From Planctomycetota bacterium (GTDB taxonomy: Bacteria; Planctomycetota; Planctomycetia; Planctomycetales; Planctomycetaceae): a DNA stretch of 64,000 nt. The notes under the pieces are model-generated. The model worked only from the letters and a program-made list of their open reading frames with translations, ran no database searches and was not told where the DNA came from. A program made the position numbers and the translations under genes. The DNA lies in assembly GCA_963582065.1 (NCBI GenBank), contig CAUZRQ010000013.1, forward strand, positions 910 to 64,909. The letters are read 5' to 3'. Shown here piece by piece: positions 1 through 64,000 of the stretch. Numbering within the stretch: position 1 is the first letter of the stretch; every line of letters begins with the position of its first letter.

Positions 1-1
1 G

Positions 2-1309
2 CTGATCAACTTCGCCACCATTTCGCATGACGCTCGTCACGCCGGGCGGGGCGGACTCGGGGCGGTGATGGGATCCAAGCGGCTCAAGGCGATCGCGGTG
101 GCCGGTGATCGGGTGGTTTCTTATGCGGATCCGGACCGCCTGGTCGAGATCTCCCGAGACCTCTCGAAACGTTCGCTCGGACCGGCCACCGCCAAGTACC
201 GCGAGTTGGGCACCGTCGACAACCTAATGACCTTCAATCGGCTCGGCTCGCTGCCGACCAGAAACTTCCAGAGCGGCGTGTTCGCCGAGGCGTCGAAGCT
301 GGCGCCGGAATCTCTCGAGGCCGATCGCAATCGGACACGCTCCAGTTGCGCCGCGTGCACGATCGGTTGCGAACACATTTATCCGCTGGTCAGGTCCGAT
401 GAAGGGGCCGGCCGCGAGAACTCGGGTGGCGTGCGGATGGAGTACGAGAATCTCTTCGCGCTGGGGCCGTTGTGCGGGGTTTCGGATCCGCAGACCGTGC
501 TCGCCGCCTCGGCCCGCTGTGACGAGTTGGGACTGGATACGATCAGTACCGGGGCGAGCATCGCGTTCGCGATGGAGTGTGCCGAGCGGGGGCTGGTCGA
601 GATTCCCGGACTGCGTTTCGGCAACGGCGACGCGATGCTGGCCATGATCGACGACATCGGGAACCGGCATGAGTGGGGCGACCTGCTGGCCGACGGCACG
701 CGGGCGGCGGCCGAGCGGATCGGGGGTGGATCGCAGTCGTTTGCTCCGCATGTGAAGGGACTTGAACTTCCCGGTTATGAACCCCGGGCACTGCAGGCGA
801 TGGCGCTGGGGTTTGCCGTCGGCACCCGCGGGGCCGACCACAACAGGTCGGGGGCCTACGAGGTCGATTTTTCGCCCGAGGTCGGTCGGATCGACGCCAG
901 CCCGGAGACAATCGAGCTGGTGGTGCGGGTCGAGGACGAGGCGGTGCTGATGGACTCGCTGATCCTCTGCAAATTCCTCCGCGGTGTCTTCGAGGATCGG
1001 GTAGCGGGAATGGCCGAACTGCTGAGACCGGTGACCGGCTGGGATGTTTCTGCGGAGGAACTTCTTGAAACCGCCGGACGGATCGTCACCGCCAAGAAAG
1101 CCTACAACATCGCACAGGGTTGGACGCCGGCCGAGGACACCCTGCCGCAGCGGTTCTTCGAGGAACCGCTGGGGGAGGGAAGCAGCCAGGGGGCACAGCT
1201 CGATCCCGATCGGCTGGCCGCCCAGATCCGGGCCTACAATCTCTTCCGCGGGTGGACTGCCGAGGGTTACGTGCCTGCGGATCGCCTGGTGGCATTGGGG
1301 TTGGCCTGA
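2..1309 (+). CDS. Aldehyde:ferredoxin oxidoreductase (AOR) family tungstopterin enzyme, 5'-truncated at window edge
   Basis: Frame is open from base 2 (LINFATISHDARHAGRGGLGAVMGSKRLKAIAV), which matches the AOR domain 1/2 junction. CAACTIGC 4Fe-4S ligand motif and AOR domain 2/3-like C-terminus. Stop at 1307-1309. Confidence 0.85.
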   Translation: MINFATISHDARHAGRGGLGAVMGSKRLKAIAVAGDRVVSYADPDRLVEISRDLSKRSLGPATAKYRELGTVDNLMTFNRLGSLPTRNFQSGVFAEASKLAPESLEADRNRTRSSCAACTIGCEHIYPLVRSDEGAGRENSGGVRMEYENLFALGPLCGVSDPQTVLAASARCDELGLDTISTGASIAFAMECAERGLVEIPGLRFGNGDAMLAMIDDIGNRHEWGDLLADGTRAAAERIGGGSQSFAPHVKGLELPGYEPRALQAMALGFAVGTRGADHNRSGAYEVDFSPEVGRIDASPETIELVVRVEDEAVLMDSLILCKFLRGVFEDRVAGMAELLRPVTGWDVSAEELLETAGRIVTAKKAYNIAQGWTPAEDTLPQRFFEEPLGEGSSQGAQLDPDRLAAQIRAYNLFRGWTAEGYVPADRLVALGLA

Positions 1310-1393
1310 TTCGGCCGCGTCGGTGTCAATTGACCTCGGTGACCGCCGGTGCGAGAATCGCTCCGTGGCCACGCTTCTTCCGAGGTGAGTCTC

Positions 1394-1747
1394 ATGGCTG
1401 AACCCTTCATCCTGATCCCCGGCCGGACCAGCCAGCAGGGCACGACGCTCAACGAGGGCAAGCATACCGAGGCGTACCGGGTGGAGATCAGCACGCTGCA
1501 GGTGGCTCCCGAGGACATGCAGCGGCTGGAACTGGCCGACGGAGATCTGGTCAGGGTCTACAACGAGGTGGGCGAATTCACGGTGCCGTGCATCACGGCC
1601 CGCGGAGACGAATTGCCGCCGGGGATGCTGTTTATCAGCTACGGTGACAACTCGAGTCGACTGATGGGTGGAGACACGCAGGGGTGCGGGATGCCCGACA
1701 GCAAGGGGCTGGACGTGTTCCTGGAAACGGCCACGGCGTCCGGGTAA
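1394..1747 (+). CDS. fwdD: Formylmethanofuran dehydrogenase subunit D-like (molybdopterin dinucleotide-binding barrel)
   Basis: ATG at 1394 inside ORF 1349..1747. The 117-aa size and the VRVYNEVGEFTVPCITARGDELPPGMLFISYG segment are typical of FwdD/FmdD. Sits directly upstream of fwdB. Confidence 0.8.
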   Translation: MAEPFILIPGRTSQQGTTLNEGKHTEAYRVEISTLQVAPEDMQRLELADGDLVRVYNEVGEFTVPCITARGDELPPGMLFISYGDNSSRLMGGDTQGCGMPDSKGLDVFLETATASG

Positions 1748-1787
1748 CCGGCGGATTCAAGACGACCAGAAGACGGAATCACAGACG

Positions 1788-3149
1788 ATGAGTGCGACCG
1801 ATGCAGCGACCGAGCCGTCACCCGGTTTGCGGGTTGTCCGGGACGCCACCTGCACCTTCTGCGGGTGCGTCTGCGATGACATGGAACTGACCGTCGAGGG
1901 CAACCACATCACCAAGGCGAAGAACGCCTGCGTGCTGGGGAAGGCCTGGTTCTTCAACCACCACATCGAGGACCGGCCCGAGGCGCTGATCGACGGCCAG
2001 CCGGCCGGCTACGACCAGGCGATGGACCGGGCGGCCGAGATCCTGCTCTCGGCCCGGTTCCCCCTGACCTACGGACTCAGCGACACCACGACCGAGGCCC
2101 AGCGGGTGGCGTTGGCGATCACCGACTGGATCGGCGGCATCGTCGACACCACCACCAGCGTCTGCCATGGGCCCTCGGGGATCGCTTTCCAGAGCGTGGG
2201 CGAGGTGACCTGTTCTCTGGGCGAGGTGAAGAACCGGGCCGATTACGTGATCTTCTGGGGCGGGAACCCGGCCGAGAGCCACCCGCGGCACTTCACCAAG
2301 TACAGCCTGATGCCCAAGGGCGAGTTCGTTCCCAACGGGCGGAAGGATCGCACTGCGGTGTTGATCGACGTGCGGAAGACCAAGAGTGCCAAGGCTGTCG
2401 ATCACTTCCTGCGGGTCAAGCCACGCCGCGATTTCGAGCTGGCGTGGGCGTTGAGGGCCCTGGCCCGGGGCGTGGAACTCGACCCGTCGATCGAGGAGAC
2501 GACCGGGATTCCGCTCGAGACGCTCGAGGAGATCATGGACGGGATGAAGAAGGCCAAGTTCGGGGTCATCCTGTTTGGCATGGGCCTGACGATGACCCGC
2601 GGCAAGCATTTCAACAGCGAGGCTGTACTCGCTCTGGCCCGCGACATGAACGAGCACACCCGTTGGAGCGCCAAGCCGATGCGGGGTCACGGCAACGTGA
2701 CCGGCGCCGACAACGTCGTCAGCTGGTCGACGGGGTACCCCTTCGGGGTGCACCTGGGCAGCGGGTTTCCGAGGTTCAACCCCGGTGAATTCACCGCGTC
2801 GGACGTGTTGGCCCGGGGCGAGGCCGACGCGGCGTTGATCATCGCCAGCGACCCGATGTCGAACTTCAGCCAGCCGGCGCGTGATCATCTCGAGGGCATC
2901 CCCAGCGTGGTACTCGATCCCAAGCTCTCCGACACCGCCCGCATCGCGTCGGTCGCGATCACCACCTCGACCTACGGCATCAACACCGGCGGCACCGTCT
3001 ACCGGATGGATGATGTGCCGATCCCGCTGCGTCCGGCATTTGATTCGCCCTACAAGAGTGACCTCGAGATCCTGCGGGGGATCGAGTCTCGGATCCGGCA
3101 GCGGCAACTGTCCGGGTCGCTCCCCGACCCGGCAGCGAGTGGCGTATGA
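1788..3149 (+). CDS. fwdB: Formylmethanofuran dehydrogenase subunit B-like (MopB superfamily catalytic subunit)
   Basis: ATG at 1788 inside ORF 1668..3149. N-terminal CTFCGCVCDD Fe-S motif. SVCHGPSG Cys-His metal-ligand motif, with the Cys codon at 2163-2165. Length is 453 aa. Confidence 0.85.
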   Translation: MSATDAATEPSPGLRVVRDATCTFCGCVCDDMELTVEGNHITKAKNACVLGKAWFFNHHIEDRPEALIDGQPAGYDQAMDRAAEILLSARFPLTYGLSDTTTEAQRVALAITDWIGGIVDTTTSVCHGPSGIAFQSVGEVTCSLGEVKNRADYVIFWGGNPAESHPRHFTKYSLMPKGEFVPNGRKDRTAVLIDVRKTKSAKAVDHFLRVKPRRDFELAWALRALARGVELDPSIEETTGIPLETLEEIMDGMKKAKFGVILFGMGLTMTRGKHFNSEAVLALARDMNEHTRWSAKPMRGHGNVTGADNVVSWSTGYPFGVHLGSGFPRFNPGEFTASDVLARGEADAALIIASDPMSNFSQPARDHLEGIPSVVLDPKLSDTARIASVAITTSTYGINTGGTVYRMDDVPIPLRPAFDSPYKSDLEILRGIESRIRQRQLSGSLPDPAASGV

Positions 3150-4798
3150 GTTCGCTGCGGATCAGCGGGGGGACGATCTACGATCCCGCCAACGGGGTCG
3201 AGGGGCACGTCGGTGACATCTGGATCGTCGACGGGCAGGTGGTCGAGGCTCCGGCCGAGCCCGACGCATCGGCCGATCGGACACTGGATGCGACCGGCCT
3301 GGTCGTGATGCCCGGCGGCATCGACATGCACTGCCACATCGCCGGGCCGAAGGTGAACACCGCCCGGAAGATGGTTCCCGATGACAAGCGGAAAGCCGAA
3401 CCGGTTCGTCGCACGCTGCTGACCCGCTCGGGCAGCGGCGGCAGTGTCCCCAGCACCTTCGCCACCGGGTACCTCTACGCCGGCCTGGGCTACACCACCG
3501 CGTTTGACGCCGCGGTCCCGCCGCTGGCCGCCCGGCACGCTCACGAGGAACTCCAGGACACCCCGGTCATCGACAAGGGGTTCTATGTCCTGATGGGCAA
3601 CAACCACTACGTGATGAAACAACTGGCTGCCGGCGAGCCCGGGCGGTTGAAGGCTTACATTGCCTGGCTGTTGCAGTCGACCAAGGGTTACGCCGCCAAG
3701 CTGGTCAACCCGGGTGGAGTCGAGGTCTGGAAGAGCGGCGGCGGGAACGTGCATGGGATCGACGAAACGGTCGATCACTTCAATGTCACTCCGAGACAGA
3801 TCATCCGGGGCGTGGCCTCCGCGGTCGGGGAACTGGGCCTGCCGCATCCGGTTCACATCCACTGCAACAACCTCGGTTTGCCTGGCAACCACGCCACGAC
3901 GATGGAGACCATGAAGTCTCTCGAGGGGCACCGTGGGCACCTGACTCATATCCAGTTCCACAGTTACGACGGCGACCCCGACGACCAGTCGACATTCGGG
4001 TCGCGGGTGCCCGAGTTGTCCGAGTACGTCAATTCGCACGAGAACCTGACGATCGATGTCGGCCAGGTGATGTTCGGCAACACCATCTCGATGACCGGTG
4101 ACGGACCGCTGGGCTATTACCTACACCAGATCACCGGCCGCAAGTGGTTCAGCGGTGATACCGAGATGGAGGCCGGGTGCGGGATCGTTCCGATCGTCTA
4201 CAAGCAGAAGAGCCTGGTGCATGCCCTGCAGTGGGCCATCGGGCTCGAGTGGTACCTGCTGGTTGACGATCCGTGGCGGATCGCCATGAGCACCGATCAT
4301 CCCAACGGGGGATCGTTCCTGGCCTATCCCGAGATCATCTCCTTGTTGATGGACCGCGAGCGTCGTCGCGAAGTGCTGGCCGGGGCACCGGCAGCCGTAT
4401 CGGACCGCTGCACGTTGAGAGATCTTGATCGGGAGTACTCACTCAACGAGATCGCGATCATCACCCGAGCCGCGCCGGCCCGCATGCTGGGACTCGCCCA
4501 CAAGGGGCATCTCGGTCCAGGAGCCGACGGTGACGTGACGCTCTACAGTCCAGACGACGACATCCAGCGGATGTTCGAACTGCCTCGATACGTGGTCAGC
4601 CGTGGCGAGGTGATCGTCGACGACGCGCAGATCGTCCGCGACACCCGCGGTCGCACACTTCATGTTGAGCCCGATTACGATCCGGATGCGGTGGACGATA
4701 TCCAGGAGTGGTTTGAGAAGACCTACTCGATCCAGTTCCGCAATTATCCGGTCGAGGATCACTACCTGCAGGATCCACTGGTTGTGCCGACCGTTTGA
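3146..4798 (+). CDS. fwdA: Formylmethanofuran dehydrogenase subunit A-like amidohydrolase
   Basis: ATGA overlap with the fwdB stop. GIDMHCHI HxH metal-binding motif of the amidohydrolase fold. The 550-aa length matches FwdA/FhcA. Confidence 0.85.
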   Translation: MSSLRISGGTIYDPANGVEGHVGDIWIVDGQVVEAPAEPDASADRTLDATGLVVMPGGIDMHCHIAGPKVNTARKMVPDDKRKAEPVRRTLLTRSGSGGSVPSTFATGYLYAGLGYTTAFDAAVPPLAARHAHEELQDTPVIDKGFYVLMGNNHYVMKQLAAGEPGRLKAYIAWLLQSTKGYAAKLVNPGGVEVWKSGGGNVHGIDETVDHFNVTPRQIIRGVASAVGELGLPHPVHIHCNNLGLPGNHATTMETMKSLEGHRGHLTHIQFHSYDGDPDDQSTFGSRVPELSEYVNSHENLTIDVGQVMFGNTISMTGDGPLGYYLHQITGRKWFSGDTEMEAGCGIVPIVYKQKSLVHALQWAIGLEWYLLVDDPWRIAMSTDHPNGGSFLAYPEIISLLMDRERRREVLAGAPAAVSDRCTLRDLDREYSLNEIAIITRAAPARMLGLAHKGHLGPGADGDVTLYSPDDDIQRMFELPRYVVSRGEVIVDDAQIVRDTRGRTLHVEPDYDPDAVDDIQEWFEKTYSIQFRNYPVEDHYLQDPLVVPTV

Positions 4799-4928
4799 GC
4801 CGGCCCGGGCAACCGGCGCTTGCCAATCGATGTCGGCTGGGTGAGAATGACCGGCCTGCAAGTCGCTTTGTCAGAGGAAAAATGACCGGCCGGTCTCAGC
4901 CGGGTTTCAGTGCAAACGGAGGGTGTTG

Positions 4929-5423
4929 ATGGCTGTTTCGATGAGGACCGGACTGGGCCTGTTGATGGCTCTGTTGTTGATTGCTGCCGATTCCGGCCAA
5001 CTGGTCGCACAGGGGACGCCGGGAAGCGGCGACTCCGGTCAGCCGCCGGCCGGTGCTCAGCAGATGCCCCCCGGGGGGATGAATGCGGGGGCGGCGAACA
5101 AGGACCAGTTCGAACAGGGCGACGTACAGATTTCCGGCGGTGGTGATCCCGAAGGTGTCGGGGCCGATGCAGCGTTGTATGAGATGCTGCCCTACATCGT
5201 GCTGGTCGTCGTGGCCGTGGTTGGAATCGTCATCTACATGGTGAAGTCCTCGTCGGGTGGTGGCGATGCGGGTCCGGTTGCTTCGGCTGAACCCGCAGCG
5301 ACTGCCGAAATCGACGGCGGCGGTGACGGCGGCGGTGACGGCGGCGGTGACGGCGGCGGTGACGGCGGCGGTGACGGCGGCGGTGATGGCGGCGGTGATG
5401 GCGGAGGTGACGGCGGCGAATAG
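4929..5423 (+). CDS. Small single-pass membrane protein with C-terminal (GGGD)8 repeat tail
   Basis: GGAGG lies 7 nt upstream of ATG 4929; the track ORF starts at GTG 4923. Signal-peptide-like N-terminus, one TM helix (MLPYIVLVVVAVVGIVIYMV), then a Gly/Asp repeat encoded by a 12-bp tandem repeat. Confidence 0.6.
   Translation: MAVSMRTGLGLLMALLLIAADSGQLVAQGTPGSGDSGQPPAGAQQMPPGGMNAGAANKDQFEQGDVQISGGGDPEGVGADAALYEMLPYIVLVVVAVVGIVIYMVKSSSGGGDAGPVASAEPAATAEIDGGGDGGGDGGGDGGGDGGGDGGGDGGGDGGGDGGE
5316..5420. repeat. Tandem 12-bp repeat (ggcggcggtgac) x ~8.7, coding (GGGD)n
   Basis: Read directly from the sequence. There are five perfect units, two with gac->gat, one with ggc->gga, and a truncated last unit that runs into the stop codon. 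Confidence 0.95.
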
Positions 5424-5483
5424 CCGGTCGGAGATTCGGCCGAAGTCGGCCTGGTTTTTCGAGACGTCTACGGGAGGGCTGCG

Positions 5484-6071
5484 ATGAACGCCGCAGTGCT
5501 GGTGGCTCTCTGGATAGGCGCCACGCCCGTAGCTGCCGCTGAGGAACCGATCGCGGGCCTCGCCAAGGCCGTTTCGGTTGACGCGTCGAGATTGACCCGG
5601 GAGGGGCTCCGCGATCGATTCCTGGTGCTGATGAAGCGGACGGCGCGGAACCGCCGTCCGCTGGCCGACCCGGCCAAGGTGGTTCCGGCGCTGGTCCGGC
5701 TGGACGAGGACCTGAGAACGACCCGGAAGCTGTCGTTTGCCGAGCGTCGCCGGAAGCATTCTGCGATCAATGGCCGGCTGGGTGATATCCTGCCGAGGTT
5801 GCAGAGGCAGCGTCGCGAGTTTGCCGGGGCACGACTCGGGCGTCGGCGGCCGTCACGCGGGACGGGCTTTTCGCTGGCCGGTCCGGCCGATGAGCGTGCC
5901 GCCGGCGAGTTGATATCGTTGATCCAGGATACGATCGCACCGGACAGTTGGGACGTGCGAGGTGGCAAGGGGACGATTCGTTACTACCCCAACTTCCACG
6001 TGCTGGTGGTCCGCAACACCGCCGAGGTGCATCGCCGGATCGGCGGGACTTTGAAGCAACTGAAGAAATGA
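5484..6071 (+). CDS. Hypothetical secreted protein
   Basis: GGGAGGG lies upstream of ATG 5484. Signal peptide MNAAVLVALWIGATPVAAA. C-terminal IQDTIAPDSWDVRGGKGTIRYYPNFHVLVVRNT motif, which recurs in planctomycete secreted proteins. No assignable function. Confidence 0.55.
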   Translation: MNAAVLVALWIGATPVAAAEEPIAGLAKAVSVDASRLTREGLRDRFLVLMKRTARNRRPLADPAKVVPALVRLDEDLRTTRKLSFAERRRKHSAINGRLGDILPRLQRQRREFAGARLGRRRPSRGTGFSLAGPADERAAGELISLIQDTIAPDSWDVRGGKGTIRYYPNFHVLVVRNTAEVHRRIGGTLKQLKK

Positions 6072-6940
6072 CAACCACAGGGAGTCGAGTCGTGAAGATG
6101 TCAACGATGTGCATGTTGGGACTGGCCGTGTTGTTCTCGACCGGCCAGAGGTTGCCGGCTGCCGGGCCGGTGCGGGTGCTGTTTGTCACCCAGAGCAAGG
6201 GGTTCCCCCACGGTGCGGTCACCCGTCGTCAGAATAACCTGGCTCCGGCCGAGATCGCCATGACACAGTTGGGCCAGCAGACCAAGCTGTTCACCGTCGA
6301 CTGCACCCAGAACTGCCAGGCCGACTTCACCGCGGCGAACCTGAAGAAGTACCGGATCGTGATGTTCTACACGACCGGCGTGCTGCCGATCACCGACAAG
6401 AATCGCGACTACTTCGTCAACACGTGGCTGAAGACCAAGGGCCACGGCTACATCGGGTTCCACTCGGCGACCGACACCTACCGCACCAAGAATCCCAAGC
6501 ACCGCTGGTACCAGGAGATCGCCGGCGGGACCTTCAACGGTCACCCGTGGGGATCGGGCAACAACGTCACCATCACCGTCCACGACACCTCGCACCCGGC
6601 GATGAAGCCGTTCGGCAAGGAGTTCCAGATCAAGGACGAGATCTACCAGTACGTCAACTGGGTGCCGAAGAACGTGCGAGTGTTGATGAGCCTGAACATG
6701 GCCAAGTGCAACCCGAAGCGTCCCTACCACGTTCCGGTCGCCTGGTGCCGCTCGTGGGGTGATGGAAAGATCTACTACTCGAACCTCGGCCACAACGAGC
6801 GGACGTGGACGAACAAGGTGGTGCTGAAGTCGACCGAGAACGCGGTCCGCTGGGTGCTGAACCTCGAATCGGGCAACGCCGCACCGAATCCGGACGTGTC
6901 GAAGTCCGAGGAAGCCAAGGCCAAGGCGGCGGTCGAGTAG
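6068..6940 (+). CDS. ThuA-domain (trehalose-utilisation-like) secreted protein
   Basis: ATGA overlap with the preceding stop; alternative starts at GTG 6092 and ATG 6098. Signal peptide, then GFHSATDT...GGTFNGHPWG...IKDEIY motifs typical of the ThuA family. Confidence 0.75.
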   Translation: MTTTGSRVVKMSTMCMLGLAVLFSTGQRLPAAGPVRVLFVTQSKGFPHGAVTRRQNNLAPAEIAMTQLGQQTKLFTVDCTQNCQADFTAANLKKYRIVMFYTTGVLPITDKNRDYFVNTWLKTKGHGYIGFHSATDTYRTKNPKHRWYQEIAGGTFNGHPWGSGNNVTITVHDTSHPAMKPFGKEFQIKDEIYQYVNWVPKNVRVLMSLNMAKCNPKRPYHVPVAWCRSWGDGKIYYSNLGHNERTWTNKVVLKSTENAVRWVLNLESGNAAPNPDVSKSEEAKAKAAVE

Positions 6941-6968
6941 TTCCGGTGCGGTGATTCGCAACGGCCGC

Positions 6969-7448
6969 TCAGATCCCCAGGATCTTCAGTGCCCAGTTGC
7001 CGAACAGCGCCGCGATCAGTGTCCAGGCGAACACCGGCTTCAACCACCCGGGACCCGGTTCGGGCAGCCCCCGGGTTCTGAGATGGTGGAGCAGGTGCAG
7101 CCTGTAGGGGAACTGGATCAACAGCCCGCAGGCCAACAGCCAGCCGGTGCGGTTGAAGCGGAAGGCTCCATCGAAGTCTCGATCGGCCAACGCGATGAAA
7201 CTGCGGGTCAGCCCGCAGCCGGCGCACTCGAAGTCGAACAGCCCCCGGCTGGCGCAGGTTTCCGGCAGCGGGAAACCGGGCAGCCAGGCGAACTCGACTC
7301 TCTGGTCGGCACGGGTCCGCAGTGACAGTGCCAGCGCGACAATCACCGTGCAGGCGATCAGCACCCTCAGATGGTGCTTGCGCTGCGACGCCGCGTGATC
7401 GACCGGTTGGACCGCCGCGGCCGGGTGGGTCGTGTCGGATTCGGTCAT
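6969..7448 (-). CDS. DUF2752-family membrane protein
   Basis: CASRGLFDFECAGCGLTRS motif (CP..G..CPGCG.TR-type) plus several TM segments. Confidence 0.7.
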   Translation of the reverse strand: MTESDTTHPAAAVQPVDHAASQRKHHLRVLIACTVIVALALSLRTRADQRVEFAWLPGFPLPETCASRGLFDFECAGCGLTRSFIALADRDFDGAFRFNRTGWLLACGLLIQFPYRLHLLHHLRTRGLPEPGPGWLKPVFAWTLIAALFGNWALKILGI

Positions 7449-7475
7449 TGGCAGACCCTTCTCCGAACGGTGCCA

Positions 7476-8666
7476 TCAGTCCATCGCCAGGACCGGCACG
7501 ATCGCTTCCTGGCACGGCCCCCCGGTGACGTGGACGGTTCCGTCGCCGTCGACAAACACGTTCACCTCGCTGCGGATGCCGAACTCGGGCAGGTAGATGC
7601 CCGGTTCAATCGAGAAGCAGGTGTTTCGCATCACGCGTCGCTGTTCGTGGGTTTCCAGGTTGTCCATGTTGGCTCCGTTGCCGTGGACCTCCTGGCCGAT
7701 GCTGTGTCCGGTGCGGTGGATGAACGCTTCGCCGTAGCCCGCCTCGACGATCACGTCGCGGCAGGCCTGGTCGACTTCCCATCCCTGCAGCAGCCGGTCC
7801 TCGGCAAATGCCCCCCTCACGCACTCGATCGCCGCGTCGCGGGCTGCGGCCACCACGGCAAACACCTCGGCGTATCGCTCGGGAACCTCGGTGCCCACGT
7901 ACCCCATCCGGGTCAGGTCGCTGTAGACGCTTTGCGGCCGGTCGACCTTGCACCACTGGTCGATCAGTACGAGGTCGTCCTGCCGGATCGCGGTGTCGTC
8001 GCCGGTGCCGGTTTCGTAGTGGGGGTTCCCCGAGTGGGCGTTGCGGGCGACGATCGGGGGGTGATAGGTGGTGGCGTCGTGGGCGCGGTAATGGTCCATG
8101 ATCACCTGCTGGATGGCGGTCTCCTGGACCTGTCCGCCCCCGGAAGTCGCCTCGGCGATCGCCCGCCAGGCCACGCCGAATGCCGAGGTGGTGATCGCTT
8201 CGGCCTCGCGGTGCATTGCCGCCTGGGCCCCGTCCCACGTGGCCTCGAATTTCTGTACGAGGTCTCCCGAGGAGATGATGTTGCAGCCCGATTCGCCGAC
8301 CAGTTCGATCGTGCCCGCGTCGATTCTCGAGACGTACGGGTTGCCGGCCCGCGGGGCGTACTCGGTGGCGACCGTATCGAGTCCCTCGAGCAGCCAGGCC
8401 ATTCCGGCCTCGAATTCCTGCCAGGCCAGGTAGACCCGGGTCTCGCCGGGGATCGCATCCAGCGCGCCGGCCTCGATGCGGTGCACCAGTTTCCTGGGTG
8501 GGCCGTCGGCACGCAGGCAACAGGCCCAGCGCCGACTGCCGGCGTGTTCACCGTCGAGTCCCAGCACGCGGCGGGCCAGCACGTTGCTGTTGCGGAAGTC
8601 GTAGAGCAGCCAGCCGTCGAGTGCGAATTCGCGGAGGGCCTGCTGGATCGGTTCGGGGTCGAACAT
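7476..8666 (-). CDS. M24-family metallopeptidase (Xaa-Pro aminopeptidase-like)
   Basis: C-terminal HRTGHSIGQEVHG...FSIEPGIY...RSEV metal-ligand motifs. I place the start at the internal Met (MFDPEPIQQALREF), codon 150 of track ORF 7476..9113. The upstream 149 codons are Arg/Pro/Gly-rich and look non-coding. Confidence 0.8.
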   Translation of the reverse strand: MFDPEPIQQALREFALDGWLLYDFRNSNVLARRVLGLDGEHAGSRRWACCLRADGPPRKLVHRIEAGALDAIPGETRVYLAWQEFEAGMAWLLEGLDTVATEYAPRAGNPYVSRIDAGTIELVGESGCNIISSGDLVQKFEATWDGAQAAMHREAEAITTSAFGVAWRAIAEATSGGGQVQETAIQQVIMDHYRAHDATTYHPPIVARNAHSGNPHYETGTGDDTAIRQDDLVLIDQWCKVDRPQSVYSDLTRMGYVGTEVPERYAEVFAVVAAARDAAIECVRGAFAEDRLLQGWEVDQACRDVIVEAGYGEAFIHRTGHSIGQEVHGNGANMDNLETHEQRRVMRNTCFSIEPGIYLPEFGIRSEVNVFVDGDGTVHVTGGPCQEAIVPVLAMD

Positions 8667-8749
8667 GGTCGATGGCCACACGGCGCAGGTCACCCCGGCG
8701 GTACCGGCGAGCAAACCGGCTCGGGTGCGGGGACGCGACGTCGGGTCGG

Positions 8750-10027
8750 TTACTTGAGGAAGAAGAAACGCTCGGCGTCCATCACCGTCTTGGGGTCCCG
8801 TTTTCTGAGGACGGCCAGGTGTTTCAGGGCGGCCTGGACATGCTTGGGTATCGGGCCAGCCGTCTTTTTCTTGTTCTTGCCCTTGGGAATGTCCTTGGAG
8901 CAGACCAGCATGTAACGCACGACGGCCCGCTTGATCGCGGGGACGTTGAATGCCTTGTCGTCGTACATCGTCATCAGCCGATCCTGGATGCTCCAGTCCT
9001 TCCAGCGTGCCAGGTCGGCGATGACCAGGTCGGCCAGTTCGGGACGATCCAGCAGGATTCTCATCGACTGTCGCAACCGCGGCTTGGCGATCCGGCCATC
9101 GGCGTAGCTCCACATGAACCGCAGTGCCTGCATCGCCGCGTAGGTCTCGCTGAAGGGCACCAGTTTCTTTCGACCCTTCTTGTCGGTCAGCACCTTGCCG
9201 TCGGCATCGACCAGGAACTGGTTCTTGAGCTTGAGTTGTTCGATCAGCGGCAGGCCCTTCTCGCCGGCCAGCAACAGGTAGCCGGACATCACGCCGTCGA
9301 TTCCCAGCCGAAATTCCTCCGAGGGCGTCGAGATCTTCTTCTCCATCAGCTTGGCATCGGCCTGGTTGCCCGAGAGACCCAGCAGCAGTCCGTAGAGACC
9401 CATGCGGGTGGGTGGGGTTTCGGCGTCGGAGATCCAGCGAGCGACCTTGGCGCGGGGCATCAGCTTGCTGACCGCGGCGATGTCCTTGTACGGCGCGTTG
9501 GCGAACTCGGCGTAGGCGTCATCGGCGATCTGCCGGTCGGGGAACTCGAGGAATTTCATGAAGTAGGCCAGCCGCTTGTTCGCAGCGGCCTCCGGCGAGG
9601 GAGCCTGGACGATGTACTGGTAGCTGGTCTCGGTGACCGGCAACGGGCTGCCCCACTCGACCTTGGTCGCCTTGCTGCCCAGCAGCAAAAACATGTCGCC
9701 CTTCTTGCCCGAACGAAATCGCGAGAGCCGGACGCGTTGGCCTTTCTTGACTGCCCCGCGGCCGTTGCGGATCACCTCGCGGATCTCGTAGGTCGTCTCC
9801 GACGGCAACCGCTTCCCCTTGACCTGCCGAGCCTTTTTCGCGTCAGCCCACATCACCAGGGCCGCCGCGTCGGCCTGAGAGAGTTGCTCGGCGAGGGTCA
9901 GCGAGGGGGCCGCGCAGAACGGACAGTGCCACACGGCCGAGGTGGCCGCCGGGGCCAGAACGAACAGGCCGGACAGTGCGACGACTGCCAGCGAGAACAT
10001 CGAGCAGGGGGTTCGGTTCAGTGACAT
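8750..10027 (-). CDS. Secreted hypothetical protein with N-terminal CPFC motif (helical-repeat-like)
   Basis: Signal peptide (FSLAVVALSGLFVLAPAATSA) is followed directly by WHCPFCAAPS. The 425-aa ORF has normal amino-acid composition and is co-directional with the ABC/DUF3299 genes. Confidence 0.65.
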   Translation of the reverse strand: MSLNRTPCSMFSLAVVALSGLFVLAPAATSAVWHCPFCAAPSLTLAEQLSQADAAALVMWADAKKARQVKGKRLPSETTYEIREVIRNGRGAVKKGQRVRLSRFRSGKKGDMFLLLGSKATKVEWGSPLPVTETSYQYIVQAPSPEAAANKRLAYFMKFLEFPDRQIADDAYAEFANAPYKDIAAVSKLMPRAKVARWISDAETPPTRMGLYGLLLGLSGNQADAKLMEKKISTPSEEFRLGIDGVMSGYLLLAGEKGLPLIEQLKLKNQFLVDADGKVLTDKKGRKKLVPFSETYAAMQALRFMWSYADGRIAKPRLRQSMRILLDRPELADLVIADLARWKDWSIQDRLMTMYDDKAFNVPAIKRAVVRYMLVCSKDIPKGKNKKKTAGPIPKHVQAALKHLAVLRKRDPKTVMDAERFFFLK

Positions 10028-10098
10028 GACACGTGTCTCCGGTTGGCTTGTTCCCGAGCCCGTTTCGGGTCCGGTCTGTTTTGTTCGAAGGGAATCAC

Positions 10099-10953
10099 TC
10101 AGCGGTCGACCACGACCGCATCGTCGATGCTGTACAACAGTTTAGGGTCTTCTATCTTCTTGGCGATATGGAACAGCCCCACTACGTCGAAGGGACGGTT
10201 CTGGATGTAGGGCGAGGTGACTCCCTTGCGGAGCACGATCCGGACCAGGTCGTAGATCTTCGGGTTGCGGCCGAAGCAGCAGATCTGGTTGTCGCGGGCC
10301 AGCACGAAGATCTCGACGGGATCCTGGAACGTGGGGTACATGAACCCGCGGACGCGGATCCGCTTGCCGTCGAGCTGCTTGAGCCACCCGGGCATGTGGT
10401 CGGGCGCATTGGGCGGCACCGGCTCCATGTTGAGCACTTTCAGCAGGTCGAAGTCGTCGTAAGACACCCGCAGGGCCTTTTCGGGGCCCTCGACCCTGAA
10501 CGTCTTCTTCTTGACCAGCAGCTTGATCTCGCGAGGCTCTTTGGGACCGGCATCCGGTTTGTTTTCCAGTGAGGTCGGCCGGCGTCCCGAGGGGTCCAGT
10601 TGCGGGCCGAGTCCTTCGCCGGGAAGGGCCGGCCGCAGCGGGTTGGCCGGGTCGGCCTCCGCCGGCGGACGTGAACCGGGCGGATTCTCGAACGACGGCG
10701 GATCCACCGTCGGCACCTCGAGCTGTTCCGGATCGACCGGGGTGGGCGGATCGCCTGTGCCGGGGTCGTCGGCCGCAGCCGATCCAGCAACGGTCGTCCC
10801 GTCGTCGACACCCGGTCCGGTCGTCGCCGGAGCGACATCCGCCTGGGTCACCTCGCGATAGCCGCCGCCGTCGTCGCGGCAACCGGCGATGATCAGCAGT
10901 CCGCAGAGGACCATGGCGAGCCGGCAGCCCGGCCGCAATTGTCGGATCGGCAT
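10099..10953 (-). CDS. DUF3299-domain lipoprotein
   Basis: Lipobox LLIIAGC. Pro/Gly/Asp-rich linker. C-terminal KRIRVRGFMYP...FVLARDNQICCFGRNP motif typical of DUF3299. Confidence 0.75.
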   Translation of the reverse strand: MPIRQLRPGCRLAMVLCGLLIIAGCRDDGGGYREVTQADVAPATTGPGVDDGTTVAGSAAADDPGTGDPPTPVDPEQLEVPTVDPPSFENPPGSRPPAEADPANPLRPALPGEGLGPQLDPSGRRPTSLENKPDAGPKEPREIKLLVKKKTFRVEGPEKALRVSYDDFDLLKVLNMEPVPPNAPDHMPGWLKQLDGKRIRVRGFMYPTFQDPVEIFVLARDNQICCFGRNPKIYDLVRIVLRKGVTSPYIQNRPFDVVGLFHIAKKIEDPKLLYSIDDAVVVDR

Positions 10954-11711
10954 CAGAAGTCCACCTTGGCCCGTTTGCAGAGTTCGGCGTCGATCCGGTA
11001 GATCGGCCGGAACTGCAGGTCACTTTTGGAGCGGATGTTGGATGTCCGGAACGTGCCGGCGACGCCGGTGAGACCCAGTTCCAGGTCGAAAGTCTGACCG
11101 GCCGGCAGAAACACCTCGACCATGTCCGACTGGTTGGGTTGTCGACCGAAGCAGCACTGCAGGTTGTCCTTGACGATCACGAAACTGGTCAGCCGCTCCC
11201 GCTGCTTGCCACGGTACATGAACCCCCTCAGGTAGATCTTCTTGCCGTTCATGGCGGCGATGTCGGGGTGTAGCGCCAGTTTTTCGCCGAAGCCCTTCTT
11301 CGAGATATCAGTGGTGAAGTTGACCGCATCGAACCCGTCGGGCACCTCGCTGCTGAACAGCAGGGCCGTGATGCCGACGTTGCCCACCGCGGCCACACCA
11401 CCCAGGACGACTCCGACCAGGGCGGTCTTGCCGCCGCTGAAGGCCCCCTGGGTCTTGCGAATCTTCACCAGTGTCAACAGCCCCATCACCCCGGCGGCCA
11501 GGCAGACGATGGTCCAGGCCGTGATCGACAGCGGGCTGATGCCCTCGGCGAAGTGCCAGATCGGCCCCAGGCAGGCCAGTGCACCGGCTCCGGCCGCCAA
11601 CGGCGCCGATGCCGGGATCGGTCGGTACACGAACTTACCGGGCGGCGGGGTCGCGAGCGTCGATGGCGGGAGTGTCTGTGACATGGAAACTGTCCCCTGG
11701 GGGCTCTTCAT
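10953..11711 (-). CDS. DUF3299-domain membrane protein (tandem paralogue)
   Basis: N-terminal TM helices, then KKIYLRGFMYRG...FVIVKDNLQCCFGRQP. TGATG overlap with the downstream DUF3299 gene. Alternative start at 11684. Confidence 0.75.
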   Translation of the reverse strand: MKSPQGTVSMSQTLPPSTLATPPPGKFVYRPIPASAPLAAGAGALACLGPIWHFAEGISPLSITAWTIVCLAAGVMGLLTLVKIRKTQGAFSGGKTALVGVVLGGVAAVGNVGITALLFSSEVPDGFDAVNFTTDISKKGFGEKLALHPDIAAMNGKKIYLRGFMYRGKQRERLTSFVIVKDNLQCCFGRQPNQSDMVEVFLPAGQTFDLELGLTGVAGTFRTSNIRSKSDLQFRPIYRIDAELCKRAKVDF

Positions 11712-11727
11712 CTTATCACGATCGAAT

Positions 11728-13083
11728 TCAGTCGCTCAATGTCCGAGCCACATCCGTGCGGTAGGCGGTCATGCCGGGGACGAATCCGACCAGCGATGCC
11801 AGGGCGATCAGTGCCGGCAGCAGCACCAGTTCGCCCCAGGTGAACGTCCACGGGTCGACCACCAGCCCGTAGCCGGCGACCACCGGCGAGGCGACCAGGA
11901 TCAGCAGGTGGGCCAGAACGAAGCCGGCCAGGCCACCGACGACGCAGAGCAGGGTCGATTCGGCCAGGATCACCGTCAGCACCGTCTGCCGTCGAGCCCC
12001 CAACGCCCGCATGATCGCGATCTCCTTTTTTCGGTCGGCCATCGAGTTGTAGATGCTGACGAAGATGCCGATGCCCGAGACGACGATGATCAGCGAGGTG
12101 AGCCCGATCAGCAGTGTGCGAATCGGTCCGATCAGGGTCTGCATCATGCGGTCGATCTGGACGATCGGCTTGACTGCCTGCGCCTGGACGCCCTCGTTGA
12201 GCCGGCTCATCAGGCGGCTCTCGGCCAACACCTTTTCACCGATCTCGCCCTTGATGTTCAGCAGGATCGCGGTGATCTCCTTCTGGGCCTCCGGCACCGG
12301 TCCGTGTCCCCCCGCCTTCTCGGCTTCGAGCGCCTGCAGAGACTCTTCGCTGACGTTCCCGAAGAACTCGCGTTCGCGGGCGATGGCTTCCGAGAGCGGC
12401 TTTTCGTGCCCGGAGATCATGTAGAAGCCGTCGAGGTGGACAAACACGGTGCGGTCGTTGGGGGTGCCGGTCGCCGCCAGCACGCCGCTGACGGTGAATT
12501 CCTCGTCGTGCACGTGTCCGTCGGATCCGCCGTGGACCAGTTTCAGCTTGGCGCCGACATCCCAGTTGTTCTGACGGGCCACGACGGCTCCGATGGTTGC
12601 GTCGAACGGGTTGCGGATCAGGCCTTCGCCGCTGTGTTTCCCGTCGAGACTCCGGGTCCGGAACTGGAATTTCCGTGGTGTCCCGTCCGCCTCGTGCATG
12701 TAAGGCAGCACGAAGTAGTCCGGGGTGGTCCCCACGATTGGGAAGGCGCCCTGACGGGTCACATCGCCCATCGTGATCGGGATCGCCCGGTCGATCCGGT
12801 TGCCCGCCTCGGAGGTCAACTCGCGGTAGAAACGGTACGGCAGGGGTTCTCCGGCAACGCCGATGCGATAGATGCTGGTGAGAACCAGTTCCAGCTGGCT
12901 GCCCTTGGGTCCGAGGATCAGGTCGTAGCCGGTGGCCGTCTGGACGAACATCCGCTCGGCCATCCCGTTGGCCACCAGGACCACGATCATCAACATCACT
13001 CCCAGTGCCACCGACAGCGAGGTCAGGGCACTGGCCAACGCCCGTTGCTTCACGCTCTTGATGGCGATGGACCAGAGGTTCAT
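11728..13083 (-). CDS. ABC transporter permease, FtsX/MacB type
   Basis: N-terminal TM helix, large periplasmic loop, and C-terminal FtsX-like 3-TM bundle (EIAIMRALGARRQTVLTVILAES). 4-nt overlap with the ATPase gene. Confidence 0.85.
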   Translation of the reverse strand: MNLWSIAIKSVKQRALASALTSLSVALGVMLMIVVLVANGMAERMFVQTATGYDLILGPKGSQLELVLTSIYRIGVAGEPLPYRFYRELTSEAGNRIDRAIPITMGDVTRQGAFPIVGTTPDYFVLPYMHEADGTPRKFQFRTRSLDGKHSGEGLIRNPFDATIGAVVARQNNWDVGAKLKLVHGGSDGHVHDEEFTVSGVLAATGTPNDRTVFVHLDGFYMISGHEKPLSEAIAREREFFGNVSEESLQALEAEKAGGHGPVPEAQKEITAILLNIKGEIGEKVLAESRLMSRLNEGVQAQAVKPIVQIDRMMQTLIGPIRTLLIGLTSLIIVVSGIGIFVSIYNSMADRKKEIAIMRALGARRQTVLTVILAESTLLCVVGGLAGFVLAHLLILVASPVVAGYGLVVDPWTFTWGELVLLPALIALASLVGFVPGMTAYRTDVARTLSD

Positions 13084-13769
13084 GGCGTGGTCCCCGGGTT
13101 GACCGCCGCGGGGGAATTGAACTCGTCGAGTCGTTCGATTCGGTCGAACTGTCCGGCGACGTCATTGGAATGGGTCACCAGCAACAGCGACACGTTGCCG
13201 GTGGTGCAGGCCGAGCGAACCAGGTCGAGAATGGTCTGCTGGTTGGCCAGGTCGACGTTGGCGGTCGGTTCATCGGCCAGCAGCAGCGACGGCTGGTTGG
13301 CCAGGGCGCGGGCCACGGCGACGCGTTGTTGTTCGCCGACGGAGAGTTGTCCGGGGCGATGGTCGAGGCGGTGCGAGAGCCCGACGCTTTCGAGCAATTC
13401 CAGGGCACGGCTGCGGTCGGCCCGGCCCCGCGAGAAACTCATCCCCAGCAACACGTTTTCGAGCGCGGTGAAGGCCGGCAGCAGGTTGAACGTCTGGTAA
13501 ACGAAACCGATCCGTTCGGCCCGGAACCGATCACGGACCGGCTCGGGCAATTCCGTCACCTCGGTGTCATCGATCACCACGCGTCCGGCGTCGGGGGTGG
13601 TGATGCCGGAGATGACGTTCAGCAGCGTCGTCTTGCCCCCGCCACTGGCCCCGACCAACGCCACCTGCTCACCACGGAGAAGTTCAAATCGTTCGATCTC
13701 CAGCACCGGCAGGCTGCCGCCGTCCGGTTCCCGGTAGCTCTTGCGGATGTTCTCGAGCAGCAATGACAT
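13080..13769 (-). CDS. ABC transporter ATP-binding protein (MacB/LolD type)
   Basis: Walker A GASGGGKTT, signature LSVGEQQRVAVARAL, Walker B LLLADEPT. Confidence 0.9.
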   Translation of the reverse strand: MSLLLENIRKSYREPDGGSLPVLEIERFELLRGEQVALVGASGGGKTTLLNVISGITTPDAGRVVIDDTEVTELPEPVRDRFRAERIGFVYQTFNLLPAFTALENVLLGMSFSRGRADRSRALELLESVGLSHRLDHRPGQLSVGEQQRVAVARALANQPSLLLADEPTANVDLANQQTILDLVRSACTTGNVSLLLVTHSNDVAGQFDRIERLDEFNSPAAVNPGTTP

Positions 13770-13904
13770 CGTATGTGTTCGGTCAAGGATCCGTGCAGGG
13801 GTCCCGGGATGGCTGAAAGGTAGTCGATCACTCGTCCATACGCCAAATCGACATTCAGAGGTGGAAGAGTTCAGCCCGGTTTCTGAACTCGAGTTCGAAC
13901 TGGC

Positions 13905-15650
13905 TCAGTCGATCCCGCCCCCGGATTTCCAGTCGATCAGTCGCAGTTCGACCGATTCCCGGCCGCGCCAGCGGTTGATGATCGGTTCGAAACAGATCGA
14001 CAGCGGCCCTTCGGCGGTGCGGATCGGTTCAGCCCATTCGCCGCGGCCGAAGGCGACGGCCTTCAGCGGCCGGTCGTTGGTCTTCAACGACAGCCTGAGG
14101 TGACGATCTCCTTCGCCCATCGTCTGGGGAGCCTCGGCCAGTTCGACGCCGGTTGCCGAGAAGCGGGGGCGGGGGTTGCCCTGTCCGAAGGGGCTGAGCG
14201 TGTCGAGGGCTTTGATGGCCTTGCGGGTCACGTCTTGCAGCCGCACCTCCGCGTCGACCCGCAACTCGAGATCCTCGTCGGTCACCTTGTGGTGTTCAGC
14301 CACGTGGGCGGTGAAGGCCTCGCGGAAGGCCTCGACATTTTCCGACCGGATCGACACGCCGGCCGCGGCGTGGTGTCCGCCGAAGCTCAGCAGGTGTTCC
14401 GAGCAGGCGGCGATACCCGAGTAGAGGTCGAAGCCGGCAAACGAGCGGCCCGATCCCTTGCCGGTGCCTTCCATGGCCGAGAGTGCCAGCATCACGGTCG
14501 GCTTCTCGAACTCCTCGGCCACCTGGTTGGCGACGATGCCGATCACTCCGGCGTGCCAGTCGTTGCTGGCCAGCACCAGTGCCGCCGCATTCTCCCACTC
14601 GGGATTCTCGGCCATCTGTTTCTTGGCCTGCTTGAAGATGCGTGTCTGGAGACTGCGGCGGTCCTTGTTGAGCTTGTCGAGATGCGTGGCCAGTTGACGG
14701 GCGCGGTGGTCGTCGTCGGTGGTCAGCAACTCGACGGCCAGGCGGGCCTGCTGCAGGCGACCGGCGGCATTGATCCGCGGACCGATCGCGAACCCGATAT
14801 CCTCGGCATCCAGCGGCGGCTGCTTGTCGGAGACGTCCAGCAACGCCTTGAGTCCGACGCTGGCTCGACCCGGCAACCCGGCCAGTCCGAACCGGACCAG
14901 CACCCGGTTTTCTCCCAGCAGGGGCATCACGTCCGAGATGGTGCCGATCGCGGCCAGGCTGACGGCCGAGAGCAGGAACTCCTTCATCTGCGGCGAGGCG
15001 CGGCGACCGTCACCGAGCCGTTGGCAGATCGCCCAGGCCAGCTTGAAGGCGACCGCGGCGCCGCAGAGATCCCCGAAGGGGTACTCGCTTCCCGGCAGCC
15101 GGGGATGGACCAGCACCGCCGCTGCCGGCAGCGTCTCGCCGATCGTGTGGTGATCGGTGACGATCAGTTCCAATCCGAGTTCGGCGGCCAGGGCCGCCTC
15201 GTCGATGCTCGCGATGCCGCAGTCGACGGTGATGACCAGCCGCGAACCGTCCTGGTCGGCCAACTCGCGGATGGCCTTGGGATTCAGTCCGTAACCGTCG
15301 TTGAGCCGGTCGGGGATGGTGTAGTCGACGCGGCCGCCGGCCAGTCTCAGGCAGTGCCACAGCAGGCTGGTGCCGGTCACGCCGTCGACATCGTAGTCGC
15401 CGTAGATGGTGATCTGCCGGTCGTTGGAGATTGCCTCGACGATCCGGTCGGCCGCCTCGTTGATCCCCGGCAGCAGGGCGGGATCGTGGAGATCGAGCAG
15501 GCGGGCCGAAAGGAACTCGCGGGCGGCATCGGCCGACTCGATCCCGCGGGCCAACAGCACCTGTGCCACCAGGGGCAGCACTCCCATTTCTCTGGACAGC
15601 GATTTCACGCGGGGTTCGTCGTGGACCGCGTATCGCCAGACTCTGGCCAT
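13905..15650 (-). CDS. recJ: Single-stranded-DNA-specific exonuclease RecJ
   Basis: DHH-family motifs (ITIYGDYDVDG, VITVDCG, VTDHH) and DHHA1 motif GGHHAAAG. Start placed at MARVWRY, codon 29 of track ORF 13905..15734. Confidence 0.9.
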   Translation of the reverse strand: MARVWRYAVHDEPRVKSLSREMGVLPLVAQVLLARGIESADAAREFLSARLLDLHDPALLPGINEAADRIVEAISNDRQITIYGDYDVDGVTGTSLLWHCLRLAGGRVDYTIPDRLNDGYGLNPKAIRELADQDGSRLVITVDCGIASIDEAALAAELGLELIVTDHHTIGETLPAAAVLVHPRLPGSEYPFGDLCGAAVAFKLAWAICQRLGDGRRASPQMKEFLLSAVSLAAIGTISDVMPLLGENRVLVRFGLAGLPGRASVGLKALLDVSDKQPPLDAEDIGFAIGPRINAAGRLQQARLAVELLTTDDDHRARQLATHLDKLNKDRRSLQTRIFKQAKKQMAENPEWENAAALVLASNDWHAGVIGIVANQVAEEFEKPTVMLALSAMEGTGKGSGRSFAGFDLYSGIAACSEHLLSFGGHHAAAGVSIRSENVEAFREAFTAHVAEHHKVTDEDLELRVDAEVRLQDVTRKAIKALDTLSPFGQGNPRPRFSATGVELAEAPQTMGEGDRHLRLSLKTNDRPLKAVAFGRGEWAEPIRTAEGPLSICFEPIINRWRGRESVELRLIDWKSGGGID

Positions 15651-15841
15651 CCTGTCGGCTCCGTCCTGTCGGTTCCGGCCGTGTGATTCACCACCGGGCC
15701 GAGCATCCCAACACAGCCCGGCGTCGCATGTCAAGCTTCCCCGCGCCCGGCCGCTCCCTTACACTGAAACGTTCCCCTCCTCCTCGCCCGTCGGTGGACG
15801 TCCACTGGTTCGGAGGGCCCGATCGAAGGCGGACGCGACCC

Positions 15842-16426
15842 ATGAAACACGTGCTCTCGGCCCTGGTCACCAACCAACCGGGTGTGCTTGCGCACATCAC
15901 CGGCATGCTTGCCTCGCGGGCCTTCAACATCCACAGCCTCGCGGTGGGAGTGACAGAAGACCTCGAGTTTTCGCGAATCACCTTCGTCGTCAACGGCGAC
16001 GTCCACGTCCTGGACCAGGTCCGCAAGCAGCTCGAGAAGATTGTCACCGTCGTCAAGGTTCTCGACTTCTCCAACCGCAAGTACGTCGAACGCGACCTGA
16101 TGCTGATCAAGGTCAGCACCGACAGCGGCATCACCTCCGGTACCGGAAACGGGAGCCGGAGCGAGATCCGGGAACTGGTCGAGATCTTTCGGGGTAAGAT
16201 CGTCGACGTCAGCCCGCGCCACGTGATGGTTGAGATCTCCGGACAGGAACGGAAACTCGAGTCGTTCATCGACCTGGTCCGGTCCTACGGGATCATCGAG
16301 ATGGTTCGCACCGGCCGCGTGGCACTGTTGCGAGCTGACCAGGAGGAGGAGCCGGCGGAGGAAACGAAGCCGGGGGAGGAAACGGAAGAGGGTGCCGAAA
16401 GCGATTCGGCTGAGGCATCCGGGTGA
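15842..16426 (+). CDS. ilvN: Acetolactate synthase small (regulatory) subunit
   Basis: ATG at 15842 inside ORF 15563..16426. MKHVLSALVTNQPGVLAHITGMLASRAFNIHSLAVGVTED is a classic ACT-domain IlvN/IlvH N-terminus. Carries an acidic C-terminal tail. Confidence 0.9.
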   Translation: MKHVLSALVTNQPGVLAHITGMLASRAFNIHSLAVGVTEDLEFSRITFVVNGDVHVLDQVRKQLEKIVTVVKVLDFSNRKYVERDLMLIKVSTDSGITSGTGNGSRSEIRELVEIFRGKIVDVSPRHVMVEISGQERKLESFIDLVRSYGIIEMVRTGRVALLRADQEEEPAEETKPGEETEEGAESDSAEASG

Positions 16427-16520
16427 GACGACCCCGGGGTGGGCCTTCCGGGGACCGCCCGCAGACCAGCCACCGTAGAATGACCCACCTGAGAATCATC
16501 CACATACGAGACAACAACTC

Positions 16521-17525
16521 ATGGCTGCCAAGATCTACTACGACGACGATGCGGACCTGTCGCTGCTCAAGGACAAGACGATTGCCATTCTCGGCTATGG
16601 CAGCCAGGGCCACGCCCAGGCGCAGAACCTCCGCGACAGCGGGCTCAACGTGGTCGTCGGACAGCGACCGGGCAGCGCGAACTACGACCTGGCCGTCGAG
16701 CATGGGTTCGAGCCATTGTCGATCGAAGACGCGACCCGGGCGGGTGACCTGGTCAACATCCTGCTGCCCGACGAGGTGCAGGGCGATGTCTTCCGCGAAC
16801 AGATCCGGCCGAATCTCGAAACCGGCAACTTGTTGCTGTGTTCGCACGGATTCAACATCCACTTCGGTCAGGTGGTGCCGCCCGAAGGTGTCGACGCGGC
16901 GCTGGTGGCCCCCAAGGGGCCGGGACACCTGGTTCGCATCGAGTACGAAAAGGGTGGTGGCGTTCCCTCGCTGATCGCCCTGTTGCCCGGTGCCTCGGAT
17001 GAATCCCGCCAGCTGTCGCTGGCCTATGCCAAGGGCATCGGCGGCACCCGTGGCGGCGTGATCGAGACGACGTTTGCCGAGGAGACCGAGACCGACCTGT
17101 TCGGTGAACAGGTGGTGCTCTGCGGTGGTGTCAGTGCCCTGGTCAAGGCCGCCTACGACACGCTGGTCGAGGCGGGGTACCAGCCCGAGATGGCGTACTT
17201 CGAGTGCATGCACGAGTTGAAGTTGATTGTCGACTTGTTCTACCAGGGCGGGCTCAACTACATGCGTTACAGCGTGTCGAATACCGCCGAGTTCGGGGAC
17301 TACACCCGCGGACCTCGGATCGTCACCGACGAGACAAAGGCCGAGATGAAGAAGATTCTCAAGGAGATCCAGGACGGGCAGTTTGCCCTGGAGTGGATGC
17401 TCGAGAACAAGGCCAACCAGCCGACCTTCCAGGCCAAGCGACGCAACGATCGCAATCACCCGATCGAGCAGGTGGGGCTGGAGCTGCGGCGGATGATGAC
17501 CTGGATCGACTCGAAGGAAGTCTAG
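16521..17525 (+). CDS. ilvC: Ketol-acid reductoisomerase
   Basis: [19 protein letters not shown] Rossmann motif; class I length of 334 aa; conserved [16 protein letters not shown] region. Confidence 0.95.
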
Positions 17526-17541
17526 GGGGCGGAACCGGCCG

Positions 17542-18399
17542 ATGACCGCGCTGCAACAACACCGTCATCATCCACGGACGTTCCACGACAACCGGTTCGT
17601 CTACCCCGTCCTTTCGCGTCGCAGCCACGGGCTGTCCGTCGGGATCAACCTCAATCCCGACAAGGTCTGCAACTTCGACTGCATCTACTGCCAGGTCGAT
17701 CGGACCAGCCAGGCCGAGACCCGTTTCGTCGAACTCGACGAGGTTCTCGAGGAGCTCGATGCCCTGTTGGCCCAGGTCGCCGACGGTTCGCTCTGGGACG
17801 ATCCCGCCTTCGTCGAAGTCCCCGTCAACCTCCGCCGGTTCAACGACATCGCCTTCTCGGGCGACGGTGAACCGACGACCTACCGGAACTTCGACGAGAT
17901 CGTCGAGCGGGTGGCGGAGGTGAAGGCCCGGTGGGGGGGCGAGGAGCCAAAACTGATCCTGATCACCAACGCCAGCATGTTCCATCGTCCCGCGGTCGAG
18001 CGGGGACTCGAGACGCTCGATGCACACAACGGCGAGATCTGGGCGAAGCTCGAGGCGGGGACCGACGAGTACTTCCGGTTGATCGAGCGGACGGTGGTGC
18101 CGTTTGAGCGGGTGCTGCAGAACATCGCCTCCGCCGCGAGGCGGTGGCCGCTGGTGATCCAGGGCCTGTTCATGCGGGTCCAGGGAGAGGCTCCGCCGGA
18201 GTCGGAGATCGAGGCGTTCTGCGACCGGCTGTGCGAGATCACCGCCGAGGGCGGCCAGCTGAAGCTGGTGCAGGTCTACACCGTGGCGCGGCCGCCGGCC
18301 GAGAGTTTCGTAACGGCACTCCAGGACCGGGAACTGCAGGAGATCGCGTCGCGGGTTCAGACGCGGTGCGGGCTGGCGACCGAGGTGTTCGGCGGGTAG
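17542..18399 (+). CDS. Radical SAM protein, function unknown
   Basis: CNFDCIYC (CxxxCxxC) cluster motif near the N-terminus and GDGEPT SAM-binding-like motif. 285 aa. Confidence 0.8.
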   Translation: MTALQQHRHHPRTFHDNRFVYPVLSRRSHGLSVGINLNPDKVCNFDCIYCQVDRTSQAETRFVELDEVLEELDALLAQVADGSLWDDPAFVEVPVNLRRFNDIAFSGDGEPTTYRNFDEIVERVAEVKARWGGEEPKLILITNASMFHRPAVERGLETLDAHNGEIWAKLEAGTDEYFRLIERTVVPFERVLQNIASAARRWPLVIQGLFMRVQGEAPPESEIEAFCDRLCEITAEGGQLKLVQVYTVARPPAESFVTALQDRELQEIASRVQTRCGLATEVFGG

Positions 18400-18427
18400 G
18401 TCCCGTGGACGGGAGAGCCGAACCCGG

Positions 18428-19738
18428 TCATTGGCTCCGCCTCTGCTTCAGTTCCTCGAGCCGTTGTTTCATCTGGGCCTCGTACCCCCGGTCGGTCGGT
18501 TCGTAGTAGGTCCGGTCGACTCCGAGGTAGTCCTGGTCGACCCAGCCGTCGTCACCGTCGTGGGCGTAGGTGTAACTCTGGCCGTGTCCGAGTCTCTCGG
18601 CCCCGGAGTAGTGCGAATCCTGCAGGTGTCGCGGAACCGGCAGCACCGCCTTGGTGCGGACGTCCTCGATCGCCCGGTCGATGGCGAGATAGGAGGCGTT
18701 GGACTTGGGAGCCAGTGCGAGGTAACAGGTGGCCTGGGCCAGGATGATGCGGCATTCGGGCATCCCCACCCGTTCGGTCGCCTGTGCGGCTGCATTGGCC
18801 AGCATCAGGGCCTGGGGGTCGGCGTTGCCGATGTCCTCGGCTGCCAGGATCACCAGTCGACGGGCCAGGAACCGGGGGTCTTCGCCTGCCTCGAGCATCC
18901 TGGCCAGCCAGTACATCGCCGCGTCGGGGTCGCTGCCCCGCAGGCTCTTGATCAACGCGCTGGCCGCGTCGTAGTGCGTGTCGTCGTCGTAGCGGACCGC
19001 TTTCTTCTGCACCGATTCCTCGGCGACGTCCAGTTCGAGCACCTTGAGGGTGCCGGCGGCGATCGAGAGCACTCCGATTTCGAGTGCGTTGAGAGCTCGC
19101 CGTGCGTCTCCGTCAGCCACCTCGGACAGGAACGCCAACGCCTCGTCGGTGGCAGCCACCTCGAATCGGCCCAGTCCCTGCTCGGTGTCGGTCAGCGCCC
19201 GCTGGAGCAGTCGGCGGATGTCGTCCGGCTGCAGCGGCTGGAACTCGAAGATCTGGCTGCGTGAGACCAGGGGCGAGACGAGCGAGAAGAAGGGATTGGC
19301 GGTGGTGGCCCCGATCAGCCGGACCACGCCGCTCTCGACATCCGGCAGCAGCACGTCCTGCTGCGTGCGGTTGAAGTGGTGCAGTTCGTCGACGAACAAC
19401 AGCGTCCGTCGTTCTCCGGTCGCCAGGCGGTCACGAGCCGACTCGAGCAGTTCTCTGAGTTCCTTGACCCCGGCGGCGGCGGCGTTGAGCCGTTCGAAGA
19501 CACACTCGGTCTGCCCGGCGATCAACTCGGCCAGGGACGTCTTCCCGGTTCCGGGGGGTCCGTAGAAGATGGCCGAGCTGAGCCGATCGGCGTCGAGGAT
19601 GCGGCGGAGCAGCTGGCCGGGACCGAGGAAATGCTGTTGCCCGACGAACTCGTCGAGGTTCCTCGGCCGCATGCGGGCCGCCAGCGGTCGCGCCCGGTCC
19701 AGGTTGGCCGTCTCGGCCTGTTCGAACAGCCCGGTCAT
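18428..19738 (-). CDS. rarA: Replication-associated recombination protein A (AAA+ ATPase)
   Basis: Walker A GPPGTGKTS, Walker B LFVDELHHFN, and MgsA C-terminal domain (RGSDPDAAMYWLARML). Confidence 0.9.
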   Translation of the reverse strand: MTGLFEQAETANLDRARPLAARMRPRNLDEFVGQQHFLGPGQLLRRILDADRLSSAIFYGPPGTGKTSLAELIAGQTECVFERLNAAAAGVKELRELLESARDRLATGERRTLLFVDELHHFNRTQQDVLLPDVESGVVRLIGATTANPFFSLVSPLVSRSQIFEFQPLQPDDIRRLLQRALTDTEQGLGRFEVAATDEALAFLSEVADGDARRALNALEIGVLSIAAGTLKVLELDVAEESVQKKAVRYDDDTHYDAASALIKSLRGSDPDAAMYWLARMLEAGEDPRFLARRLVILAAEDIGNADPQALMLANAAAQATERVGMPECRIILAQATCYLALAPKSNASYLAIDRAIEDVRTKAVLPVPRHLQDSHYSGAERLGHGQSYTYAHDGDDGWVDQDYLGVDRTYYEPTDRGYEAQMKQRLEELKQRRSQ

Positions 19739-20064
19739 GACACCAGACTAAGCGCCGGAGATCAAAAGGGAAGCGGGTTAAAAGAAAGAGGCCTTCGCCA
19801 AGAAACCCCGGACTGGGTTTTGTTTGGACCCGTAAGAATTAGGTGGGGACCACCCGTCCGGGTTGTGTGAGCCGAGCCGGGTGGCTCGGATATACACGCG
19901 GCCGTCCGTGGACGGTCCCCTGGGTCATGCTTGTAGGGTCAACAAAATCGTGCCCGGATTGGCAAAAGGCCTGACGGGTCGCCGAAGCGATCCGACGAAC
20001 CGATCCTAGTCGGCAGCCGGAGGTCGGGCAAGAGGTGATGTTGCGTGGCGAGGATCGGCCGGTT

Positions 20065-21009
20065 CTAGGACTGACCTTCCATCGGCTCGGGGTCGAGCAG
20101 CTTGAGGTGTCGTTCCACCGCCAACGCCACCCGCCGCCGGCTGGCCCGGTTGCCGGCCGTGGCGGTGGCCGGGACGAACCGCCGTCCGTTCTCCAGGGGC
20201 AGCCTCAACTCGAACCGCCCGTCGCGGCCGACCCGGACCGAGGACTTGTCGAGTTCGATCAGTGTTTCGGGAGCGGTCCGACCGTAGATGACCAGGTCGG
20301 TGTGGATTTCCAGCGGCAGGTCGTGATCGTCGTGCCCGTTTGATGATGTCGAGTGGTGCGAACCGGCGGCCTCCGCTGCCGGAGTGTTCGGCCGACGGCC
20401 GTCCTCCGGCTGGCCTCCGCGGCTTGTGGAGACGGGGTCGGAGTGCGAGAGCGCAAAGAATTCGCCGCCGGGGACCGAAAAACCCAGCTGGAGCCGGTAG
20501 GGGAGACCGGGTTGGTCGATCTCGATACAGCATTCGCCTATCTCGAGCCGCACGACGATGTCTCGGACCCGCGACTCGGCGGTTGGCCCCCCCGCCTCGT
20601 CGGTGATCCTCGACAACCGCAGCACTATCCGGGCACGGTGCCAGTCGCTGCCCAGGGCCGACTCGGCCCGGGTCAACATTTCCGGCGAGACATTCCAGCG
20701 TGTCGAGAGCCATCTCGAGCTGACCGGTTCGGCGATCAGCACGTCGTCTCGGCCACCGGTGACCCCGGTGACCCCCACGTGGGTCGGCACCTGCGGCTTC
20801 GGACGGGCCTTCTTGCGACGGCTGCCATCGGTCGACCCGGCGGCATTCGCCAGGGCGTCGATCAACTCGGCTTTTCGCATCGGGTGCCAGCCGGGGATCC
20901 GCCGTCGGCGGGCCAACTGGGCCAGTTGCTTGCGGGTCTTGCCCTGCAGGGACTGGCGATAGGTGGCGTTGTGAGACCGAACCGACCGGCCGTTTCCGTT
21001 GCCCACCAT
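20065..21009 (-). CDS. Rho_N/SAP-like N-terminal domain protein, DUF4912-like
   Basis: KTRKQLAQLARRRRIPGWHPMRKAELIDAL resembles the Rho termination factor N-terminal helix-hairpin. The rest resembles DUF4912 from memory. The competing frames (20006..21157 minus, 20353..21375 plus) are Arg/Pro-rich shadows. Confidence 0.55.
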   Translation of the reverse strand: MVGNGNGRSVRSHNATYRQSLQGKTRKQLAQLARRRRIPGWHPMRKAELIDALANAAGSTDGSRRKKARPKPQVPTHVGVTGVTGGRDDVLIAEPVSSRWLSTRWNVSPEMLTRAESALGSDWHRARIVLRLSRITDEAGGPTAESRVRDIVVRLEIGECCIEIDQPGLPYRLQLGFSVPGGEFFALSHSDPVSTSRGGQPEDGRRPNTPAAEAAGSHHSTSSNGHDDHDLPLEIHTDLVIYGRTAPETLIELDKSSVRVGRDGRFELRLPLENGRRFVPATATAGNRASRRRVALAVERHLKLLDPEPMEGQS

Positions 21010-21334
21010 CAGGCCGCCTCCTCACCGCCGTACAGACAGAGGAAAACCAACACAGCAGTGCGGCCGTCCGTGCCCGCTGCGATCGCCGGGAGGCGAAGTG
21101 CGATTGCCAGAAAATCCCTCCGCGAGGGAGGGGTTTGGTTGATCGAATGGTTGACAACTAGTGCTTGGTTTCTACCACGACCAGAACCGTCTGTTCAACC
21201 GAATCGACCTGTTGAGGTTCGCCGGGAACCGGTTCTCAGCCAGCCCGAGAACGGCAATCTCACAGGTTTGACATCCCGTGGGGTGACCAATAAACTGATC
21301 GCCACCTGTTCGGATCTGAGACGGAGAGGCCGCC

Positions 21335-21628
21335 ATGACCGGACGTCGAATGGGCTCTCGTACACCGGCGGCTGAAGCCATGTACTGGGTGTCGACGGTG
21401 ACGACGGTTGGGCTGGTGATGGCGGTTCCGGCAGGCGTGGGTGTTTGGTTCGACCGGCTCTGGGGGACGTCTCCCTGGCTGGTCATCCCGGGCGCTCTTG
21501 TCGGGTTTGCCGTGGCAATGCGGTTCCTGCTTCAACTGGCCAATTCACAACAGTCACAGACAACAAGACGCCGGTCACCGCAGCCTTCATCGGACAGTGG
21601 TCACGTCGACGAGCCGCCTGGTTCATGA
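21335..21628 (+). CDS. AtpZ/AtpI-family small membrane protein (ATP synthase operon leader gene)
   Basis: Two TM helices with GVGVWFDRLWGTSPWLVIPGALVGF (the G..G..D...GT.P motif of the ATPase_gene1 family). First gene of the atp operon. Confidence 0.7.
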   Translation: MTGRRMGSRTPAAEAMYWVSTVTTVGLVMAVPAGVGVWFDRLWGTSPWLVIPGALVGFAVAMRFLLQLANSQQSQTTRRRSPQPSSDSGHVDEPPGS

Positions 21629-22062
21629 CCTCCCCCAATCAATCGCCTGATCAACAGCCGGTTCGCTGGCCGGTTCGCCAACTGCTTGGCCTGAGCGGCG
21701 TGCTGGCCGTGGTCTGGATCGTGCTGGCCGTCCCAATCGTGATCTACAGCGGCAGTGCGGGGCTCGAGGGTCTGTGTTGGGCGGTGATCCTGTGCCTGGT
21801 GCCGGGTTGCCTGGTGGTGGGGCTGCAGGAAATTGTCCCGTCGATGTCGGCAGCACCTCACGCGGTGATGTTGGCCACGGTGGTGCGGATGCTGTTCGTG
21901 ACCGGCGGTGTAGTGTTGCTGCGAGCGATTCGGCCGGAATTGCTGACGATGGAATTCGTCGCGTGCCTGGTGATCAGCTACCTCGCGGCGTTGGCGGCGG
22001 AATCGTACTACCTGCTGCGGCTGGTGAATCCCGTGCCGGAATCGACCCAGGAACCGAACTGA
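21625..22062 (+). CDS. atpI: ATP synthase protein I-like membrane protein
   Basis: ATG at 21625 forms an ATGA overlap with the previous stop. About 145 aa with four predicted TM segments, immediately upstream of atpB. Confidence 0.6.
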   Translation: MTSPNQSPDQQPVRWPVRQLLGLSGVLAVVWIVLAVPIVIYSGSAGLEGLCWAVILCLVPGCLVVGLQEIVPSMSAAPHAVMLATVVRMLFVTGGVVLLRAIRPELLTMEFVACLVISYLAALAAESYYLLRLVNPVPESTQEPN

Positions 22063-22940
22063 TGGCGTCCGGACACTCAGACGTTTTCCACCATGTGCGG
22101 GACTTCCCGTACTTCGAGCTGCCGTTTGGGCAGAAGCTGCCGCTGCCGAGCTTCGGCGAGTTTGAACTGACCAGGTTCATGGTGCTGCAGGTGGTGGCCT
22201 TCGTGGCGGCATTGTTGATCTTCCGCGGGCTGGCACGACGCGTGTCGGGCGGTACGCCGGTGACCGGTCGGTGGTGGAATTTCTGGGAGATGCTGGCGCT
22301 GTTCATTCGCGACGAGGTGGTCCGACCGACGATTGGTGACGGTCATCACGACGATCACCCCGACGATCACGAGGGTCAGCATGGCAGTGCCGATGCGGTA
22401 GCGACCGGCGGACATCCGGCTGACAAGTACCTGCCGTTCGTCTGGTCGTGCTTTTTTTACGTGTTGTTCTGCAACCTGCTCGGGGCGGTGCCCTGGATGG
22501 GTTCGGCCACGGCCGAGATCAACGTGACGGGGGCCCTGGCCGTTGTCGCCTTCGGAGCGACGCTGTTTTTCGGCACCAGAGAAATGGGGGTCGTGGGGTT
22601 CTGGAAAAACCAGGTCCCCGGTCTCGATCTGTCGCCGGCTCTGAAGATTGTCCTGCTGCCGATGATCTGGGTGATCGAGGTGATGGGTCTGTTCATCAAG
22701 CACGGCGTGTTGAGCGTTCGGTTGTTCGCCAACATCATGGCCGGTCACACGGTGATCGCCGTCATCCTGGGCTTCATCGCCCTGGCGTCCGATTCCTGGG
22801 TGTTTTACCTGGTGACACCGGCCAGCATCGTGGGCCAGATCCTGATCGGAGGGCTCGAGTTGTTCGTGGCGTTCCTGCAGGCCTACGTGTTTGCCTTCCT
22901 GTCGGTCCTGTTCATCGGAGCGGCGATCCACAAGCACTAG
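22062..22940 (+). CDS. atpB: F0F1 ATP synthase subunit a
   Basis: ATG at 22062 (TGATG overlap). Conserved LSVRLFANIMAGH Arg motif and C-terminal LQAYVFAFLS. Confidence 0.9.
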   Translation: MASGHSDVFHHVRDFPYFELPFGQKLPLPSFGEFELTRFMVLQVVAFVAALLIFRGLARRVSGGTPVTGRWWNFWEMLALFIRDEVVRPTIGDGHHDDHPDDHEGQHGSADAVATGGHPADKYLPFVWSCFFYVLFCNLLGAVPWMGSATAEINVTGALAVVAFGATLFFGTREMGVVGFWKNQVPGLDLSPALKIVLLPMIWVIEVMGLFIKHGVLSVRLFANIMAGHTVIAVILGFIALASDSWVFYLVTPASIVGQILIGGLELFVAFLQAYVFAFLSVLFIGAAIHKH

Positions 22941-23125
22941 TCGAGGAGACAACACACCGGAAGCGGCGGCCTGGTTGAGAGACCGGGACGTGGTTGCTTC
23001 AATGGCTGCTTCGTGATGAATCGGCCAGGTCCGGACGCGAGTCCGGCCCGCTTGTTACAGGTCCTTTTCCAAGAGAGTTCAAGAGAGGGTCTGATCGGCC
23101 ACCGAAAAATGGGTTACGGGGCTGA

Positions 23126-23521
<396 letters not shown>

Positions 23522-23632
23522 CCGGTTTTCCGTTCCGTCAGGCATCGGACTTGGCGAACTCGCGTTCGCTACTCCGGCACTGCTGGCGAATGGAAACGGT
23601 GAGACTTGCAGGACTGTAGTAAAGGCGTCGTG

Positions 23633-24220
23633 ATGCGCAGGTTCTCAACTCCTCGCCCATTGGTAGCCGCCGTCGCGTGGCTGATTGGTTCGCTTCCCGC
23701 GGTGGCCGAGGCCGCCGAGGAGGGTGTGCCGTTGAGCTTCAAGACCGACTTGGCGATCTGGTCGCTGGTGGTCTTCGTGCTGTTCGTCTTCGTGTTGAAG
23801 AAGATTGCCTGGGGTCCCCTGTCCGCCGGGCTCGACGCCCGTGAGCAGCGGATCCGCGAGGACATTGCCGGTGCCGAGTCGGCTCGCGAGCGGGCCGAGG
23901 CGATGCTGGCTGATCACGAGGCGAAACTGGCGGGCGTGCAGGAGGAGGTCAAGGAGATCCTGGCCGAGGCGCGGGGAGATGCCGAGCACACCAAGAACGA
24001 GATCATGGCGGCAGCGCAAAGCGAGGCCGAGGCGACTCGAGATCGGGCGATTGGAGAAATCGAGCGGGCCCGTGACCAGGCCCTCAAGGAACTCTTCGAC
24101 CAGGTCTCGACGCAGGTCGCCGCTGCGACCGAGCACGTGCTGGGGCGATCGCTGGATGCGGCCGACCAGCAGCGGTTGATTGGCGAGGCACTGGCGGAAA
24201 TGACTTCGGAGTCGAATTGA
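23633..24220 (+). CDS. atpF: F0F1 ATP synthase subunit b
   Basis: One N-terminal TM helix followed by a long charged helix (REQRIREDIAGAESARERAEAMLADHEAKL). Start at Met 23633; the track ORF begins at 23606. Confidence 0.85.
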   Translation: MRRFSTPRPLVAAVAWLIGSLPAVAEAAEEGVPLSFKTDLAIWSLVVFVLFVFVLKKIAWGPLSAGLDAREQRIREDIAGAESARERAEAMLADHEAKLAGVQEEVKEILAEARGDAEHTKNEIMAAAQSEAEATRDRAIGEIERARDQALKELFDQVSTQVAAATEHVLGRSLDAADQQRLIGEALAEMTSESN

Positions 24221-24252
24221 GCAACCTGGAGCGAGACGAGAGGAACGGCTAG

Positions 24253-26452
<2,200 letters not shown>

Positions 26453-26523
26453 AACCAGGCAGGCCGGTTGTTCGGCCCAAGCGTCATTTTTTGTCACTGC
26501 ACCCTTGAGTTGAAACGCCGGCG

Positions 26524-27429
26524 ATGGCCAACATCCGAACGATTGTCAAACGGCTGAAGGCGGTCAGGAACGTCCGTAAGATCACGCGGACGATGGAACT
26601 GATTGCCACGGCGCGGTTCAAGAAAGCGATGGACCGTGCGACCGAGGCGGCTGCCTACACGCAGAAGATCGCCGAGATCGTCTCGGATCTGTCCGGAGCC
26701 GCCCTCTCGTTCAGTCACCCATTGCTCGAGGGTCGCGAGACGCAGCAGAAGTGTGCCGTGCTGGTTCTGACCAGCAATCGCGGCCTGTGCGGCGGCTACA
26801 ACGGGGGCGTGTTGCGGTTGGCGGTGCCACGGATGAAGGAGTTGAAGGCCGAGGGCCGAGATGTGTCGCTGGAAGTCTCGGGCAAGCGCGGGCTGGCGTT
26901 CCTGAGATTCCAGGGTGAGACGATCGCCCACGAGTACACGCATTTCGAAGACAAGCCGACCTTCGACGAGGTCGATGAGCTGGCCAGCCGGTACATCGGT
27001 GCCTACGTTGCCGGAGAACTCGATCGTCTCGACGTCGCTTACACGCGGTTCGAGTCCTCATCGCGACAGAAGGCGACAATCGAGACCCTGCTGCCAGTCG
27101 GATCTCTCGATGTCCCCGACGACGAGTCGGCCGATTCCGGTGCAGATGACCAGGCGGGTGGCGGCAGCTCGGTCGATTACGAGTTTCTCCCCTCGGCCGG
27201 CGAGATTCTCGAGCAGATCGTCCCGGCATCATTCAAGGCCCGGCTGTTCAAGGGCTTTCTTGATGCTGCCGTCAGTGAACAGATCTTCCGGATGGTGGCG
27301 ATGAAGGGGGCCACTGAGAACGCCGGAGAGATGATCGATACGCTCTCGATGAAGTACAACCGGGCCCGGCAGACACAGATCACCTCCGAACTCAGTGAGA
27401 TCATCGGCGGAGCCGCGGCTCTCGAATAG
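26524..27429 (+). CDS. atpG: F0F1 ATP synthase subunit gamma
   Basis: MANIRTIVKRLKAVRNVRKITRTMELIA N-terminus and ITSELSEIIGGAAAL C-terminus. Confidence 0.95.
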   Translation: MANIRTIVKRLKAVRNVRKITRTMELIATARFKKAMDRATEAAAYTQKIAEIVSDLSGAALSFSHPLLEGRETQQKCAVLVLTSNRGLCGGYNGGVLRLAVPRMKELKAEGRDVSLEVSGKRGLAFLRFQGETIAHEYTHFEDKPTFDEVDELASRYIGAYVAGELDRLDVAYTRFESSSRQKATIETLLPVGSLDVPDDESADSGADDQAGGGSSVDYEFLPSAGEILEQIVPASFKARLFKGFLDAAVSEQIFRMVAMKGATENAGEMIDTLSMKYNRARQTQITSELSEIIGGAAALE

Positions 27430-28950
<1,521 letters not shown>

Positions 28951-28956
28951 AGAACC

Positions 28957-29355
28957 GTGGCAGAGAGTGCATTGCAACTCGTCCTGGTGACGCCCGAAAC
29001 CACGCTGCTCGATGCGCCCGTGCGATCGTTGCAGTTTCCCGTCTTCGACGGGCAGATCGGAGTGCTGCCGGGCCGTGCCCCCGTGGTGGGTCGCCTGGGC
29101 TACGGTGTGCTGACGGTCTCGACCTCCGACGGCGACATCGTGAAGTACTTCATCGAGGGCGGATTCGTACAGGTCAAGGCGGGGACGGTGACCCTGCTGA
29201 CCGACCGGGCACAGGGCCTCGACGACATCGATCGCCAGGCTGCCGAGGACCTGCTTGCAGAAGCTTCGAAACGGGTTCCCGTCACCGACGCCGAACTGGT
29301 CGCCAAGGAGCGCGACCAGGAAAGTGCCCGGCGGATGCTGGCCGTCGGTCGTTGA
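28957..29355 (+). CDS. atpC: F0F1 ATP synthase subunit epsilon
   Basis: 132 aa. The LQLVLVTPE...GQIGVLPGRAP...GGFVQV pattern is typical of epsilon. Last gene of the operon. Confidence 0.9.
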   Translation: MAESALQLVLVTPETTLLDAPVRSLQFPVFDGQIGVLPGRAPVVGRLGYGVLTVSTSDGDIVKYFIEGGFVQVKAGTVTLLTDRAQGLDDIDRQAAEDLLAEASKRVPVTDAELVAKERDQESARRMLAVGR

Positions 29356-29378
29356 GCGGTGGCCGCCACCTCGGGCCG

Positions 29379-30605
29379 CTAATGGTCGATCGCGTAGTAT
29401 TGCTCGTACACGCCGCGGGCACGCGCCGCCATCTCGTCCCAGTCCCATTCGGTTTCGGTGAATCGATCGGGGCTGAGGCTGCTGACGTATTCGGACGGGT
29501 TGTCTCGGAGTGACTCGACGACGTGCCGTCCGATGCCGGCAGACCCCGACACGCCGTGTGCATTGCAGCCACCGGCCATCACGAACCCCTTCACGCGGCG
29601 ACTCTCACCGATGATGAACCGGCCGTCGGGGGTGAAGGTGGGCCAGCCGCGGAACACACTGCGGATGCCCAGTTGCGACACCTGAGGGAACTGCGGGGCC
29701 AGTTGCTCGGCGAAGGCGGCCAGCACGTCCCAGTCTTCGCGAACCGGTGGTGCCTGCCCGTCGACGGGATAATCTCGTGGATCCAGCGACATGCTGGCCG
29801 GTTCCCAGCCCCCGCACAACAGGGCGTCGGTTTCGGCGCGGAGGTAGAGCGTGGCGTCGGGGATGCGGATCACCGGCAGGTCGGGACGCAGTCCCTCGGC
29901 CGCGACCGTCACGAAGAACTCGTGCCGCACCGGCACGATCGGCAGTTCGAGTCCGACTGAACCGGCCAGGTGCCAGGCGTGGGCCCCGGCGGCGTTGATG
30001 ACCATCGGCGTCGAAATCCGCTCCTCGGAGGTCTCGACACCGACGACCCGGTCGTCCTCGACGAGAATTCCCCGCACCGTGGTCCCGGTCAGAAACTGCA
30101 CACCCGCCTGCCTGGCCCGGGCGACATAGGCCATGGCCAGGTCGCTGGGCTGCAGGTATCCGTCGCTGGGGCACCACAGGACTCCACGGACCTGGTCGAA
30201 CCGCATTGTCGGCCAGAGCGATGCGGCCTCGTGGTTGTCCAGGAACCGTGTCTCCAGACCGGCCTCGTCGGCGACGGCCTGCATTCGCCGGAACTCCTCG
30301 ACCCGCTCGTCGCACAGGGCCAGTCGCAGCGATCCGACCTGCCGCCAGCCGGGACGGGCTCCGTCGCCGGCTTCGAGGTCCGAGAAGGTCTTGACCGACC
30401 ACATGGCCAGCCGGGTGCGGTCGAGCGAATTGCGGACCTGTCCGACCAGGCCGGCCGCCTGCGAGGTCGTCGCTGCCGCGAGCGTGGGTTCCTTTTCGAT
30501 CAGCAGGATGTCGTCGTGTCCGGCGGCAGCCAGGCTGTGGGCCACTCCGCAGCCGACGGCTCCGCCGCCGATGATGACGATCCCGGCCGTCTGTGTTTCC
30601 GTCAC
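29379..30605 (-). CDS. FAD-dependent oxidoreductase (DAO family; sarcosine/dimethylglycine-oxidase-like)
   Basis: N-terminal GIVIIGGGAVGCGVA dinucleotide fold and DAO-like architecture, 408 aa. 4-nt overlap with the upstream Rieske gene. Confidence 0.8.
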   Translation of the reverse strand: MTETQTAGIVIIGGGAVGCGVAHSLAAAGHDDILLIEKEPTLAAATTSQAAGLVGQVRNSLDRTRLAMWSVKTFSDLEAGDGARPGWRQVGSLRLALCDERVEEFRRMQAVADEAGLETRFLDNHEAASLWPTMRFDQVRGVLWCPSDGYLQPSDLAMAYVARARQAGVQFLTGTTVRGILVEDDRVVGVETSEERISTPMVINAAGAHAWHLAGSVGLELPIVPVRHEFFVTVAAEGLRPDLPVIRIPDATLYLRAETDALLCGGWEPASMSLDPRDYPVDGQAPPVREDWDVLAAFAEQLAPQFPQVSQLGIRSVFRGWPTFTPDGRFIIGESRRVKGFVMAGGCNAHGVSGSAGIGRHVVESLRDNPSEYVSSLSPDRFTETEWDWDEMAARARGVYEQYYAIDH

Positions 30606-31858
30606 GGCTGAGAGCTCACCTGTTCGAGGTACCAGTTGACCAGGGCGTCGACGTTGTATTCCTTGTACGTGGAAAACGGTCCGGGAGTGTACCGGCTGGA
30701 GCTGACTCCCCGCTGGACACTTTCGCAGATCGTCCAGTCCTGCTCGGAGGTCAGTTGCCAGAACGGCATGATCTCGTCAAGCCGGTAGTCACGGTTTTCT
30801 TTGGCGTCGGCGGCGACCAGCCAGGTCACCTGGATCCGGGTCCGGCCGGGTCCGGCCGGCAGCAAACGCGTGCTGACAGCGTGATCGCAGCTGGAGTGAT
30901 TCCAGAAGTTCGGCATCGTCCGCACTCTCAAGGTGCCCACATCGGGATCGCTGTAGTCGCCCATCAACGGGGCGACCTGTCGACCGTCCATGGTCTCGCT
31001 GAAGTAACCGTCGGCCAGGGGAGTGCGGTTGGCCGAGAACCAGCCGTCGGGGCCGCAGGCGGGGAACGACGTCATGCCCGTCTGCGTGTGTGTCACCGCC
31101 AGGCCACTGGCGGCCCACTTCTCCTGGCTTCGCAGAGACGCGTCGTCGATGGCGGCCTGGGCCTGGGGTGTGGTGTCATCGGCGTTGTAGTGGTCGAAGT
31201 TGGCCCGGATATACTGGGGATGATTCGCGTTGCAGTGATAACACTCGCGGTTGTTCTCCCAGACGATCTTCCAGTTGGCAGCCACGTCGTAATCCACGAT
31301 CTTCGCCACCCGGGCCTGTTCAAAGCCCTGGGGACGGGCGGCCGGCTCGATCAGCGCGACGGCGGGATCGAAAGCCGGCGGTTCTTCGGCCAGCGAAAGG
31401 AAGACCAGGCCCTCGAGAACACGGACGTGGGCACGGTGCAGGGCCAACGTGTCCTTGTCCAGGTCTTCCTGCATCCCACGGCAGGACTGCAGGCTGCCAT
31501 CGCGCGAGTAGGTCCATTGGTGGTATGGGCAGATGAAGCGGCCGATGCGGCCCGACGCCGATGTGCAAAGTACGGTGCCGCGGTGACGACAGACGTTGTG
31601 GAGCGCCCGGATCGTGCCGTCGTCGTCGCGGACGACGATCAGCGGATCGCTGCCGACATCCAGAGTAAAATAGTCACCCGGTTCGGGAACCTGGCAGGTG
31701 TGACCGGCAAACAGCCAGCCGTGCCGCCAGATTCGTGCGAGTTCGGCTCGATAAACCAGCTCATCGTGATAGAACTCGGCCGGTAGTCCATGGCCGGGTT
31801 GACGGCGTGAGACCAGTTGCAGGATCTGTTCGTGTTCGAGCGGGGAGATGTCTGGCAT
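30602..31858 (-). CDS. Rieske [2Fe-2S] non-haem-iron oxygenase alpha subunit (GbcA/Stc2/CntA-like)
   Basis: Rieske motif CRHRG...CPYHQW. Mononuclear-iron motif NWKIVWENNRECYHCNANHP. Confidence 0.85.
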   Translation of the reverse strand: MPDISPLEHEQILQLVSRRQPGHGLPAEFYHDELVYRAELARIWRHGWLFAGHTCQVPEPGDYFTLDVGSDPLIVVRDDDGTIRALHNVCRHRGTVLCTSASGRIGRFICPYHQWTYSRDGSLQSCRGMQEDLDKDTLALHRAHVRVLEGLVFLSLAEEPPAFDPAVALIEPAARPQGFEQARVAKIVDYDVAANWKIVWENNRECYHCNANHPQYIRANFDHYNADDTTPQAQAAIDDASLRSQEKWAASGLAVTHTQTGMTSFPACGPDGWFSANRTPLADGYFSETMDGRQVAPLMGDYSDPDVGTLRVRTMPNFWNHSSCDHAVSTRLLPAGPGRTRIQVTWLVAADAKENRDYRLDEIMPFWQLTSEQDWTICESVQRGVSSSRYTPGPFSTYKEYNVDALVNWYLEQVSSQP

Positions 31859-33219
31859 CAGGGGGACTCGGGCAGCTCGGGCACCAACGGGACGTCAGCG
31901 AGATCACCCGCCGCGTAGTGAGTGTGTCGCTTCATCAGGCAGCCGCAGGCCAGAACCAGCAGGATCACGCCCAGGACCGACATGAAGTAGGTCAGGCTGC
32001 GGAAGAAATCGATGCGGGCAGTGTCGCCGGCCAGCAGGTCTTTGCCCAGCAGCACGCTGATGGCGCCACTGTAGCCCACGGCATCGGCCACGTAGACGGC
32101 AAACACGGCCGTGCCCACGGCACGGGTCGAAGCAATCAGGCGATCAAAGAGCACCGAACCGAATGGGACATAGGTCAAGTAAGCACCCAGTCCGGTCAGG
32201 ATCATCCAGGTCAGCCCACTGACAAGTTTGAGGTCCCAGAGGATCGTGCCGCCGCCGAGCAGTAGCACGCCAAAGGTCATGATCACGAAGGTGCCATAGA
32301 GTCCCCGGCGGTTGTCCCGAATCAGGTTCAGCCCGGCCAGGGCTGCCATCACTCCAAATGCGACCCAGAGTTCACTCCGTGTGAAAATGGCCGGTTTCTC
32401 ACCGTAACCCAGGCTCTCGAAGATCTCCTTGCCGAAGTTGTCTCGATAATCCCGGTAGGCTGTCAGAAAGAAATAGACCGTCGAAAGCAGGAGCATCTCC
32501 GGCAGAAACTGCCGAAAGAACTGCCAGCGCTGTGAGCCGCCCATCGTTGTCCGTTCGACACGAGCCTCGATATCGGCTGCGTCGGGTTGCGGCAGCTGGT
32601 TGAGGAGCCAGACCGATATCACGAACAGGGGCAGGAAACAGAGTCCCGTGACAGATGGCATCCAGAACTGGTCGATCGGGAAGGTCGACATCAGCCAGAG
32701 ACCGATGTCCTTGACGGCTCCGCTGGCGACGATGTAGGCGCAGCTCAGTCCCGCCAGCAGCATCTCGGATGTCCGTCGGCCCTCGAGATACAGGACGACC
32801 AAACCCCAGACCATGCCCAATGGCAGCCCGTTGAAGAAGATGGCTACGACCTTGAGGTTGTTGGGCAGGACCGCGAACAGCAGCAGGGCCAACTCGGCCA
32901 CGAGGATCATCAACACCAGTCCCTGTGCCCGTCTCCGCCGACCGATCTCGGCACAGACCTTGATCCCGACGATCTTCGAGAGTGCGTACCCGATGATCTG
33001 GCTGATGATGAAGGCCGTTTTCAGGTCCACTTCACCGCCCAGGAATTTCAGTCCCTCGTAGCTCGCCGCGGAAAACGGCTTGCGGAAGGCGTACATGCAG
33101 AAGTAGGTCGAGAACGACGCGAAGATCACGAACGCCGTGAACAGCGGGCGGGGTGCGTTGGCCAGCCAGTCCGCCACGCGTCTGCGGGGGATGGGCACGA
33201 ATGATGTCGGCCTGTCCAT
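31858..33219 (-). CDS. Polytopic membrane transporter, MFS-like (possibly DUF5690 family)
   Basis: 453 aa with about 12 hydrophobic segments. The N-terminal FCMYAFRKPF motif recalls DUF5690 from memory. Embedded in the demethylase/ETF operon. Confidence 0.65.
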   Translation of the reverse strand: MDRPTSFVPIPRRRVADWLANAPRPLFTAFVIFASFSTYFCMYAFRKPFSAASYEGLKFLGGEVDLKTAFIISQIIGYALSKIVGIKVCAEIGRRRRAQGLVLMILVAELALLLFAVLPNNLKVVAIFFNGLPLGMVWGLVVLYLEGRRTSEMLLAGLSCAYIVASGAVKDIGLWLMSTFPIDQFWMPSVTGLCFLPLFVISVWLLNQLPQPDAADIEARVERTTMGGSQRWQFFRQFLPEMLLLSTVYFFLTAYRDYRDNFGKEIFESLGYGEKPAIFTRSELWVAFGVMAALAGLNLIRDNRRGLYGTFVIMTFGVLLLGGGTILWDLKLVSGLTWMILTGLGAYLTYVPFGSVLFDRLIASTRAVGTAVFAVYVADAVGYSGAISVLLGKDLLAGDTARIDFFRSLTYFMSVLGVILLVLACGCLMKRHTHYAAGDLADVPLVPELPESP

Positions 33220-35232
33220 TCAGCCGGATTCCTTGAGCGATTCGAGGAGCACTTCGGCCAGGTCCACGATGCTGGCCGAAGACCCCTCGGTCGCCAGGCC
33301 ATCGCCGATCATTGTCCGGCAGAACGGACACGACACAACCACGGTCTCTGCGCCCGCTGCGGTGATCTCCTCGATGCGGTCGCGTCCCACGCGGTCCTCC
33401 GGTCCGTCGTCCAGCCACATCCGCCCGCCACCAGCACCACAGCAGGCCGTGCGGCAACCGTGACGCGGCAGTTCGTCCAGTTGGGCTCCGGTCGCTTCCA
33501 GCACCTCGCGGGGTGCGTCGACGATGCCGTTGACCCGGGCCAGGTAGCAGGGATCGTGGAAGGTGACCGGCTCGGGCGACGTTCGATCCACCTGCAACCG
33601 ACCCTCGGCCACCAGCGTGGAGAGGAACTCACTGTGGTGCACCACCTCGTAGTGTCCCCCCGCGTCCGGGTAGTCGTGCTTGAGGCTGTTGAGGCAATGG
33701 GGGCAGTGAGTGACGATGCGGGTGACCTTGTGCTTCCCGAGTTCCTCGATGTTGTGGGCCGCCAGTTCAGCGAACACGAACTCCTCGCCCATCCGACGCG
33801 CCGACTCGCCGGTGCAGCGTTCCCGTTCACCCAGCACCGCGAACCGCACTCCGGCGGCCTGCAGAAGTCGGACCATGGCCCGGGCGGTGCGGCGGGACTG
33901 GCGATCGTAGGCCGCGGCGCAGCCGACCCAGTACAGCACGTCGAAGTCCGGCTGGTCGTCGACGGTCGGCACTTCGAGGCCCTCGGCCCAGTCCATCCGC
34001 TGGTCGGGCGGCAGTCCCCAGGGGTTGCCCGAGCGGCTCAGTTTCTGGAGCGCGGTGGCCGCCGGACCCCGTACCGCCCCGGCTCCGATCAGGTGCCGCC
34101 GCATGCCGATGATCAACTCGAGCGGATCGACACCCAGCGGGCAGACCTCGACACAGGCCGAGCAGGTTGTGCAGGACCAGAGAGTTTCCTCCGACACCAC
34201 CTCGCCGGCGAGCGCCGGCCGGTTGTCCGATCCGATCCCGGGCAATTGCCGGGCGAGGTCCTGGACGACGCGGCGAGGAGAGAGCGGCTTGCCGGCGGCA
34301 TGGGCGGGGCACTCGTCCTGGCAACGTCCGCACGAGACGCACGCGTCGAGCGAGACAAGTTGCCGGACGGACAGGTGGGTCATCTGGCTGGTCCCGAAAA
34401 CCCCGGTCGCCTCGACTTCTTCAATCGTCACCGGAGTCATCGTCCCCAGCGGGCGTTCGGGATGGCCGCTCAGCAGCACGCTGCCGGCCACCGCGTGCCA
34501 CAGCCGCGTCGAGGGCACCGCGGCCAACAGCCCCAACGCGACCACCGCGTGCAGCCACCAGGCGAGTCGGTGAACGACGACCGCCGTCTCCCGGGTCACT
34601 CCCGCGGTCTCCAGGCCGCCGGCCACAGCCGCCCCGACAAATGACACCCATCGTCCCGGGCTGTCGGCCTCGATGATCCGCAGGCCTTCGACCAAAAAGC
34701 CACTGGCCCCCAGGAACAGCAACGCGAACAGCACCATCCAGTCGGAACGGCGGTGTCCGATCGAGGAATCTCCATGTCGTCGCCTGATCAGAAACCAGCC
34801 GGCTCCGGCCAGCACGGCCAATCCGGCCAGGTCCATCACCGGCTCGTAGATCGCGTAGTACAGGCCCTTGTGGAACACCGGCTCGTCGGCCTCGCGACCG
34901 GCCAGCAGGGCGGCGACATGTTCGACGGCGATCAGGATGGTGCCCAGGGTCAGCACGGCGAATCCGCCGAACAGGCAACGGTGGGCCCGCGAAGCGGCCG
35001 GCCGGGTCTTGCCGAGCGTGGCCTGGGACAGCACGCGGGTGAAGATGGCACGAACCAGTTGTCCGACCGAGTGCCGCGAATCATCTGCCCGTCCCGACCG
35101 CCAGCGGCGGATCCGTGGCCAGGCGGTGGTGACGGCGATCAACCCGGCGATGATCGCCAGCGCGTAGAAGATCGCCTTCGGCACCGTGCCGATGTTGCCG
35201 AAAATCTCTCGTGTGAGCGTTTCAGTCGGCAT
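33220..35232 (-). CDS. Membrane-anchored (Fe-S)-binding CCG-domain oxidoreductase (DgcB / HdrD-like)
   Basis: N-terminal region of about 250 aa with multiple TM helices. Two ferredoxin motifs, CVSCGRCQDECP and CTTCSACVEVCP. Two cysteine-rich CCG domains (VGCAAAYD, HDPCYLAR, CCGAGGG). Confidence 0.85.
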   Translation of the reverse strand: MPTETLTREIFGNIGTVPKAIFYALAIIAGLIAVTTAWPRIRRWRSGRADDSRHSVGQLVRAIFTRVLSQATLGKTRPAASRAHRCLFGGFAVLTLGTILIAVEHVAALLAGREADEPVFHKGLYYAIYEPVMDLAGLAVLAGAGWFLIRRRHGDSSIGHRRSDWMVLFALLFLGASGFLVEGLRIIEADSPGRWVSFVGAAVAGGLETAGVTRETAVVVHRLAWWLHAVVALGLLAAVPSTRLWHAVAGSVLLSGHPERPLGTMTPVTIEEVEATGVFGTSQMTHLSVRQLVSLDACVSCGRCQDECPAHAAGKPLSPRRVVQDLARQLPGIGSDNRPALAGEVVSEETLWSCTTCSACVEVCPLGVDPLELIIGMRRHLIGAGAVRGPAATALQKLSRSGNPWGLPPDQRMDWAEGLEVPTVDDQPDFDVLYWVGCAAAYDRQSRRTARAMVRLLQAAGVRFAVLGERERCTGESARRMGEEFVFAELAAHNIEELGKHKVTRIVTHCPHCLNSLKHDYPDAGGHYEVVHHSEFLSTLVAEGRLQVDRTSPEPVTFHDPCYLARVNGIVDAPREVLEATGAQLDELPRHGCRTACCGAGGGRMWLDDGPEDRVGRDRIEEITAAGAETVVVSCPFCRTMIGDGLATEGSSASIVDLAEVLLESLKESG

Positions 35233-36187
35233 CGAGTTGTCGGATCATTTCGGGCACGATGTCATACAGGTCGCCGACGATTCCGTAGTCGGCGACCTCG
35301 AAGATCGGCGCGTGGGGGTCGGAATTGACCGCGACGATCACCCGCGAGTTCTTCATGCCGGCCAGGTGCTGGACCGCACCCGAGATGCCCACCGCGATGT
35401 AGAGTTCGGGGGCCACCACCTTGCCGGTCTGGCCGACCTGCAGATCGTTGGGCGCCAGGCCGGCGTCGACCAGCGCACGGGAACTGCCGGTCGCTCCATC
35501 GAACCGGTCGGCCAGTCCTCCGACCAGTCGCTCGAAGTCCTCCGTCGTCTTCAGGCCTCGTCCGCCCGAAACCACCACGCGGGCCTCGGTGACATCGGGT
35601 CGGTGGCTGGGGCGGCCGTCGAGACCCAGGTGGCCGGTTGAGGTCGGTAGCCGACCGAGGTCAATTTCGACCGGCGTGATCGACGCCGGCGGTGAACTCC
35701 GTTCGGGCGGTTCGGCGGCAGTGGGCCGTACGGTGACGATCAGCGGGTTCCCGTGCAGGACGACGCTGGCGGTGACCGCTCCGGCATACATCGGCCGCTG
35801 CCAGACCAGGTGGCCCCCATCCCGATGAAACCCGGTGACGTCGCTGGCCATGGCCCCCCCGAGCAGGCCGCCGGCTCGGCCGAGGATGTCGCGGGAGAAA
35901 GTTGACGAGGCGCCCAGCAGGATGTCGGCCGATTCGGATCGCATCACCCCGGCGGTCACCTCGGCCCAACGGTCCGCCAGGGGTTCGGCCAGGTCCGCGT
36001 GCGAGGCGACCAGCACCGGGCCAAACGTGGCCGCGTCGTCGGCGACCGTGGCGAGGGAGTCACCGAGTACCAGGCAGGTGACTTGATCGCCATCGCCGTC
36101 GGCCAACCGTCGGGCGAAGCCCAACGCCGCGGTTGTCCCGGCTCGCAAACGGTCTCCGTCATGCTCGGCCAACACCAGCACGTGCAT
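35222..36187 (-). CDS. etfA: Electron transfer flavoprotein subunit alpha
   Basis: C-terminal FAD-binding signature [31 protein letters not shown]. Confidence 0.9.
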
Positions 36188-36230
36188 CGTCGGGGTCTCG
36201 GTGGGTGATTAGTGAGCCGGTGGCAAACGG

Positions 36231-36986
36231 TCAGAACAACTCGGTGTTCTCTCGGAGGCATTGCAGCAGTTCGGTGACGTTCTCGAGCCGTCGGCCGGTT
36301 CGTTGGGACGACACCTGTTGGAGCCCGACCAGTTCGACCCTGGGCTCGATCTCGATTCCCAACTCCTCCAGCGACATCTCCTCGATCGGTTTTCCACGGG
36401 CCGCCAGGATGCCGGGCAACGAGGCGTAGCGGGGTTCGTTGAGTCGGAGGTCAGCGGTGATCACCGCCGGCCAGGTGACCGAAAGCGTCTCGATCCCGTA
36501 ATCGGTTTCACGAGCCACTTCGGCGCCATGTTCGGAGTCGTCGATCCGCGAGGCGAACGTGGCCTGTGGCCAGCCCAACTGGGCGGCGAGGAACTGTCCG
36601 GTCTGGGCGGAATCGTCGTCGACGGCCTGCTTTCCCATCAGGACCAGGCGTGGTCCGAGCCGGCGGGCCAATTCGGCCAGGATGCCAGCGACGTTCCACG
36701 GGTCGAGCGGTTCGGCGGCATCGACCCGGATTGCCCGGTCTGCCCCCATTGCCAACGCCGTTCGCAGTTCGTCCTCGTACGCCTCGCCCCCGATTCCCAC
36801 CACGACCACCTCGACGTCGTCGCGTCGCTCGCGCAGTCGCAACGCTTCCTCGACGGCGATTGCGTCGAAGGGGTTGATCACGAACGAGAGGTGCGAGGTG
36901 TCGACGTCGAGTTCACCGGGAACGACGCGAATCACCCCGTCGGTGTCGGGGACCCGCTTGGTCGGAACCAGTACCAGGAAACTCAT
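36231..36986 (-). CDS. etfB: Electron transfer flavoprotein subunit beta
   Basis: VPTKRVPDTD N-terminus and INPFDAIAVEEALRLRE. 251 aa, directly upstream of etfA. Confidence 0.9.
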   Translation of the reverse strand: MSFLVLVPTKRVPDTDGVIRVVPGELDVDTSHLSFVINPFDAIAVEEALRLRERRDDVEVVVVGIGGEAYEDELRTALAMGADRAIRVDAAEPLDPWNVAGILAELARRLGPRLVLMGKQAVDDDSAQTGQFLAAQLGWPQATFASRIDDSEHGAEVARETDYGIETLSVTWPAVITADLRLNEPRYASLPGILAARGKPIEEMSLEELGIEIEPRVELVGLQQVSSQRTGRRLENVTELLQCLRENTELF

Positions 36987-38278
36987 GCCGTCGGTCCGTC
37001 TCCACCTGTCTGCTCCACGACACTCCCATCCCCGTCCTCGATTCGCCCGTAGTACCCCGCGTGCATCTGGTAACAGGCTGCCTCGATGTCGGGGCGGTCC
37101 TGCAACTCGGGGTGTTCGAAGAACCGGTCGGCCTGGATTGCCTCGATGTCGTAGCCGGTGCGGCCGTCGAGCACCAGCTCTGCCATGATCACACCGATTG
37201 CCGGGCTCTGCACGATTCCGTGTCCACAGAATCCCGAGCAGTGGAACAGGCCTTCGATGTCTGGTCGCCGGCCGCAGAACGGTTTGCCGTCGGGTGAAAA
37301 GGTCATGATGCCGCGGGTGATCGTCATTGGAGTGCGTTCATCGATCCAGGAGAATCGCCGCTTGGTGGCGTCGATCAGCAGGGCCACGTGCAGGTCGTCG
37401 GCACGCACCGTCAGTGACGACATGTCAAAGTCATCGGGAAGAGATGCCATGTCGTGCTGCACTGCGTCGGCACCGTACATGCCCACGATCAGGCCGCCGG
37501 ATTCGGGTCGCGAGTAGATTCTCAGGTGGCGGTCTCGGATGGCCGGGCTGAGCCGATCGACGGGATGACCGTCGTCGGGGCGGGTGGTCAGGTAGACGTG
37601 TCCCAGGGCGGCGGTCTGCAGCGGGGTGTCGACCAGTCCGGCGACCAGGTACGACCATGGACCGGCGGCGTTGATCACCACGTCGGTCGAGATGGTGCCG
37701 TGATCGGTGATGACACCACGGACACGGTTCTCGGTGATGTCGAGCCCGCGGACGGGACAGCCGGGATGGTAGACGACCCCGGATTCCCGGCCGAGTTTCA
37801 GGTAGGCCGCCACCAGTTCGGCCGGCTGCAGGTGGCCGTCGGTGGGGCAGTAGCAGGCATCGATCAGGTCGTCGGTCCGCATGTAGGGGAGCAGCTCCGA
37901 GACCTCGTCGACTGGCAGGTGGTCGATGTCGAAACCGATCCCGCGTCCCATCTCGACCAGGTCACGGATCTCGCCCGCCCGCTCGTCGGTCTGGGCCACT
38001 CGCAAGGAGCCGGTTTGTACGAAGATCTCGACGTCCGCCCGCTCTTCCAGTTCCGTGACGATCTCCACACCGTCCATCAACATCCGGGTGGCGGCGGGCG
38101 AACCACGGAGTTGGCCCAGCAGGCCGGCCGCGCGGCCGGTTGATCCGTTCCCCAATCGCTCGCGTTCGAGGACGGTCACCGACGTTCCACGCGACGCCAA
38201 TTGCATCGCCGTGCTCAAGCCGGCGACGCCACCTCCGACAACGACAACGTCGCTGGTCTCCGGGAGGGCATCGGCCAT
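36983..38278 (-). CDS. FAD-dependent oxidoreductase (DAO family), second copy
   Basis: VVVVGGGVAGLSTA dinucleotide fold and DAO-like architecture, 431 aa. First gene of the operon, overlapping etfB by 4 nt. Confidence 0.8.
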   Translation of the reverse strand: MADALPETSDVVVVGGGVAGLSTAMQLASRGTSVTVLERERLGNGSTGRAAGLLGQLRGSPAATRMLMDGVEIVTELEERADVEIFVQTGSLRVAQTDERAGEIRDLVEMGRGIGFDIDHLPVDEVSELLPYMRTDDLIDACYCPTDGHLQPAELVAAYLKLGRESGVVYHPGCPVRGLDITENRVRGVITDHGTISTDVVINAAGPWSYLVAGLVDTPLQTAALGHVYLTTRPDDGHPVDRLSPAIRDRHLRIYSRPESGGLIVGMYGADAVQHDMASLPDDFDMSSLTVRADDLHVALLIDATKRRFSWIDERTPMTITRGIMTFSPDGKPFCGRRPDIEGLFHCSGFCGHGIVQSPAIGVIMAELVLDGRTGYDIEAIQADRFFEHPELQDRPDIEAACYQMHAGYYGRIEDGDGSVVEQTGGDGPTA

Positions 38279-38593
38279 GGGTTGATCTGGTCCTGGGCAG
38301 GTCGTGGTCTGACGTCAGTCGCCGTAGTCTAACGTGCCACCCTCCGCTGACGAAAGCGATGCGACCGCGGTCGATCTGGCTGCGAACCCGCCGACAGCGA
38401 CCAACGCAAACCGCCCGGTTTACCCAGTATCTCATTTGGCTTCTTCCCGCGAGACCGAGTGGATGATCGGTTCATGTCGCGGCCCGGGTGGTGACGAATC
38501 AAGGGATGGGGCGGTCTGATCGGTGGATGTCGGACCGTGCCACTGTCGAGGTTGACTCGTCCACCGTTTCGACAAGTGGGAGCCAGTTTTCTG

Positions 38594-39286
38594 ATGAGAC
38601 AACCGATTCAGATCGACCAGGGTTGTGCCGGCGGCCTGGAGATTCATCGTGGACGGACCGGTTACCGGTTTCGGCCGGTCATCGGGAACCGGCTGGTGTT
38701 GGGTTCGGCTCCCGAATGTGACCTGCGGCTGGGCGGTGCGGGGATGCCAGCGGTGCACAGCCAGGTGCATGTCGAGGGTGGCCGGGTGTGGATCGAGGCG
38801 ATTTCGCTCGACCCGCCGCTGGTGGTCAACGGAGAGCCGTGCCAGATGACCCAGCTGGTTGATGGCGACGTGATTGCGCTGGGTCCCTTCGCGTTCACCT
38901 GGCGGGCAGCCGAAGTTCCCGTCGCGGCTGAGTCTCCGGCTGAGGAGTTGTCGACGGACGAACTGGTGGAGCGGCTCGAGCGGGACATGGCGTTGGTGGC
39001 CGATCGGGACGAAACGACCAGGCGGGCCGTGGCGACGGTAGTCGAAGCGGCCCTCGAGACCCTCTATGGCGTCACACCCACTACGAATGAGGTCACTGCT
39101 GGTGGTGGCCTGGCGGAGAAGCTCGACGAGTTGGCCCGTCGGATCGAGGCTCATGAAACGGCTCACGCCGCTGCGGTCGAGAGTCTGCTGGACACGCAGG
39201 AGCGGCTGGTGGCGCAGGTCGCGTCACTGGCGGCCCGGCTGCTCGACGAGCAGTCCGGTGGCGAGAGCCTGCGGGCCAGCGCCTAG
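38594..39286 (+). CDS. FHA-domain protein
   Basis: ATG at 38594 inside ORF 38537..39286. FHA-like core ([48 protein letters not shown]). Helical C-terminus. Confidence 0.7.
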
Positions 39287-40224
39287 GTGTCGGCCTCGCG
39301 GAATTTCAGCTGGGGCTTTTCGATCGTCACCACCGTGTTGGGTGGGATGCTCTGAATCAGCGAGACGCTGGCCCCGATGACCGACCGGGCTCCGACGACC
39401 GTCTTACCACCCAGTACCGTCGCGTTGGCGTAGATCACCACGCCCTCCTCGATCGTCGGGTGCCTCTTCTGGCCGCGGACCAGTTGGCCGCTGTCGTCCT
39501 TGGGGAACGAGAGGGCACCGAGCGTGACGCCCTGGTAGAGCTTGACGTGCGAGGCGATCGCGGTCGTCTCGCCGATCACCACTCCGGTGCCGTGGTCGAT
39601 GAAGAACGACGGCCCGATCGTGGCACCGGGATGGATGTCGATCCCGGTGCGATTGTGCGACCACTCGGCCATCATCCTGGGAATGAAGGGGACATCGAGT
39701 CCGTAGAGCTCGTGGGCCAGCCGGTGGACGGTGATCGCCTGCAGACCGGGGTAGCAGAGGATGATCTCGTCGAGTCCTCGTGCGGCGGGGTCGCCGTCGT
39801 AGGCGGCCTGGACATCCGTGGCCAGCAGTTCCCGCAGCCGCGGCAATGATTCGAGCAATGCGATCGCTTTCTGCCGGGCCAGGTCATCGAATGCGTCATT
39901 CGCGTCGTCAGGCTGGGGATCGCCGTTGTTGGCCAGGGCCTGCTCGTGTCTCAGGGCCCGGGCGATCTGCTGGGTGAGTGCGTCGTTGAGGCCTTCGAGC
40001 AGGTCGCCGACGTGGTAGCCGACGTTTCCGGCATGCAGTTTCTGCCGTCGCTGGTATCCGGGGTAGATCACCTCCATCAGGTCGTGGGTGATCTCGATCA
40101 CGGCGTCATTGTGAGGCAGCGGCGAGTGGCCGAGGTGATTGATCGTGCCGATCTGGCTGTAGGTCGCGACGACCTGTTCGGTCACGCGGGGCAACCGGTT
40201 CTTGCCGGGAGTTTCGGGAGCCAT
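39283..40224 (-). CDS. cysE: Serine O-acetyltransferase (long form)
   Basis: Left-handed beta-helix hexapeptide region [27 protein letters not shown]...IGASV and SATase N-terminal helical domain. Confidence 0.85.
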
Positions 40225-40535
40225 GGCGGAAGCCTTTGGTCATGGGCCTCCACCGGAGTGGTCGGCCCGTGAGAGCACTGAGTGAACTGCGACGTGAGCG
40301 GGCACCGGCCCGGGTGGTGTCGCGAGATGTCCGAGCGTGGTCGACGGAGTGTTCCGTCGACCCTTCAACAGCCGCAGCTGATCGGCAGCAGCAGCGAGCA
40401 GAGCGAGGACTGTTGAACGACTCGTGACATCGCAGGTCACCCTGGGGGGGACGGACCATGGTGGGCAACGATCCAACGACCGCTGCCGACGGTGGCTCCT
40501 GATCACTTGATTCTAGGAGTCGCTCGAGAGGCCGG

Positions 40536-43500
40536 TCAAGGGGCCGCCTTGGCGGGGACCTCGAGGCCGAGCTTGGCCGGGTGCTTCTTCTGGTTGAGCA
40601 CCCAGCGACGGATAATCTGGTAGCCGGGATCCATCGGCTGGTAGCGCCGCCCGCCCTGGTGTCCGTCTTCCTTGCCGGTCTGGATGTTCAGCGGTTTTCT
40701 CAGCAGCTTGCTCTTCTCGATGTTCCCCAGGTCGACCCGGAACTGCAGCAGGCGGTAATTGGCCAGCAGCTTGTCGACGGGCAGGTAGCCGGCGTCGTCG
40801 GGTGGGTTGAGTGTCAACGGAGGGACTCGGCCGGGCACGCCGTGGCAGGCGAAGCAACTCCGCTGATCGCCCCTCAGCACCTTGTCCATTTCGGGTGTGA
40901 CGTAGTCGCGGAAGAACTGGAAATCGGCGACGAACTCGGCATCGAGTTTCGGCTTGCCGTTCTTGTCGGCGGGTTGTTTGCGGGGCTTCTCGCCGTTGAC
41001 CGCGGCGGTGAGTTCCTTGAGGAAGTTCTTGCGGTTGGTCGAGAGCACGTTGCGGGCGGTCTTGACCACGCTCTTGCGTTTCTCGAATTTCAGCATCGCC
41101 TCCAACGCGTTGAGCACCTCGGGATTGCGTCTCAGCGAAGTCGCCTGGGCCATGGTCACGGCGACAACGCGGGTCCTGGGATCGGCGGTGGCCTTGAGTT
41201 GGTCAAGGAACAACTGCAGTGCCCGCGTGCGGTGTGCCGCGTAGGGGTCGATCGGGGGCAGTTGCCCCTTCTTGACCTGGACTTCGGGCAGCTTGGTCTT
41301 GTGAGTCAGGATCCAGGTGACGCTGGGCAGCCAGAACTGCGCATCGAGCTTGTTCTGGAACGACTTGGGCAGAAAATCGATCGCCATGTCGATGTGCAGG
41401 TCTGGGTTACGGCCCAAGGCGTCGCCGAGGCCGGTGGCCAGGTACCACTCGGCATTCATCTGGCGGCCCAGTTCCTCTCTCTTGGCCGCGTCGGAGTTCT
41501 TCTTGATCTCTTCGGCGGTGACGAACTTGGGGAACCTGGGAGCCAGGTAACCGAGGATCTCGTGTTGCTGGTCCTTGTTCTGGGGGATGACCCATCGGAC
41601 GCGTCCGAAGAGCTTCAGAACGGGGTCGGAGAGTTGCGGTCGGCGGGGCGGTTCGTTGGCCCCGCGACGGATCTGTCGCAGCAGGGGCTCGACCAGTTCG
41701 GGGACCGCGACGAACTTGGCCGACCGCGGATCCGAGACGCTGCTGGCGGCCACGGCTCTCAACGCTTCGGGGCCTTCCAGCGAGTAGGTGATCAGCTGCT
41801 GTTGCAGCGGTTGGTGCGGTACGTTGGCCGCTCCTTCGAGCCCGAGTCTCACCGGCAGCAGCGCTTCACCGGACCGGTCCTTGCTGAGCTTGGGGTCAAC
41901 GATCTTGAGGTAGTTGAGCACGGCGTGTCCGAAGAGGTCACTCGAGCCGGGGGTGATGTAGCCCATTTGTCCGGGCCCGCCGTCGCCGCCGGAGGTGTTG
42001 TAGAAGGTGGCGGCCACTGCGACCAGTCGCCGCGACAACCGCCGGGCCACCGCGGGGTTGTTCTGGATCGCCTTTTCGAGCGTCTGCCGGATTTCACCGA
42101 ACAGCTTCTCGAGCTTGGCGTACTGGTGTTGCGAGCTGCCGTTGGCCTTGTGCCCGTTGGCGATGAACAGCGCGTGGGCCTGGTACCTCATCCCGTTTTC
42201 GGCCAACTCGTTCGGTTCGGGCCGACTCAGCCTTTCGATCCAGGCCCTGTTCAGGGCGGTCCGGACCGGCGGGTTCCAGACCCACCAGTTCCAACTGGCC
42301 CGGGTGGCCCAGGCCCTGACGGCCGGGTGTGAGTCCTCGAGCATCATCGAGCTGATCAGCGAGGTCAGCTGGTCCCAGCCGATGGCGATCCCCGGCATCA
42401 CGCCGTCGACCCGCATCACCAGGGCCCGTGCCAGCGAGGCGCGGGTGCGGTCGTCGGTTGACCCGGCGGCGGCCGCGACTTCCTTCCAGCCCCGGTTGTC
42501 GATCAGCAGTTGGCGAAGCCCCCAGGCGGCGGCCTCGCGGACCGCCTTGACCGGGTCTCCCAGTCCGTCGATCAGTGGTGCGACGCCCCGGTCGGCGGGT
42601 GCAGCGGCGAGTCCGATCATCGCCCAGTAGCGGACCAGCGGACTCTTGTGCCCGGCCAACTTCGACATCAGTGGCACCAGTGCGGGATTCTCGGTCGTCG
42701 ACAACCGCCGCGCCCGCTCGATCGTTTCGGACAACATCTCGTTCTCGCCCGCCGCGAATTCCTCGGCCTTCGGCTCGACCGGCTTGACCGGGAACAGCCG
42801 CGAGAGAGCATGCAGGCTGTAGCTGGTCGAGACGAAACCGGTCTGCGACTTGCCTTTCCAGTAGCCGCTGGCGTGCTGCAGGCCCAGCAGGCCCTCGACT
42901 CCCTTCTTGACCGTTGGATCTTCGGGCGTGAAGCCGGCGGCCTGGAAGGCGATCAGCGCCAGGGCGGTCGGCGAGGGTTCGGGGCCGGTGTTGCCCTCGG
43001 CCTTCCAGGTCTTGCCCCCATCGGAGCTCTTCCCGGGGTTGAAGCCCCAGGTGCCGTTGGCGTTTTGAATCTGCCTGAGCCGTTCGAGGTCGGCAGTGAC
43101 CTGCCTGTCGATCCGCTCGACCAGCTTGGCGGCTTCCTCGGCGGTCGTCCTGTGTCCCTTGTAGGGCACGCGGGAGGTGGCCTTGGGCTGGGTCGTCTCC
43201 TTCTCGGCGACCCTGGCGGCAGCGGCGGGGTAGTCGGCCGGGAAATACCTCTTGAGCAGTTCGACCCGGTGGGCCATGTCGTCGGAGTAGACGGGCTTGA
43301 CCCCCAGCACCTTGCGAGCCTTGTCCTCCAGGCCGCGGAAGTACTTCGGGTCTCCGGTGGCCTTCCAGGCTTCGAACAGGACTTCACCGGCGTAACTGAA
43401 CACGACGCTCTTGCCGACGTTGGCCCCGGGCCCGGCGGCGTTGATGCCACCGGGATCGCCGGACTGGAGGATGAAGTTGGCGGCGCGGATGGCCTGTTTG

Positions 43501-44954
43501 CTCTGCAGGACCCGTGCCGCGCGGAAGCGTTCGATCGAGACCACCGAGTGGCCGGCGACGCGGGTGCCGGCGGGGCCGTCGCCGAGATCGAGTGGAGCCA
43601 GGCTGGTGTTGTTGGCCGCGTCGATCAGCTTGTTGGTCGGCCGCATCGACTGGTAGCAGATGTTGACCAGGTTGCGGAACAGCTGGATGTTGCGGATACG
43701 GTAGCCCTGGGTCAGCGGGATCGCCGGCCCCCACACGCCGCTCTGCGTGTGGCAGCTCATGCACTGTGTTCCCAGCAGATTGCCGGTGTCGCGGATTCGT
43801 CGCTCGACGCTGGCTCCCCTCGGCCGGTTGGCCAACCAGCTGTCGACCTGTCCGACGTGGTCGTAGAGTCCGTGGCGAACCGCCTGCCGGGGATCGCTGA
43901 ACGGGGCGGGACGGACGACTCGCAGGTCGAGTTCGTAACCCGGCGAGTTGCTTTCGACTCTCAGGAAGTAGACCTGGCCGGGCTTCAACGTGCGGTTGAT
44001 CGCGATCCGGTGCTGTTCCTTCTGCTGGTGGACTCGTTCGTTCGAGTTCTTCCCCTCGGTGTACTCGTTGTTCAGGGGCAGCAGGGTTCCCGGGGCGGCG
44101 GTGGCCTGGCCGACCGGAATCGCGTAGCAGCGGATTCTCGCGGCGGCCAACTGGTCGGGAATCGACAGGCAGGCGGTCAGCAGCCTCGGCTGGTCGCCGG
44201 GAAACTCGAGCCGAAACCAGTCATCACCGCTGCTGCCGACCCGGCTGTTGTCGTAGTACTCGATGTCGTCGGACCCGCCGACGACTCGCAGCGAGTAGTC
44301 CTCGGTAACCTTTTTCAACGCCAGCGGCTGAGCCTGTTCGGGGGTGTCGTTGGGTTCGGCCTCGATGAACAGCCGATCGCCGGCGGGCCGGGTGTCGATG
44401 TCGCGGATCTCGATGGTCACCCCGACGGTGTGATCGGCCGGCCATGCCACTTTCCGAGCCGCCGGCCGACTCAACGGCGCCTGCCCCGTCTCCCGCCAGC
44501 GGCCCCCCTCGAACAGGGTCACCGCGTTCTGTTCGGTCGAGACTTCCAGTCGGTAGGTTCCGGCGATCGGTGCGCGGTAGACGGTGAACACGTCGGGATC
44601 GAGTGCGTGAAGGAGTTTCGACCAGTCGGGGGTGGGTTCGGTGTAGATTCCCTGCGCGTTCTTCTTGCGGCCGGGTTTCTTCGCGGGGTCTTGCGTGAGT
44701 TGTCGGGGGGTGTCGGGCTTGATGAGTCTCCAGGTGGCCTTGAGTCGGCCGTTGGCCGGCAGGGCCGAGGGCTTGTCGACTCGGACGCTGATGGTGACGG
44801 TCTGGCCCGAGTCCAGGTGCACACCCTGGCCCAGCGTGCCGGGTACCCGCGCTGTTTGCTCGATGTCCTTGCCGTCGGCGGTGGTGGCCAGTGCGACGAC
44901 GAGCGCGAGGGCGGCAATTGGAGGAGCCGGGGAGCGGGGGAATCGGGTGGACAT
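40536..44954 (-). CDS. Giant secreted multidomain protein with two CxxCH haem-binding motifs (PPC-like, toroid-repeat-like, HEAT-like and PSCyt-like modules)
   Basis: Start placed at Met 44954 (MSTRFPRSPAPPIAALALVVALATTADG signal peptide), codon 216 of track ORF 40536..45599. EPNDTPEQA PPC-like motif. CMSCH and CFACH motifs. The C-terminal LLRKP...HQGGRRY...IIRRWVL motif is shared with the DUF1549 protein at 57145. Confidence 0.75.
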   Translation of the reverse strand: MSTRFPRSPAPPIAALALVVALATTADGKDIEQTARVPGTLGQGVHLDSGQTVTISVRVDKPSALPANGRLKATWRLIKPDTPRQLTQDPAKKPGRKKNAQGIYTEPTPDWSKLLHALDPDVFTVYRAPIAGTYRLEVSTEQNAVTLFEGGRWRETGQAPLSRPAARKVAWPADHTVGVTIEIRDIDTRPAGDRLFIEAEPNDTPEQAQPLALKKVTEDYSLRVVGGSDDIEYYDNSRVGSSGDDWFRLEFPGDQPRLLTACLSIPDQLAAARIRCYAIPVGQATAAPGTLLPLNNEYTEGKNSNERVHQQKEQHRIAINRTLKPGQVYFLRVESNSPGYELDLRVVRPAPFSDPRQAVRHGLYDHVGQVDSWLANRPRGASVERRIRDTGNLLGTQCMSCHTQSGVWGPAIPLTQGYRIRNIQLFRNLVNICYQSMRPTNKLIDAANNTSLAPLDLGDGPAGTRVAGHSVVSIERFRAARVLQSKQAIRAANFILQSGDPGGINAAGPGANVGKSVVFSYAGEVLFEAWKATGDPKYFRGLEDKARKVLGVKPVYSDDMAHRVELLKRYFPADYPAAAARVAEKETTQPKATSRVPYKGHRTTAEEAAKLVERIDRQVTADLERLRQIQNANGTWGFNPGKSSDGGKTWKAEGNTGPEPSPTALALIAFQAAGFTPEDPTVKKGVEGLLGLQHASGYWKGKSQTGFVSTSYSLHALSRLFPVKPVEPKAEEFAAGENEMLSETIERARRLSTTENPALVPLMSKLAGHKSPLVRYWAMIGLAAAPADRGVAPLIDGLGDPVKAVREAAAWGLRQLLIDNRGWKEVAAAAGSTDDRTRASLARALVMRVDGVMPGIAIGWDQLTSLISSMMLEDSHPAVRAWATRASWNWWVWNPPVRTALNRAWIERLSRPEPNELAENGMRYQAHALFIANGHKANGSSQHQYAKLEKLFGEIRQTLEKAIQNNPAVARRLSRRLVAVAATFYNTSGGDGGPGQMGYITPGSSDLFGHAVLNYLKIVDPKLSKDRSGEALLPVRLGLEGAANVPHQPLQQQLITYSLEGPEALRAVAASSVSDPRSAKFVAVPELVEPLLRQIRRGANEPPRRPQLSDPVLKLFGRVRWVIPQNKDQQHEILGYLAPRFPKFVTAEEIKKNSDAAKREELGRQMNAEWYLATGLGDALGRNPDLHIDMAIDFLPKSFQNKLDAQFWLPSVTWILTHKTKLPEVQVKKGQLPPIDPYAAHRTRALQLFLDQLKATADPRTRVVAVTMAQATSLRRNPEVLNALEAMLKFEKRKSVVKTARNVLSTNRKNFLKELTAAVNGEKPRKQPADKNGKPKLDAEFVADFQFFRDYVTPEMDKVLRGDQRSCFACHGVPGRVPPLTLNPPDDAGYLPVDKLLANYRLLQFRVDLGNIEKSKLLRKPLNIQTGKEDGHQGGRRYQPMDPGYQIIRRWVLNQKKHPAKLGLEVPAKAAP

Positions 44955-45110
44955 GGTGGCCCCGGGGGATCGGATTTGTCTGGAAGCGGTTCGCGAAGCT
45001 CTATTGTGTCTCGTGATGGGGAGCCAGTTCAAGGCGAGCCGAAACGGCAAATCAAAGCGGGGATCGATCGGCCGATTGCTACACTGGTGTGTTTTCCGAG
45101 CGAGGCTGCG

Positions 45111-46340
45111 ATGCGGAATCTGAATGGACTGCTGGTGGTCGTGGCTGTGATGGGGGTGGCCGAAGCGGCCGACTGGCCACAGTGGCGTGGTCCGGCTCGG
45201 GACGGTGTCGCCGAGGCGTCGGGTTTGCCGTCGAAGTGGCCAAGCACTCTGAAATCCGCCTGGCGGATCAAGGTCGGCGAAGGACACTCGTCGCCGGTCG
45301 TGCGATCGGGACGAGTCTACCTGCTGACCAGGCAGGGGGAGCACGAGGTGGTCCGGGGATTCGATCTGGAGTCGGGTCGCGAGTTGTGGAAAAGCGACTA
45401 CAAGGCGGCGTACAAGCTCCAGTCGGTTGCACGGGATCATGGTCGCGGACCCAAGGCGACTCCGGTGATTGCCGGAAAGCGGTTGGTCACCTTTGGCATC
45501 AGCGGGATCCTCTCCTGCTGGGACACCGCCACGGGACACAAGGTGTGGTCTCGCGATTTTGCCGGTCAGCACCGGGAAACCGTGCCGCTGTACGGTCACG
45601 CCGCCTCACCGATCGTCGTTGACGGGAAGGTGATCGTGCACGTCGGCGGCCACGATGACGGGGCATTGACCGCGTTGGATGTGACCAGCGGCAGAACCGC
45701 CTGGCGATGGACCGAGGACGGCCCGGCATACGCCTCGCCGGTCCTGTTGACGGTCGGCGGCAGGCGGCACCTGGTCGCCCAGTCCCAGAAGTTTCACCTG
45801 GGCGTCGATCCGGCCAGCGGAGAGGTGCTGTGGCGCGTGCCGTTCACCACCCAGTTCGACCAGAACAGTGTCACCCCACTGGTGGCCGGCGGACGTGTGA
45901 TCCTGGCCGGTTACAACCAGCCGACGGTGGCGCTGGAGGTGACTGCCCGGGGTGGCCGGTTGCGGACCGATCGGGTATGGAAGAACCGCGAGATCGCGAT
46001 GTACATGAGCAGCCCGGTGATGGCCGGGGGACGATTGTTCGGGATGTCTCATCAGCGTCGGGGACAGCTCTATTGTGCCGATCCGGCCAGCGGAAAGGTC
46101 GCCTGGGCCACACGGGGCCGGCTGGCTGAAAATGCGGCACTGATCGTCGCCGGGGACGTGTTGATGGTTCAGACGAGCGGTGGTGAACTGCTGGTGGTGG
46201 CGGTCGACAGGACGAGATACCGGGAACTGGCGCGATACCGGCTGTCGGAATCAGCGACCTGGGCTCATCCCGCGCTGGTGGGGTCGAAACTGCTGGTCAA
46301 GGACCGGGATCACCTGTTGGTGTTCGACCTGGCCGGCTGA
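45111..46340 (+). CDS. PQQ-like beta-propeller repeat protein (BamB-like), secreted
   Basis: ATG at 45111 is in frame with track ORF 42510..46340. Signal peptide followed by ADWPQWRGPARDG, then repeated propeller blades. The upstream 867 codons of the track ORF are antisense to the giant gene. Confidence 0.8.
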   Translation: MRNLNGLLVVVAVMGVAEAADWPQWRGPARDGVAEASGLPSKWPSTLKSAWRIKVGEGHSSPVVRSGRVYLLTRQGEHEVVRGFDLESGRELWKSDYKAAYKLQSVARDHGRGPKATPVIAGKRLVTFGISGILSCWDTATGHKVWSRDFAGQHRETVPLYGHAASPIVVDGKVIVHVGGHDDGALTALDVTSGRTAWRWTEDGPAYASPVLLTVGGRRHLVAQSQKFHLGVDPASGEVLWRVPFTTQFDQNSVTPLVAGGRVILAGYNQPTVALEVTARGGRLRTDRVWKNREIAMYMSSPVMAGGRLFGMSHQRRGQLYCADPASGKVAWATRGRLAENAALIVAGDVLMVQTSGGELLVVAVDRTRYRELARYRLSESATWAHPALVGSKLLVKDRDHLLVFDLAG

Positions 46341-46383
46341 CCTCCGGCGGCCCGTTCCGCTGCGGTTGCCGTGTCCGTCGCTC

Positions 46384-46926
46384 CTAGAACTCGAACAGCG
46401 ATTGCGTCTTCACGACCGCCCCATTTTCGGGGAAGGTGTGGAAGGCATTGACCAGCAGGCTGTCGGGCCAGCTGTCGGTGGTGATCAGCGACAGCGGTGC
46501 CGGATCGAAACGACCGACGGTGGGGAAGGTGAAGGCGACCGCGGCCGTACGGCTGTCGCAGATCAGTTCCTGGTGCACGTTCAGGAACACCTCGGGATCG
46601 AGTTGTTCCAGCTGGTAGCTGGCGTGGTACTTGACCCCGCTGTCGAAGTTGATCGACTCGTGCTGGCTGCCACGGATACGGTCTTCGAGCAGCTGGCAGG
46701 TCTGGGGCAGGAGGTGTTCTCGAGCCGAAGTCACCTCGGTGACTGTCTCACCTCGGACCCGCAGCGACACCACGTGGCCGGCATCACAGAGTTTCAGAGA
46801 TGCCGAGTAGTCGTCCTGCCAGATCTCGGCTTCGGCTCGCACATCGAGCAACTCGGGGTGCACCGACCGGCCGAACAGGTGAAACACCAGTTCGCGTGCG
46901 TCGGGGCGGACCGAGGAGAGCGACAT
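46384..46926 (-). CDS. Conserved hypothetical protein (possibly DUF2617 family)
   Basis: 180-aa ORF with balanced composition. The family assignment is from memory of the C-terminal FHTFPE...V.TQS motif only. Confidence 0.5.
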   Translation of the reverse strand: MSLSSVRPDARELVFHLFGRSVHPELLDVRAEAEIWQDDYSASLKLCDAGHVVSLRVRGETVTEVTSAREHLLPQTCQLLEDRIRGSQHESINFDSGVKYHASYQLEQLDPEVFLNVHQELICDSRTAAVAFTFPTVGRFDPAPLSLITTDSWPDSLLVNAFHTFPENGAVVKTQSLFEF

Positions 46927-47025
46927 GATGTGCAGTGCGGAGTGGCTGAGTTCTTTGGCTGATGTGACCGCGTAGGATTGTACCGCCGTGCCGGACCCCT
47001 TTCTACCGGGCCGGTCGGCTTCGCT

Positions 47026-47583
47026 CTATCCGCTCGCCGCCGCTTCCATCTCGAGCAGCTGCCGCTTCAACTGGGTTCCCTGGGGTGCGGAGAACCCCCC
47101 GAGTCGTCCCGAGGCGGCAATGACGCGGTGGCAGGGAACCAGGATCGGGAGGGGGTTGTTGGCCATCGCGCTGCCCACAGCCCGGGCGGCACCCGGTCGT
47201 CCGATCTTTCGGGCGACCTCGCCGTAGCTGGTCGTTCGGCCGTAGCCGACCTGGCGGACGTGCTTCATCACCAGGAACCGAAAACGGGTCAGGGGCGGGA
47301 GGGCCAGCTCGACGTCGTCGAAGTCGGTCGGCTGTCCCGCCGCGAAATCCTCGAGACGAGATCTCAGCTCCGGATTCCAGTCCGATTCTCGGGCCGAAGC
47401 GGATCCGATTCGCCGTCTGATCGAGGATGCCGAGGGGTAGCCAATCTCGACACCGTGGACCGATTGTCCGTCACCGAGCAGCCCGAACCAGCCCAGCGAC
47501 GTGGGGAAGACCGACAGCAGCAGAGTGGTTTGATCGTCGTTCATGAGCACCGGACGCGTGGTCTCGGGGTCTTTGACCGTCAC
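47026..47583 (-). CDS. ogt: Methylated-DNA-protein-cysteine methyltransferase
   Basis: Active-site VPCHRVI and SYGEVARKIGRPGAARAVGSAMANNP helix-turn-helix region. Confidence 0.9.
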   Translation of the reverse strand: MTVKDPETTRPVLMNDDQTTLLLSVFPTSLGWFGLLGDGQSVHGVEIGYPSASSIRRRIGSASARESDWNPELRSRLEDFAAGQPTDFDDVELALPPLTRFRFLVMKHVRQVGYGRTTSYGEVARKIGRPGAARAVGSAMANNPLPILVPCHRVIAASGRLGGFSAPQGTQLKRQLLEMEAAASG

Positions 47584-47688
47584 CGCGACGGGCTATACAA
47601 TAGAGGTCTTGCGGCCTGCAAACACCTCCACCGGGATGCTGATCTGCGACCCCGGCTGCGGTTCCCTCCTTGGAGGCTTCTCTCGATC

Positions 47689-48432
47689 ATGAACGCCTAC
47701 AGTTCGCTGGCGGACGACTACTACAGCAACATGAACCTGAACACCGAGATGGCTCTCCCGAACAACCGGGAGACGGTGCTCGGGTTCCTGGAGCGGGTCC
47801 AGAAGACGTACCCGACGATGCGGAACTTCTACACCCGCGACAACGGCGATTTCGTTCTCGAAGAGGACAAGGACCAGGGACAGCAGCGGTGGTTGTCGAT
47901 CGAACCACGGCGGATCAACAGCGGGCATGTCAATCCCGACGATCTTGACGCGTCACTCGAACAGCACCTGCTGGTGCTCCAGCAGGTGCCCTACATGTTG
48001 TCGGTCAGCCCGTTGGACTGTGAGGCGCTCGATTACATGATGGGTTTCGACTTTGCCTACAGCGGGAACCACGACGCGCTGGTGGCCGAGGCGCTGGGGA
48101 CGCTGCCCGCGTTGGAGGGAATGATGGAGATGACCGGATCGGAAGTGCTCAACTACGAACCGGCCATCACGTTGAGTCTCGACGAGACCTGCCGCCGCCA
48201 GGCACGGTTGATGATCGAGACCCGGACCAATGCCTACCAGGTTCGGAGAGGAGATTATCCCGAGGAGCTGATCAGCGTGTATTTCACCGTGCGGCAGTAC
48301 GGGAGCCTGGAAGCCGATGCCTCGTTCGAAGAGACGCTCGTGGCGTTGCGAATCCAGTGTGAGGAGTTGCTCGATGCGTTCGTGATCGAGCAGATATTGC
48401 GTCCATTGGCCCAGACGATTGCGACGAAGTGA
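47689..48432 (+). CDS. Hypothetical protein, 247 aa
   Basis: GGAGG lies about 12 nt upstream of ATG 47689, which is in frame with track ORF 46978..48432. Normal composition and no recognisable motif. Its stop overlaps the GTG of the aminotransferase ORF. Confidence 0.6.
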   Translation: MNAYSSLADDYYSNMNLNTEMALPNNRETVLGFLERVQKTYPTMRNFYTRDNGDFVLEEDKDQGQQRWLSIEPRRINSGHVNPDDLDASLEQHLLVLQQVPYMLSVSPLDCEALDYMMGFDFAYSGNHDALVAEALGTLPALEGMMEMTGSEVLNYEPAITLSLDETCRRQARLMIETRTNAYQVRRGDYPEELISVYFTVRQYGSLEADASFEETLVALRIQCEELLDAFVIEQILRPLAQTIATK

Positions 48433-49754
48433 CCCCGCGGGATGGTCCTGGGGGGCGAGTGGATCCACTGGAGGGAGACGTCGACGTGGCCGTTCCGCTT
48501 AGCGAGTTTGCCCAAACCCTGTCCGTTGAAACCGCGTTCACCGTGTTGGCGGTGGCCAAGCAGCTGAAGGCTGCCGGGAAGGATGTCGTCGAACTTGAGA
48601 TCGGCGACAGCCCGTTCGACAGCACCGCCTCGGCCAAGTCAGCCGGAGTGGTCGCGATCGAGGACAACCAGTCTCACTACTGTCCCTCGCCGGGGATTCC
48701 CGTGTTCCGGGAGGCGGCCGCGAAATTCGTCTCCGACGAGTTCAACATCCCTGCGGCGGCCGAAAACGTCGTGGCCGGACCGGGAGCGAAGGTCTTCGAG
48801 CAATTCTTCTGCGAGGCCTTTCTCGACCCGGGTGACGGTGTGCTGGTCTTCAGCCCGTTCTTTCCGACCTACATTCCCAACATCGAGCGACGCGGTGCCC
48901 GCGCGGTGTTGACCCCGCTGAGACAGTCCAACGGTTTCCGGCCCGAGGTGTCCGCGATCGAGCAGTTCCTGGCCGACGACCCTCAACCCAAGGCCATTTT
49001 TCTCAACTCACCCCAGAACCCCACCGGGGGTGTGACGACTGAAGAGGACCTGGTGGCGATCGCTGACCTGGTCCGCGGCAAGGAGATCGCGGTTTTCTCC
49101 GATGAGCCCTACTGCCACATGGTCTGGGAGGGGCGGCACCACTCGTTGCTGGAACAACCAGGCATGATGGACCAGTGCGTGGCGGCCTACACTTTCAGCA
49201 AGTCGTACAGCATGAGCGGCTGGCGACTGGGATTCGCGGTCACTTCCGAACGTATCGCCGACTCGATCGGCAAGATGATCAACACCTCGCTGTCGTGCAC
49301 GCCGCCGTTGGTCCAGCTGGCCGGTGTCGCGGCGCTGGGCAACGATCACCAGGAGCGGGACCGGGTGATGGGTGAGTTCCGTGACAAGGTCGTCCTGTTG
49401 ACCGACGGCCTCAACGCCATCGACGGCATCCATTCGCTGGATCCGACCGCCACCTTCTACGTCTTTCCCAACGTGATGCCCGTCTGCAACCGGCTGGGGA
49501 TCCAGAGTCACGGGTTGGCCCTGTACCTGTTGCAGGGAGCCGACGACGAATTCGGGATTGCCTGCCTGGGGGGCGAGTGCTTCGGCGAGGCGGGGGCGGG
49601 GTTCTTGAGGTTCAGCTGTGCCGAGCCCAACGACCGTTTGCAGCAGGCGCTGGACTTTCTGCCCGAGGCGTTTTCGAGAACCGACCGGATCGCGGCCTAT
49701 CTCGAGAGTCACCCCGAGTTCCGGCTGGAGACGCCGTACCAGGTCGAGGGGTAG
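48429..49754 (+). CDS. Pyridoxal-phosphate-dependent aminotransferase, class I/II
   Basis: SKSYSMSGWRLGF PLP-lysine motif, NPQNPTG, and overall AspAT-like layout. The start is ambiguous: GTG 48429 (GTGA overlap) or GTG 48486 preceded by GGAGGGA. Confidence 0.85.
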   Translation: MTPRDGPGGRVDPLEGDVDVAVPLSEFAQTLSVETAFTVLAVAKQLKAAGKDVVELEIGDSPFDSTASAKSAGVVAIEDNQSHYCPSPGIPVFREAAAKFVSDEFNIPAAAENVVAGPGAKVFEQFFCEAFLDPGDGVLVFSPFFPTYIPNIERRGARAVLTPLRQSNGFRPEVSAIEQFLADDPQPKAIFLNSPQNPTGGVTTEEDLVAIADLVRGKEIAVFSDEPYCHMVWEGRHHSLLEQPGMMDQCVAAYTFSKSYSMSGWRLGFAVTSERIADSIGKMINTSLSCTPPLVQLAGVAALGNDHQERDRVMGEFRDKVVLLTDGLNAIDGIHSLDPTATFYVFPNVMPVCNRLGIQSHGLALYLLQGADDEFGIACLGGECFGEAGAGFLRFSCAEPNDRLQQALDFLPEAFSRTDRIAAYLESHPEFRLETPYQVEG

Positions 49755-49790
49755 TCGGTCGGGCCACGCGTCGACGGGAGGGGGTGGGCG

Positions 49791-50243
49791 ATGTCGAGCA
49801 ACTCTCACCCGGGTCCTGCACCGCGGCTGGTCGTGCCGGTGCGGCTGGTCCTGGTCGGTTACTGGGTGTCGATGTGCGTGGCGACCCACATCCCCAATCC
49901 GCTCGACGTCGTTCCGGCCCAGGTCAGCGACACCTGGTTGCACCTGACGGCCTATCTCGGTCTGGCGGTGCTGCTGGTCCAGAGCGTTGCCGTTGGCCGG
50001 CCGGTGCATCGCCGCGACGCGATCCGGCTGTGGGGGCTGGCGGCTGTCTACGGAGCCCTCGACGAAGTGACCCAGTTGATCCCGGTGCTGCACCGCACGG
50101 CCGAGTGGAAGGACTGGGCCGCCGATGTGGCCGGCGCGGCAGTCGGGGTGCTGGTGGGAATGCTCGTGGCCCGGGCCTGGGCGGGCCAGGGGGGCGGAGG
50201 ACCGGAATCAGCAACCGGTGCCTCGGTCGATCCGGATCGGTGA
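49791..50243 (+). CDS. VanZ-family membrane protein
   Basis: HLTAYLGLAVLL, GALDEVTQL and WKDWAADVAGAAVG motifs in a 4-TM, 150-aa protein. Confidence 0.7.
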   Translation: MSSNSHPGPAPRLVVPVRLVLVGYWVSMCVATHIPNPLDVVPAQVSDTWLHLTAYLGLAVLLVQSVAVGRPVHRRDAIRLWGLAAVYGALDEVTQLIPVLHRTAEWKDWAADVAGAAVGVLVGMLVARAWAGQGGGGPESATGASVDPDR

Positions 50244-50337
50244 TGCCCATGCCCGCTCCTCGCCGGTGTTGCCAGTGTGGTATTCGAGATCCGGATCCCG
50301 AACCGGTAAGGTAGGGTTTTGCCGGACCGGTCCTTTG

Positions 50338-50826
50338 ATGAATCGGGGTCAGGGCACCATGAACACCCAGCAAGACGAAAACCAGCTGAAACTGCTGGAG
50401 ACCTTCCACTACGTCGCGGCGGGGATCACGGTGCTGGTCGGATGCTTTCCCGTCATCCGCCTGGCGATCGGGATCGGATTGCAGCTGGTTCCGGTTGAGG
50501 ACCACCCGGCCACGCATGTACCGCGGATTGTCGGGTGGATCCTGATCGTGATCGCCGCGATCCTCATCCTGGTGTTCTGGGCCCTGGCGTTCGTGATCTT
50601 CCTGTCCGGACGAAGTCTCCGTCGTCGCGAGCGGTACATGTTCTGTATGGTCGTGGCGGGAATCAGCTGCCTGCTCATGCCTTACGGCACTGCCCTGGGC
50701 GTGTTCACGATCATGGTCCTCATGCGACCATCGGTGAAACAGATCTTCGGTGTTGATGAATTCGCCGCGGCCAAAGCGGATGATGTGCCCGACGCGGACG
50801 ACGTCGGGGAGACGAAGTCCGAGTAG
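50338..50826 (+). CDS. Hypothetical 4-TM membrane protein
   Basis: ATG at 50338 (alternative 50359) inside track ORF 50125..50826. Four hydrophobic helices; no family recognised. Confidence 0.6.
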   Translation: MNRGQGTMNTQQDENQLKLLETFHYVAAGITVLVGCFPVIRLAIGIGLQLVPVEDHPATHVPRIVGWILIVIAAILILVFWALAFVIFLSGRSLRRRERYMFCMVVAGISCLLMPYGTALGVFTIMVLMRPSVKQIFGVDEFAAAKADDVPDADDVGETKSE

Positions 50827-51068
50827 AAGCGGGGGTGGCGTGTGATCGAGGCGGCGAGCGTCTTGGCCACCCGGTGTCTTTCGGGACACCCACCTGGCGG
50901 TTCAAGCGGACCGGTGATGGTTGAAAGCCCGGGTGACGGTCCGCATAATGGCGGATTCCCTCAGTCCGCGACTCGCATCGAGGCCGTTTGGCCCCGACCC
51001 GACGATTCGCGTCGGTCCCGGTATCCGGGGCCGATCCATGGCTGGCACGTAGCGAGGAATCGATACAG

Positions 51069-51356
51069 ATGGCTCGAACCAGGTCCCGCGCCGAGATCCG
51101 CAAGGCGCGAAAGCGGAAGGCCCGGCAGCAACGCAAGCTCAAGTGCCGTTTCTGCCCCGATGGTTGTGATAACTCACCCCGGCCGATCTACGTCGACTTC
51201 AAGGACGTGAAGATGTTGCGTTCGATGATCAATCGCAACGGCCACATGCTCTCGCGCCGCCGCACCGGTTGCTGTGCCAAGTACCAGCGGGCGGTTCGTC
51301 GAGCGGTGCTGCGGGCCCGTTTCATGGGGCTTTTGCCCTACGTGCCAAAGGACTGA
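51069..51356 (+). CDS. rpsR: 30S ribosomal protein S18 (Cys-rich form)
   Basis: ATG at 51069 inside ORF 50988..51356. [27 protein letters not shown]...[18 protein letters not shown] is canonical S18. Extra cysteines: CRFCPDGC and CC. Confidence 0.9.
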
Positions 51357-51780
51357 TCCGGCCTGCCGCGGCGGGGCCGGATCGATCAGGACACCGGCCG
51401 AGGCGGCGGCTCGCGGCGGATTCCGGCAGCGAGACGTCGTGTCGGAATGAGGAGTCGGCAGGGGGCGTTGTGGCGCGAGAACCCACCGGGGATACGTCCG
51501 TCGAGATGCGGCCGTCGATTCGAGGTGGTGAGGATCGGGAACGGGACTGGCACGGCCTCGGGTGGCCAGGCGAAACGGCGTCGCAGCATTCTCAACCAGT
51601 CGGTCAATCTCATCTGGTCGGACTCCTTTTCCCCCGGCGTGACTGCTTGACCTCACCGCCGACGGCAGCATACCGTCGTCTGCTCGATCGCGTCAAAAAC
51701 CGATTGGGCTGTCGGCGAGATTTCCTGCCAGCCCGGCACGCTTCCCGCCGCGACAACTCCATCGACTCGAGACCGACCCG

Positions 51781-52590
51781 ATGATCGAATCGCCTGCCAC
51801 CGATCCGCTGTTCTCGATCTCCGACCGTGTCACCATCGTTTCGGGAGGCAGTCGGGGGATCGGCAAGGCGATTGCAGCCGGATTTGCACGACGCGGGGCA
51901 CCGGTGGTTGTCACCGGGCGGAACGCCGAGACGCTCGAGGCGACCGTGGCCGAGATCAGCGACGAGACCGACAGCCCGGTGCGAGGGATCGTCTGTGACG
52001 TGGCGTTGCCCGGCGAGATCACCCGGTTGGTCGAACAGGTGATCGGGGAATTCGGACGGATCGACGTGTTGCTGAACGTGGCCGGAGTCAACCGTCGGAA
52101 GCGTGTCGAGACGGTGACCGAGGAGGACTACGACTTCATCCTCGATATCAACCTCAAGGGAGCGTTTCTGGTCGCGCAGGCCGTCGGCAAACAGATGATC
52201 GCCCAGGAATCGGGAACGATCATCAACGTCGATTCGCTGAACACATACGCCCCGTTGAAGGGTGTGGCCCCCTACGCCATGAGCAAGGCGGGGCTGGTGA
52301 TGATGACCCGGTCACTGGCGACCGAGTGGGGAGAACACGGCGTGCGGGTCAACACGATCGCTCCGGGGTTCATCCTGACCGACCTGACCCGCAAACTGTG
52401 GTCGGACCCGACGATGCAGGAGTGGGGCCTGGGGAATACCCCGCTGGGGCGGTTGGGCGAGGTCGAGGACCTGGTCGGTGCAGCAGTGTTCCTGGCCGCC
52501 GATGCCTCGGCATTCATGACCGGGCAGGTGGTCCGAGTCGACGGTGGGTTCACCGCCGGGCTGCTGTGGCCGATTCCGTTCGACGACTAG
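51781..52590 (+). CDS. SDR-family oxidoreductase
   Basis: GGSRGIGKA cofactor motif (TGxxxGxG-type), NVAG, catalytic YAMSKAG, and the PGFILTD segment. Confidence 0.9.
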   Translation: MIESPATDPLFSISDRVTIVSGGSRGIGKAIAAGFARRGAPVVVTGRNAETLEATVAEISDETDSPVRGIVCDVALPGEITRLVEQVIGEFGRIDVLLNVAGVNRRKRVETVTEEDYDFILDINLKGAFLVAQAVGKQMIAQESGTIINVDSLNTYAPLKGVAPYAMSKAGLVMMTRSLATEWGEHGVRVNTIAPGFILTDLTRKLWSDPTMQEWGLGNTPLGRLGEVEDLVGAAVFLAADASAFMTGQVVRVDGGFTAGLLWPIPFDD

Positions 52591-52593
52591 GGC

Positions 52594-53904
52594 CTAGGCG
52601 GCCCCGTCGGGATCGGATCCTGCAGCCGCTGCCGGTCGCGGTGCAGTGACCAGCACGAAGACGATCTGCATCTGCCGGTTGGCCCGTTTCTTGACCCCCC
52701 TGGTTGCCGAACGCTTGATGTCGACCGATCTCAGGTTGACCTGCCGCATCAGCTTGGCCGGCAGATCCAATCGCACCTGGGCCGATGACAGTGCCGGGGC
52801 GGCCTGGTCGGCAGCCGCGGACTCGGCAATCCGATTCAGTTTACCGCCGTTCGCCTTCGACCTGCGACCGTCCGGGGCCGAGCGGGGCTTGCGAGATCTC
52901 TTGGAGTTGTTGCCGTAGGCGTTCAGCTGACTCAAGGCGCGATGGCCACCCGGAGCCGACTCCAACGCCGCCACCTGAAGCACGCCCGCCAACGCCATCT
53001 CGGCTCGAATCTCGAGACGCAACTGGCTCATCGCCTGGGTGACCTGTTCGGGAGAAGCCTGCACGACGACGCTGACCAGGTGGTCGTCGACTGGTTGTGA
53101 CCGGTCCCGGGAGTCCGGCCGAGTCCGGGCCCCTTCGGCCACGGCACGACTCGCAACCACCGCCGGGGCCGCATCGGCCCGGGCGATGTGGTGCTTCTGC
53201 AGGAGCAGGCGGAGCGAGTTGAGACCCTGTTCGATGTCGACGACCGTCAGTCGCACGACCACCGCCTGGTCGTCGGAGGTGTCGATCGCCGAGAGGATCT
53301 GGCCGACCTCGGCGTTGTCGAGTGATTTGTCGAAGACCAGTTTTCCTTTGCCGGCCAAGACACCACCACCGCCGGCGGCGAATTCCCCGCCGATCGGACC
53401 ACTGACACCCGCATCGGATTCCGGAGTCGAATCAGCCATCGCCGACGCCGCTGCCGGCCCGAACTCGGCGTCCCCCCCGGTCATGGCGTTCTCGGCGTTG
53501 ACCTGCAGAAGCTGGTTGTCCGGAGTGAGGTTTGAATCGCGTGGAATCACGGCGACGACGACCACCAACGCCGCCGCGACAACGGCCGCGACCAGAGGGG
53601 CACGGTAAGAACGGGCGGGTGGTCGAGGTGTGGGTCGGGAAGCGGGAAAACTCAATTGGAGGCTCCCGGGGACCGAAGCCACCGGGAAATCCGAGAGGTA
53701 GGTGGAGAGCGATCGGAGGTCGTCGAGCGACCGGCGAGACTCCTCGGAAGACCCGAGTTGAGCCTCGACCGCCTCGGTCTCCTCGGCGGTCAATTCGCCA
53801 TCGAGATATGCCGAGAGCAGTTCGTCCCGGCTGGTTTCCCGGGTGCCTTCGGAATCCTGATCAGAAGGATGATCAGGACCATGACTTGGTGGGTGTGTGT
53901 TCAT
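52594..53904 (-). CDS. Anti-sigma-factor-like single-pass membrane protein
   Basis: Start at Met 53904, codon 35 of track ORF 52594..54006. N-terminal LSAYLDGELTAEETEAVEAQL anti-sigma-type helix, one TM helix (APLVAAVVAAALVVVVAVI), and a long low-complexity periplasmic part. No zf-HC2 His/Cys residues. Confidence 0.6.
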   Translation of the reverse strand: MNTHPPSHGPDHPSDQDSEGTRETSRDELLSAYLDGELTAEETEAVEAQLGSSEESRRSLDDLRSLSTYLSDFPVASVPGSLQLSFPASRPTPRPPARSYRAPLVAAVVAAALVVVVAVIPRDSNLTPDNQLLQVNAENAMTGGDAEFGPAAASAMADSTPESDAGVSGPIGGEFAAGGGGVLAGKGKLVFDKSLDNAEVGQILSAIDTSDDQAVVVRLTVVDIEQGLNSLRLLLQKHHIARADAAPAVVASRAVAEGARTRPDSRDRSQPVDDHLVSVVVQASPEQVTQAMSQLRLEIRAEMALAGVLQVAALESAPGGHRALSQLNAYGNNSKRSRKPRSAPDGRRSKANGGKLNRIAESAAADQAAPALSSAQVRLDLPAKLMRQVNLRSVDIKRSATRGVKKRANRQMQIVFVLVTAPRPAAAAGSDPDGAA

Positions 53905-54097
53905 TGGTATCGGCCCGCGCGGAATGATCCCTGGATCTAGGACGCAACCGTTTGGGGCGGGGTTCCCTCTTTTTTCAGGAAAGTCCCATCCAGCGGTTAT
54001 CATCACGGTTAATCGTCATGGTCCTGCCGTCTTTTTTCCCGGAATCGGCGATAATTTTGATCCGGCCGGACCGACCCGGCAGACTGAAGAGCTCGCG

Positions 54098-57097
54098 ATG
54101 TCGTTGATTGCCCGTTCCCGACGCCCGGTGTTGATCGGCCTGGCCGCCGTGGTCATCGTGCTGGCCGCCTGGTGGGGAGCCAACGAAACGCCCGGTGAGA
54201 AGCTGGCACGGGCCGGGCGGTTGCTGGCGGCGAAGCGTTTCGAGGAGGCGGGCCGGTTGGCTGAGACGGTTCCGCCGTCGGCCGACGAGGCGTGGGAAGC
54301 GTGGGTGCTGGCCGGGAAGGCATTCGTACAGGTTCGCGATTACGACCGGGCGATCGAGGTGTACGGTCGAGTGCCCGATCGGGCGGGCCGGTTGGCTGTG
54401 GCGGCCCGCAGCGGGGCGGCAGCGGTGCTGTTGGATCAGCGGATGCTGCGGCAAAGCGAAGAGCAACTGCTCAGGTTGGAGGCGATCCAGCCGGATCATC
54501 CGCTGGTCGGTGAGGGGCTGGCTCACGTCTGGAACGTCTCGGCTCGACGTCACGAAGCGGTGCCGCGGATGTTGGCGGCGGCGGTGAGCGGGCGAGGGCC
54601 ACCACCGGTTGAATTGCTGGTCATGCTGGCCGACATCGAGCGTCCCTTCGGCGGGCTCGAGTACCTGGACCTGTGCCGCCGGGCCGACCCGGCCGATCCG
54701 CTGCCGATTCTCGGCCAGGCCGCTGCGGCACTTGCCGAAAACGAAACCGGGCGGGCCGAGACTCTGGTGCGGGAGGTGTTGGAGGGGGGGACGATCGATG
54801 CGGATGACGTGGCACGTGGTGTGGCCGGCCGCATTCTCGGGATGATCCTGGCCGAATCCGGCCGCGACGCCGATTTTCTGGATTGGCACGGCCGGCTGCC
54901 GGCTGAAGCCGATGCCGACCCGTTGGTCTGGTTGGCTCGGGGTCTCCATGTCCACCGTGGGGGTCGTATCGAGGAAGCCGCCCGCTGCCTGTGGGAGGCC
55001 CTGGTCCGACAGCCGAACCTGAGACAGGCCAACCACTTGCTGGGCCAGTGCCTGAAGTCGCTGGGGCGGGATGACGATGCGAAGGTCTTCCTGGAACGGG
55101 CGAAACAGCTCGAGCACCTGGTACGGATCCTCGAGCATGTCGAGGTCCGCCTGAAGGCGAGATTCACCGAACGCGACGCGGCACTGTGGAAGGACATGGT
55201 CGAACAGCTGCAGGTGTTGGGTCGCGAGTCCGAGGCGCGGCACTGGGCCCGGGTGGCGCTTGCCCGGAACCTGTCGGAAAGATGGGCGCGACGCATATTG
55301 AACCGTCCATTCGGTCGGGGACAGGTCGATCCGCTCGAGCAGACCATCACCTCGGCCCAGCCCGCCGGCCAGGTCGATCTTTCGGATCTTCCACTCCCCG
55401 ACTGGAAACAGCCTGTCGGCCGGGTGGAGGTCTCCGACGGGGCCGGATCGGGTGGGTCGGGACGGATACGTTTCGTGGACATCACGCGGGAGGCCGGGAT
55501 CGACTTCAGCTATTTTCAGAGTCCCGATACGGCCACACCGGGGGCTCGGATGTTCGAGAACACCGGTGGGGGAGTCGCGGTGCTCGATTTCGACCGCGAC
55601 GGATGGCCCGACCTCTATTTCACACAGGGCTGTCGCTGGCCCGCGGATTCGGTGCAGGCCGATCCGGACCGGACGGACGTGTTTCTCGATCGGCTGTACC
55701 GCAACAACGGTGACGGGACATTCGGTGACGTGACACGGATGGCGGGCCTGGGAGACGAACGGTTCAGCCAGGGAGTTGCCGTGGGGGACATCGACCATGA
55801 CGGATGGCCCGACCTGTACGTCGCCAACATCGGCGACAACCGGTTGTACCGCAACAACGGTGATGGAACCTTTGACGAATGGTCATTCGATCGGGACGAA
55901 CCGCCGGACCGGTGGACCACCAGTTGCGTCGTGGCTGACATCGACGGCGACGGCCACGTTGATCTCTACGACGTCAATTACCTCTCCGGTGCGGACGTCT
56001 TCACCAAGATCTGCCGGACGCAGGGCGTGCCGTTTGCCTGTCACCCCAACGAATTCGAAGGGGCGCAGGATCGGTTCTGGCGGGGGGATGGGTCGGGCGG
56101 GTTTGTCGACGCCACGTCCGCGGGTGGATTCGTCGTCGGCAATGGGAAGGGGCTGGGAATCGTTGCCGCGCGGTATCGCGGTGGGTCCAGCACCGCTTCT
56201 CGGTCCGGGCTGGGCCTGTTCATTGCCAACGACGCCGTGGCCAACTTCTTCTTCGTGGCCGGACAACGGAGTTCTCGAGACGAGGCATTGTTGCGTGGCG
56301 TGGCCTACGACCGGGACGGCCGGCCGCAGGCCTGCATGGGCGTGGCCGCCGGCGATGCTGACGGCGACGGACGGCTCGATCTGTTCATCACCAATTTCTA
56401 CGCCGAGTCGAACGTGTTGTACCGCCAGGGCGAGAGGGGTCACTTCAGTGACATCACCAGGGTTGCCGGTCTGCGGGAGCCCGGCTGGAAGATGCTCGGA
56501 TTCGGAACGCAGTTCCTCGATGCCGACCTCGACGGGCGACTCGACCTGGTTGTTGCCAACGGCCACGTCGACGACCTCTCGACGCTGGGGCAGTCGTACC
56601 GGATGCGGCCCCAGTTGATGCACAACAGGGGAGGCGGGCGGTTTGTCGAGATCGACTCGGAGTCCCTGGGCGAGTATTTCGGGAAGCGGTTGTTGGGACG
56701 CGGGCTGGCACGGGGCGACTTCGACCGTGACGGACGTCCGGACTTCGCTGTCAGTCATCTCGACGACCCCGCTGCCGTTCTGGCCAACCGCACCGAAGAG
56801 TCGGGGCACTGGCTGGCCGTTCGGCTGGTGGCCCGGGGGTCGGCCCGCGATGCGATCGGGGCCGAGGTGACCGTGCGGACCGGTTCATCGCGCCAGGTTC
56901 ACCAGTTGACCGCCGGAGACGGCTACCAGGCATCGAACCAGCGGGCACTGGTGATCGGGCTGGGGCAGGCCGCACGCGTCGACGAGTTGACCATCGCGTG
57001 GCCGTCGGGCGAGACGACCCGGATCCGGGATCTCGAGCCGGACGGCGAAGTGGTGGTCGTCGAGGGCCAGTCGGTCGCCTGGCGGTTGCCCCGATAG
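54098..57097 (+). CDS. TPR + FG-GAP/VCBS repeat + ASPIC/UnbV protein (CRTAC1 family)
   Basis: ATG at 54098 inside ORF 53897..57097. N-terminal TM helix and TPR-like helices. Repeated D.D.DG.D calcium-binding FG-GAP blades. C-terminal HWLAVRL...AIGAEVTV...GDGYQASN UnbV motif. Confidence 0.85.
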   Translation: MSLIARSRRPVLIGLAAVVIVLAAWWGANETPGEKLARAGRLLAAKRFEEAGRLAETVPPSADEAWEAWVLAGKAFVQVRDYDRAIEVYGRVPDRAGRLAVAARSGAAAVLLDQRMLRQSEEQLLRLEAIQPDHPLVGEGLAHVWNVSARRHEAVPRMLAAAVSGRGPPPVELLVMLADIERPFGGLEYLDLCRRADPADPLPILGQAAAALAENETGRAETLVREVLEGGTIDADDVARGVAGRILGMILAESGRDADFLDWHGRLPAEADADPLVWLARGLHVHRGGRIEEAARCLWEALVRQPNLRQANHLLGQCLKSLGRDDDAKVFLERAKQLEHLVRILEHVEVRLKARFTERDAALWKDMVEQLQVLGRESEARHWARVALARNLSERWARRILNRPFGRGQVDPLEQTITSAQPAGQVDLSDLPLPDWKQPVGRVEVSDGAGSGGSGRIRFVDITREAGIDFSYFQSPDTATPGARMFENTGGGVAVLDFDRDGWPDLYFTQGCRWPADSVQADPDRTDVFLDRLYRNNGDGTFGDVTRMAGLGDERFSQGVAVGDIDHDGWPDLYVANIGDNRLYRNNGDGTFDEWSFDRDEPPDRWTTSCVVADIDGDGHVDLYDVNYLSGADVFTKICRTQGVPFACHPNEFEGAQDRFWRGDGSGGFVDATSAGGFVVGNGKGLGIVAARYRGGSSTASRSGLGLFIANDAVANFFFVAGQRSSRDEALLRGVAYDRDGRPQACMGVAAGDADGDGRLDLFITNFYAESNVLYRQGERGHFSDITRVAGLREPGWKMLGFGTQFLDADLDGRLDLVVANGHVDDLSTLGQSYRMRPQLMHNRGGGRFVEIDSESLGEYFGKRLLGRGLARGDFDRDGRPDFAVSHLDDPAAVLANRTEESGHWLAVRLVARGSARDAIGAEVTVRTGSSRQVHQLTAGDGYQASNQRALVIGLGQAARVDELTIAWPSGETTRIRDLEPDGEVVVVEGQSVAWRLPR

Positions 57098-57144
57098 GAC
57101 CGGTTCGCCTTGCGGCCGGTCGGGACACCGGCGACATTGGAGTG

Positions 57145-59628
57145 ATGAGGACATTGAAGTCCATGCGGTTGGCTGTCGTTCTGCTGGTTCTCGGACCGGC
57201 GATTTCCCATGCGGAGGACGGCCGGCCGATCGACCTGTCGGGGTTGGCCCGGGTTGTCGTCCATCCGGACGTGGTGCGGATGAGCGGTCACCTGGAGCGG
57301 CAGCGGCTGGTCGTGACCGGAACGACCGCCGGTGGCAATGATGGTCCGCGGTGGGACCTCGGCCGGTTGGCGCGTTACGAGGCGGTTCCGGTGGGCGTGG
57401 TCGAGGTCACCGCCGACGGCGAGCTGATCGCTCGACGGAGTGGGACCGCGGTGGTGCGGGTGACGGTCGGCAAGGTCCACTCTGAGGTGCGGGTGACGGT
57501 TCGCGACGGCGAGACGTTCCGACCGGTCAACTTCACCAACGACATCAACCCGTTGCTGACCCGTTTGGGCTGCAACGGTGGGAGTTGCCACGGCAAGTCG
57601 AACGGGAGAGGTGGCTTTCGGTTGAGCCTGTTCGGGCATCATCCCGAGTGGGACTACGAATGGATCACCCAGGGCGGCCGGGGGCGGCGGATCTTCTCGG
57701 CGGCTCCAGGCCGGTCGCTGTTGCTGCGCAAGCCGACCATGCAGATGCCACACGGTGGCGGTCGCCGGATGTCGGTCGATTCGGATGCCTATCGCCTGAT
57801 CAGGCGATGGGTGCTGGAGGGAGCCGGACGGGGCGAGGCGGACGCCGCGAGGTTGGTGCGGATCGAAGTGTTTCCGGGCGAGGCGACGGTTCGTGCCGGA
57901 CACTCGCAACAACTGGTCGTGACAGCCGTCTACGACAACGGGGCGAGACGGGACCTGAGCCGGGTTGTCGAACTGCGGACCAACGACTCGAGCCTGATCG
58001 AGATCGACGGGACCGGGCTGGTGACAGCGGGCAAGCGGACCGGCCAGACGGCCGTGATCGCACTGCTGCAGGGGCATGTCGGCGTGTCGAGGCTGACCGT
58101 GCCGCTGGAGACTCCCAGGGCCGCCTGGCCGGAGTTTCCGATCGCCAACCTGGTCGACCGCCACGTCCAGAGGAAACTCAAGACACTCGGGGTCGCACCC
58201 TCGGCGGTGTGCAACGATTCGACGTTCCTGCGGCGTGTGACGCTGCACCTGGCCGGACGGATTCCTCGTCTCGACGACGTCGAGGCCTTCCTGGACGATG
58301 ACTCGCCCCGGAAGCGAGTGGAGCTGGTCCGTCGGTTGCTGGGCTCACCCGAGTACGCCGACACGTTCGCCCAGAAGTGGTCGGCGTTGTTGAGAAACAA
58401 GCGACGGGGCCAGAAGGACCGGATTCCGGGGACGATCAGCTTCCACCGCTGGATCCGGAACGCGATCGCTTCGGGGATGCCGTTCGACCAGTTCGTGCGT
58501 TCGATTCTGACGGCCACCGGCAACGTCAGCGTGTCACCTCCTGCGCAATGGTATGCGGAGGTCCGGTACCTGGATCGCTACGTCGACGATACCGCACAGG
58601 TCTTTCTGGGACTCCGCATCGGCTGTGCCCGGTGTCATCATCACCCCTTCGAGAACTTCACCCAGGGTGACTACTACGGCCTGGCGGCGTTCTTCACCCG
58701 GATTGGCCGTCGCGAGGGGATCGGGGTGGCCGAGCGGCGGGCCAACGAGACGGTTTTCATCAAGGCCGCCGGCAGCGTCAAGCACCCGGTCACCGGCAAG
58801 CTCGTCAAGCCGCATGGTCTGGGTGGTCCCGACCTGGACGTGCCGCCTTATGCCGATCCCAGGCACCGGCTGGTCGACTGGATGGCGACTCGCGAGAACC
58901 CGTATTTCGCTCGAGCGTTCGTCAACCGGATGTGGGCCCACTGCTTCGGACGCGGGCTGGTCGAACCGATCGACGACCTGCGAGTGACCAACCCGGCCAC
59001 CAACCCGAAGTTGCTGAAGGCCCTCGCCGACGAGTTCGTCGACAGCGGATTCAACATGCGGCGCGTGCTCGAGTTGATCACCACCAGCACGACCTACCAG
59101 CTCGACTCGTCTGCCAACGTCGACAATCTCGACGAGACCCAGGGCCACTCGCGGTTCTATCCGCAGCGGCTCTCGGCCGAGAGCCTGCTCGATTCGATCG
59201 ACCAGGTCACCGCCCGGCCCACCTCCTACGGCGGATTGCCCGTCGGAACCCGTGCCATGCAACTGCCCGATGAGAACTACTCGAACCAGTTCCTCAAGCT
59301 CTTCGGGCGACCGCCTCGCGAAAGTGCCTGCGAGTGTGAGCGGACGGCAGAACCGAGCCTGTCTCAGTCGCTGTTCACCCTCAACGACAGCTTTCTTCTC
59401 GGGAAGATCTTCGATGCCAAGAGCCGCGCCGCGAAGCTGGCCACCGCCGACGGTGACCATGCTTCCCGGGTCCGCCGGTTGTTTCTGGTCGCTTTCTCGC
59501 GACCGGCGACTTCCGTCGAAGTCGAAAAGGCGGTCAAGTACATCGGTTCGGAGTCCGATTCCAAGACTGCCTACAGCAATCTGATGTGGGCGCTGATCAA
59601 CACCAAGGAATTCCAGTACAATCACTAG
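57145..59628 (+). CDS. DUF1549/DUF1553 (PSCyt2/PSD1) domain protein with Ig-like domain
   Basis: GGAG lies upstream of ATG 57145, followed by a signal peptide. CNGGSCHG and CARCHHHPFE motifs. The CECERT motif and C-terminal NTKEFQYNH are typical of the planctomycete PSD1 family. Confidence 0.9.
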   Translation: MRTLKSMRLAVVLLVLGPAISHAEDGRPIDLSGLARVVVHPDVVRMSGHLERQRLVVTGTTAGGNDGPRWDLGRLARYEAVPVGVVEVTADGELIARRSGTAVVRVTVGKVHSEVRVTVRDGETFRPVNFTNDINPLLTRLGCNGGSCHGKSNGRGGFRLSLFGHHPEWDYEWITQGGRGRRIFSAAPGRSLLLRKPTMQMPHGGGRRMSVDSDAYRLIRRWVLEGAGRGEADAARLVRIEVFPGEATVRAGHSQQLVVTAVYDNGARRDLSRVVELRTNDSSLIEIDGTGLVTAGKRTGQTAVIALLQGHVGVSRLTVPLETPRAAWPEFPIANLVDRHVQRKLKTLGVAPSAVCNDSTFLRRVTLHLAGRIPRLDDVEAFLDDDSPRKRVELVRRLLGSPEYADTFAQKWSALLRNKRRGQKDRIPGTISFHRWIRNAIASGMPFDQFVRSILTATGNVSVSPPAQWYAEVRYLDRYVDDTAQVFLGLRIGCARCHHHPFENFTQGDYYGLAAFFTRIGRREGIGVAERRANETVFIKAAGSVKHPVTGKLVKPHGLGGPDLDVPPYADPRHRLVDWMATRENPYFARAFVNRMWAHCFGRGLVEPIDDLRVTNPATNPKLLKALADEFVDSGFNMRRVLELITTSTTYQLDSSANVDNLDETQGHSRFYPQRLSAESLLDSIDQVTARPTSYGGLPVGTRAMQLPDENYSNQFLKLFGRPPRESACECERTAEPSLSQSLFTLNDSFLLGKIFDAKSRAAKLATADGDHASRVRRLFLVAFSRPATSVEVEKAVKYIGSESDSKTAYSNLMWALINTKEFQYNH

Positions 59629-59652
59629 CCGCAGTCGGTCAGGAATCCTCGC

Positions 59653-61068
59653 ATGACTCATTCCGCCACCCGTTGTCGTGGCCCGATCGACCGCCGCAGT
59701 TTCCTGAAGATCGGTGGCCTGTCGCTGGGAGCACTCTCCAGCGGACTCTCGCCCGATTTGGCCGGCCTGCTGGCGGCCGAGGCGGCCGGCGAAGCTCTCG
59801 ACAAGGACTTCTCGGTCATCCTCTTCTGGGCCAATGGCGGTCCGAGCCATCTCGAGACCTTCGACATGAAGCCCGAGGCTCCGGCCGAGTACCGGGGTGA
59901 GTTCCGGCCGATTTCGACCAATGTTCCGGGGATGGACATCTGCGAATTGCTGCCGAACCTGGCGAGGATGGGCGAAAAATATTCGATCGTCCGTAGCCTG
60001 TTTCACAACCGCAACGAGCACTCCGGCGGCACCTGCCGGTTCCTCAGCGGCTACACGCCCAAGGCGGCCAACCCGGCCGACGCCGAGTACCCCGAGTTGG
60101 GCTCGGTGGTGGCCAAGCGGTTGGAGGACCAGGTCGAGGATATTCCGCTGTTCGTGGCCAACACGAAGTTCTACGGCGGTGGCCCGGCCTACCTCGGGGC
60201 GGCCTACTCGGCCTTCATGCCCAACAGCAACTCGATCACTTCCAGTGGAGCCAACCGTTACGATCCGGTTCCGCTGTTCGGTGCCAAGGACGGCCAGTTG
60301 TCGGCTCGCGAAACCGCCCTGGCGTCGCTCCGCAAGCGCAACTCTCTGCTGTCGGAATTTGACGTGTTCCGTCGCGAACTGGACCGGTCGGGGTCGATGG
60401 ACGCGCTCGACAAGTTCCGTCGGCGGGCGGTGGCGATGCTGACCAGTCCGCGGACTGCCCGGGCATTCGACCTGACGAAGGAACCCGAAAGCGTCCATCA
60501 GCGGTACGGCAAGACACACTGGGGCCGCAGCCTGCTGTTGTCGCGTCGCCTGGTCGAGCACGGGGCACGATTCGTCCAGATGCAGGCGACCTTCCGGTTG
60601 AAGAAGGAGAATGGCCGGACCAGCAACTGGGACGACCACAGCGTCAATGCCGACATCTTCAAGGCCTACCGCGAGCGGATGCCGGTCTTCGACCAGGCGG
60701 TTCCTGCGCTGATCAACGATCTCTACGACCGGGGCCTGAACGAGAAAGTCCTGTTCATCTTCTGCGGCGAGTTCGGTCGCACGCCGAAGATCCGGCACCA
60801 GGACAAGGCGACCAAGAGGCCGGGTCGTGACCACTGGGCCCGCTCGATGAGCATTTTCCTGTCCGGTGGCGGCCTGAAGATGGGCCAGGTGATCGGAGCG
60901 ACCAACTCGCGGGGCGAGGACCCGGTGCGAAGGGTGATGAACAGCAACTGCCTGCTGTCGACGGTTTACCGGCGGTTCGGCGTGAACACCGAACACCACT
61001 TCTTCGACAACACCGGTCGCCCGGTTCCGATCCTGACCGACGGCGAGCCGATCAGCGAGTTGTTGTAG
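59653..61068 (+). CDS. DUF1501-domain (sulfatase-fold) protein, Tat-signal-like
   Basis: RRSFLKIGGLSLGA twin-arginine-like leader, FWANGGPSHLETFDMKP and GRDHW motifs. The usual partner of DUF1549/DUF1553 genes. Confidence 0.9.
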   Translation: MTHSATRCRGPIDRRSFLKIGGLSLGALSSGLSPDLAGLLAAEAAGEALDKDFSVILFWANGGPSHLETFDMKPEAPAEYRGEFRPISTNVPGMDICELLPNLARMGEKYSIVRSLFHNRNEHSGGTCRFLSGYTPKAANPADAEYPELGSVVAKRLEDQVEDIPLFVANTKFYGGGPAYLGAAYSAFMPNSNSITSSGANRYDPVPLFGAKDGQLSARETALASLRKRNSLLSEFDVFRRELDRSGSMDALDKFRRRAVAMLTSPRTARAFDLTKEPESVHQRYGKTHWGRSLLLSRRLVEHGARFVQMQATFRLKKENGRTSNWDDHSVNADIFKAYRERMPVFDQAVPALINDLYDRGLNEKVLFIFCGEFGRTPKIRHQDKATKRPGRDHWARSMSIFLSGGGLKMGQVIGATNSRGEDPVRRVMNSNCLLSTVYRRFGVNTEHHFFDNTGRPVPILTDGEPISELL

Positions 61069-61083
61069 ATCTCCCGGCGTTGT

Positions 61084-61674
61084 TCACTCGAACTGTGCCG
61101 GTGGAGTCTCGAGGTCGCGGTAACCGGATTTGGCCAGTCCGAAGGCGTCGGCGACGCGGTTGAAGAACGCGAACATCGCCGTGACGTAGACCGCCTCGGC
61201 GATCTGTTGATCGGTCCAGCCCGCCTCGCGGAGAGCGGCCACCTCCTCGTCGGTTGTCTCGGCCGGTTCCAGTGTCAGTCGCTTGACGAATTCCAGCAAT
61301 CGGCGATGCGGCTCGTCGACGTCCGCGTCGTCGAGGTTGGCTTGTTCGAGCGAGGCGACGACGGAGTTGTCTTCATCCTGCAACTGCAGGAAATGGGCGT
61401 GGGCGTCGGTTCAGTATTCACACCGATTCAGGGCCGAGACGTATGTCGCAATCGCCTCCTTCTGTCGCCTGTCGAGGTGTCCGTCGGTGAAGTGCAGTCC
61501 GTAGGAGGCCTGCATGACCTGGGCCAGGAAGTCGGGGCGGGCCGAGAAGCACTTGAGGATCTCGGGCATTCCGCCGCGTTCGGGGTTCTGGGCCCGCCAC
61601 GCCCCGTAGATCTCGGCCAACTCGCCGGTGGCCTGGTCATCTTCGACCCACGCTATCCTGGGCGATTCGCTCAT
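61084..61674 (-). CDS. AhpD/carboxymuconolactone-decarboxylase-family peroxidase-related protein with one in-frame TGA at 61411-61413 (candidate Sec codon, otherwise pseudogene)
   Basis: Track ORFs 61411..61887 and 61084..61383 share a frame and are separated by only one TGA. The joined product reads ...ATYVSALNRCEY[TGA]TDAHAHFLQLQDEDN..., so the stop falls at the second Cys of the family's CxxC-x3-H motif. Start at Met 61674 (MSESPRIAWVEDD), 4 nt after the upstream gene's stop. Confidence 0.7.
61376..61391 (-). promoter_or_regulatory. SECIS-like stem-loop downstream of the in-frame TGA
   Basis: The mRNA reads UGA-N19-UCCUGC-AGUU-GCAGGA: a 6-bp stem with a 4-nt loop that has G at loop position 2. 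The loop begins 25 nt after the UGA. Drawn by eye and not energy-evaluated. Confidence 0.35.
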
Positions 61675-61678
61675 CGTG

Positions 61679-63622
61679 TCATTTCCTCTTCGAATCGGTT
61701 GTCGTGTCGACGTGAGTGATCTCGTGCAGGGCGTCGATCTTCGGGCCGGCCATCTCCTGGGTGGTTCCATCCGGCCAGCGAACGACCAGTTTCTCGATCC
61801 GGTCGATCCGGCCCAGTCCGAAGGTGACCGGGAGTTCGGACTGCGAGAGATAGCTGCGGGTGGGCATGACCTGCTGGCTACGAACACCTTCGCTGGTGTG
61901 GATGTCGACCCAGGTGCCGATCGCCGTGCTGTTGACCCGGTTGGTACCGGTCAGCCGGACTCTCAGCCAGTGGTGTCCCAGTTGCTGGTCGTTGCGGAGC
62001 AGCCGGGGACGTCCGCCGACGGAGGTGATCAGCAGGTCGAGGTCTCCGTCTCCATCGATGTCGGCAAAGCTGGCTCCTCGGCCGACCATCCGCTCGACGA
62101 AGTCCTTGCCGCACTGGGACGGTTCGAGTGCCACGAACTCGTTCTCGAATTCCGGGCCGCAGTTCCACAGCAATTGAGGAGGTTGCTCGTAGTGCTGGCT
62201 GGGCTGCACCAGGTTGATGTCCGCTTCGAGGTGCCCGTTGGCGGCGAAGATGTCGAGACGGCCGTCGAGGTCACTGTCGAAGAAGAAGACTCCGAAGGTC
62301 AGCTCGGGCCGGGTCAGCGGCGCGATGCCGTTGGAGATCGCTTCGTCCTGGAACACGGGAAGTTGTTCGGCGAGCGTGCGGCGGACGTACAGCGCGGTCG
62401 TTTCGTTGGCGAAGTTGCCGATCGCGATCCCCAGTTCATCGGAGTTGCGGAAGCGGCCGATATCGATGCCCATCGCTCCGCGGGCGTTGCCGTTGGTGTC
62501 GAAGGCGACTCCCGCACTGCGACCTTCCTCCCTGAACGTCCCGTCACCGTTGCCCAGGAACAGGAAGTTGCGGACCGTGTCGTTGGCGACGACCAGGTCA
62601 ACGTGTCCGTCGCTGTTGAGGTCGGCGAAGGCCACGCCCAGCGACTTGGCCAGCGGGATGTTGGTGCTTGCGTTTCGGACCTCGATCCCCGACCTGGTGG
62701 TGGCGTCCTCGAACGTCCCGTCACCGTTGTTGAGGTAGAGATAGGAGGCGCTGCCGGGGAACTTCTGTGGTTGGCCGTAGGCACGGAGCTTGCCGTCGAG
62801 CGTGAAGTTCTGGGCGAGGTCGAAGTCCTTGCTCCAGCCGACGTAGTTGCAGACGAACAGGTCGAGATCTCCGTCGGCATCGGCGTCGAAGAACCCGCAA
62901 CTGGAACTCCACGCGGTTGCCTTGCCGGCCACCCCGGCCGTTTCGGTGACGTCCTCGAACCGGTCACCGGTGTTGCGGAACAGCCGGTTGTGGCCGACGG
63001 CCGAGATGAACAGGTCGGTTCGTCCGTCGTTGTCGAAATCGCCGACGGCGACTCCCATGCCGTAAAGCGACACGTCCAGGCCGCGCTGTTTCGTGACATC
63101 GGCGAACCGGCCCTTTCCGTCGTTGGCGTAGAGGGCCGGGCGAGCCGGTTGTGCGGGCTTGGGACGGGTGTCCCAGTCCCAGCGGCGTGAGTTGACCAGC
63201 AGCAGGTCCTGGTCACCGTCACCGTCGAAATCGAAAAACGCACAGCCGCCACCCATTGTCTCGGGCAGCAGCTTGTCGCCGTAGGCTCCGTTTTCGTGGA
63301 CGAAATCGATGCCGGCTTCGTCGGTGATGTCGGTGAACGTCACCGTCGGGATCTCGGCCTGCGGACGCTCGGGCACCTGCGGCACTTCCAGCGGCGCCCG
63401 CGGGGTGACCGTTTCGGTCTCCTGTTCGAAATACCCTGCTCCAACCAGGACGCCCCCGATCACGACGGCGGCCAGTGCGAAGACGGCCAGTGATCTCCAG
63501 AGCGCCGTCGTGATGACCGTATCGTCCTGCTCCACCGTATCGGGATCGTAGTCCGGTGACTCGTCGACCGACGACTCGGGCACCTGTGGCGTGATGTTCG
63601 GCTCGGGAGGCTGATCGCTCAT
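61679..63622 (-). CDS. FG-GAP/VCBS repeat + ASPIC/UnbV protein (CRTAC1 family), second copy
   Basis: N-terminal TM helix (SLAVFALAAVVIGGVLVGAG), repeated FG-GAP blades (DFDGDGDQDLL, DFDNDGRTDLF...), and C-terminal HWLRVRL...AIGTWVDI UnbV motif. Confidence 0.9.
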   Translation of the reverse strand: MSDQPPEPNITPQVPESSVDESPDYDPDTVEQDDTVITTALWRSLAVFALAAVVIGGVLVGAGYFEQETETVTPRAPLEVPQVPERPQAEIPTVTFTDITDEAGIDFVHENGAYGDKLLPETMGGGCAFFDFDGDGDQDLLLVNSRRWDWDTRPKPAQPARPALYANDGKGRFADVTKQRGLDVSLYGMGVAVGDFDNDGRTDLFISAVGHNRLFRNTGDRFEDVTETAGVAGKATAWSSSCGFFDADADGDLDLFVCNYVGWSKDFDLAQNFTLDGKLRAYGQPQKFPGSASYLYLNNGDGTFEDATTRSGIEVRNASTNIPLAKSLGVAFADLNSDGHVDLVVANDTVRNFLFLGNGDGTFREEGRSAGVAFDTNGNARGAMGIDIGRFRNSDELGIAIGNFANETTALYVRRTLAEQLPVFQDEAISNGIAPLTRPELTFGVFFFDSDLDGRLDIFAANGHLEADINLVQPSQHYEQPPQLLWNCGPEFENEFVALEPSQCGKDFVERMVGRGASFADIDGDGDLDLLITSVGGRPRLLRNDQQLGHHWLRVRLTGTNRVNSTAIGTWVDIHTSEGVRSQQVMPTRSYLSQSELPVTFGLGRIDRIEKLVVRWPDGTTQEMAGPKIDALHEITHVDTTTDSKRK

Positions 63623-64000
63623 TCGTCCACTCCACTCTGCGTCGTCAAACGCGTCTCTTCCGGTTTGTTCGGGAGTTGTCGTTCACTGTCGGGGTCCCGC
63701 ACGGCCGAGGGCAACCCGGGGGCCCCGAGCCGTTGCAGTCGGTAGAAGACCGGTTCTTCGGCCGCGGCGTTGGCCGCCGGGTAACGGGCCTTGGCCCGGC
63801 CGACCGCCTGGTCGCGTGCGTTGTCGTCGGGCTTGAACTTCGCATGCAGGTCGGTGTGGTGCTGGGCCTTCGGGTTGTCGCCCAGTTCCCGGTAAAGCTG
63901 CTGCAGGTTGTAGTGTGCGGTGACGTTTTCGGAATCGACCGCCAGTGCCCGGTGGAACGTCTCGACCGCCTTCTTGAGAAACGCCTTTCTCTGGTCCGCC
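63619..64000 (-). CDS. TPR-like protein, C-terminal fragment (gene continues beyond the window)
   Basis: Not in the ORF track because there is no start in the window. The minus frame reads ...KAFLKKAVETFHRALAVDSENVTAHYNLQQLYRELGDNPKAQHHTDLHAKFKPDDNARDQAV...QSGVDE*, ending in an ATGA overlap with the CRTAC1 start at 63622. Confidence 0.55.
   Translation of the reverse strand, partial: ADQRKAFLKKAVETFHRALAVDSENVTAHYNLQQLYRELGDNPKAQHHTDLHAKFKPDDNARDQAVGRAKARYPAANAAAEEPVFYRLQRLGAPGLPSAVRDPDSERQLPNKPEETRLTTQSGVDE

Follow-up and report, generated by a model that had tools for sequence, protein, structure and literature searches.

Which compound is broken down by a seven-gene marine planctomycete operon built around a Rieske oxygenase, and from where does that oxygenase draw its electrons? 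The operon lies in the window analyzed here, a stretch of 64,000 nucleotides. Most likely, it imports 2-(trimethylammonio)ethylphosphonate (trimethyl-AEP; also TMAEP or M3AEP) or the look-alike phosphocholine, and removes the three methyl groups by way of a reductase-free iron oxygenase.

Organization and conservation of the operon

An ORF check of the window placed seven genes on the minus strand, with the coordinates and order that an earlier note on this DNA had given:

36983..38278, minus strand: DAO1, stand-alone DMGDH-family flavoenzyme, 431 aa (PF01266; matches to PDB 1y56_B and DMGDH)
36231..36986, minus strand: etfB (PF01012; single tblastn match in the source genome)
35222..36187, minus strand: etfA (PF00766 and PF01012; single tblastn match in the source genome)
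33220..35232, minus strand: EMO/FadF-like membrane Fe-S protein (Pfam: NarI-like membrane domain, with two copies each of the 4Fe-4S motif and the CCG domain)
31858..33219, minus strand: DUF5690 transporter, predicted distant GlpT/OPA-type MFS (PF18943, 443 bits)
30602..31858, minus strand: putative group Vb-type Rieske N-demethylase (Stc2 as best PDB match; tree; conservation)
29379..30605, minus strand: DAO2, stand-alone flavoenzyme, 408 aa (PF01266)

In this order, the Pfam domains are DAO; ETF; ETF with ETF_alpha; NarI-like with Fer4 and two CCG; DUF5690; Rieske with Ring_hydroxyl_A; and DAO. The junctions measure -4, +43, -11, 0, -1, and -4 nt; the previous description, overlaps of 4–11 nt and gaps of at most 43 nt, is right in outline and omits, trivially, an overlap of 1 nt and a pair of genes that abut. 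Conservation of the gene order had been put forward as a check, and the full order recurs intact in 11 other loci (L001, L002, L004, L006, L052, L094, L095, L097, L100, L206, and L207), some of which are near-identical kin and one of which, L001, has a Rieske match covering residues 139–415 only. Given this recurrence, the order is not a product of chance. The locus had also been called an island. The GC content is 0.657 for the operon and 0.636 genome-wide, so composition lends that term no support, and a horizontal island was rejected on this measure; the operon is patchy in distribution rather than foreign. Promoter and terminator scans of the operon performed no better than chance level, and the conserved bases in 10 aligned upstream regions were merely scattered. 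Ten seawater runs contained at least half of the sampled words. Two seawater metatranscriptomes held short exact contigs from several operon genes, which are uninformative as to strand or co-transcription.

The Rieske oxygenase

The proposal that the Rieske protein demethylates a quaternary amine was borne out by its placement. A PDB search matched Stc2 at E 1e-83 and ring dioxygenases or CntA at 1e-30 or weaker, the top five Foldseek matches were Stc2 and 3N0Q, and comparison with Stc2 gave a TM of 0.86–0.90 at 36–38% identity. In a quick tree, from which the true P. aeruginosa GbcA and BmoA are absent, the protein and its relatives grouped with N-demethylases, Stc2 among them, yet in a clade of their own, apart from Stc2/GbcA-like proteins. 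The excerpted text of Quareshy et al. (2020; PMC7948474) defines group Vb by an Asn at the position of CntA Tyr203 and a bridging Glu; the corresponding N203 and E205 occur in 94/94 clade sequences. The Rieske ligands (C90/H92/C110/H113) and the iron triad (H208/H213/D374) are invariant in 70 rows. Invariance within the clade extends to K399 and, in 94/94 sequences, to R311 and R313, whose Stc2 counterparts are Leu297 and Phe299; R311 is also present in two of the seven Stc2/GbcA-like rows. No further clade members were found in a 300-genome sample of the phylum of genome G310. As a prediction from sequence, the assignment to a group Vb-type N-demethylase in a separate clade holds.

Several other identities were rejected: a ring-hydroxylating dioxygenase by the grouping with Stc2 in PDB, Foldseek, and tree comparisons, a carnitine or choline oxygenase by the absence of Tyr203, and GbcAB orthology by a score of 387 bits on the GbcA equivalog model (cut-off of 670) together with the lack of a linked GbcB-type reductase. 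On the same model, six Stc2/GbcA-like plasmid proteins score 459–548 bits.

Flavoenzymes and electron transfer proteins

The nearest solved structures of both flavoenzymes are DMGDH/DMGO-type enzymes, with DMGDH closest to DAO2, and DAO1 accompanies etf genes in 17 of 18 loci, which upholds the kinship with ETF-donating dimethylglycine and sarcosine dehydrogenases that had been noted previously. A His/Tyr pair, presumably the DMGDH-type active-site pair, is retained in each (H228/Y254 in DAO2, H227/Y255 in DAO1). At the flavinylation position, full-length neighbors carry a His that we take to be the covalent-FAD site of DMGDH/SarDH; DAO1 has Arg there and DAO2 has Gln (Q49, conserved in 90% or more of the 72 rows). 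Pfam finds DAO-type domains only, and no C-terminal GcvT folate domain, in DAO1 or DAO2, and the best 120 homologs of each, from a length-limited search, are 359–459 aa long. DAO1 forms its own clade in a quick tree and never shares a locus with the full-length F017 type; we infer that it is an ETF-linked amine dehydrogenase. DAO2 is the most constant neighbor of the Rieske gene, lying directly downstream in 44 of 76 loci. It shares approximately 34% identity with the putative Azospirillum B510 PbfC, whose gene was recognized by its location, with phnX and pbfA on either side, rather than by an accession number; in a quick tree, the two proteins are weakly supported sisters (SH-aLRT 86, long branch). 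Identity with PbfB or PbfD was rejected for both proteins, as scores fell far under the cut-offs of 633 bits for TIGR03329, which we take to represent PbfB, and 285 bits for TIGR03364 (DAO1, 45 and 67 bits, respectively; DAO2, 52 bits on TIGR03364).

The operon copies of etfA and etfB are the only ones found by tblastn in the source genome. The membrane Fe-S protein has five predicted helices; across 19/19 sequences, six His within residues 1–246 never vary, and invariant Cys are present as well. It had been labeled DgcB-like. DgcAB includes the OYE-type DgcA, and Pfam reveals no OYE-type partner in the operon; EMO/FadF-like is the better fit, with a NarI-like (predicted heme-b type) membrane domain, a 4Fe-4S pair, CCG domains, and adjoining etfAB. 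EMO is described in part of the source text as an ETF:methylmenaquinone oxidoreductase (PMC8805022), and the operon protein is likely an ETF:quinone oxidoreductase of this kind.

Electron supply of the oxygenase

As the earlier note had remarked, the operon holds no GbcB-type reductase for the Rieske protein, and the best genome-wide score on the GbcB model is 22.9 bits (cut-off of 500). Looking further afield, as was then suggested, gave no reductase in the 98.65% complete source genome (no match to PF00970 or PF14759) and did yield two small, unlinked, stand-alone Rieske-domain ORFs (on C9 and C22), with open frames of 168–169 aa, that could act as ferredoxins. Reductase genes were found in 0/101 Rieske-clade loci vs 8/8 control loci of the Stc2/GbcA/CntA type, and a DMGDH-family flavoenzyme lies near the Rieske gene in 48 of 56 well-flanked clade loci. 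In the Shinella locus of a sister Rieske lineage, the reductase is missing and a flavoenzyme directly follows the Rieske gene. We infer, at slightly below an even chance, that DAO2 or ETF, and not an NAD(P)H reductase, donates electrons to the oxygenase.

There is an appreciable, if smaller than even, chance that an unlinked housekeeping ferredoxin/reductase is the donor and that the flavoenzymes are merely the next pathway steps. This would suit the two Rieske-domain ORFs, the full-length GbcB-like matches (130–249 bits) elsewhere in genomes G337, G301, and G304, the PDR-type reductase kept in the Aminobacter and Sinorhizobium sister loci, and the eight of 56 well-flanked clade loci with no flavoenzyme nearby; it is harder to reconcile with the flavoenzyme in the other 48, the reductase counts in clade and control loci, the Shinella arrangement, and the failure to find an FNR-type or GR-type oxygenase reductase in the source genome. 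Short Cys/His motif matches occur in 10 clade loci (segments of 30–203 aa), and one 125-aa ORF with such a motif, in L120, has no Pfam match at 1e-10. A complex prediction for the Rieske protein and DAO2 scored 0.00, which is no answer and weighs neither way.

Supply by DAO2 or ETF could take a self-fuelling form, in which the Rieske protein removes the first methyl of trimethyl-AEP and the adjoining non-covalent flavoenzyme, directly or via ETF, returns two electrons from oxidation of the product. O2 would still be required for the first two demethylations, but an NAD(P)H reductase would not. We regard this model as possible but doubtful. Literature searches covering the main text of largely open-access papers found nothing for Rieske proteins with ETF and no reductase, or with aminoethylphosphonate or phnW.

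The substrate

The transporter had been said to be neither a BCCT nor an ABC betaine carrier, which is correct: it belongs to DUF5690 (PF18943) and appears to be of a distant GlpT type. A profile comparison paired DUF5690 with an alignment headed by GlpT at 91% probability (E 1e-6) and placed R46/K47, K82, and R256 opposite GlpT R45/K46, K80, and R269; GlpT alone against the DUF5690 profile was not significant (probability 2.5%), nor was pairwise BLAST of DUF5690 against an OPA-type MFS protein. The operon transporter has no NCBIfam match, and a literature search for DUF5690 gave one unrelated preprint. Of 80 DUF5690 loci, 20 also encode phosphonate enzymes, and in three of the four plasmid records examined phnX lies beside the transporter gene. 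The likely role of DUF5690 is to import a substrate with a phosphate or phosphonate group.

Phosphonate genes also accompany the Rieske clade. For example, in G337, after two contigs whose ends overlap exactly (127 nt, inside etfA) were joined, one strand carries DUF5690-Rieske-DAO1-etfB-etfA-FeS-DAO2-ADH(TIGR03366)-phnA-phnY-phnW. Locus L055 has phnA-phnY, two unrelated opposite-strand genes, and then Rieske-DAO2-DMGDH, while in L121 and L154 pbfA is convergent on Rieske-DAO2, with phnY-phnA also in L121. The alphaproteobacterial sister Rieske lineage, which was reached without DUF5690 selection (three of five plasmid records examined), has an AEP ABC transporter and phnY within approximately 24 kb in Aminobacter, Shinella, and Sinorhizobium. 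A phosphonate enzyme is inside the locus in only 4/101 clade loci; fae is in three, and a Chloroflexi-like subclade (judged from its gene set) has MttB and choline-kinase-like genes as neighbors instead. Across genomes, phnW was found in 18/20 with the clade (the exceptions being G319 and G557), 20/33 with DUF5690 and no clade member, 0/12 planctomycetes with Rieske relatives of 36–44% identity, and 19/300 random Planctomycetota, an enrichment that is overstated because DUF5690 was the route to 14 of the clade genomes and many of them are related to one another. Of the 15 clade genomes tested for PhnX and PhnA, 14 have one of the two and none has both. The source genome has phnW and phnX on one contig (C20). 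A PF02668 profile found no TmpA in it, and its sole TauD protein sits in what we take, by eye, to be a PvcAB-like gene pair. A methylated aminophosphonate, listed last among the candidates of the earlier note, is now the best candidate by gene context, and we lean toward trimethyl-AEP, whose demethylation would supply PhnW/X with AEP or phosphonoacetaldehyde.

The main rival substrate, phosphocholine, is the C-O-P isostere of trimethyl-AEP and seems unlikely. It would be converted to phosphoethanolamine and dephosphorylated, with the ethanolamine passing to EutBC or γ-glutamylation and phosphonates serving at most as side substrates. GlpT-type carriers do move phosphate esters, and PHP, EEP, or metallophosphoesterase-like genes occur in 24/101 clade loci, choline-kinase-like genes in three, and eutB in two. 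However, EutB was found in 0/10 clade genomes tested and not in the source genome, where PHP and kinase queries also had no match, and a PHP gene lies inside a phnW/phnA/phnZ cluster as well (L018). A γ-glutamylase-like GlnA is usable for ethanolamine-type amines; such a module occurs in 13/20 clade genomes vs 6/33 DUF5690 genomes without the clade and 0/12 planctomycetes with the 36–44% relatives. It is present in the source genome (C80), transcribed divergently from the complete operon of L097, and part of a GATase-ADH-GlnA-ALDH set beside the operon in G319, which lacks phnW/X/A. Set against this, the G337 operon reads directly into phnA-phnY-phnW, and the sister lineage sits among AEP genes. 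Glycine betaine, the model substrate of the earlier note, is improbable: a route through dimethylglycine and sarcosine to glycine, perhaps fed by TmpAB-type cleavage of trimethyl-AEP, would agree with the group Vb signature, the Stc2 fold, DMGDH as the closest solved relative of DAO2, the ETF linkage, and the PhnZ-family HD oxygenase and 16 PhyH-family proteins of the source genome, but is unsupported because of the GbcA score (387 vs 670, below all six plasmid proteins), the separate clade, and the phosph(on)ate head-group context, and it is further opposed by the organophosphate-type transporter, scanned neighborhoods devoid of BCCT and betaine ABC genes, no TmpA found in the source genome, and flavoenzymes without flavinylation His or folate domain.

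Proposed pathway and implications

With trimethyl-AEP as the substrate, perhaps alongside its 1-hydroxy and less-methylated relatives, DUF5690 would import the anion, as its GlpT likeness and context suggest. The Rieske oxygenase, using O2 and two electrons, would remove one methyl as formaldehyde to give dimethyl-AEP; this chemistry is known for group Vb, and R311 and R313 are candidates for binding the phosphonate of the proposed substrate. DAO2 and DAO1 would oxidize the tertiary and secondary amines, giving formaldehyde and finally AEP if DMGDH-like, or a methylamine and phosphonoacetaldehyde if PbfC-like. DAO1 may hand electrons to EtfAB, from which the EMO-like protein would deliver them to the quinone pool, and PhnW and PhnX from contig C20 would release phosphate, ammonia, and acetaldehyde.

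If true, this would be a second, undescribed recycling route for trimethyl-AEP, a natural phosphorus compound, and the operon provides candidate enzymes for feeding it into PhnW/X and PhnW/Y/A in seawater bacteria. If the self-fuelling model is true, there would be, along with that route, a Rieske oxygenase driven by the amine dehydrogenase of its own pathway. With approximately 100 putative Rieske demethylases lacking a linked reductase, the electron source is now testable, and the sister Rieske version is available in culture, in Aminobacter sp. MSH1, Shinella Teo12, and Sinorhizobium RAC02.

Comparison with known systems

The excerpted text of Zangelmi et al. (2023; PMC10590968) presents the two-oxygenase TmpAB pathway as the only described trimethyl-AEP route and the flavoenzymes studied as inactive on this compound; no other published route was found in the literature searched. 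TmpA/TmpB of Leisingera caerulea carry out C1 hydroxylation and C-P cleavage to glycine betaine, according to parts of two reports (PMC10590968, PMC10574752). The proposed substrate here is also trimethyl-AEP, but N would be demethylated first, the product would enter PhnW/X or PhnW/Y/A, and TmpA was not detected in the source genome. PbfC of Azospirillum sp. B510 is, in the same excerpted text, an N-methyl-AEP dehydrogenase inactive on trimethyl-AEP (Zangelmi et al. 2023, PMC10590968). Like PbfC, DAO2 is a stand-alone DAO-family protein of approximately 400 aa without the flavinylation His; it appears too distant for orthology, however, and PbfC has no Rieske partner. With Stc2 (PDB 3VCA), GbcA, and BmoA, the operon oxygenase shares the fold, the Asn at CntA position 203, the bridging Glu, the Cys pair, and the His-His-Asp triad, but its clade stands apart, scores under the GbcA cut-off, has invariant R311/R313/K399, and comes without a linked reductase and with a transporter of organophosphate type. 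That transporter may resemble the GlpT/AepP organophosphate:phosphate antiporters, given its profile match and basic residues in register, although it is 18% identical and its transport role is a prediction. Finally, the proposed chain, in which an amine dehydrogenase would reduce ETF and ETF a membrane Fe-S protein, resembles that of DMGDH/SarDH, ETF, and EMO; the operon flavoenzymes differ in having neither GcvT folate domain nor covalent-FAD His, and the membrane partner appears EMO-like rather than ETF-QO.

Organization and recurrence of the operon

The seven-gene operon is real and conserved. The earlier note's seven same-strand genes were recovered as ORFs running from 38278 to 29379, all on the minus strand, with junctions, in order, of -4, +43, -11, 0, -1 and -4 nt. 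Its domain calls were upheld as well, and the transporter can now be named as DUF5690. In the window (G000:C13:910-64909, where G000 is the Planctomycetota source genome), two operons converge:

29379-38278, minus strand: DAO1, etfB, etfA, EMO/FadF-like membrane Fe-S gene, DUF5690 transporter, Rieske oxygenase, DAO2
21445-29355, plus strand: F-type ATP synthase operon, convergent on the seven-gene operon

The gap from the operon end to the convergent atpC is 23 nt, and no terminator-like site was found in it. The complete gene order was seen again in 11 other loci, and the nearest kin are marine Planctomycetaceae MAGs. One locus (L005) has a form without the Rieske gene, and L037/L209 has the genes in a rearranged order. 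L005, L017, L018 and L001 retain DUF5690 and the flavoenzymes, but their Rieske gene is absent, partial or cut; this may reflect a shift to less-methylated substrates or an assembly error. The Rieske clade, the operon's own group of predicted N-demethylases, is rare. It was found in 1 of 300 random Planctomycetota, in 8 of 300 genomes within the order (at least 51% identity) and in none of 300 other genomes from the phylum of genome G310.

Evidence for a phosphorus-bearing substrate

The substrate is probably a phosphorus-bearing trimethylaminoethyl compound, either trimethyl-aminoethylphosphonate (trimethyl-AEP) or phosphocholine. With moderate confidence, we favor N-demethylation of trimethyl-AEP, feeding PhnW pathways. 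The transporter points to phosphorus through its gene context and its likeness to GlpT. A phnW, X, Y, A, Z, pbfA or TIGR03364 gene occurs in 20 of 80 DUF5690 loci; of six plasmid records with DUF5690, four were examined, three with phnX adjoining and the fourth with a HAD hydrolase and a zinc ADH. Compared with a GlpT-led alignment, the DUF5690 profile reaches a match probability of 91%, aligning R46/K47, K82 and R256 with GlpT R45/K46, K80 and R269, which we take to be basic substrate residues. DUF5690 or an OPA-type MFS transporter is carried by 41 of the 101 Rieske-clade loci. A class I methyltransferase gene lies directly upstream of DUF5690 in seven loci (L021, L025, L029, L039, L046, L061, L068).

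Direct links to AEP catabolism were also found. In genome G337, one contig ends in DUF5690-Rieske-DAO1-etfB-etfA' and another starts with 'etfA-FeS-DAO2-ADH-phnA-phnY-phnW; the ends share an exact 127-nt overlap and the etfA halves are complementary. It is likely, though not proven, that they join into one operon running into phnA-phnY-phnW, because contigs that stop at an overlap of this kind may have stopped at a branch point. In three loci from other branches (L055, L121, L154), phnA/phnY or pbfA clusters with the Rieske gene. Searching plasmids with only the Rieske protein as query recovered a sister lineage in five records, three of which were examined (Aminobacter MSH1, Shinella Teo12, Sinorhizobium RAC02). 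In each of them phnY and an AEP ABC transporter are close by, with pbfA in two and phnWA in one.

At the genome level, phnW was present in 18 of 20 Rieske-clade genomes (absent from G319 and G557), in 20 of 33 that have DUF5690 but no clade member and in none of 12 planctomycetes whose Rieske relatives are distant, against 19 of 300 random genomes of the phylum. PhnX or PhnA was found in 14 of 15 Rieske-clade genomes tested. These co-occurrences are suggestive and do not amount to a test, because some of the genomes are related to one another and 14 were picked via DUF5690. The phnW survey covered 50 of the 80 DUF5690 genomes, and its counts exclude G305, G317 and G318, three DUF5690 genomes in which the Rieske gene is lost or broken; all three have a phnW match. 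The source genome has its own phosphonate operon:

L088:5848-10884 (G000:C20): OPA-type MFS, phnZ-family HD oxygenase, phnX, phnW, TIGR03366 zinc ADH

G000 also carries phnW on C276 and on C375 (62% to a query); these two extra copies may be contamination (7.9%). No TmpA was found in G000. At L180:471-3693 (G000:C120), a UbiA-like membrane gene accompanies a PvcA/PvcB-like pair; judged by eye, this is a possible isonitrile cluster.

Phosphocholine, one oxygen apart from trimethyl-AEP, is the main rival, which we consider unlikely. Against trimethyl-AEP, a phosphonate enzyme lies within only 4 of the 101 Rieske-clade loci; phosphatase-like genes occur in 24 and eutB in two. A GlnA-like gamma-glutamylase, in a pattern that fits conversion of phosphocholine to ethanolamine, was present in 13 of 20 clade genomes versus 6 of 33 with DUF5690 but no clade member and 0 of 12 with distant Rieske relatives. 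In G000 it belongs to an operon whose distribution tracks the clade:

L196:4202-8706 (G000:C80): permease, GlnA-like gamma-glutamylase, C26 peptidase, SDR

However, EutB was found in none of 10 Rieske-clade genomes tested. The clade may take both compounds. One Rieske subclade adjoins MttB and kinase-like genes. In its loci (L118, L119, L124, L129, L130, L140, L142, L152, L164, L171), the Rieske gene has a full-length DMGDH-like gene on one side and an MttB-family methyltransferase gene on the other, together with an APC permease and sometimes a choline-kinase-like gene, which may place O2-dependent and corrinoid demethylation side by side.

The Rieske oxygenase and its electron source

Placed against known N-demethylases, as the earlier note had proposed, the Rieske protein is closest to Stc2 and 3N0Q, its top matches by sequence and by fold, yet belongs to its own clade. 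A quick tree of 124 rows places it within a 100-row clade (SH-aLRT 99), with a separate Stc2/GbcA-like group of seven rows (support 100); an Aminobacter protein and L058 are the nearest outsiders (support 98). It has the marks defining group Vb in PMC7948474 (N203, bridging E205 and the triad H208/H213/D374). GbcA identity was rejected (387 bits versus a cut-off of 670). R311 and R313 are invariant in all 94 unique clade sequences, whereas Stc2 has Leu297 and Phe299 at these positions; K399 is kept in 93 of 94. In the structure model (pLDDT 92), the two arginines sit on a single strand within the catalytic domain and, judging from known oxygenase structures, may point toward the substrate.

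The lack of a GbcB-type reductase, already remarked on for this operon, extends to the whole clade: none of the 101 loci matches either of two control reductases, which do match the Stc2 locus, six Stc2/GbcA-like loci, yeaWX and the Aminobacter sister locus. In G000, PF00970 and PF14759 had no match and the GbcB model reached 22.9 bits; four Fer2 matches belong to other enzymes. No Rieske-clade genome passed the GbcB cut-off; three have unlinked full-length matches to the model (130-249 bits). G000 also has two small Rieske-domain ORFs. The electrons could come from DAO2, from ETF (itself reduced by DAO1 or by EMO, reversible according to PMC8805022) or from a housekeeping ferredoxin. The Shinella Teo12 sister locus (L231:14433-18159) is without the PDR reductase that is kept in Sinorhizobium RAC02 and Aminobacter (L232, L174), a naturally occurring contrast, among cultured strains, between loss and retention of the reductase.

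Both flavoenzymes are stand-alone DAO-domain proteins without a folate domain or flavinylation His. Of 18 loci with DAO1, 17 also have etf. DAO1 and the full-length DMGDH-type enzyme F017 (19 loci) never occur in one and the same locus, so the two look interchangeable. Of 62 loci with DAO2, 58 also hold a clade Rieske gene, and DAO2 lies directly downstream of this gene in 44 of 76 loci with enough flank to show it. DAO2 is ~34% identical to putative PbfC, the N-methyl-AEP dehydrogenase of Azospirillum B510. A third such enzyme in G000 has a 'PVR' arginine in common with DAO2 and PbfC. G000 also carries homologues of fae, and gmaS together with soxA/soxB-like (mgd-type) genes, so it could process formaldehyde or methylamine, the products of the two candidate cut sites.

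L092:6390-7613 (G000:C8): stand-alone flavoenzyme of the DMGDH family, located among sulfatase genes
L091:1066-8957 (G000:C52): glutamate-synthase-like gene, type III glutamate-ammonia ligase and soxA/soxB-like genes (N-methylglutamate methylamine pathway)

Comparison with known systems

We found no paper on this Rieske clade or on a demethylation route for trimethyl-AEP, and TmpAB is given as the sole route for this compound in PMC10590968 and PMC10574752. DMGDH/SarDH and PbfB/D identities were rejected for the flavoenzymes. By its predicted features, the Rieske protein is a member of group Vb and not GbcAB. The likeness to the betaine route lies in the sequence of steps: here, too, one oxygenase is followed by two flavin oxidations, with ETF.

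Follow-up and report, generated by a model that had tools for sequence, protein, structure and literature searches.

The window analyzed here, a 64-kb stretch of DNA from an uncultured marine Planctomycetaceae lineage, carries on its minus strand two open reading frames (61411..61887 and 61084..61383) that share a common frame and are separated solely by the TGA at 61413-61411. Read through this stop, they form a complete AhpD-like (TIGR01926) selenoprotein gene, predicted to occupy 61084..61674 on the minus strand, with its start ATG at 61674, 196 codons and a terminator TGA at 61086-61084. The in-frame UGA (61411..61413, minus strand) is codon 88 and is followed by 108 further codons; the sequence around the stop reads ...YVSALNRCEY[TGA]TDAHAHFLQLQDEDN.... 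It lies at the second-Cys position of a CxxC motif and would be read as selenocysteine (U88). The resulting redox motif, C85-E-Y-U88-T-D-A-H92 (CxxU...H; 61399..61422, minus strand), was placed by alignment and by comparison with solved AhpD-like proteins. An open, family-like frame of 108 codons beyond a stop is not expected to arise by chance. The initial annotation of this DNA had described the two same-frame ORFs as interrupted by this TGA alone and as giving a 196-codon read-through protein with 108 open codons past it; all of its coordinates and both counts are correct.

The same locus was found on four independent metagenome contigs, with the neighboring DUF1501 protein exact and the gene order identical. 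Public gene calls on these four contigs split the selenoprotein gene into ORFs of 87 and 99 aa, as had been predicted for standard callers. A TTG at 61383 could serve as the start codon of the downstream ORF. No second selenoprotein candidate was found in the window, where the remaining junctions between same-frame ORFs are normal gene ends at TAG, TAA or TGA.

For profile searches, Cys was placed at the TGA position of the protein. The read-through product matched the Pfam CMD domain (PF02627, 5.8e-16) and scored 106.8 bits against TIGR01926, 'peroxidase-related enzyme', above the NCBIfam cut-off of 81.8. In this alignment residues 6-180 fall on profile positions 2-173 of 178, uninterrupted across the TGA. 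The AhpD core-domain model TIGR00778 (ahpD_dom) was also passed, at 41.8 bits against a cut-off of 27.8. The curated selenoprotein model NF041238 (AhpD_rel_CFYUT) reached 70.8 bits, short of its cut-off of 175, with the match limited to positions 175-334 of 357; membership of that family was rejected, as the score is below the cut-off and the N-terminal half of the profile is absent, and the two are related only.

A profile of homologues aligned with the solved AhpD-like proteins 6K40, 2OYO, 2PRR, 3C1L and 2PFX at E values of 1e-26 to 1e-28, with 6K40, 2OYO and 2PRR matched at 1e-28. The alignments cover about 160 residues and include the NRC-x-Y-C-x-x-SH block, and the motif block of the window protein falls on NRCvYCavSH of the solved proteins. 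As the sequence profile matches solved AhpD-like structures, this comparison settles the predicted CMD/AhpD fold. Most of the solved Cys-type AhpD-like proteins are structural genomics entries without biochemical assignment.

C85, Y87 and H92 do not vary when the protein is aligned with 22 full-length homologues. In the called homologues of this alignment the TGA column holds Cys, and it corresponds to the second Cys of C-x-x-C-x-x-x-H, which agrees with the earlier claim that the TGA stands on the second redox Cys column, ahead of the conserved His. Three JGI proteins (P0002, P0003 and P0016) show 'W' at the TGA column. The DNA codon behind this residue is TGA in P0003 and P0016, the two that were checked, and had been translated under code 4. 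Among the 40 window proteins, Pfam detected no AhpC-TSA or Redoxin match, and hence no ahpC neighbor.

The initial annotation had suggested asking whether this column is Cys or TGA in relatives, and whether the gene there carries further stops or frameshifts as a sign of decay. The best 80 relatives' loci were collected in one scan of species-representative genomes. The codon at the Sec column is TGA in 78 of these 80 loci and TGC in the other two, and the orthologue retains its TGA without extra stops or frameshifts. TGA carriers belong to Planctomycetota and Acidobacteriota (Terriglobia), together with single MAGs labeled Armatimonadota, Actinomycetota, Deltaproteobacteria and Acetobacteraceae. 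Two of the carriers are cultured strains, Tautonia sociabilis GM2012 (NZ_RYZH01000034.1, L036) and Acidobacteriaceae bacterium KBS 83 (KB906735.1, L044). Highest in identity are the marine Planctomycete MAG loci L005, L006 and L007, at 91%, 80% and 78%, respectively, and all three keep both the TGA and the gene order. The nearest MAGs are PBOJ01 (Planctomycetaceae RS395), CAWVUS01 and CAUZJR01.

Selection on the downstream frame was estimated from dN/dS (Nei-Gojobori) over codons 89-196, with the window compared with each of these three loci. Values of 0.084 (L005), 0.168 (L006) and 0.311 (L007) were obtained at a dS of 0.37-0.91. The N-terminal part gave a similar dN/dS of 0.10-0.21. The sole indel relative to the three loci is an in-frame deletion of three codons in L007. 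The region after the TGA is under purifying selection, and it is difficult to see why four related marine Planctomycete genomes would show such selection if the UGA were not decoded.

A candidate bacterial SECIS element, UCCUGC-AGUU-GCAGGA, is located behind the UGA at 61376..61391 on the minus strand; its loop is at 61385-61382 and the segment encodes F95-L-Q-L-Q-D100. The bSECIS consensus model and its criteria were taken from the literature (PMC13188914), and the hairpin agrees with that published model on every point. The apical loop is 4 nt (AGUU) where 3-9 nt are required, and the upper stem is 6 bp where 4-16 bp are required. The required G within loop positions 1-2 is present at position 2 and is followed by U. 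The spacing from UGA to apical loop is 25 nt (required 16-37 nt) and the MFE is -9.5 kcal/mol (required <= -7.5 kcal/mol).

As a property of one sequence the hairpin is weak evidence, and it is the comparative data that carry weight. In this window of 65% G+C, about 16% of the TGA triplets are followed by a comparable hairpin, and the 81-nt fold downstream of the UGA gave z = -0.55 for the window sequence alone. In an ungapped alignment, the 5 core base pairs form in 81 of 81 distinct TGA-bearing sequences. Changes in the stem comprise one compensatory replacement of C-G by U-A (L041) and four wobble changes within C-G pairs; covariation is thin because the stem is almost invariant. For the FLQLQ type (37 sequences), codon entropies in the stem are 0.30, 0, 0 and 0.18 bits at L96, Q97, L98 and Q99, compared with 1.5-2.2 bits for the remaining conserved Leu codons and 0.9 bits for the remaining conserved Gln codon. 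Synonymous sites in the hairpin are thus nearly frozen. The near-invariant mini-SECIS sequence of the family, found in several phyla, is UUCCUGCAGUUGCAGG; the loop is GGUC in a subgroup of five sequences (L008, L016, L050, L054 and one more).

At the hairpin, TGA forms all encode FLQ[LV]Q(G/D/E) or FLR(V/S/G)QG, whereas Cys forms are variable at this site (FLEFKD, FLHRQG, FLECQT and others). In the two TGC loci the hairpin cannot form. Rfam gave no SECIS family match, either for the whole window at gathering thresholds or for 61250-61500 at permissive E-values, where chance matches only were returned. Since Rfam covers bacterial SECIS elements poorly, this null carries no information. In line with the proposal made at the outset to look for a SECIS element behind the TGA, the hairpin there is conserved at the nucleotide level, with core pairing throughout the TGA-bearing set.

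The window itself holds none of the Sec machinery that was looked for. ARAGORN found no tRNA gene in its 64 kb, and Pfam found no selA, selB or selD among its 40 likely genes. Searches by tblastn with SelD, SelA and SelB of strain KBS 83 (L044) returned nothing, neither in the window nor in the Planctomycete loci, and the locus L085, which reaches about 7 kb past the window, contains no selA, selB, selD or tRNA-Sec. Linkage to this machinery was found among the relatives, nearly all of them Acidobacteriota. In 22 loci the orthologue has a tRNA-Sec 1.5-5 kb upstream and no other tRNA nearby, except for one tRNA-Arg (L072), and in 26 loci sel genes lie directly upstream. The order in strain KBS 83 is selC, selD, selA, selB and the AhpD-like TGA gene, and its SelD, SelA and SelB each score above their NCBIfam cut-offs. 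Moreover, another UGA gene stands behind the AhpD-like gene in Acidobacteriaceae, and its motif, FGSYT-U-PPF, is of the deiodinase type. These genes constitute a compact Acidobacteriaceae island: selC, selD, selA, selB, AhpD-like(U) and deiodinase-like(U). Full gene sets for Sec insertion have been reported for several Planctomycetes (PMC4807772). The source organism presumably has Sec-decoding capacity as well.

Immediately upstream of the selenoprotein gene is an ASPIC/UnbV FG-GAP (CRTAC1-like) gene (61679..63622, minus strand; Pfam FG-GAP_3 and UnbV_ASPIC). Its stop TGA is at 61681-61679 and the selenoprotein ATG lies 4 nt beyond, exactly the gap given in the initial annotation. Co-transcription of the two genes, which had been suggested there, is likely in view of the 4-nt gap, and is supported by conservation of the pair. 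An ASPIC/UnbV gene adjoins the orthologue upstream in L005, L006, L007, L009, L012, L021, L026, L033 and L080; the pairing with the AhpD-like gene thus extends over nine or more Planctomycete loci, with protein identity falling to about 55%. Conserved pairing of this kind perhaps reflects a functional link. In marine Planctomycetes, coupling to a membrane-anchored ASPIC/UnbV protein could represent an unrecognized redox partnership. In the literature searched, no description was found of the ASPIC/UnbV coupling or of the near-invariant mini-SECIS and selenium island.

Several other explanations of the in-frame TGA were considered. A recent nonsense mutation from TGC or TGT in a Cys-type AhpD-like gene, with the downstream frame still undecayed, would produce a pseudogene that looks the same, since one sequence alone cannot tell decay from recoding; the treatment of the locus as two fragments by gene callers and the lack of Sec machinery in the window are in line with it. 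Nevertheless, the TGA stands at the same column in nearly all of the best relatives across several phyla, the frames of the three closest relatives are intact, and a decaying gene is not expected to conserve the nucleotides of a hairpin. Low dN/dS together with substantial synonymous divergence past the TGA rules out both a fresh nonsense mutation and a gene in decay, and the very recent mutation that the initial annotation had offered as an alternative is dismissed on these values and on the distribution of TGA among relatives; the reading is highly improbable. That the stop marks two separate small genes of 87 and 99 aa, or is an assembly or sequencing error, is extremely improbable. The public calls do give two ORFs, the downstream one with a possible TTG start, but the CMD/TIGR01926 domain and the alignments to solved structures span the TGA (residues 6-180), and two genes would halve the CxxC...H motif. 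As for error, the identical split recurs in four independent metagenome assemblies, which excludes an assembly fault, and TGA is found in 78 other genomes.

A recoded genetic code with TGA as a sense codon (code 4 or 25) might account for the JGI translations, which give 'W' for TGA in three metagenome homologues. TGA is, however, the ordinary terminator of 23 of the 40 likely window genes, including the selenoprotein gene and its upstream neighbor, which excludes a recoded code. Moreover, the 64 kb contain just one in-frame TGA that lies within a gene and is flanked on either side by coding signal, and the code-4 call of L001 overruns the true TGA stop into non-homologous sequence. The probability left for recoding is practically negligible. 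Read-through of the UGA without selenium, by near-cognate Trp or Cys suppression or in a leaky context with the hairpin as a generic stimulator, is very unlikely. In its favor, Sec decoding in the source organism is a deduction, and the hairpin is short and matches no Rfam SECIS model. Against this, the TGA falls on the catalytic Cys, a site with a known pattern of Sec/Cys exchange (PMC1088965), and Trp at the CxxC nucleophile would inactivate the site. In addition, the hairpin fits the bSECIS consensus including the G-U of the loop, and an Acidobacteriota orthologue lies behind selC, selD, selA and selB and is followed by a UGA gene with T-U-P-P-F.

The locus is considered a genuine selenoprotein gene, with a probability of roughly 93%. 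The UGA at codon 88 almost certainly encodes selenocysteine, judging from the combined sequence comparisons, and the gene is an unannotated addition to the already known AhpD-like selenoprotein family. Sec recoding, as first proposed for this DNA, is supported by the Cys column, the kept TGA, purifying selection, the conserved hairpin and the linkage to sel genes in Acidobacteriota.

As one gene, the locus is predicted to encode an AhpD-like thiol/selenol oxidoreductase that is located in the cytoplasm and belongs to the 'peroxidase-related' subfamily (TIGR01926/COG2128), with the putative active-site motif C85-x-x-U88-x-x-x-H92. The mRNA hairpin 25 nt downstream of the UGA (61391..61376, GU-containing 4-nt loop) would recruit SelB with Sec-tRNA(Sec). 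The UGA at 61413-61411 would be decoded as Sec and the ribosome would then continue for 108 codons to the true TGA stop. In M. tuberculosis AhpD, it is the second CxxC cysteine, adjacent to the conserved His, that acts as nucleophile. By family analogy, U88 would take the role of this second Cys, four residues before the conserved His, and may cycle between a selenolate and a selenenylsulfide with C85. The target of reduction might be peroxides, a partner peroxiredoxin or another disulfide.

The Acidobacteriaceae island and the near-invariant mini-SECIS suggest cassette-like spread of the Sec form, and the AhpD-like Sec protein may keep the Sec trait alive in Acidobacteriaceae genomes. Taken jointly, a redox partnership with the ASPIC/UnbV protein and a spreading cassette that maintains the Sec trait make a speculative proposal, rather unlikely to hold in full. 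The practical consequences concern annotation. The window locus and many of its relatives are routinely miscalled, either as split ORFs or with the TGA translated to 'W' under code 4, and the frozen hairpin with its FLQLQ or FLRVQG footprint is a simple marker for Sec forms of TIGR01926 proteins. The finding implies Sec-decoding capacity in the source marine Planctomycetaceae lineage, which joins the users of a common marine selenoprotein. Knowledge of selenoproteins and of AhpD chemistry is unchanged by this gene.

Compared with the solved Cys-type proteins, among them PDB 6K40 (alkyl hydroperoxide reductase AhpD), 2OYO, 2PRR, 3C1L and 2PFX, the window protein shares the NRC-x-Y-C-x-x-SH block and aligns over its full length, with Sec where these proteins have Cys at the second position. 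M. tuberculosis AhpD is a CxxC...H protein that reduces AhpC. It shares the CMD/AhpD core domain and the C-x-x-C-x-x-x-H geometry; nevertheless, it represents a distant subfamily, whereas the window protein has Sec in place of Cys and its gene has no ahpC neighbor. The Sargasso Sea 'hypothetical protein 1' (NF041238) has C-F-Y-U-T where the window protein has C-E-Y-U-T, and the AhpD-related C-terminal domain is shared.

In E. coli fdhF, the SECIS element is a stem-loop that lies in the coding region just past the UGA and carries G-U in its small apical loop. The in-coding placement behind the UGA and the G-U apical loop are common to both. The window hairpin is shorter, with a 6-bp stem and no bulged U evident, and the candidate loop begins about 6 nt further from the UGA.

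The closest counterpart is the AhpD-like selenoprotein family (COG2128/TIGR01926), which was first reported from the Sargasso Sea as 27 sequences of COG2128 with CxxU (Zhang, Fomenko & Gladyshev 2005, PMC1088965). Under the name 'AhpD-like 1' it ranked fourth in abundance among prokaryotic selenoprotein families in the GOS survey, with 299 sequences (PMC2398784). The family is entered in a 2026 review as 'AhpD-like protein, TIGR01926, CxxU' (PMC13188914) and has a dedicated page in BSepDB (PMC13326102). The initial annotation had placed AhpD-like proteins among the families reported as Sec/Cys pairs; the first three of these sources catalogue the family as a selenoprotein. The window gene shares with this family the same HMM family, CxxU with Sec at the second Cys, widespread Cys homologues, a bSECIS directly downstream and marine metagenomic occurrence, and no essential difference was found. 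Specific to the window gene are its uncultured marine Planctomycetaceae host, the upstream ASPIC/UnbV neighbor and a hairpin that is near-invariant across phyla.

Proteins identical to ones encoded in the window were found in several marine metagenome assemblies, among them loci L085 (ENA ERZ27247690 k141_908292) and L086 (JGI 3300031804 Ga0310124). The Ga0310124 prefix of L086 belongs to the same Ga0310122-Ga0310125 series as the 'CB' MAG contigs L007, L009 and L012. These findings identify the organism of the window as an uncultured marine Planctomycete. For the AhpD-like protein, the best match in a species-representative genome was 91%.

In marine Planctomycetes the Sec-type AhpD-like gene has a conserved 5′ neighbor, an ASPIC/UnbV FG-GAP (CRTAC1-like) gene. 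In the window this gene (61679-63622, minus strand) encodes a protein with an N-terminal membrane anchor and lies 4 nt from the AhpD-like gene. An ASPIC/UnbV gene is also located just upstream of the match in the orthologue loci L005, L006, L007, L009, L012, L021, L026, L033 and L080. The genes at 53885-61068 on the plus strand are convergent with the selenoprotein gene. The first is another ASPIC/UnbV paralogue, which has TPR repeats (53885-57097); next come the genes for two proteins, PSCyt2/PSD1 (DUF1549/DUF1553; 56998-59628) and DUF1501 (59653-61068), a gene pair typical of Planctomycete genomes. The same gene order is present in L005, L006 and L007, from the closest marine Planctomycete metagenome-assembled genomes.

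Elsewhere in the window, consecutive plus-strand genes at 23603-29355 encode the F-type ATP synthase subunits b, delta, alpha, gamma, beta and epsilon. Three of these share a common reading frame with TAG stops between them. Read-through at these stops was considered and rejected, the stops being ordinary gene ends.

Three JGI metagenome homologues (P0002, P0003 and P0016) are listed with a tryptophan at the Sec column, as would result from translating TGA under code 4. The DNA was checked for two of the three, P0003 and P0016, and in both the codon at this column is TGA. JGI-called homologue genes with TGA at the Sec column lie at 823-1470 of L001, where the call overruns the true TGA stop, and at 1005-1622 of L002. 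The tryptophan is a database artefact, and it conceals Sec forms among apparent homologues.

The FLR(V/S/G)QG group of the TGA-bearing alignment (45 sequences, mostly from Acidobacteriota; for example L001 1084-1143) can form a longer hairpin, CUGGAC-U-CGCA...UGCG-U-GUUCAG, that begins directly after the UGA. The two hairpins, this one and the short core one, compete for the CAG triplet. Codons at L89 (CTG), Y87 (TAT) and Y94 (TAC) likewise show almost no variation in this group; the third position of S91 is variable, which breaks one inner pair of the longer hairpin. Judged from these sequences, either hairpin might be the functional SECIS of the group.

In Acidobacteriaceae bacterium KBS 83 (L044, KB906735.1), sel genes and the AhpD-like UGA gene are packed into a selenium island at 1264-8000. 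It contains tRNA-Sec (1264-1358, minus strand), selD (1431-2489), selA (2507-3985) and selB (3985-5904), after which comes the AhpD-like UGA gene (6001-6564). The arrangement is alike in L020, L045, L048, L053, L056, L061, L063, L064 and others, and at 26 loci the AhpD-like selenoprotein gene lies directly 3′ of the Sec machinery.

On its downstream side, the AhpD-like gene of L044 is adjoined by another gene with an in-frame TGA (about 6560-7400, in frame 3 when read from 6561). Such second genes are also found at 1782-2444 of L002 and 1087-1782 of L003. The active-site motif, FGSYT-U-PPFRRE, is of the deiodinase type, and precomputed Pfam matches are to T4_deiodinase, AhpC-TSA and Redoxin. 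The probable product is a selenoprotein of the deiodinase-like or Prx-like type, so that the AhpD-like gene and its neighbor would be selenoprotein genes paired in tandem.
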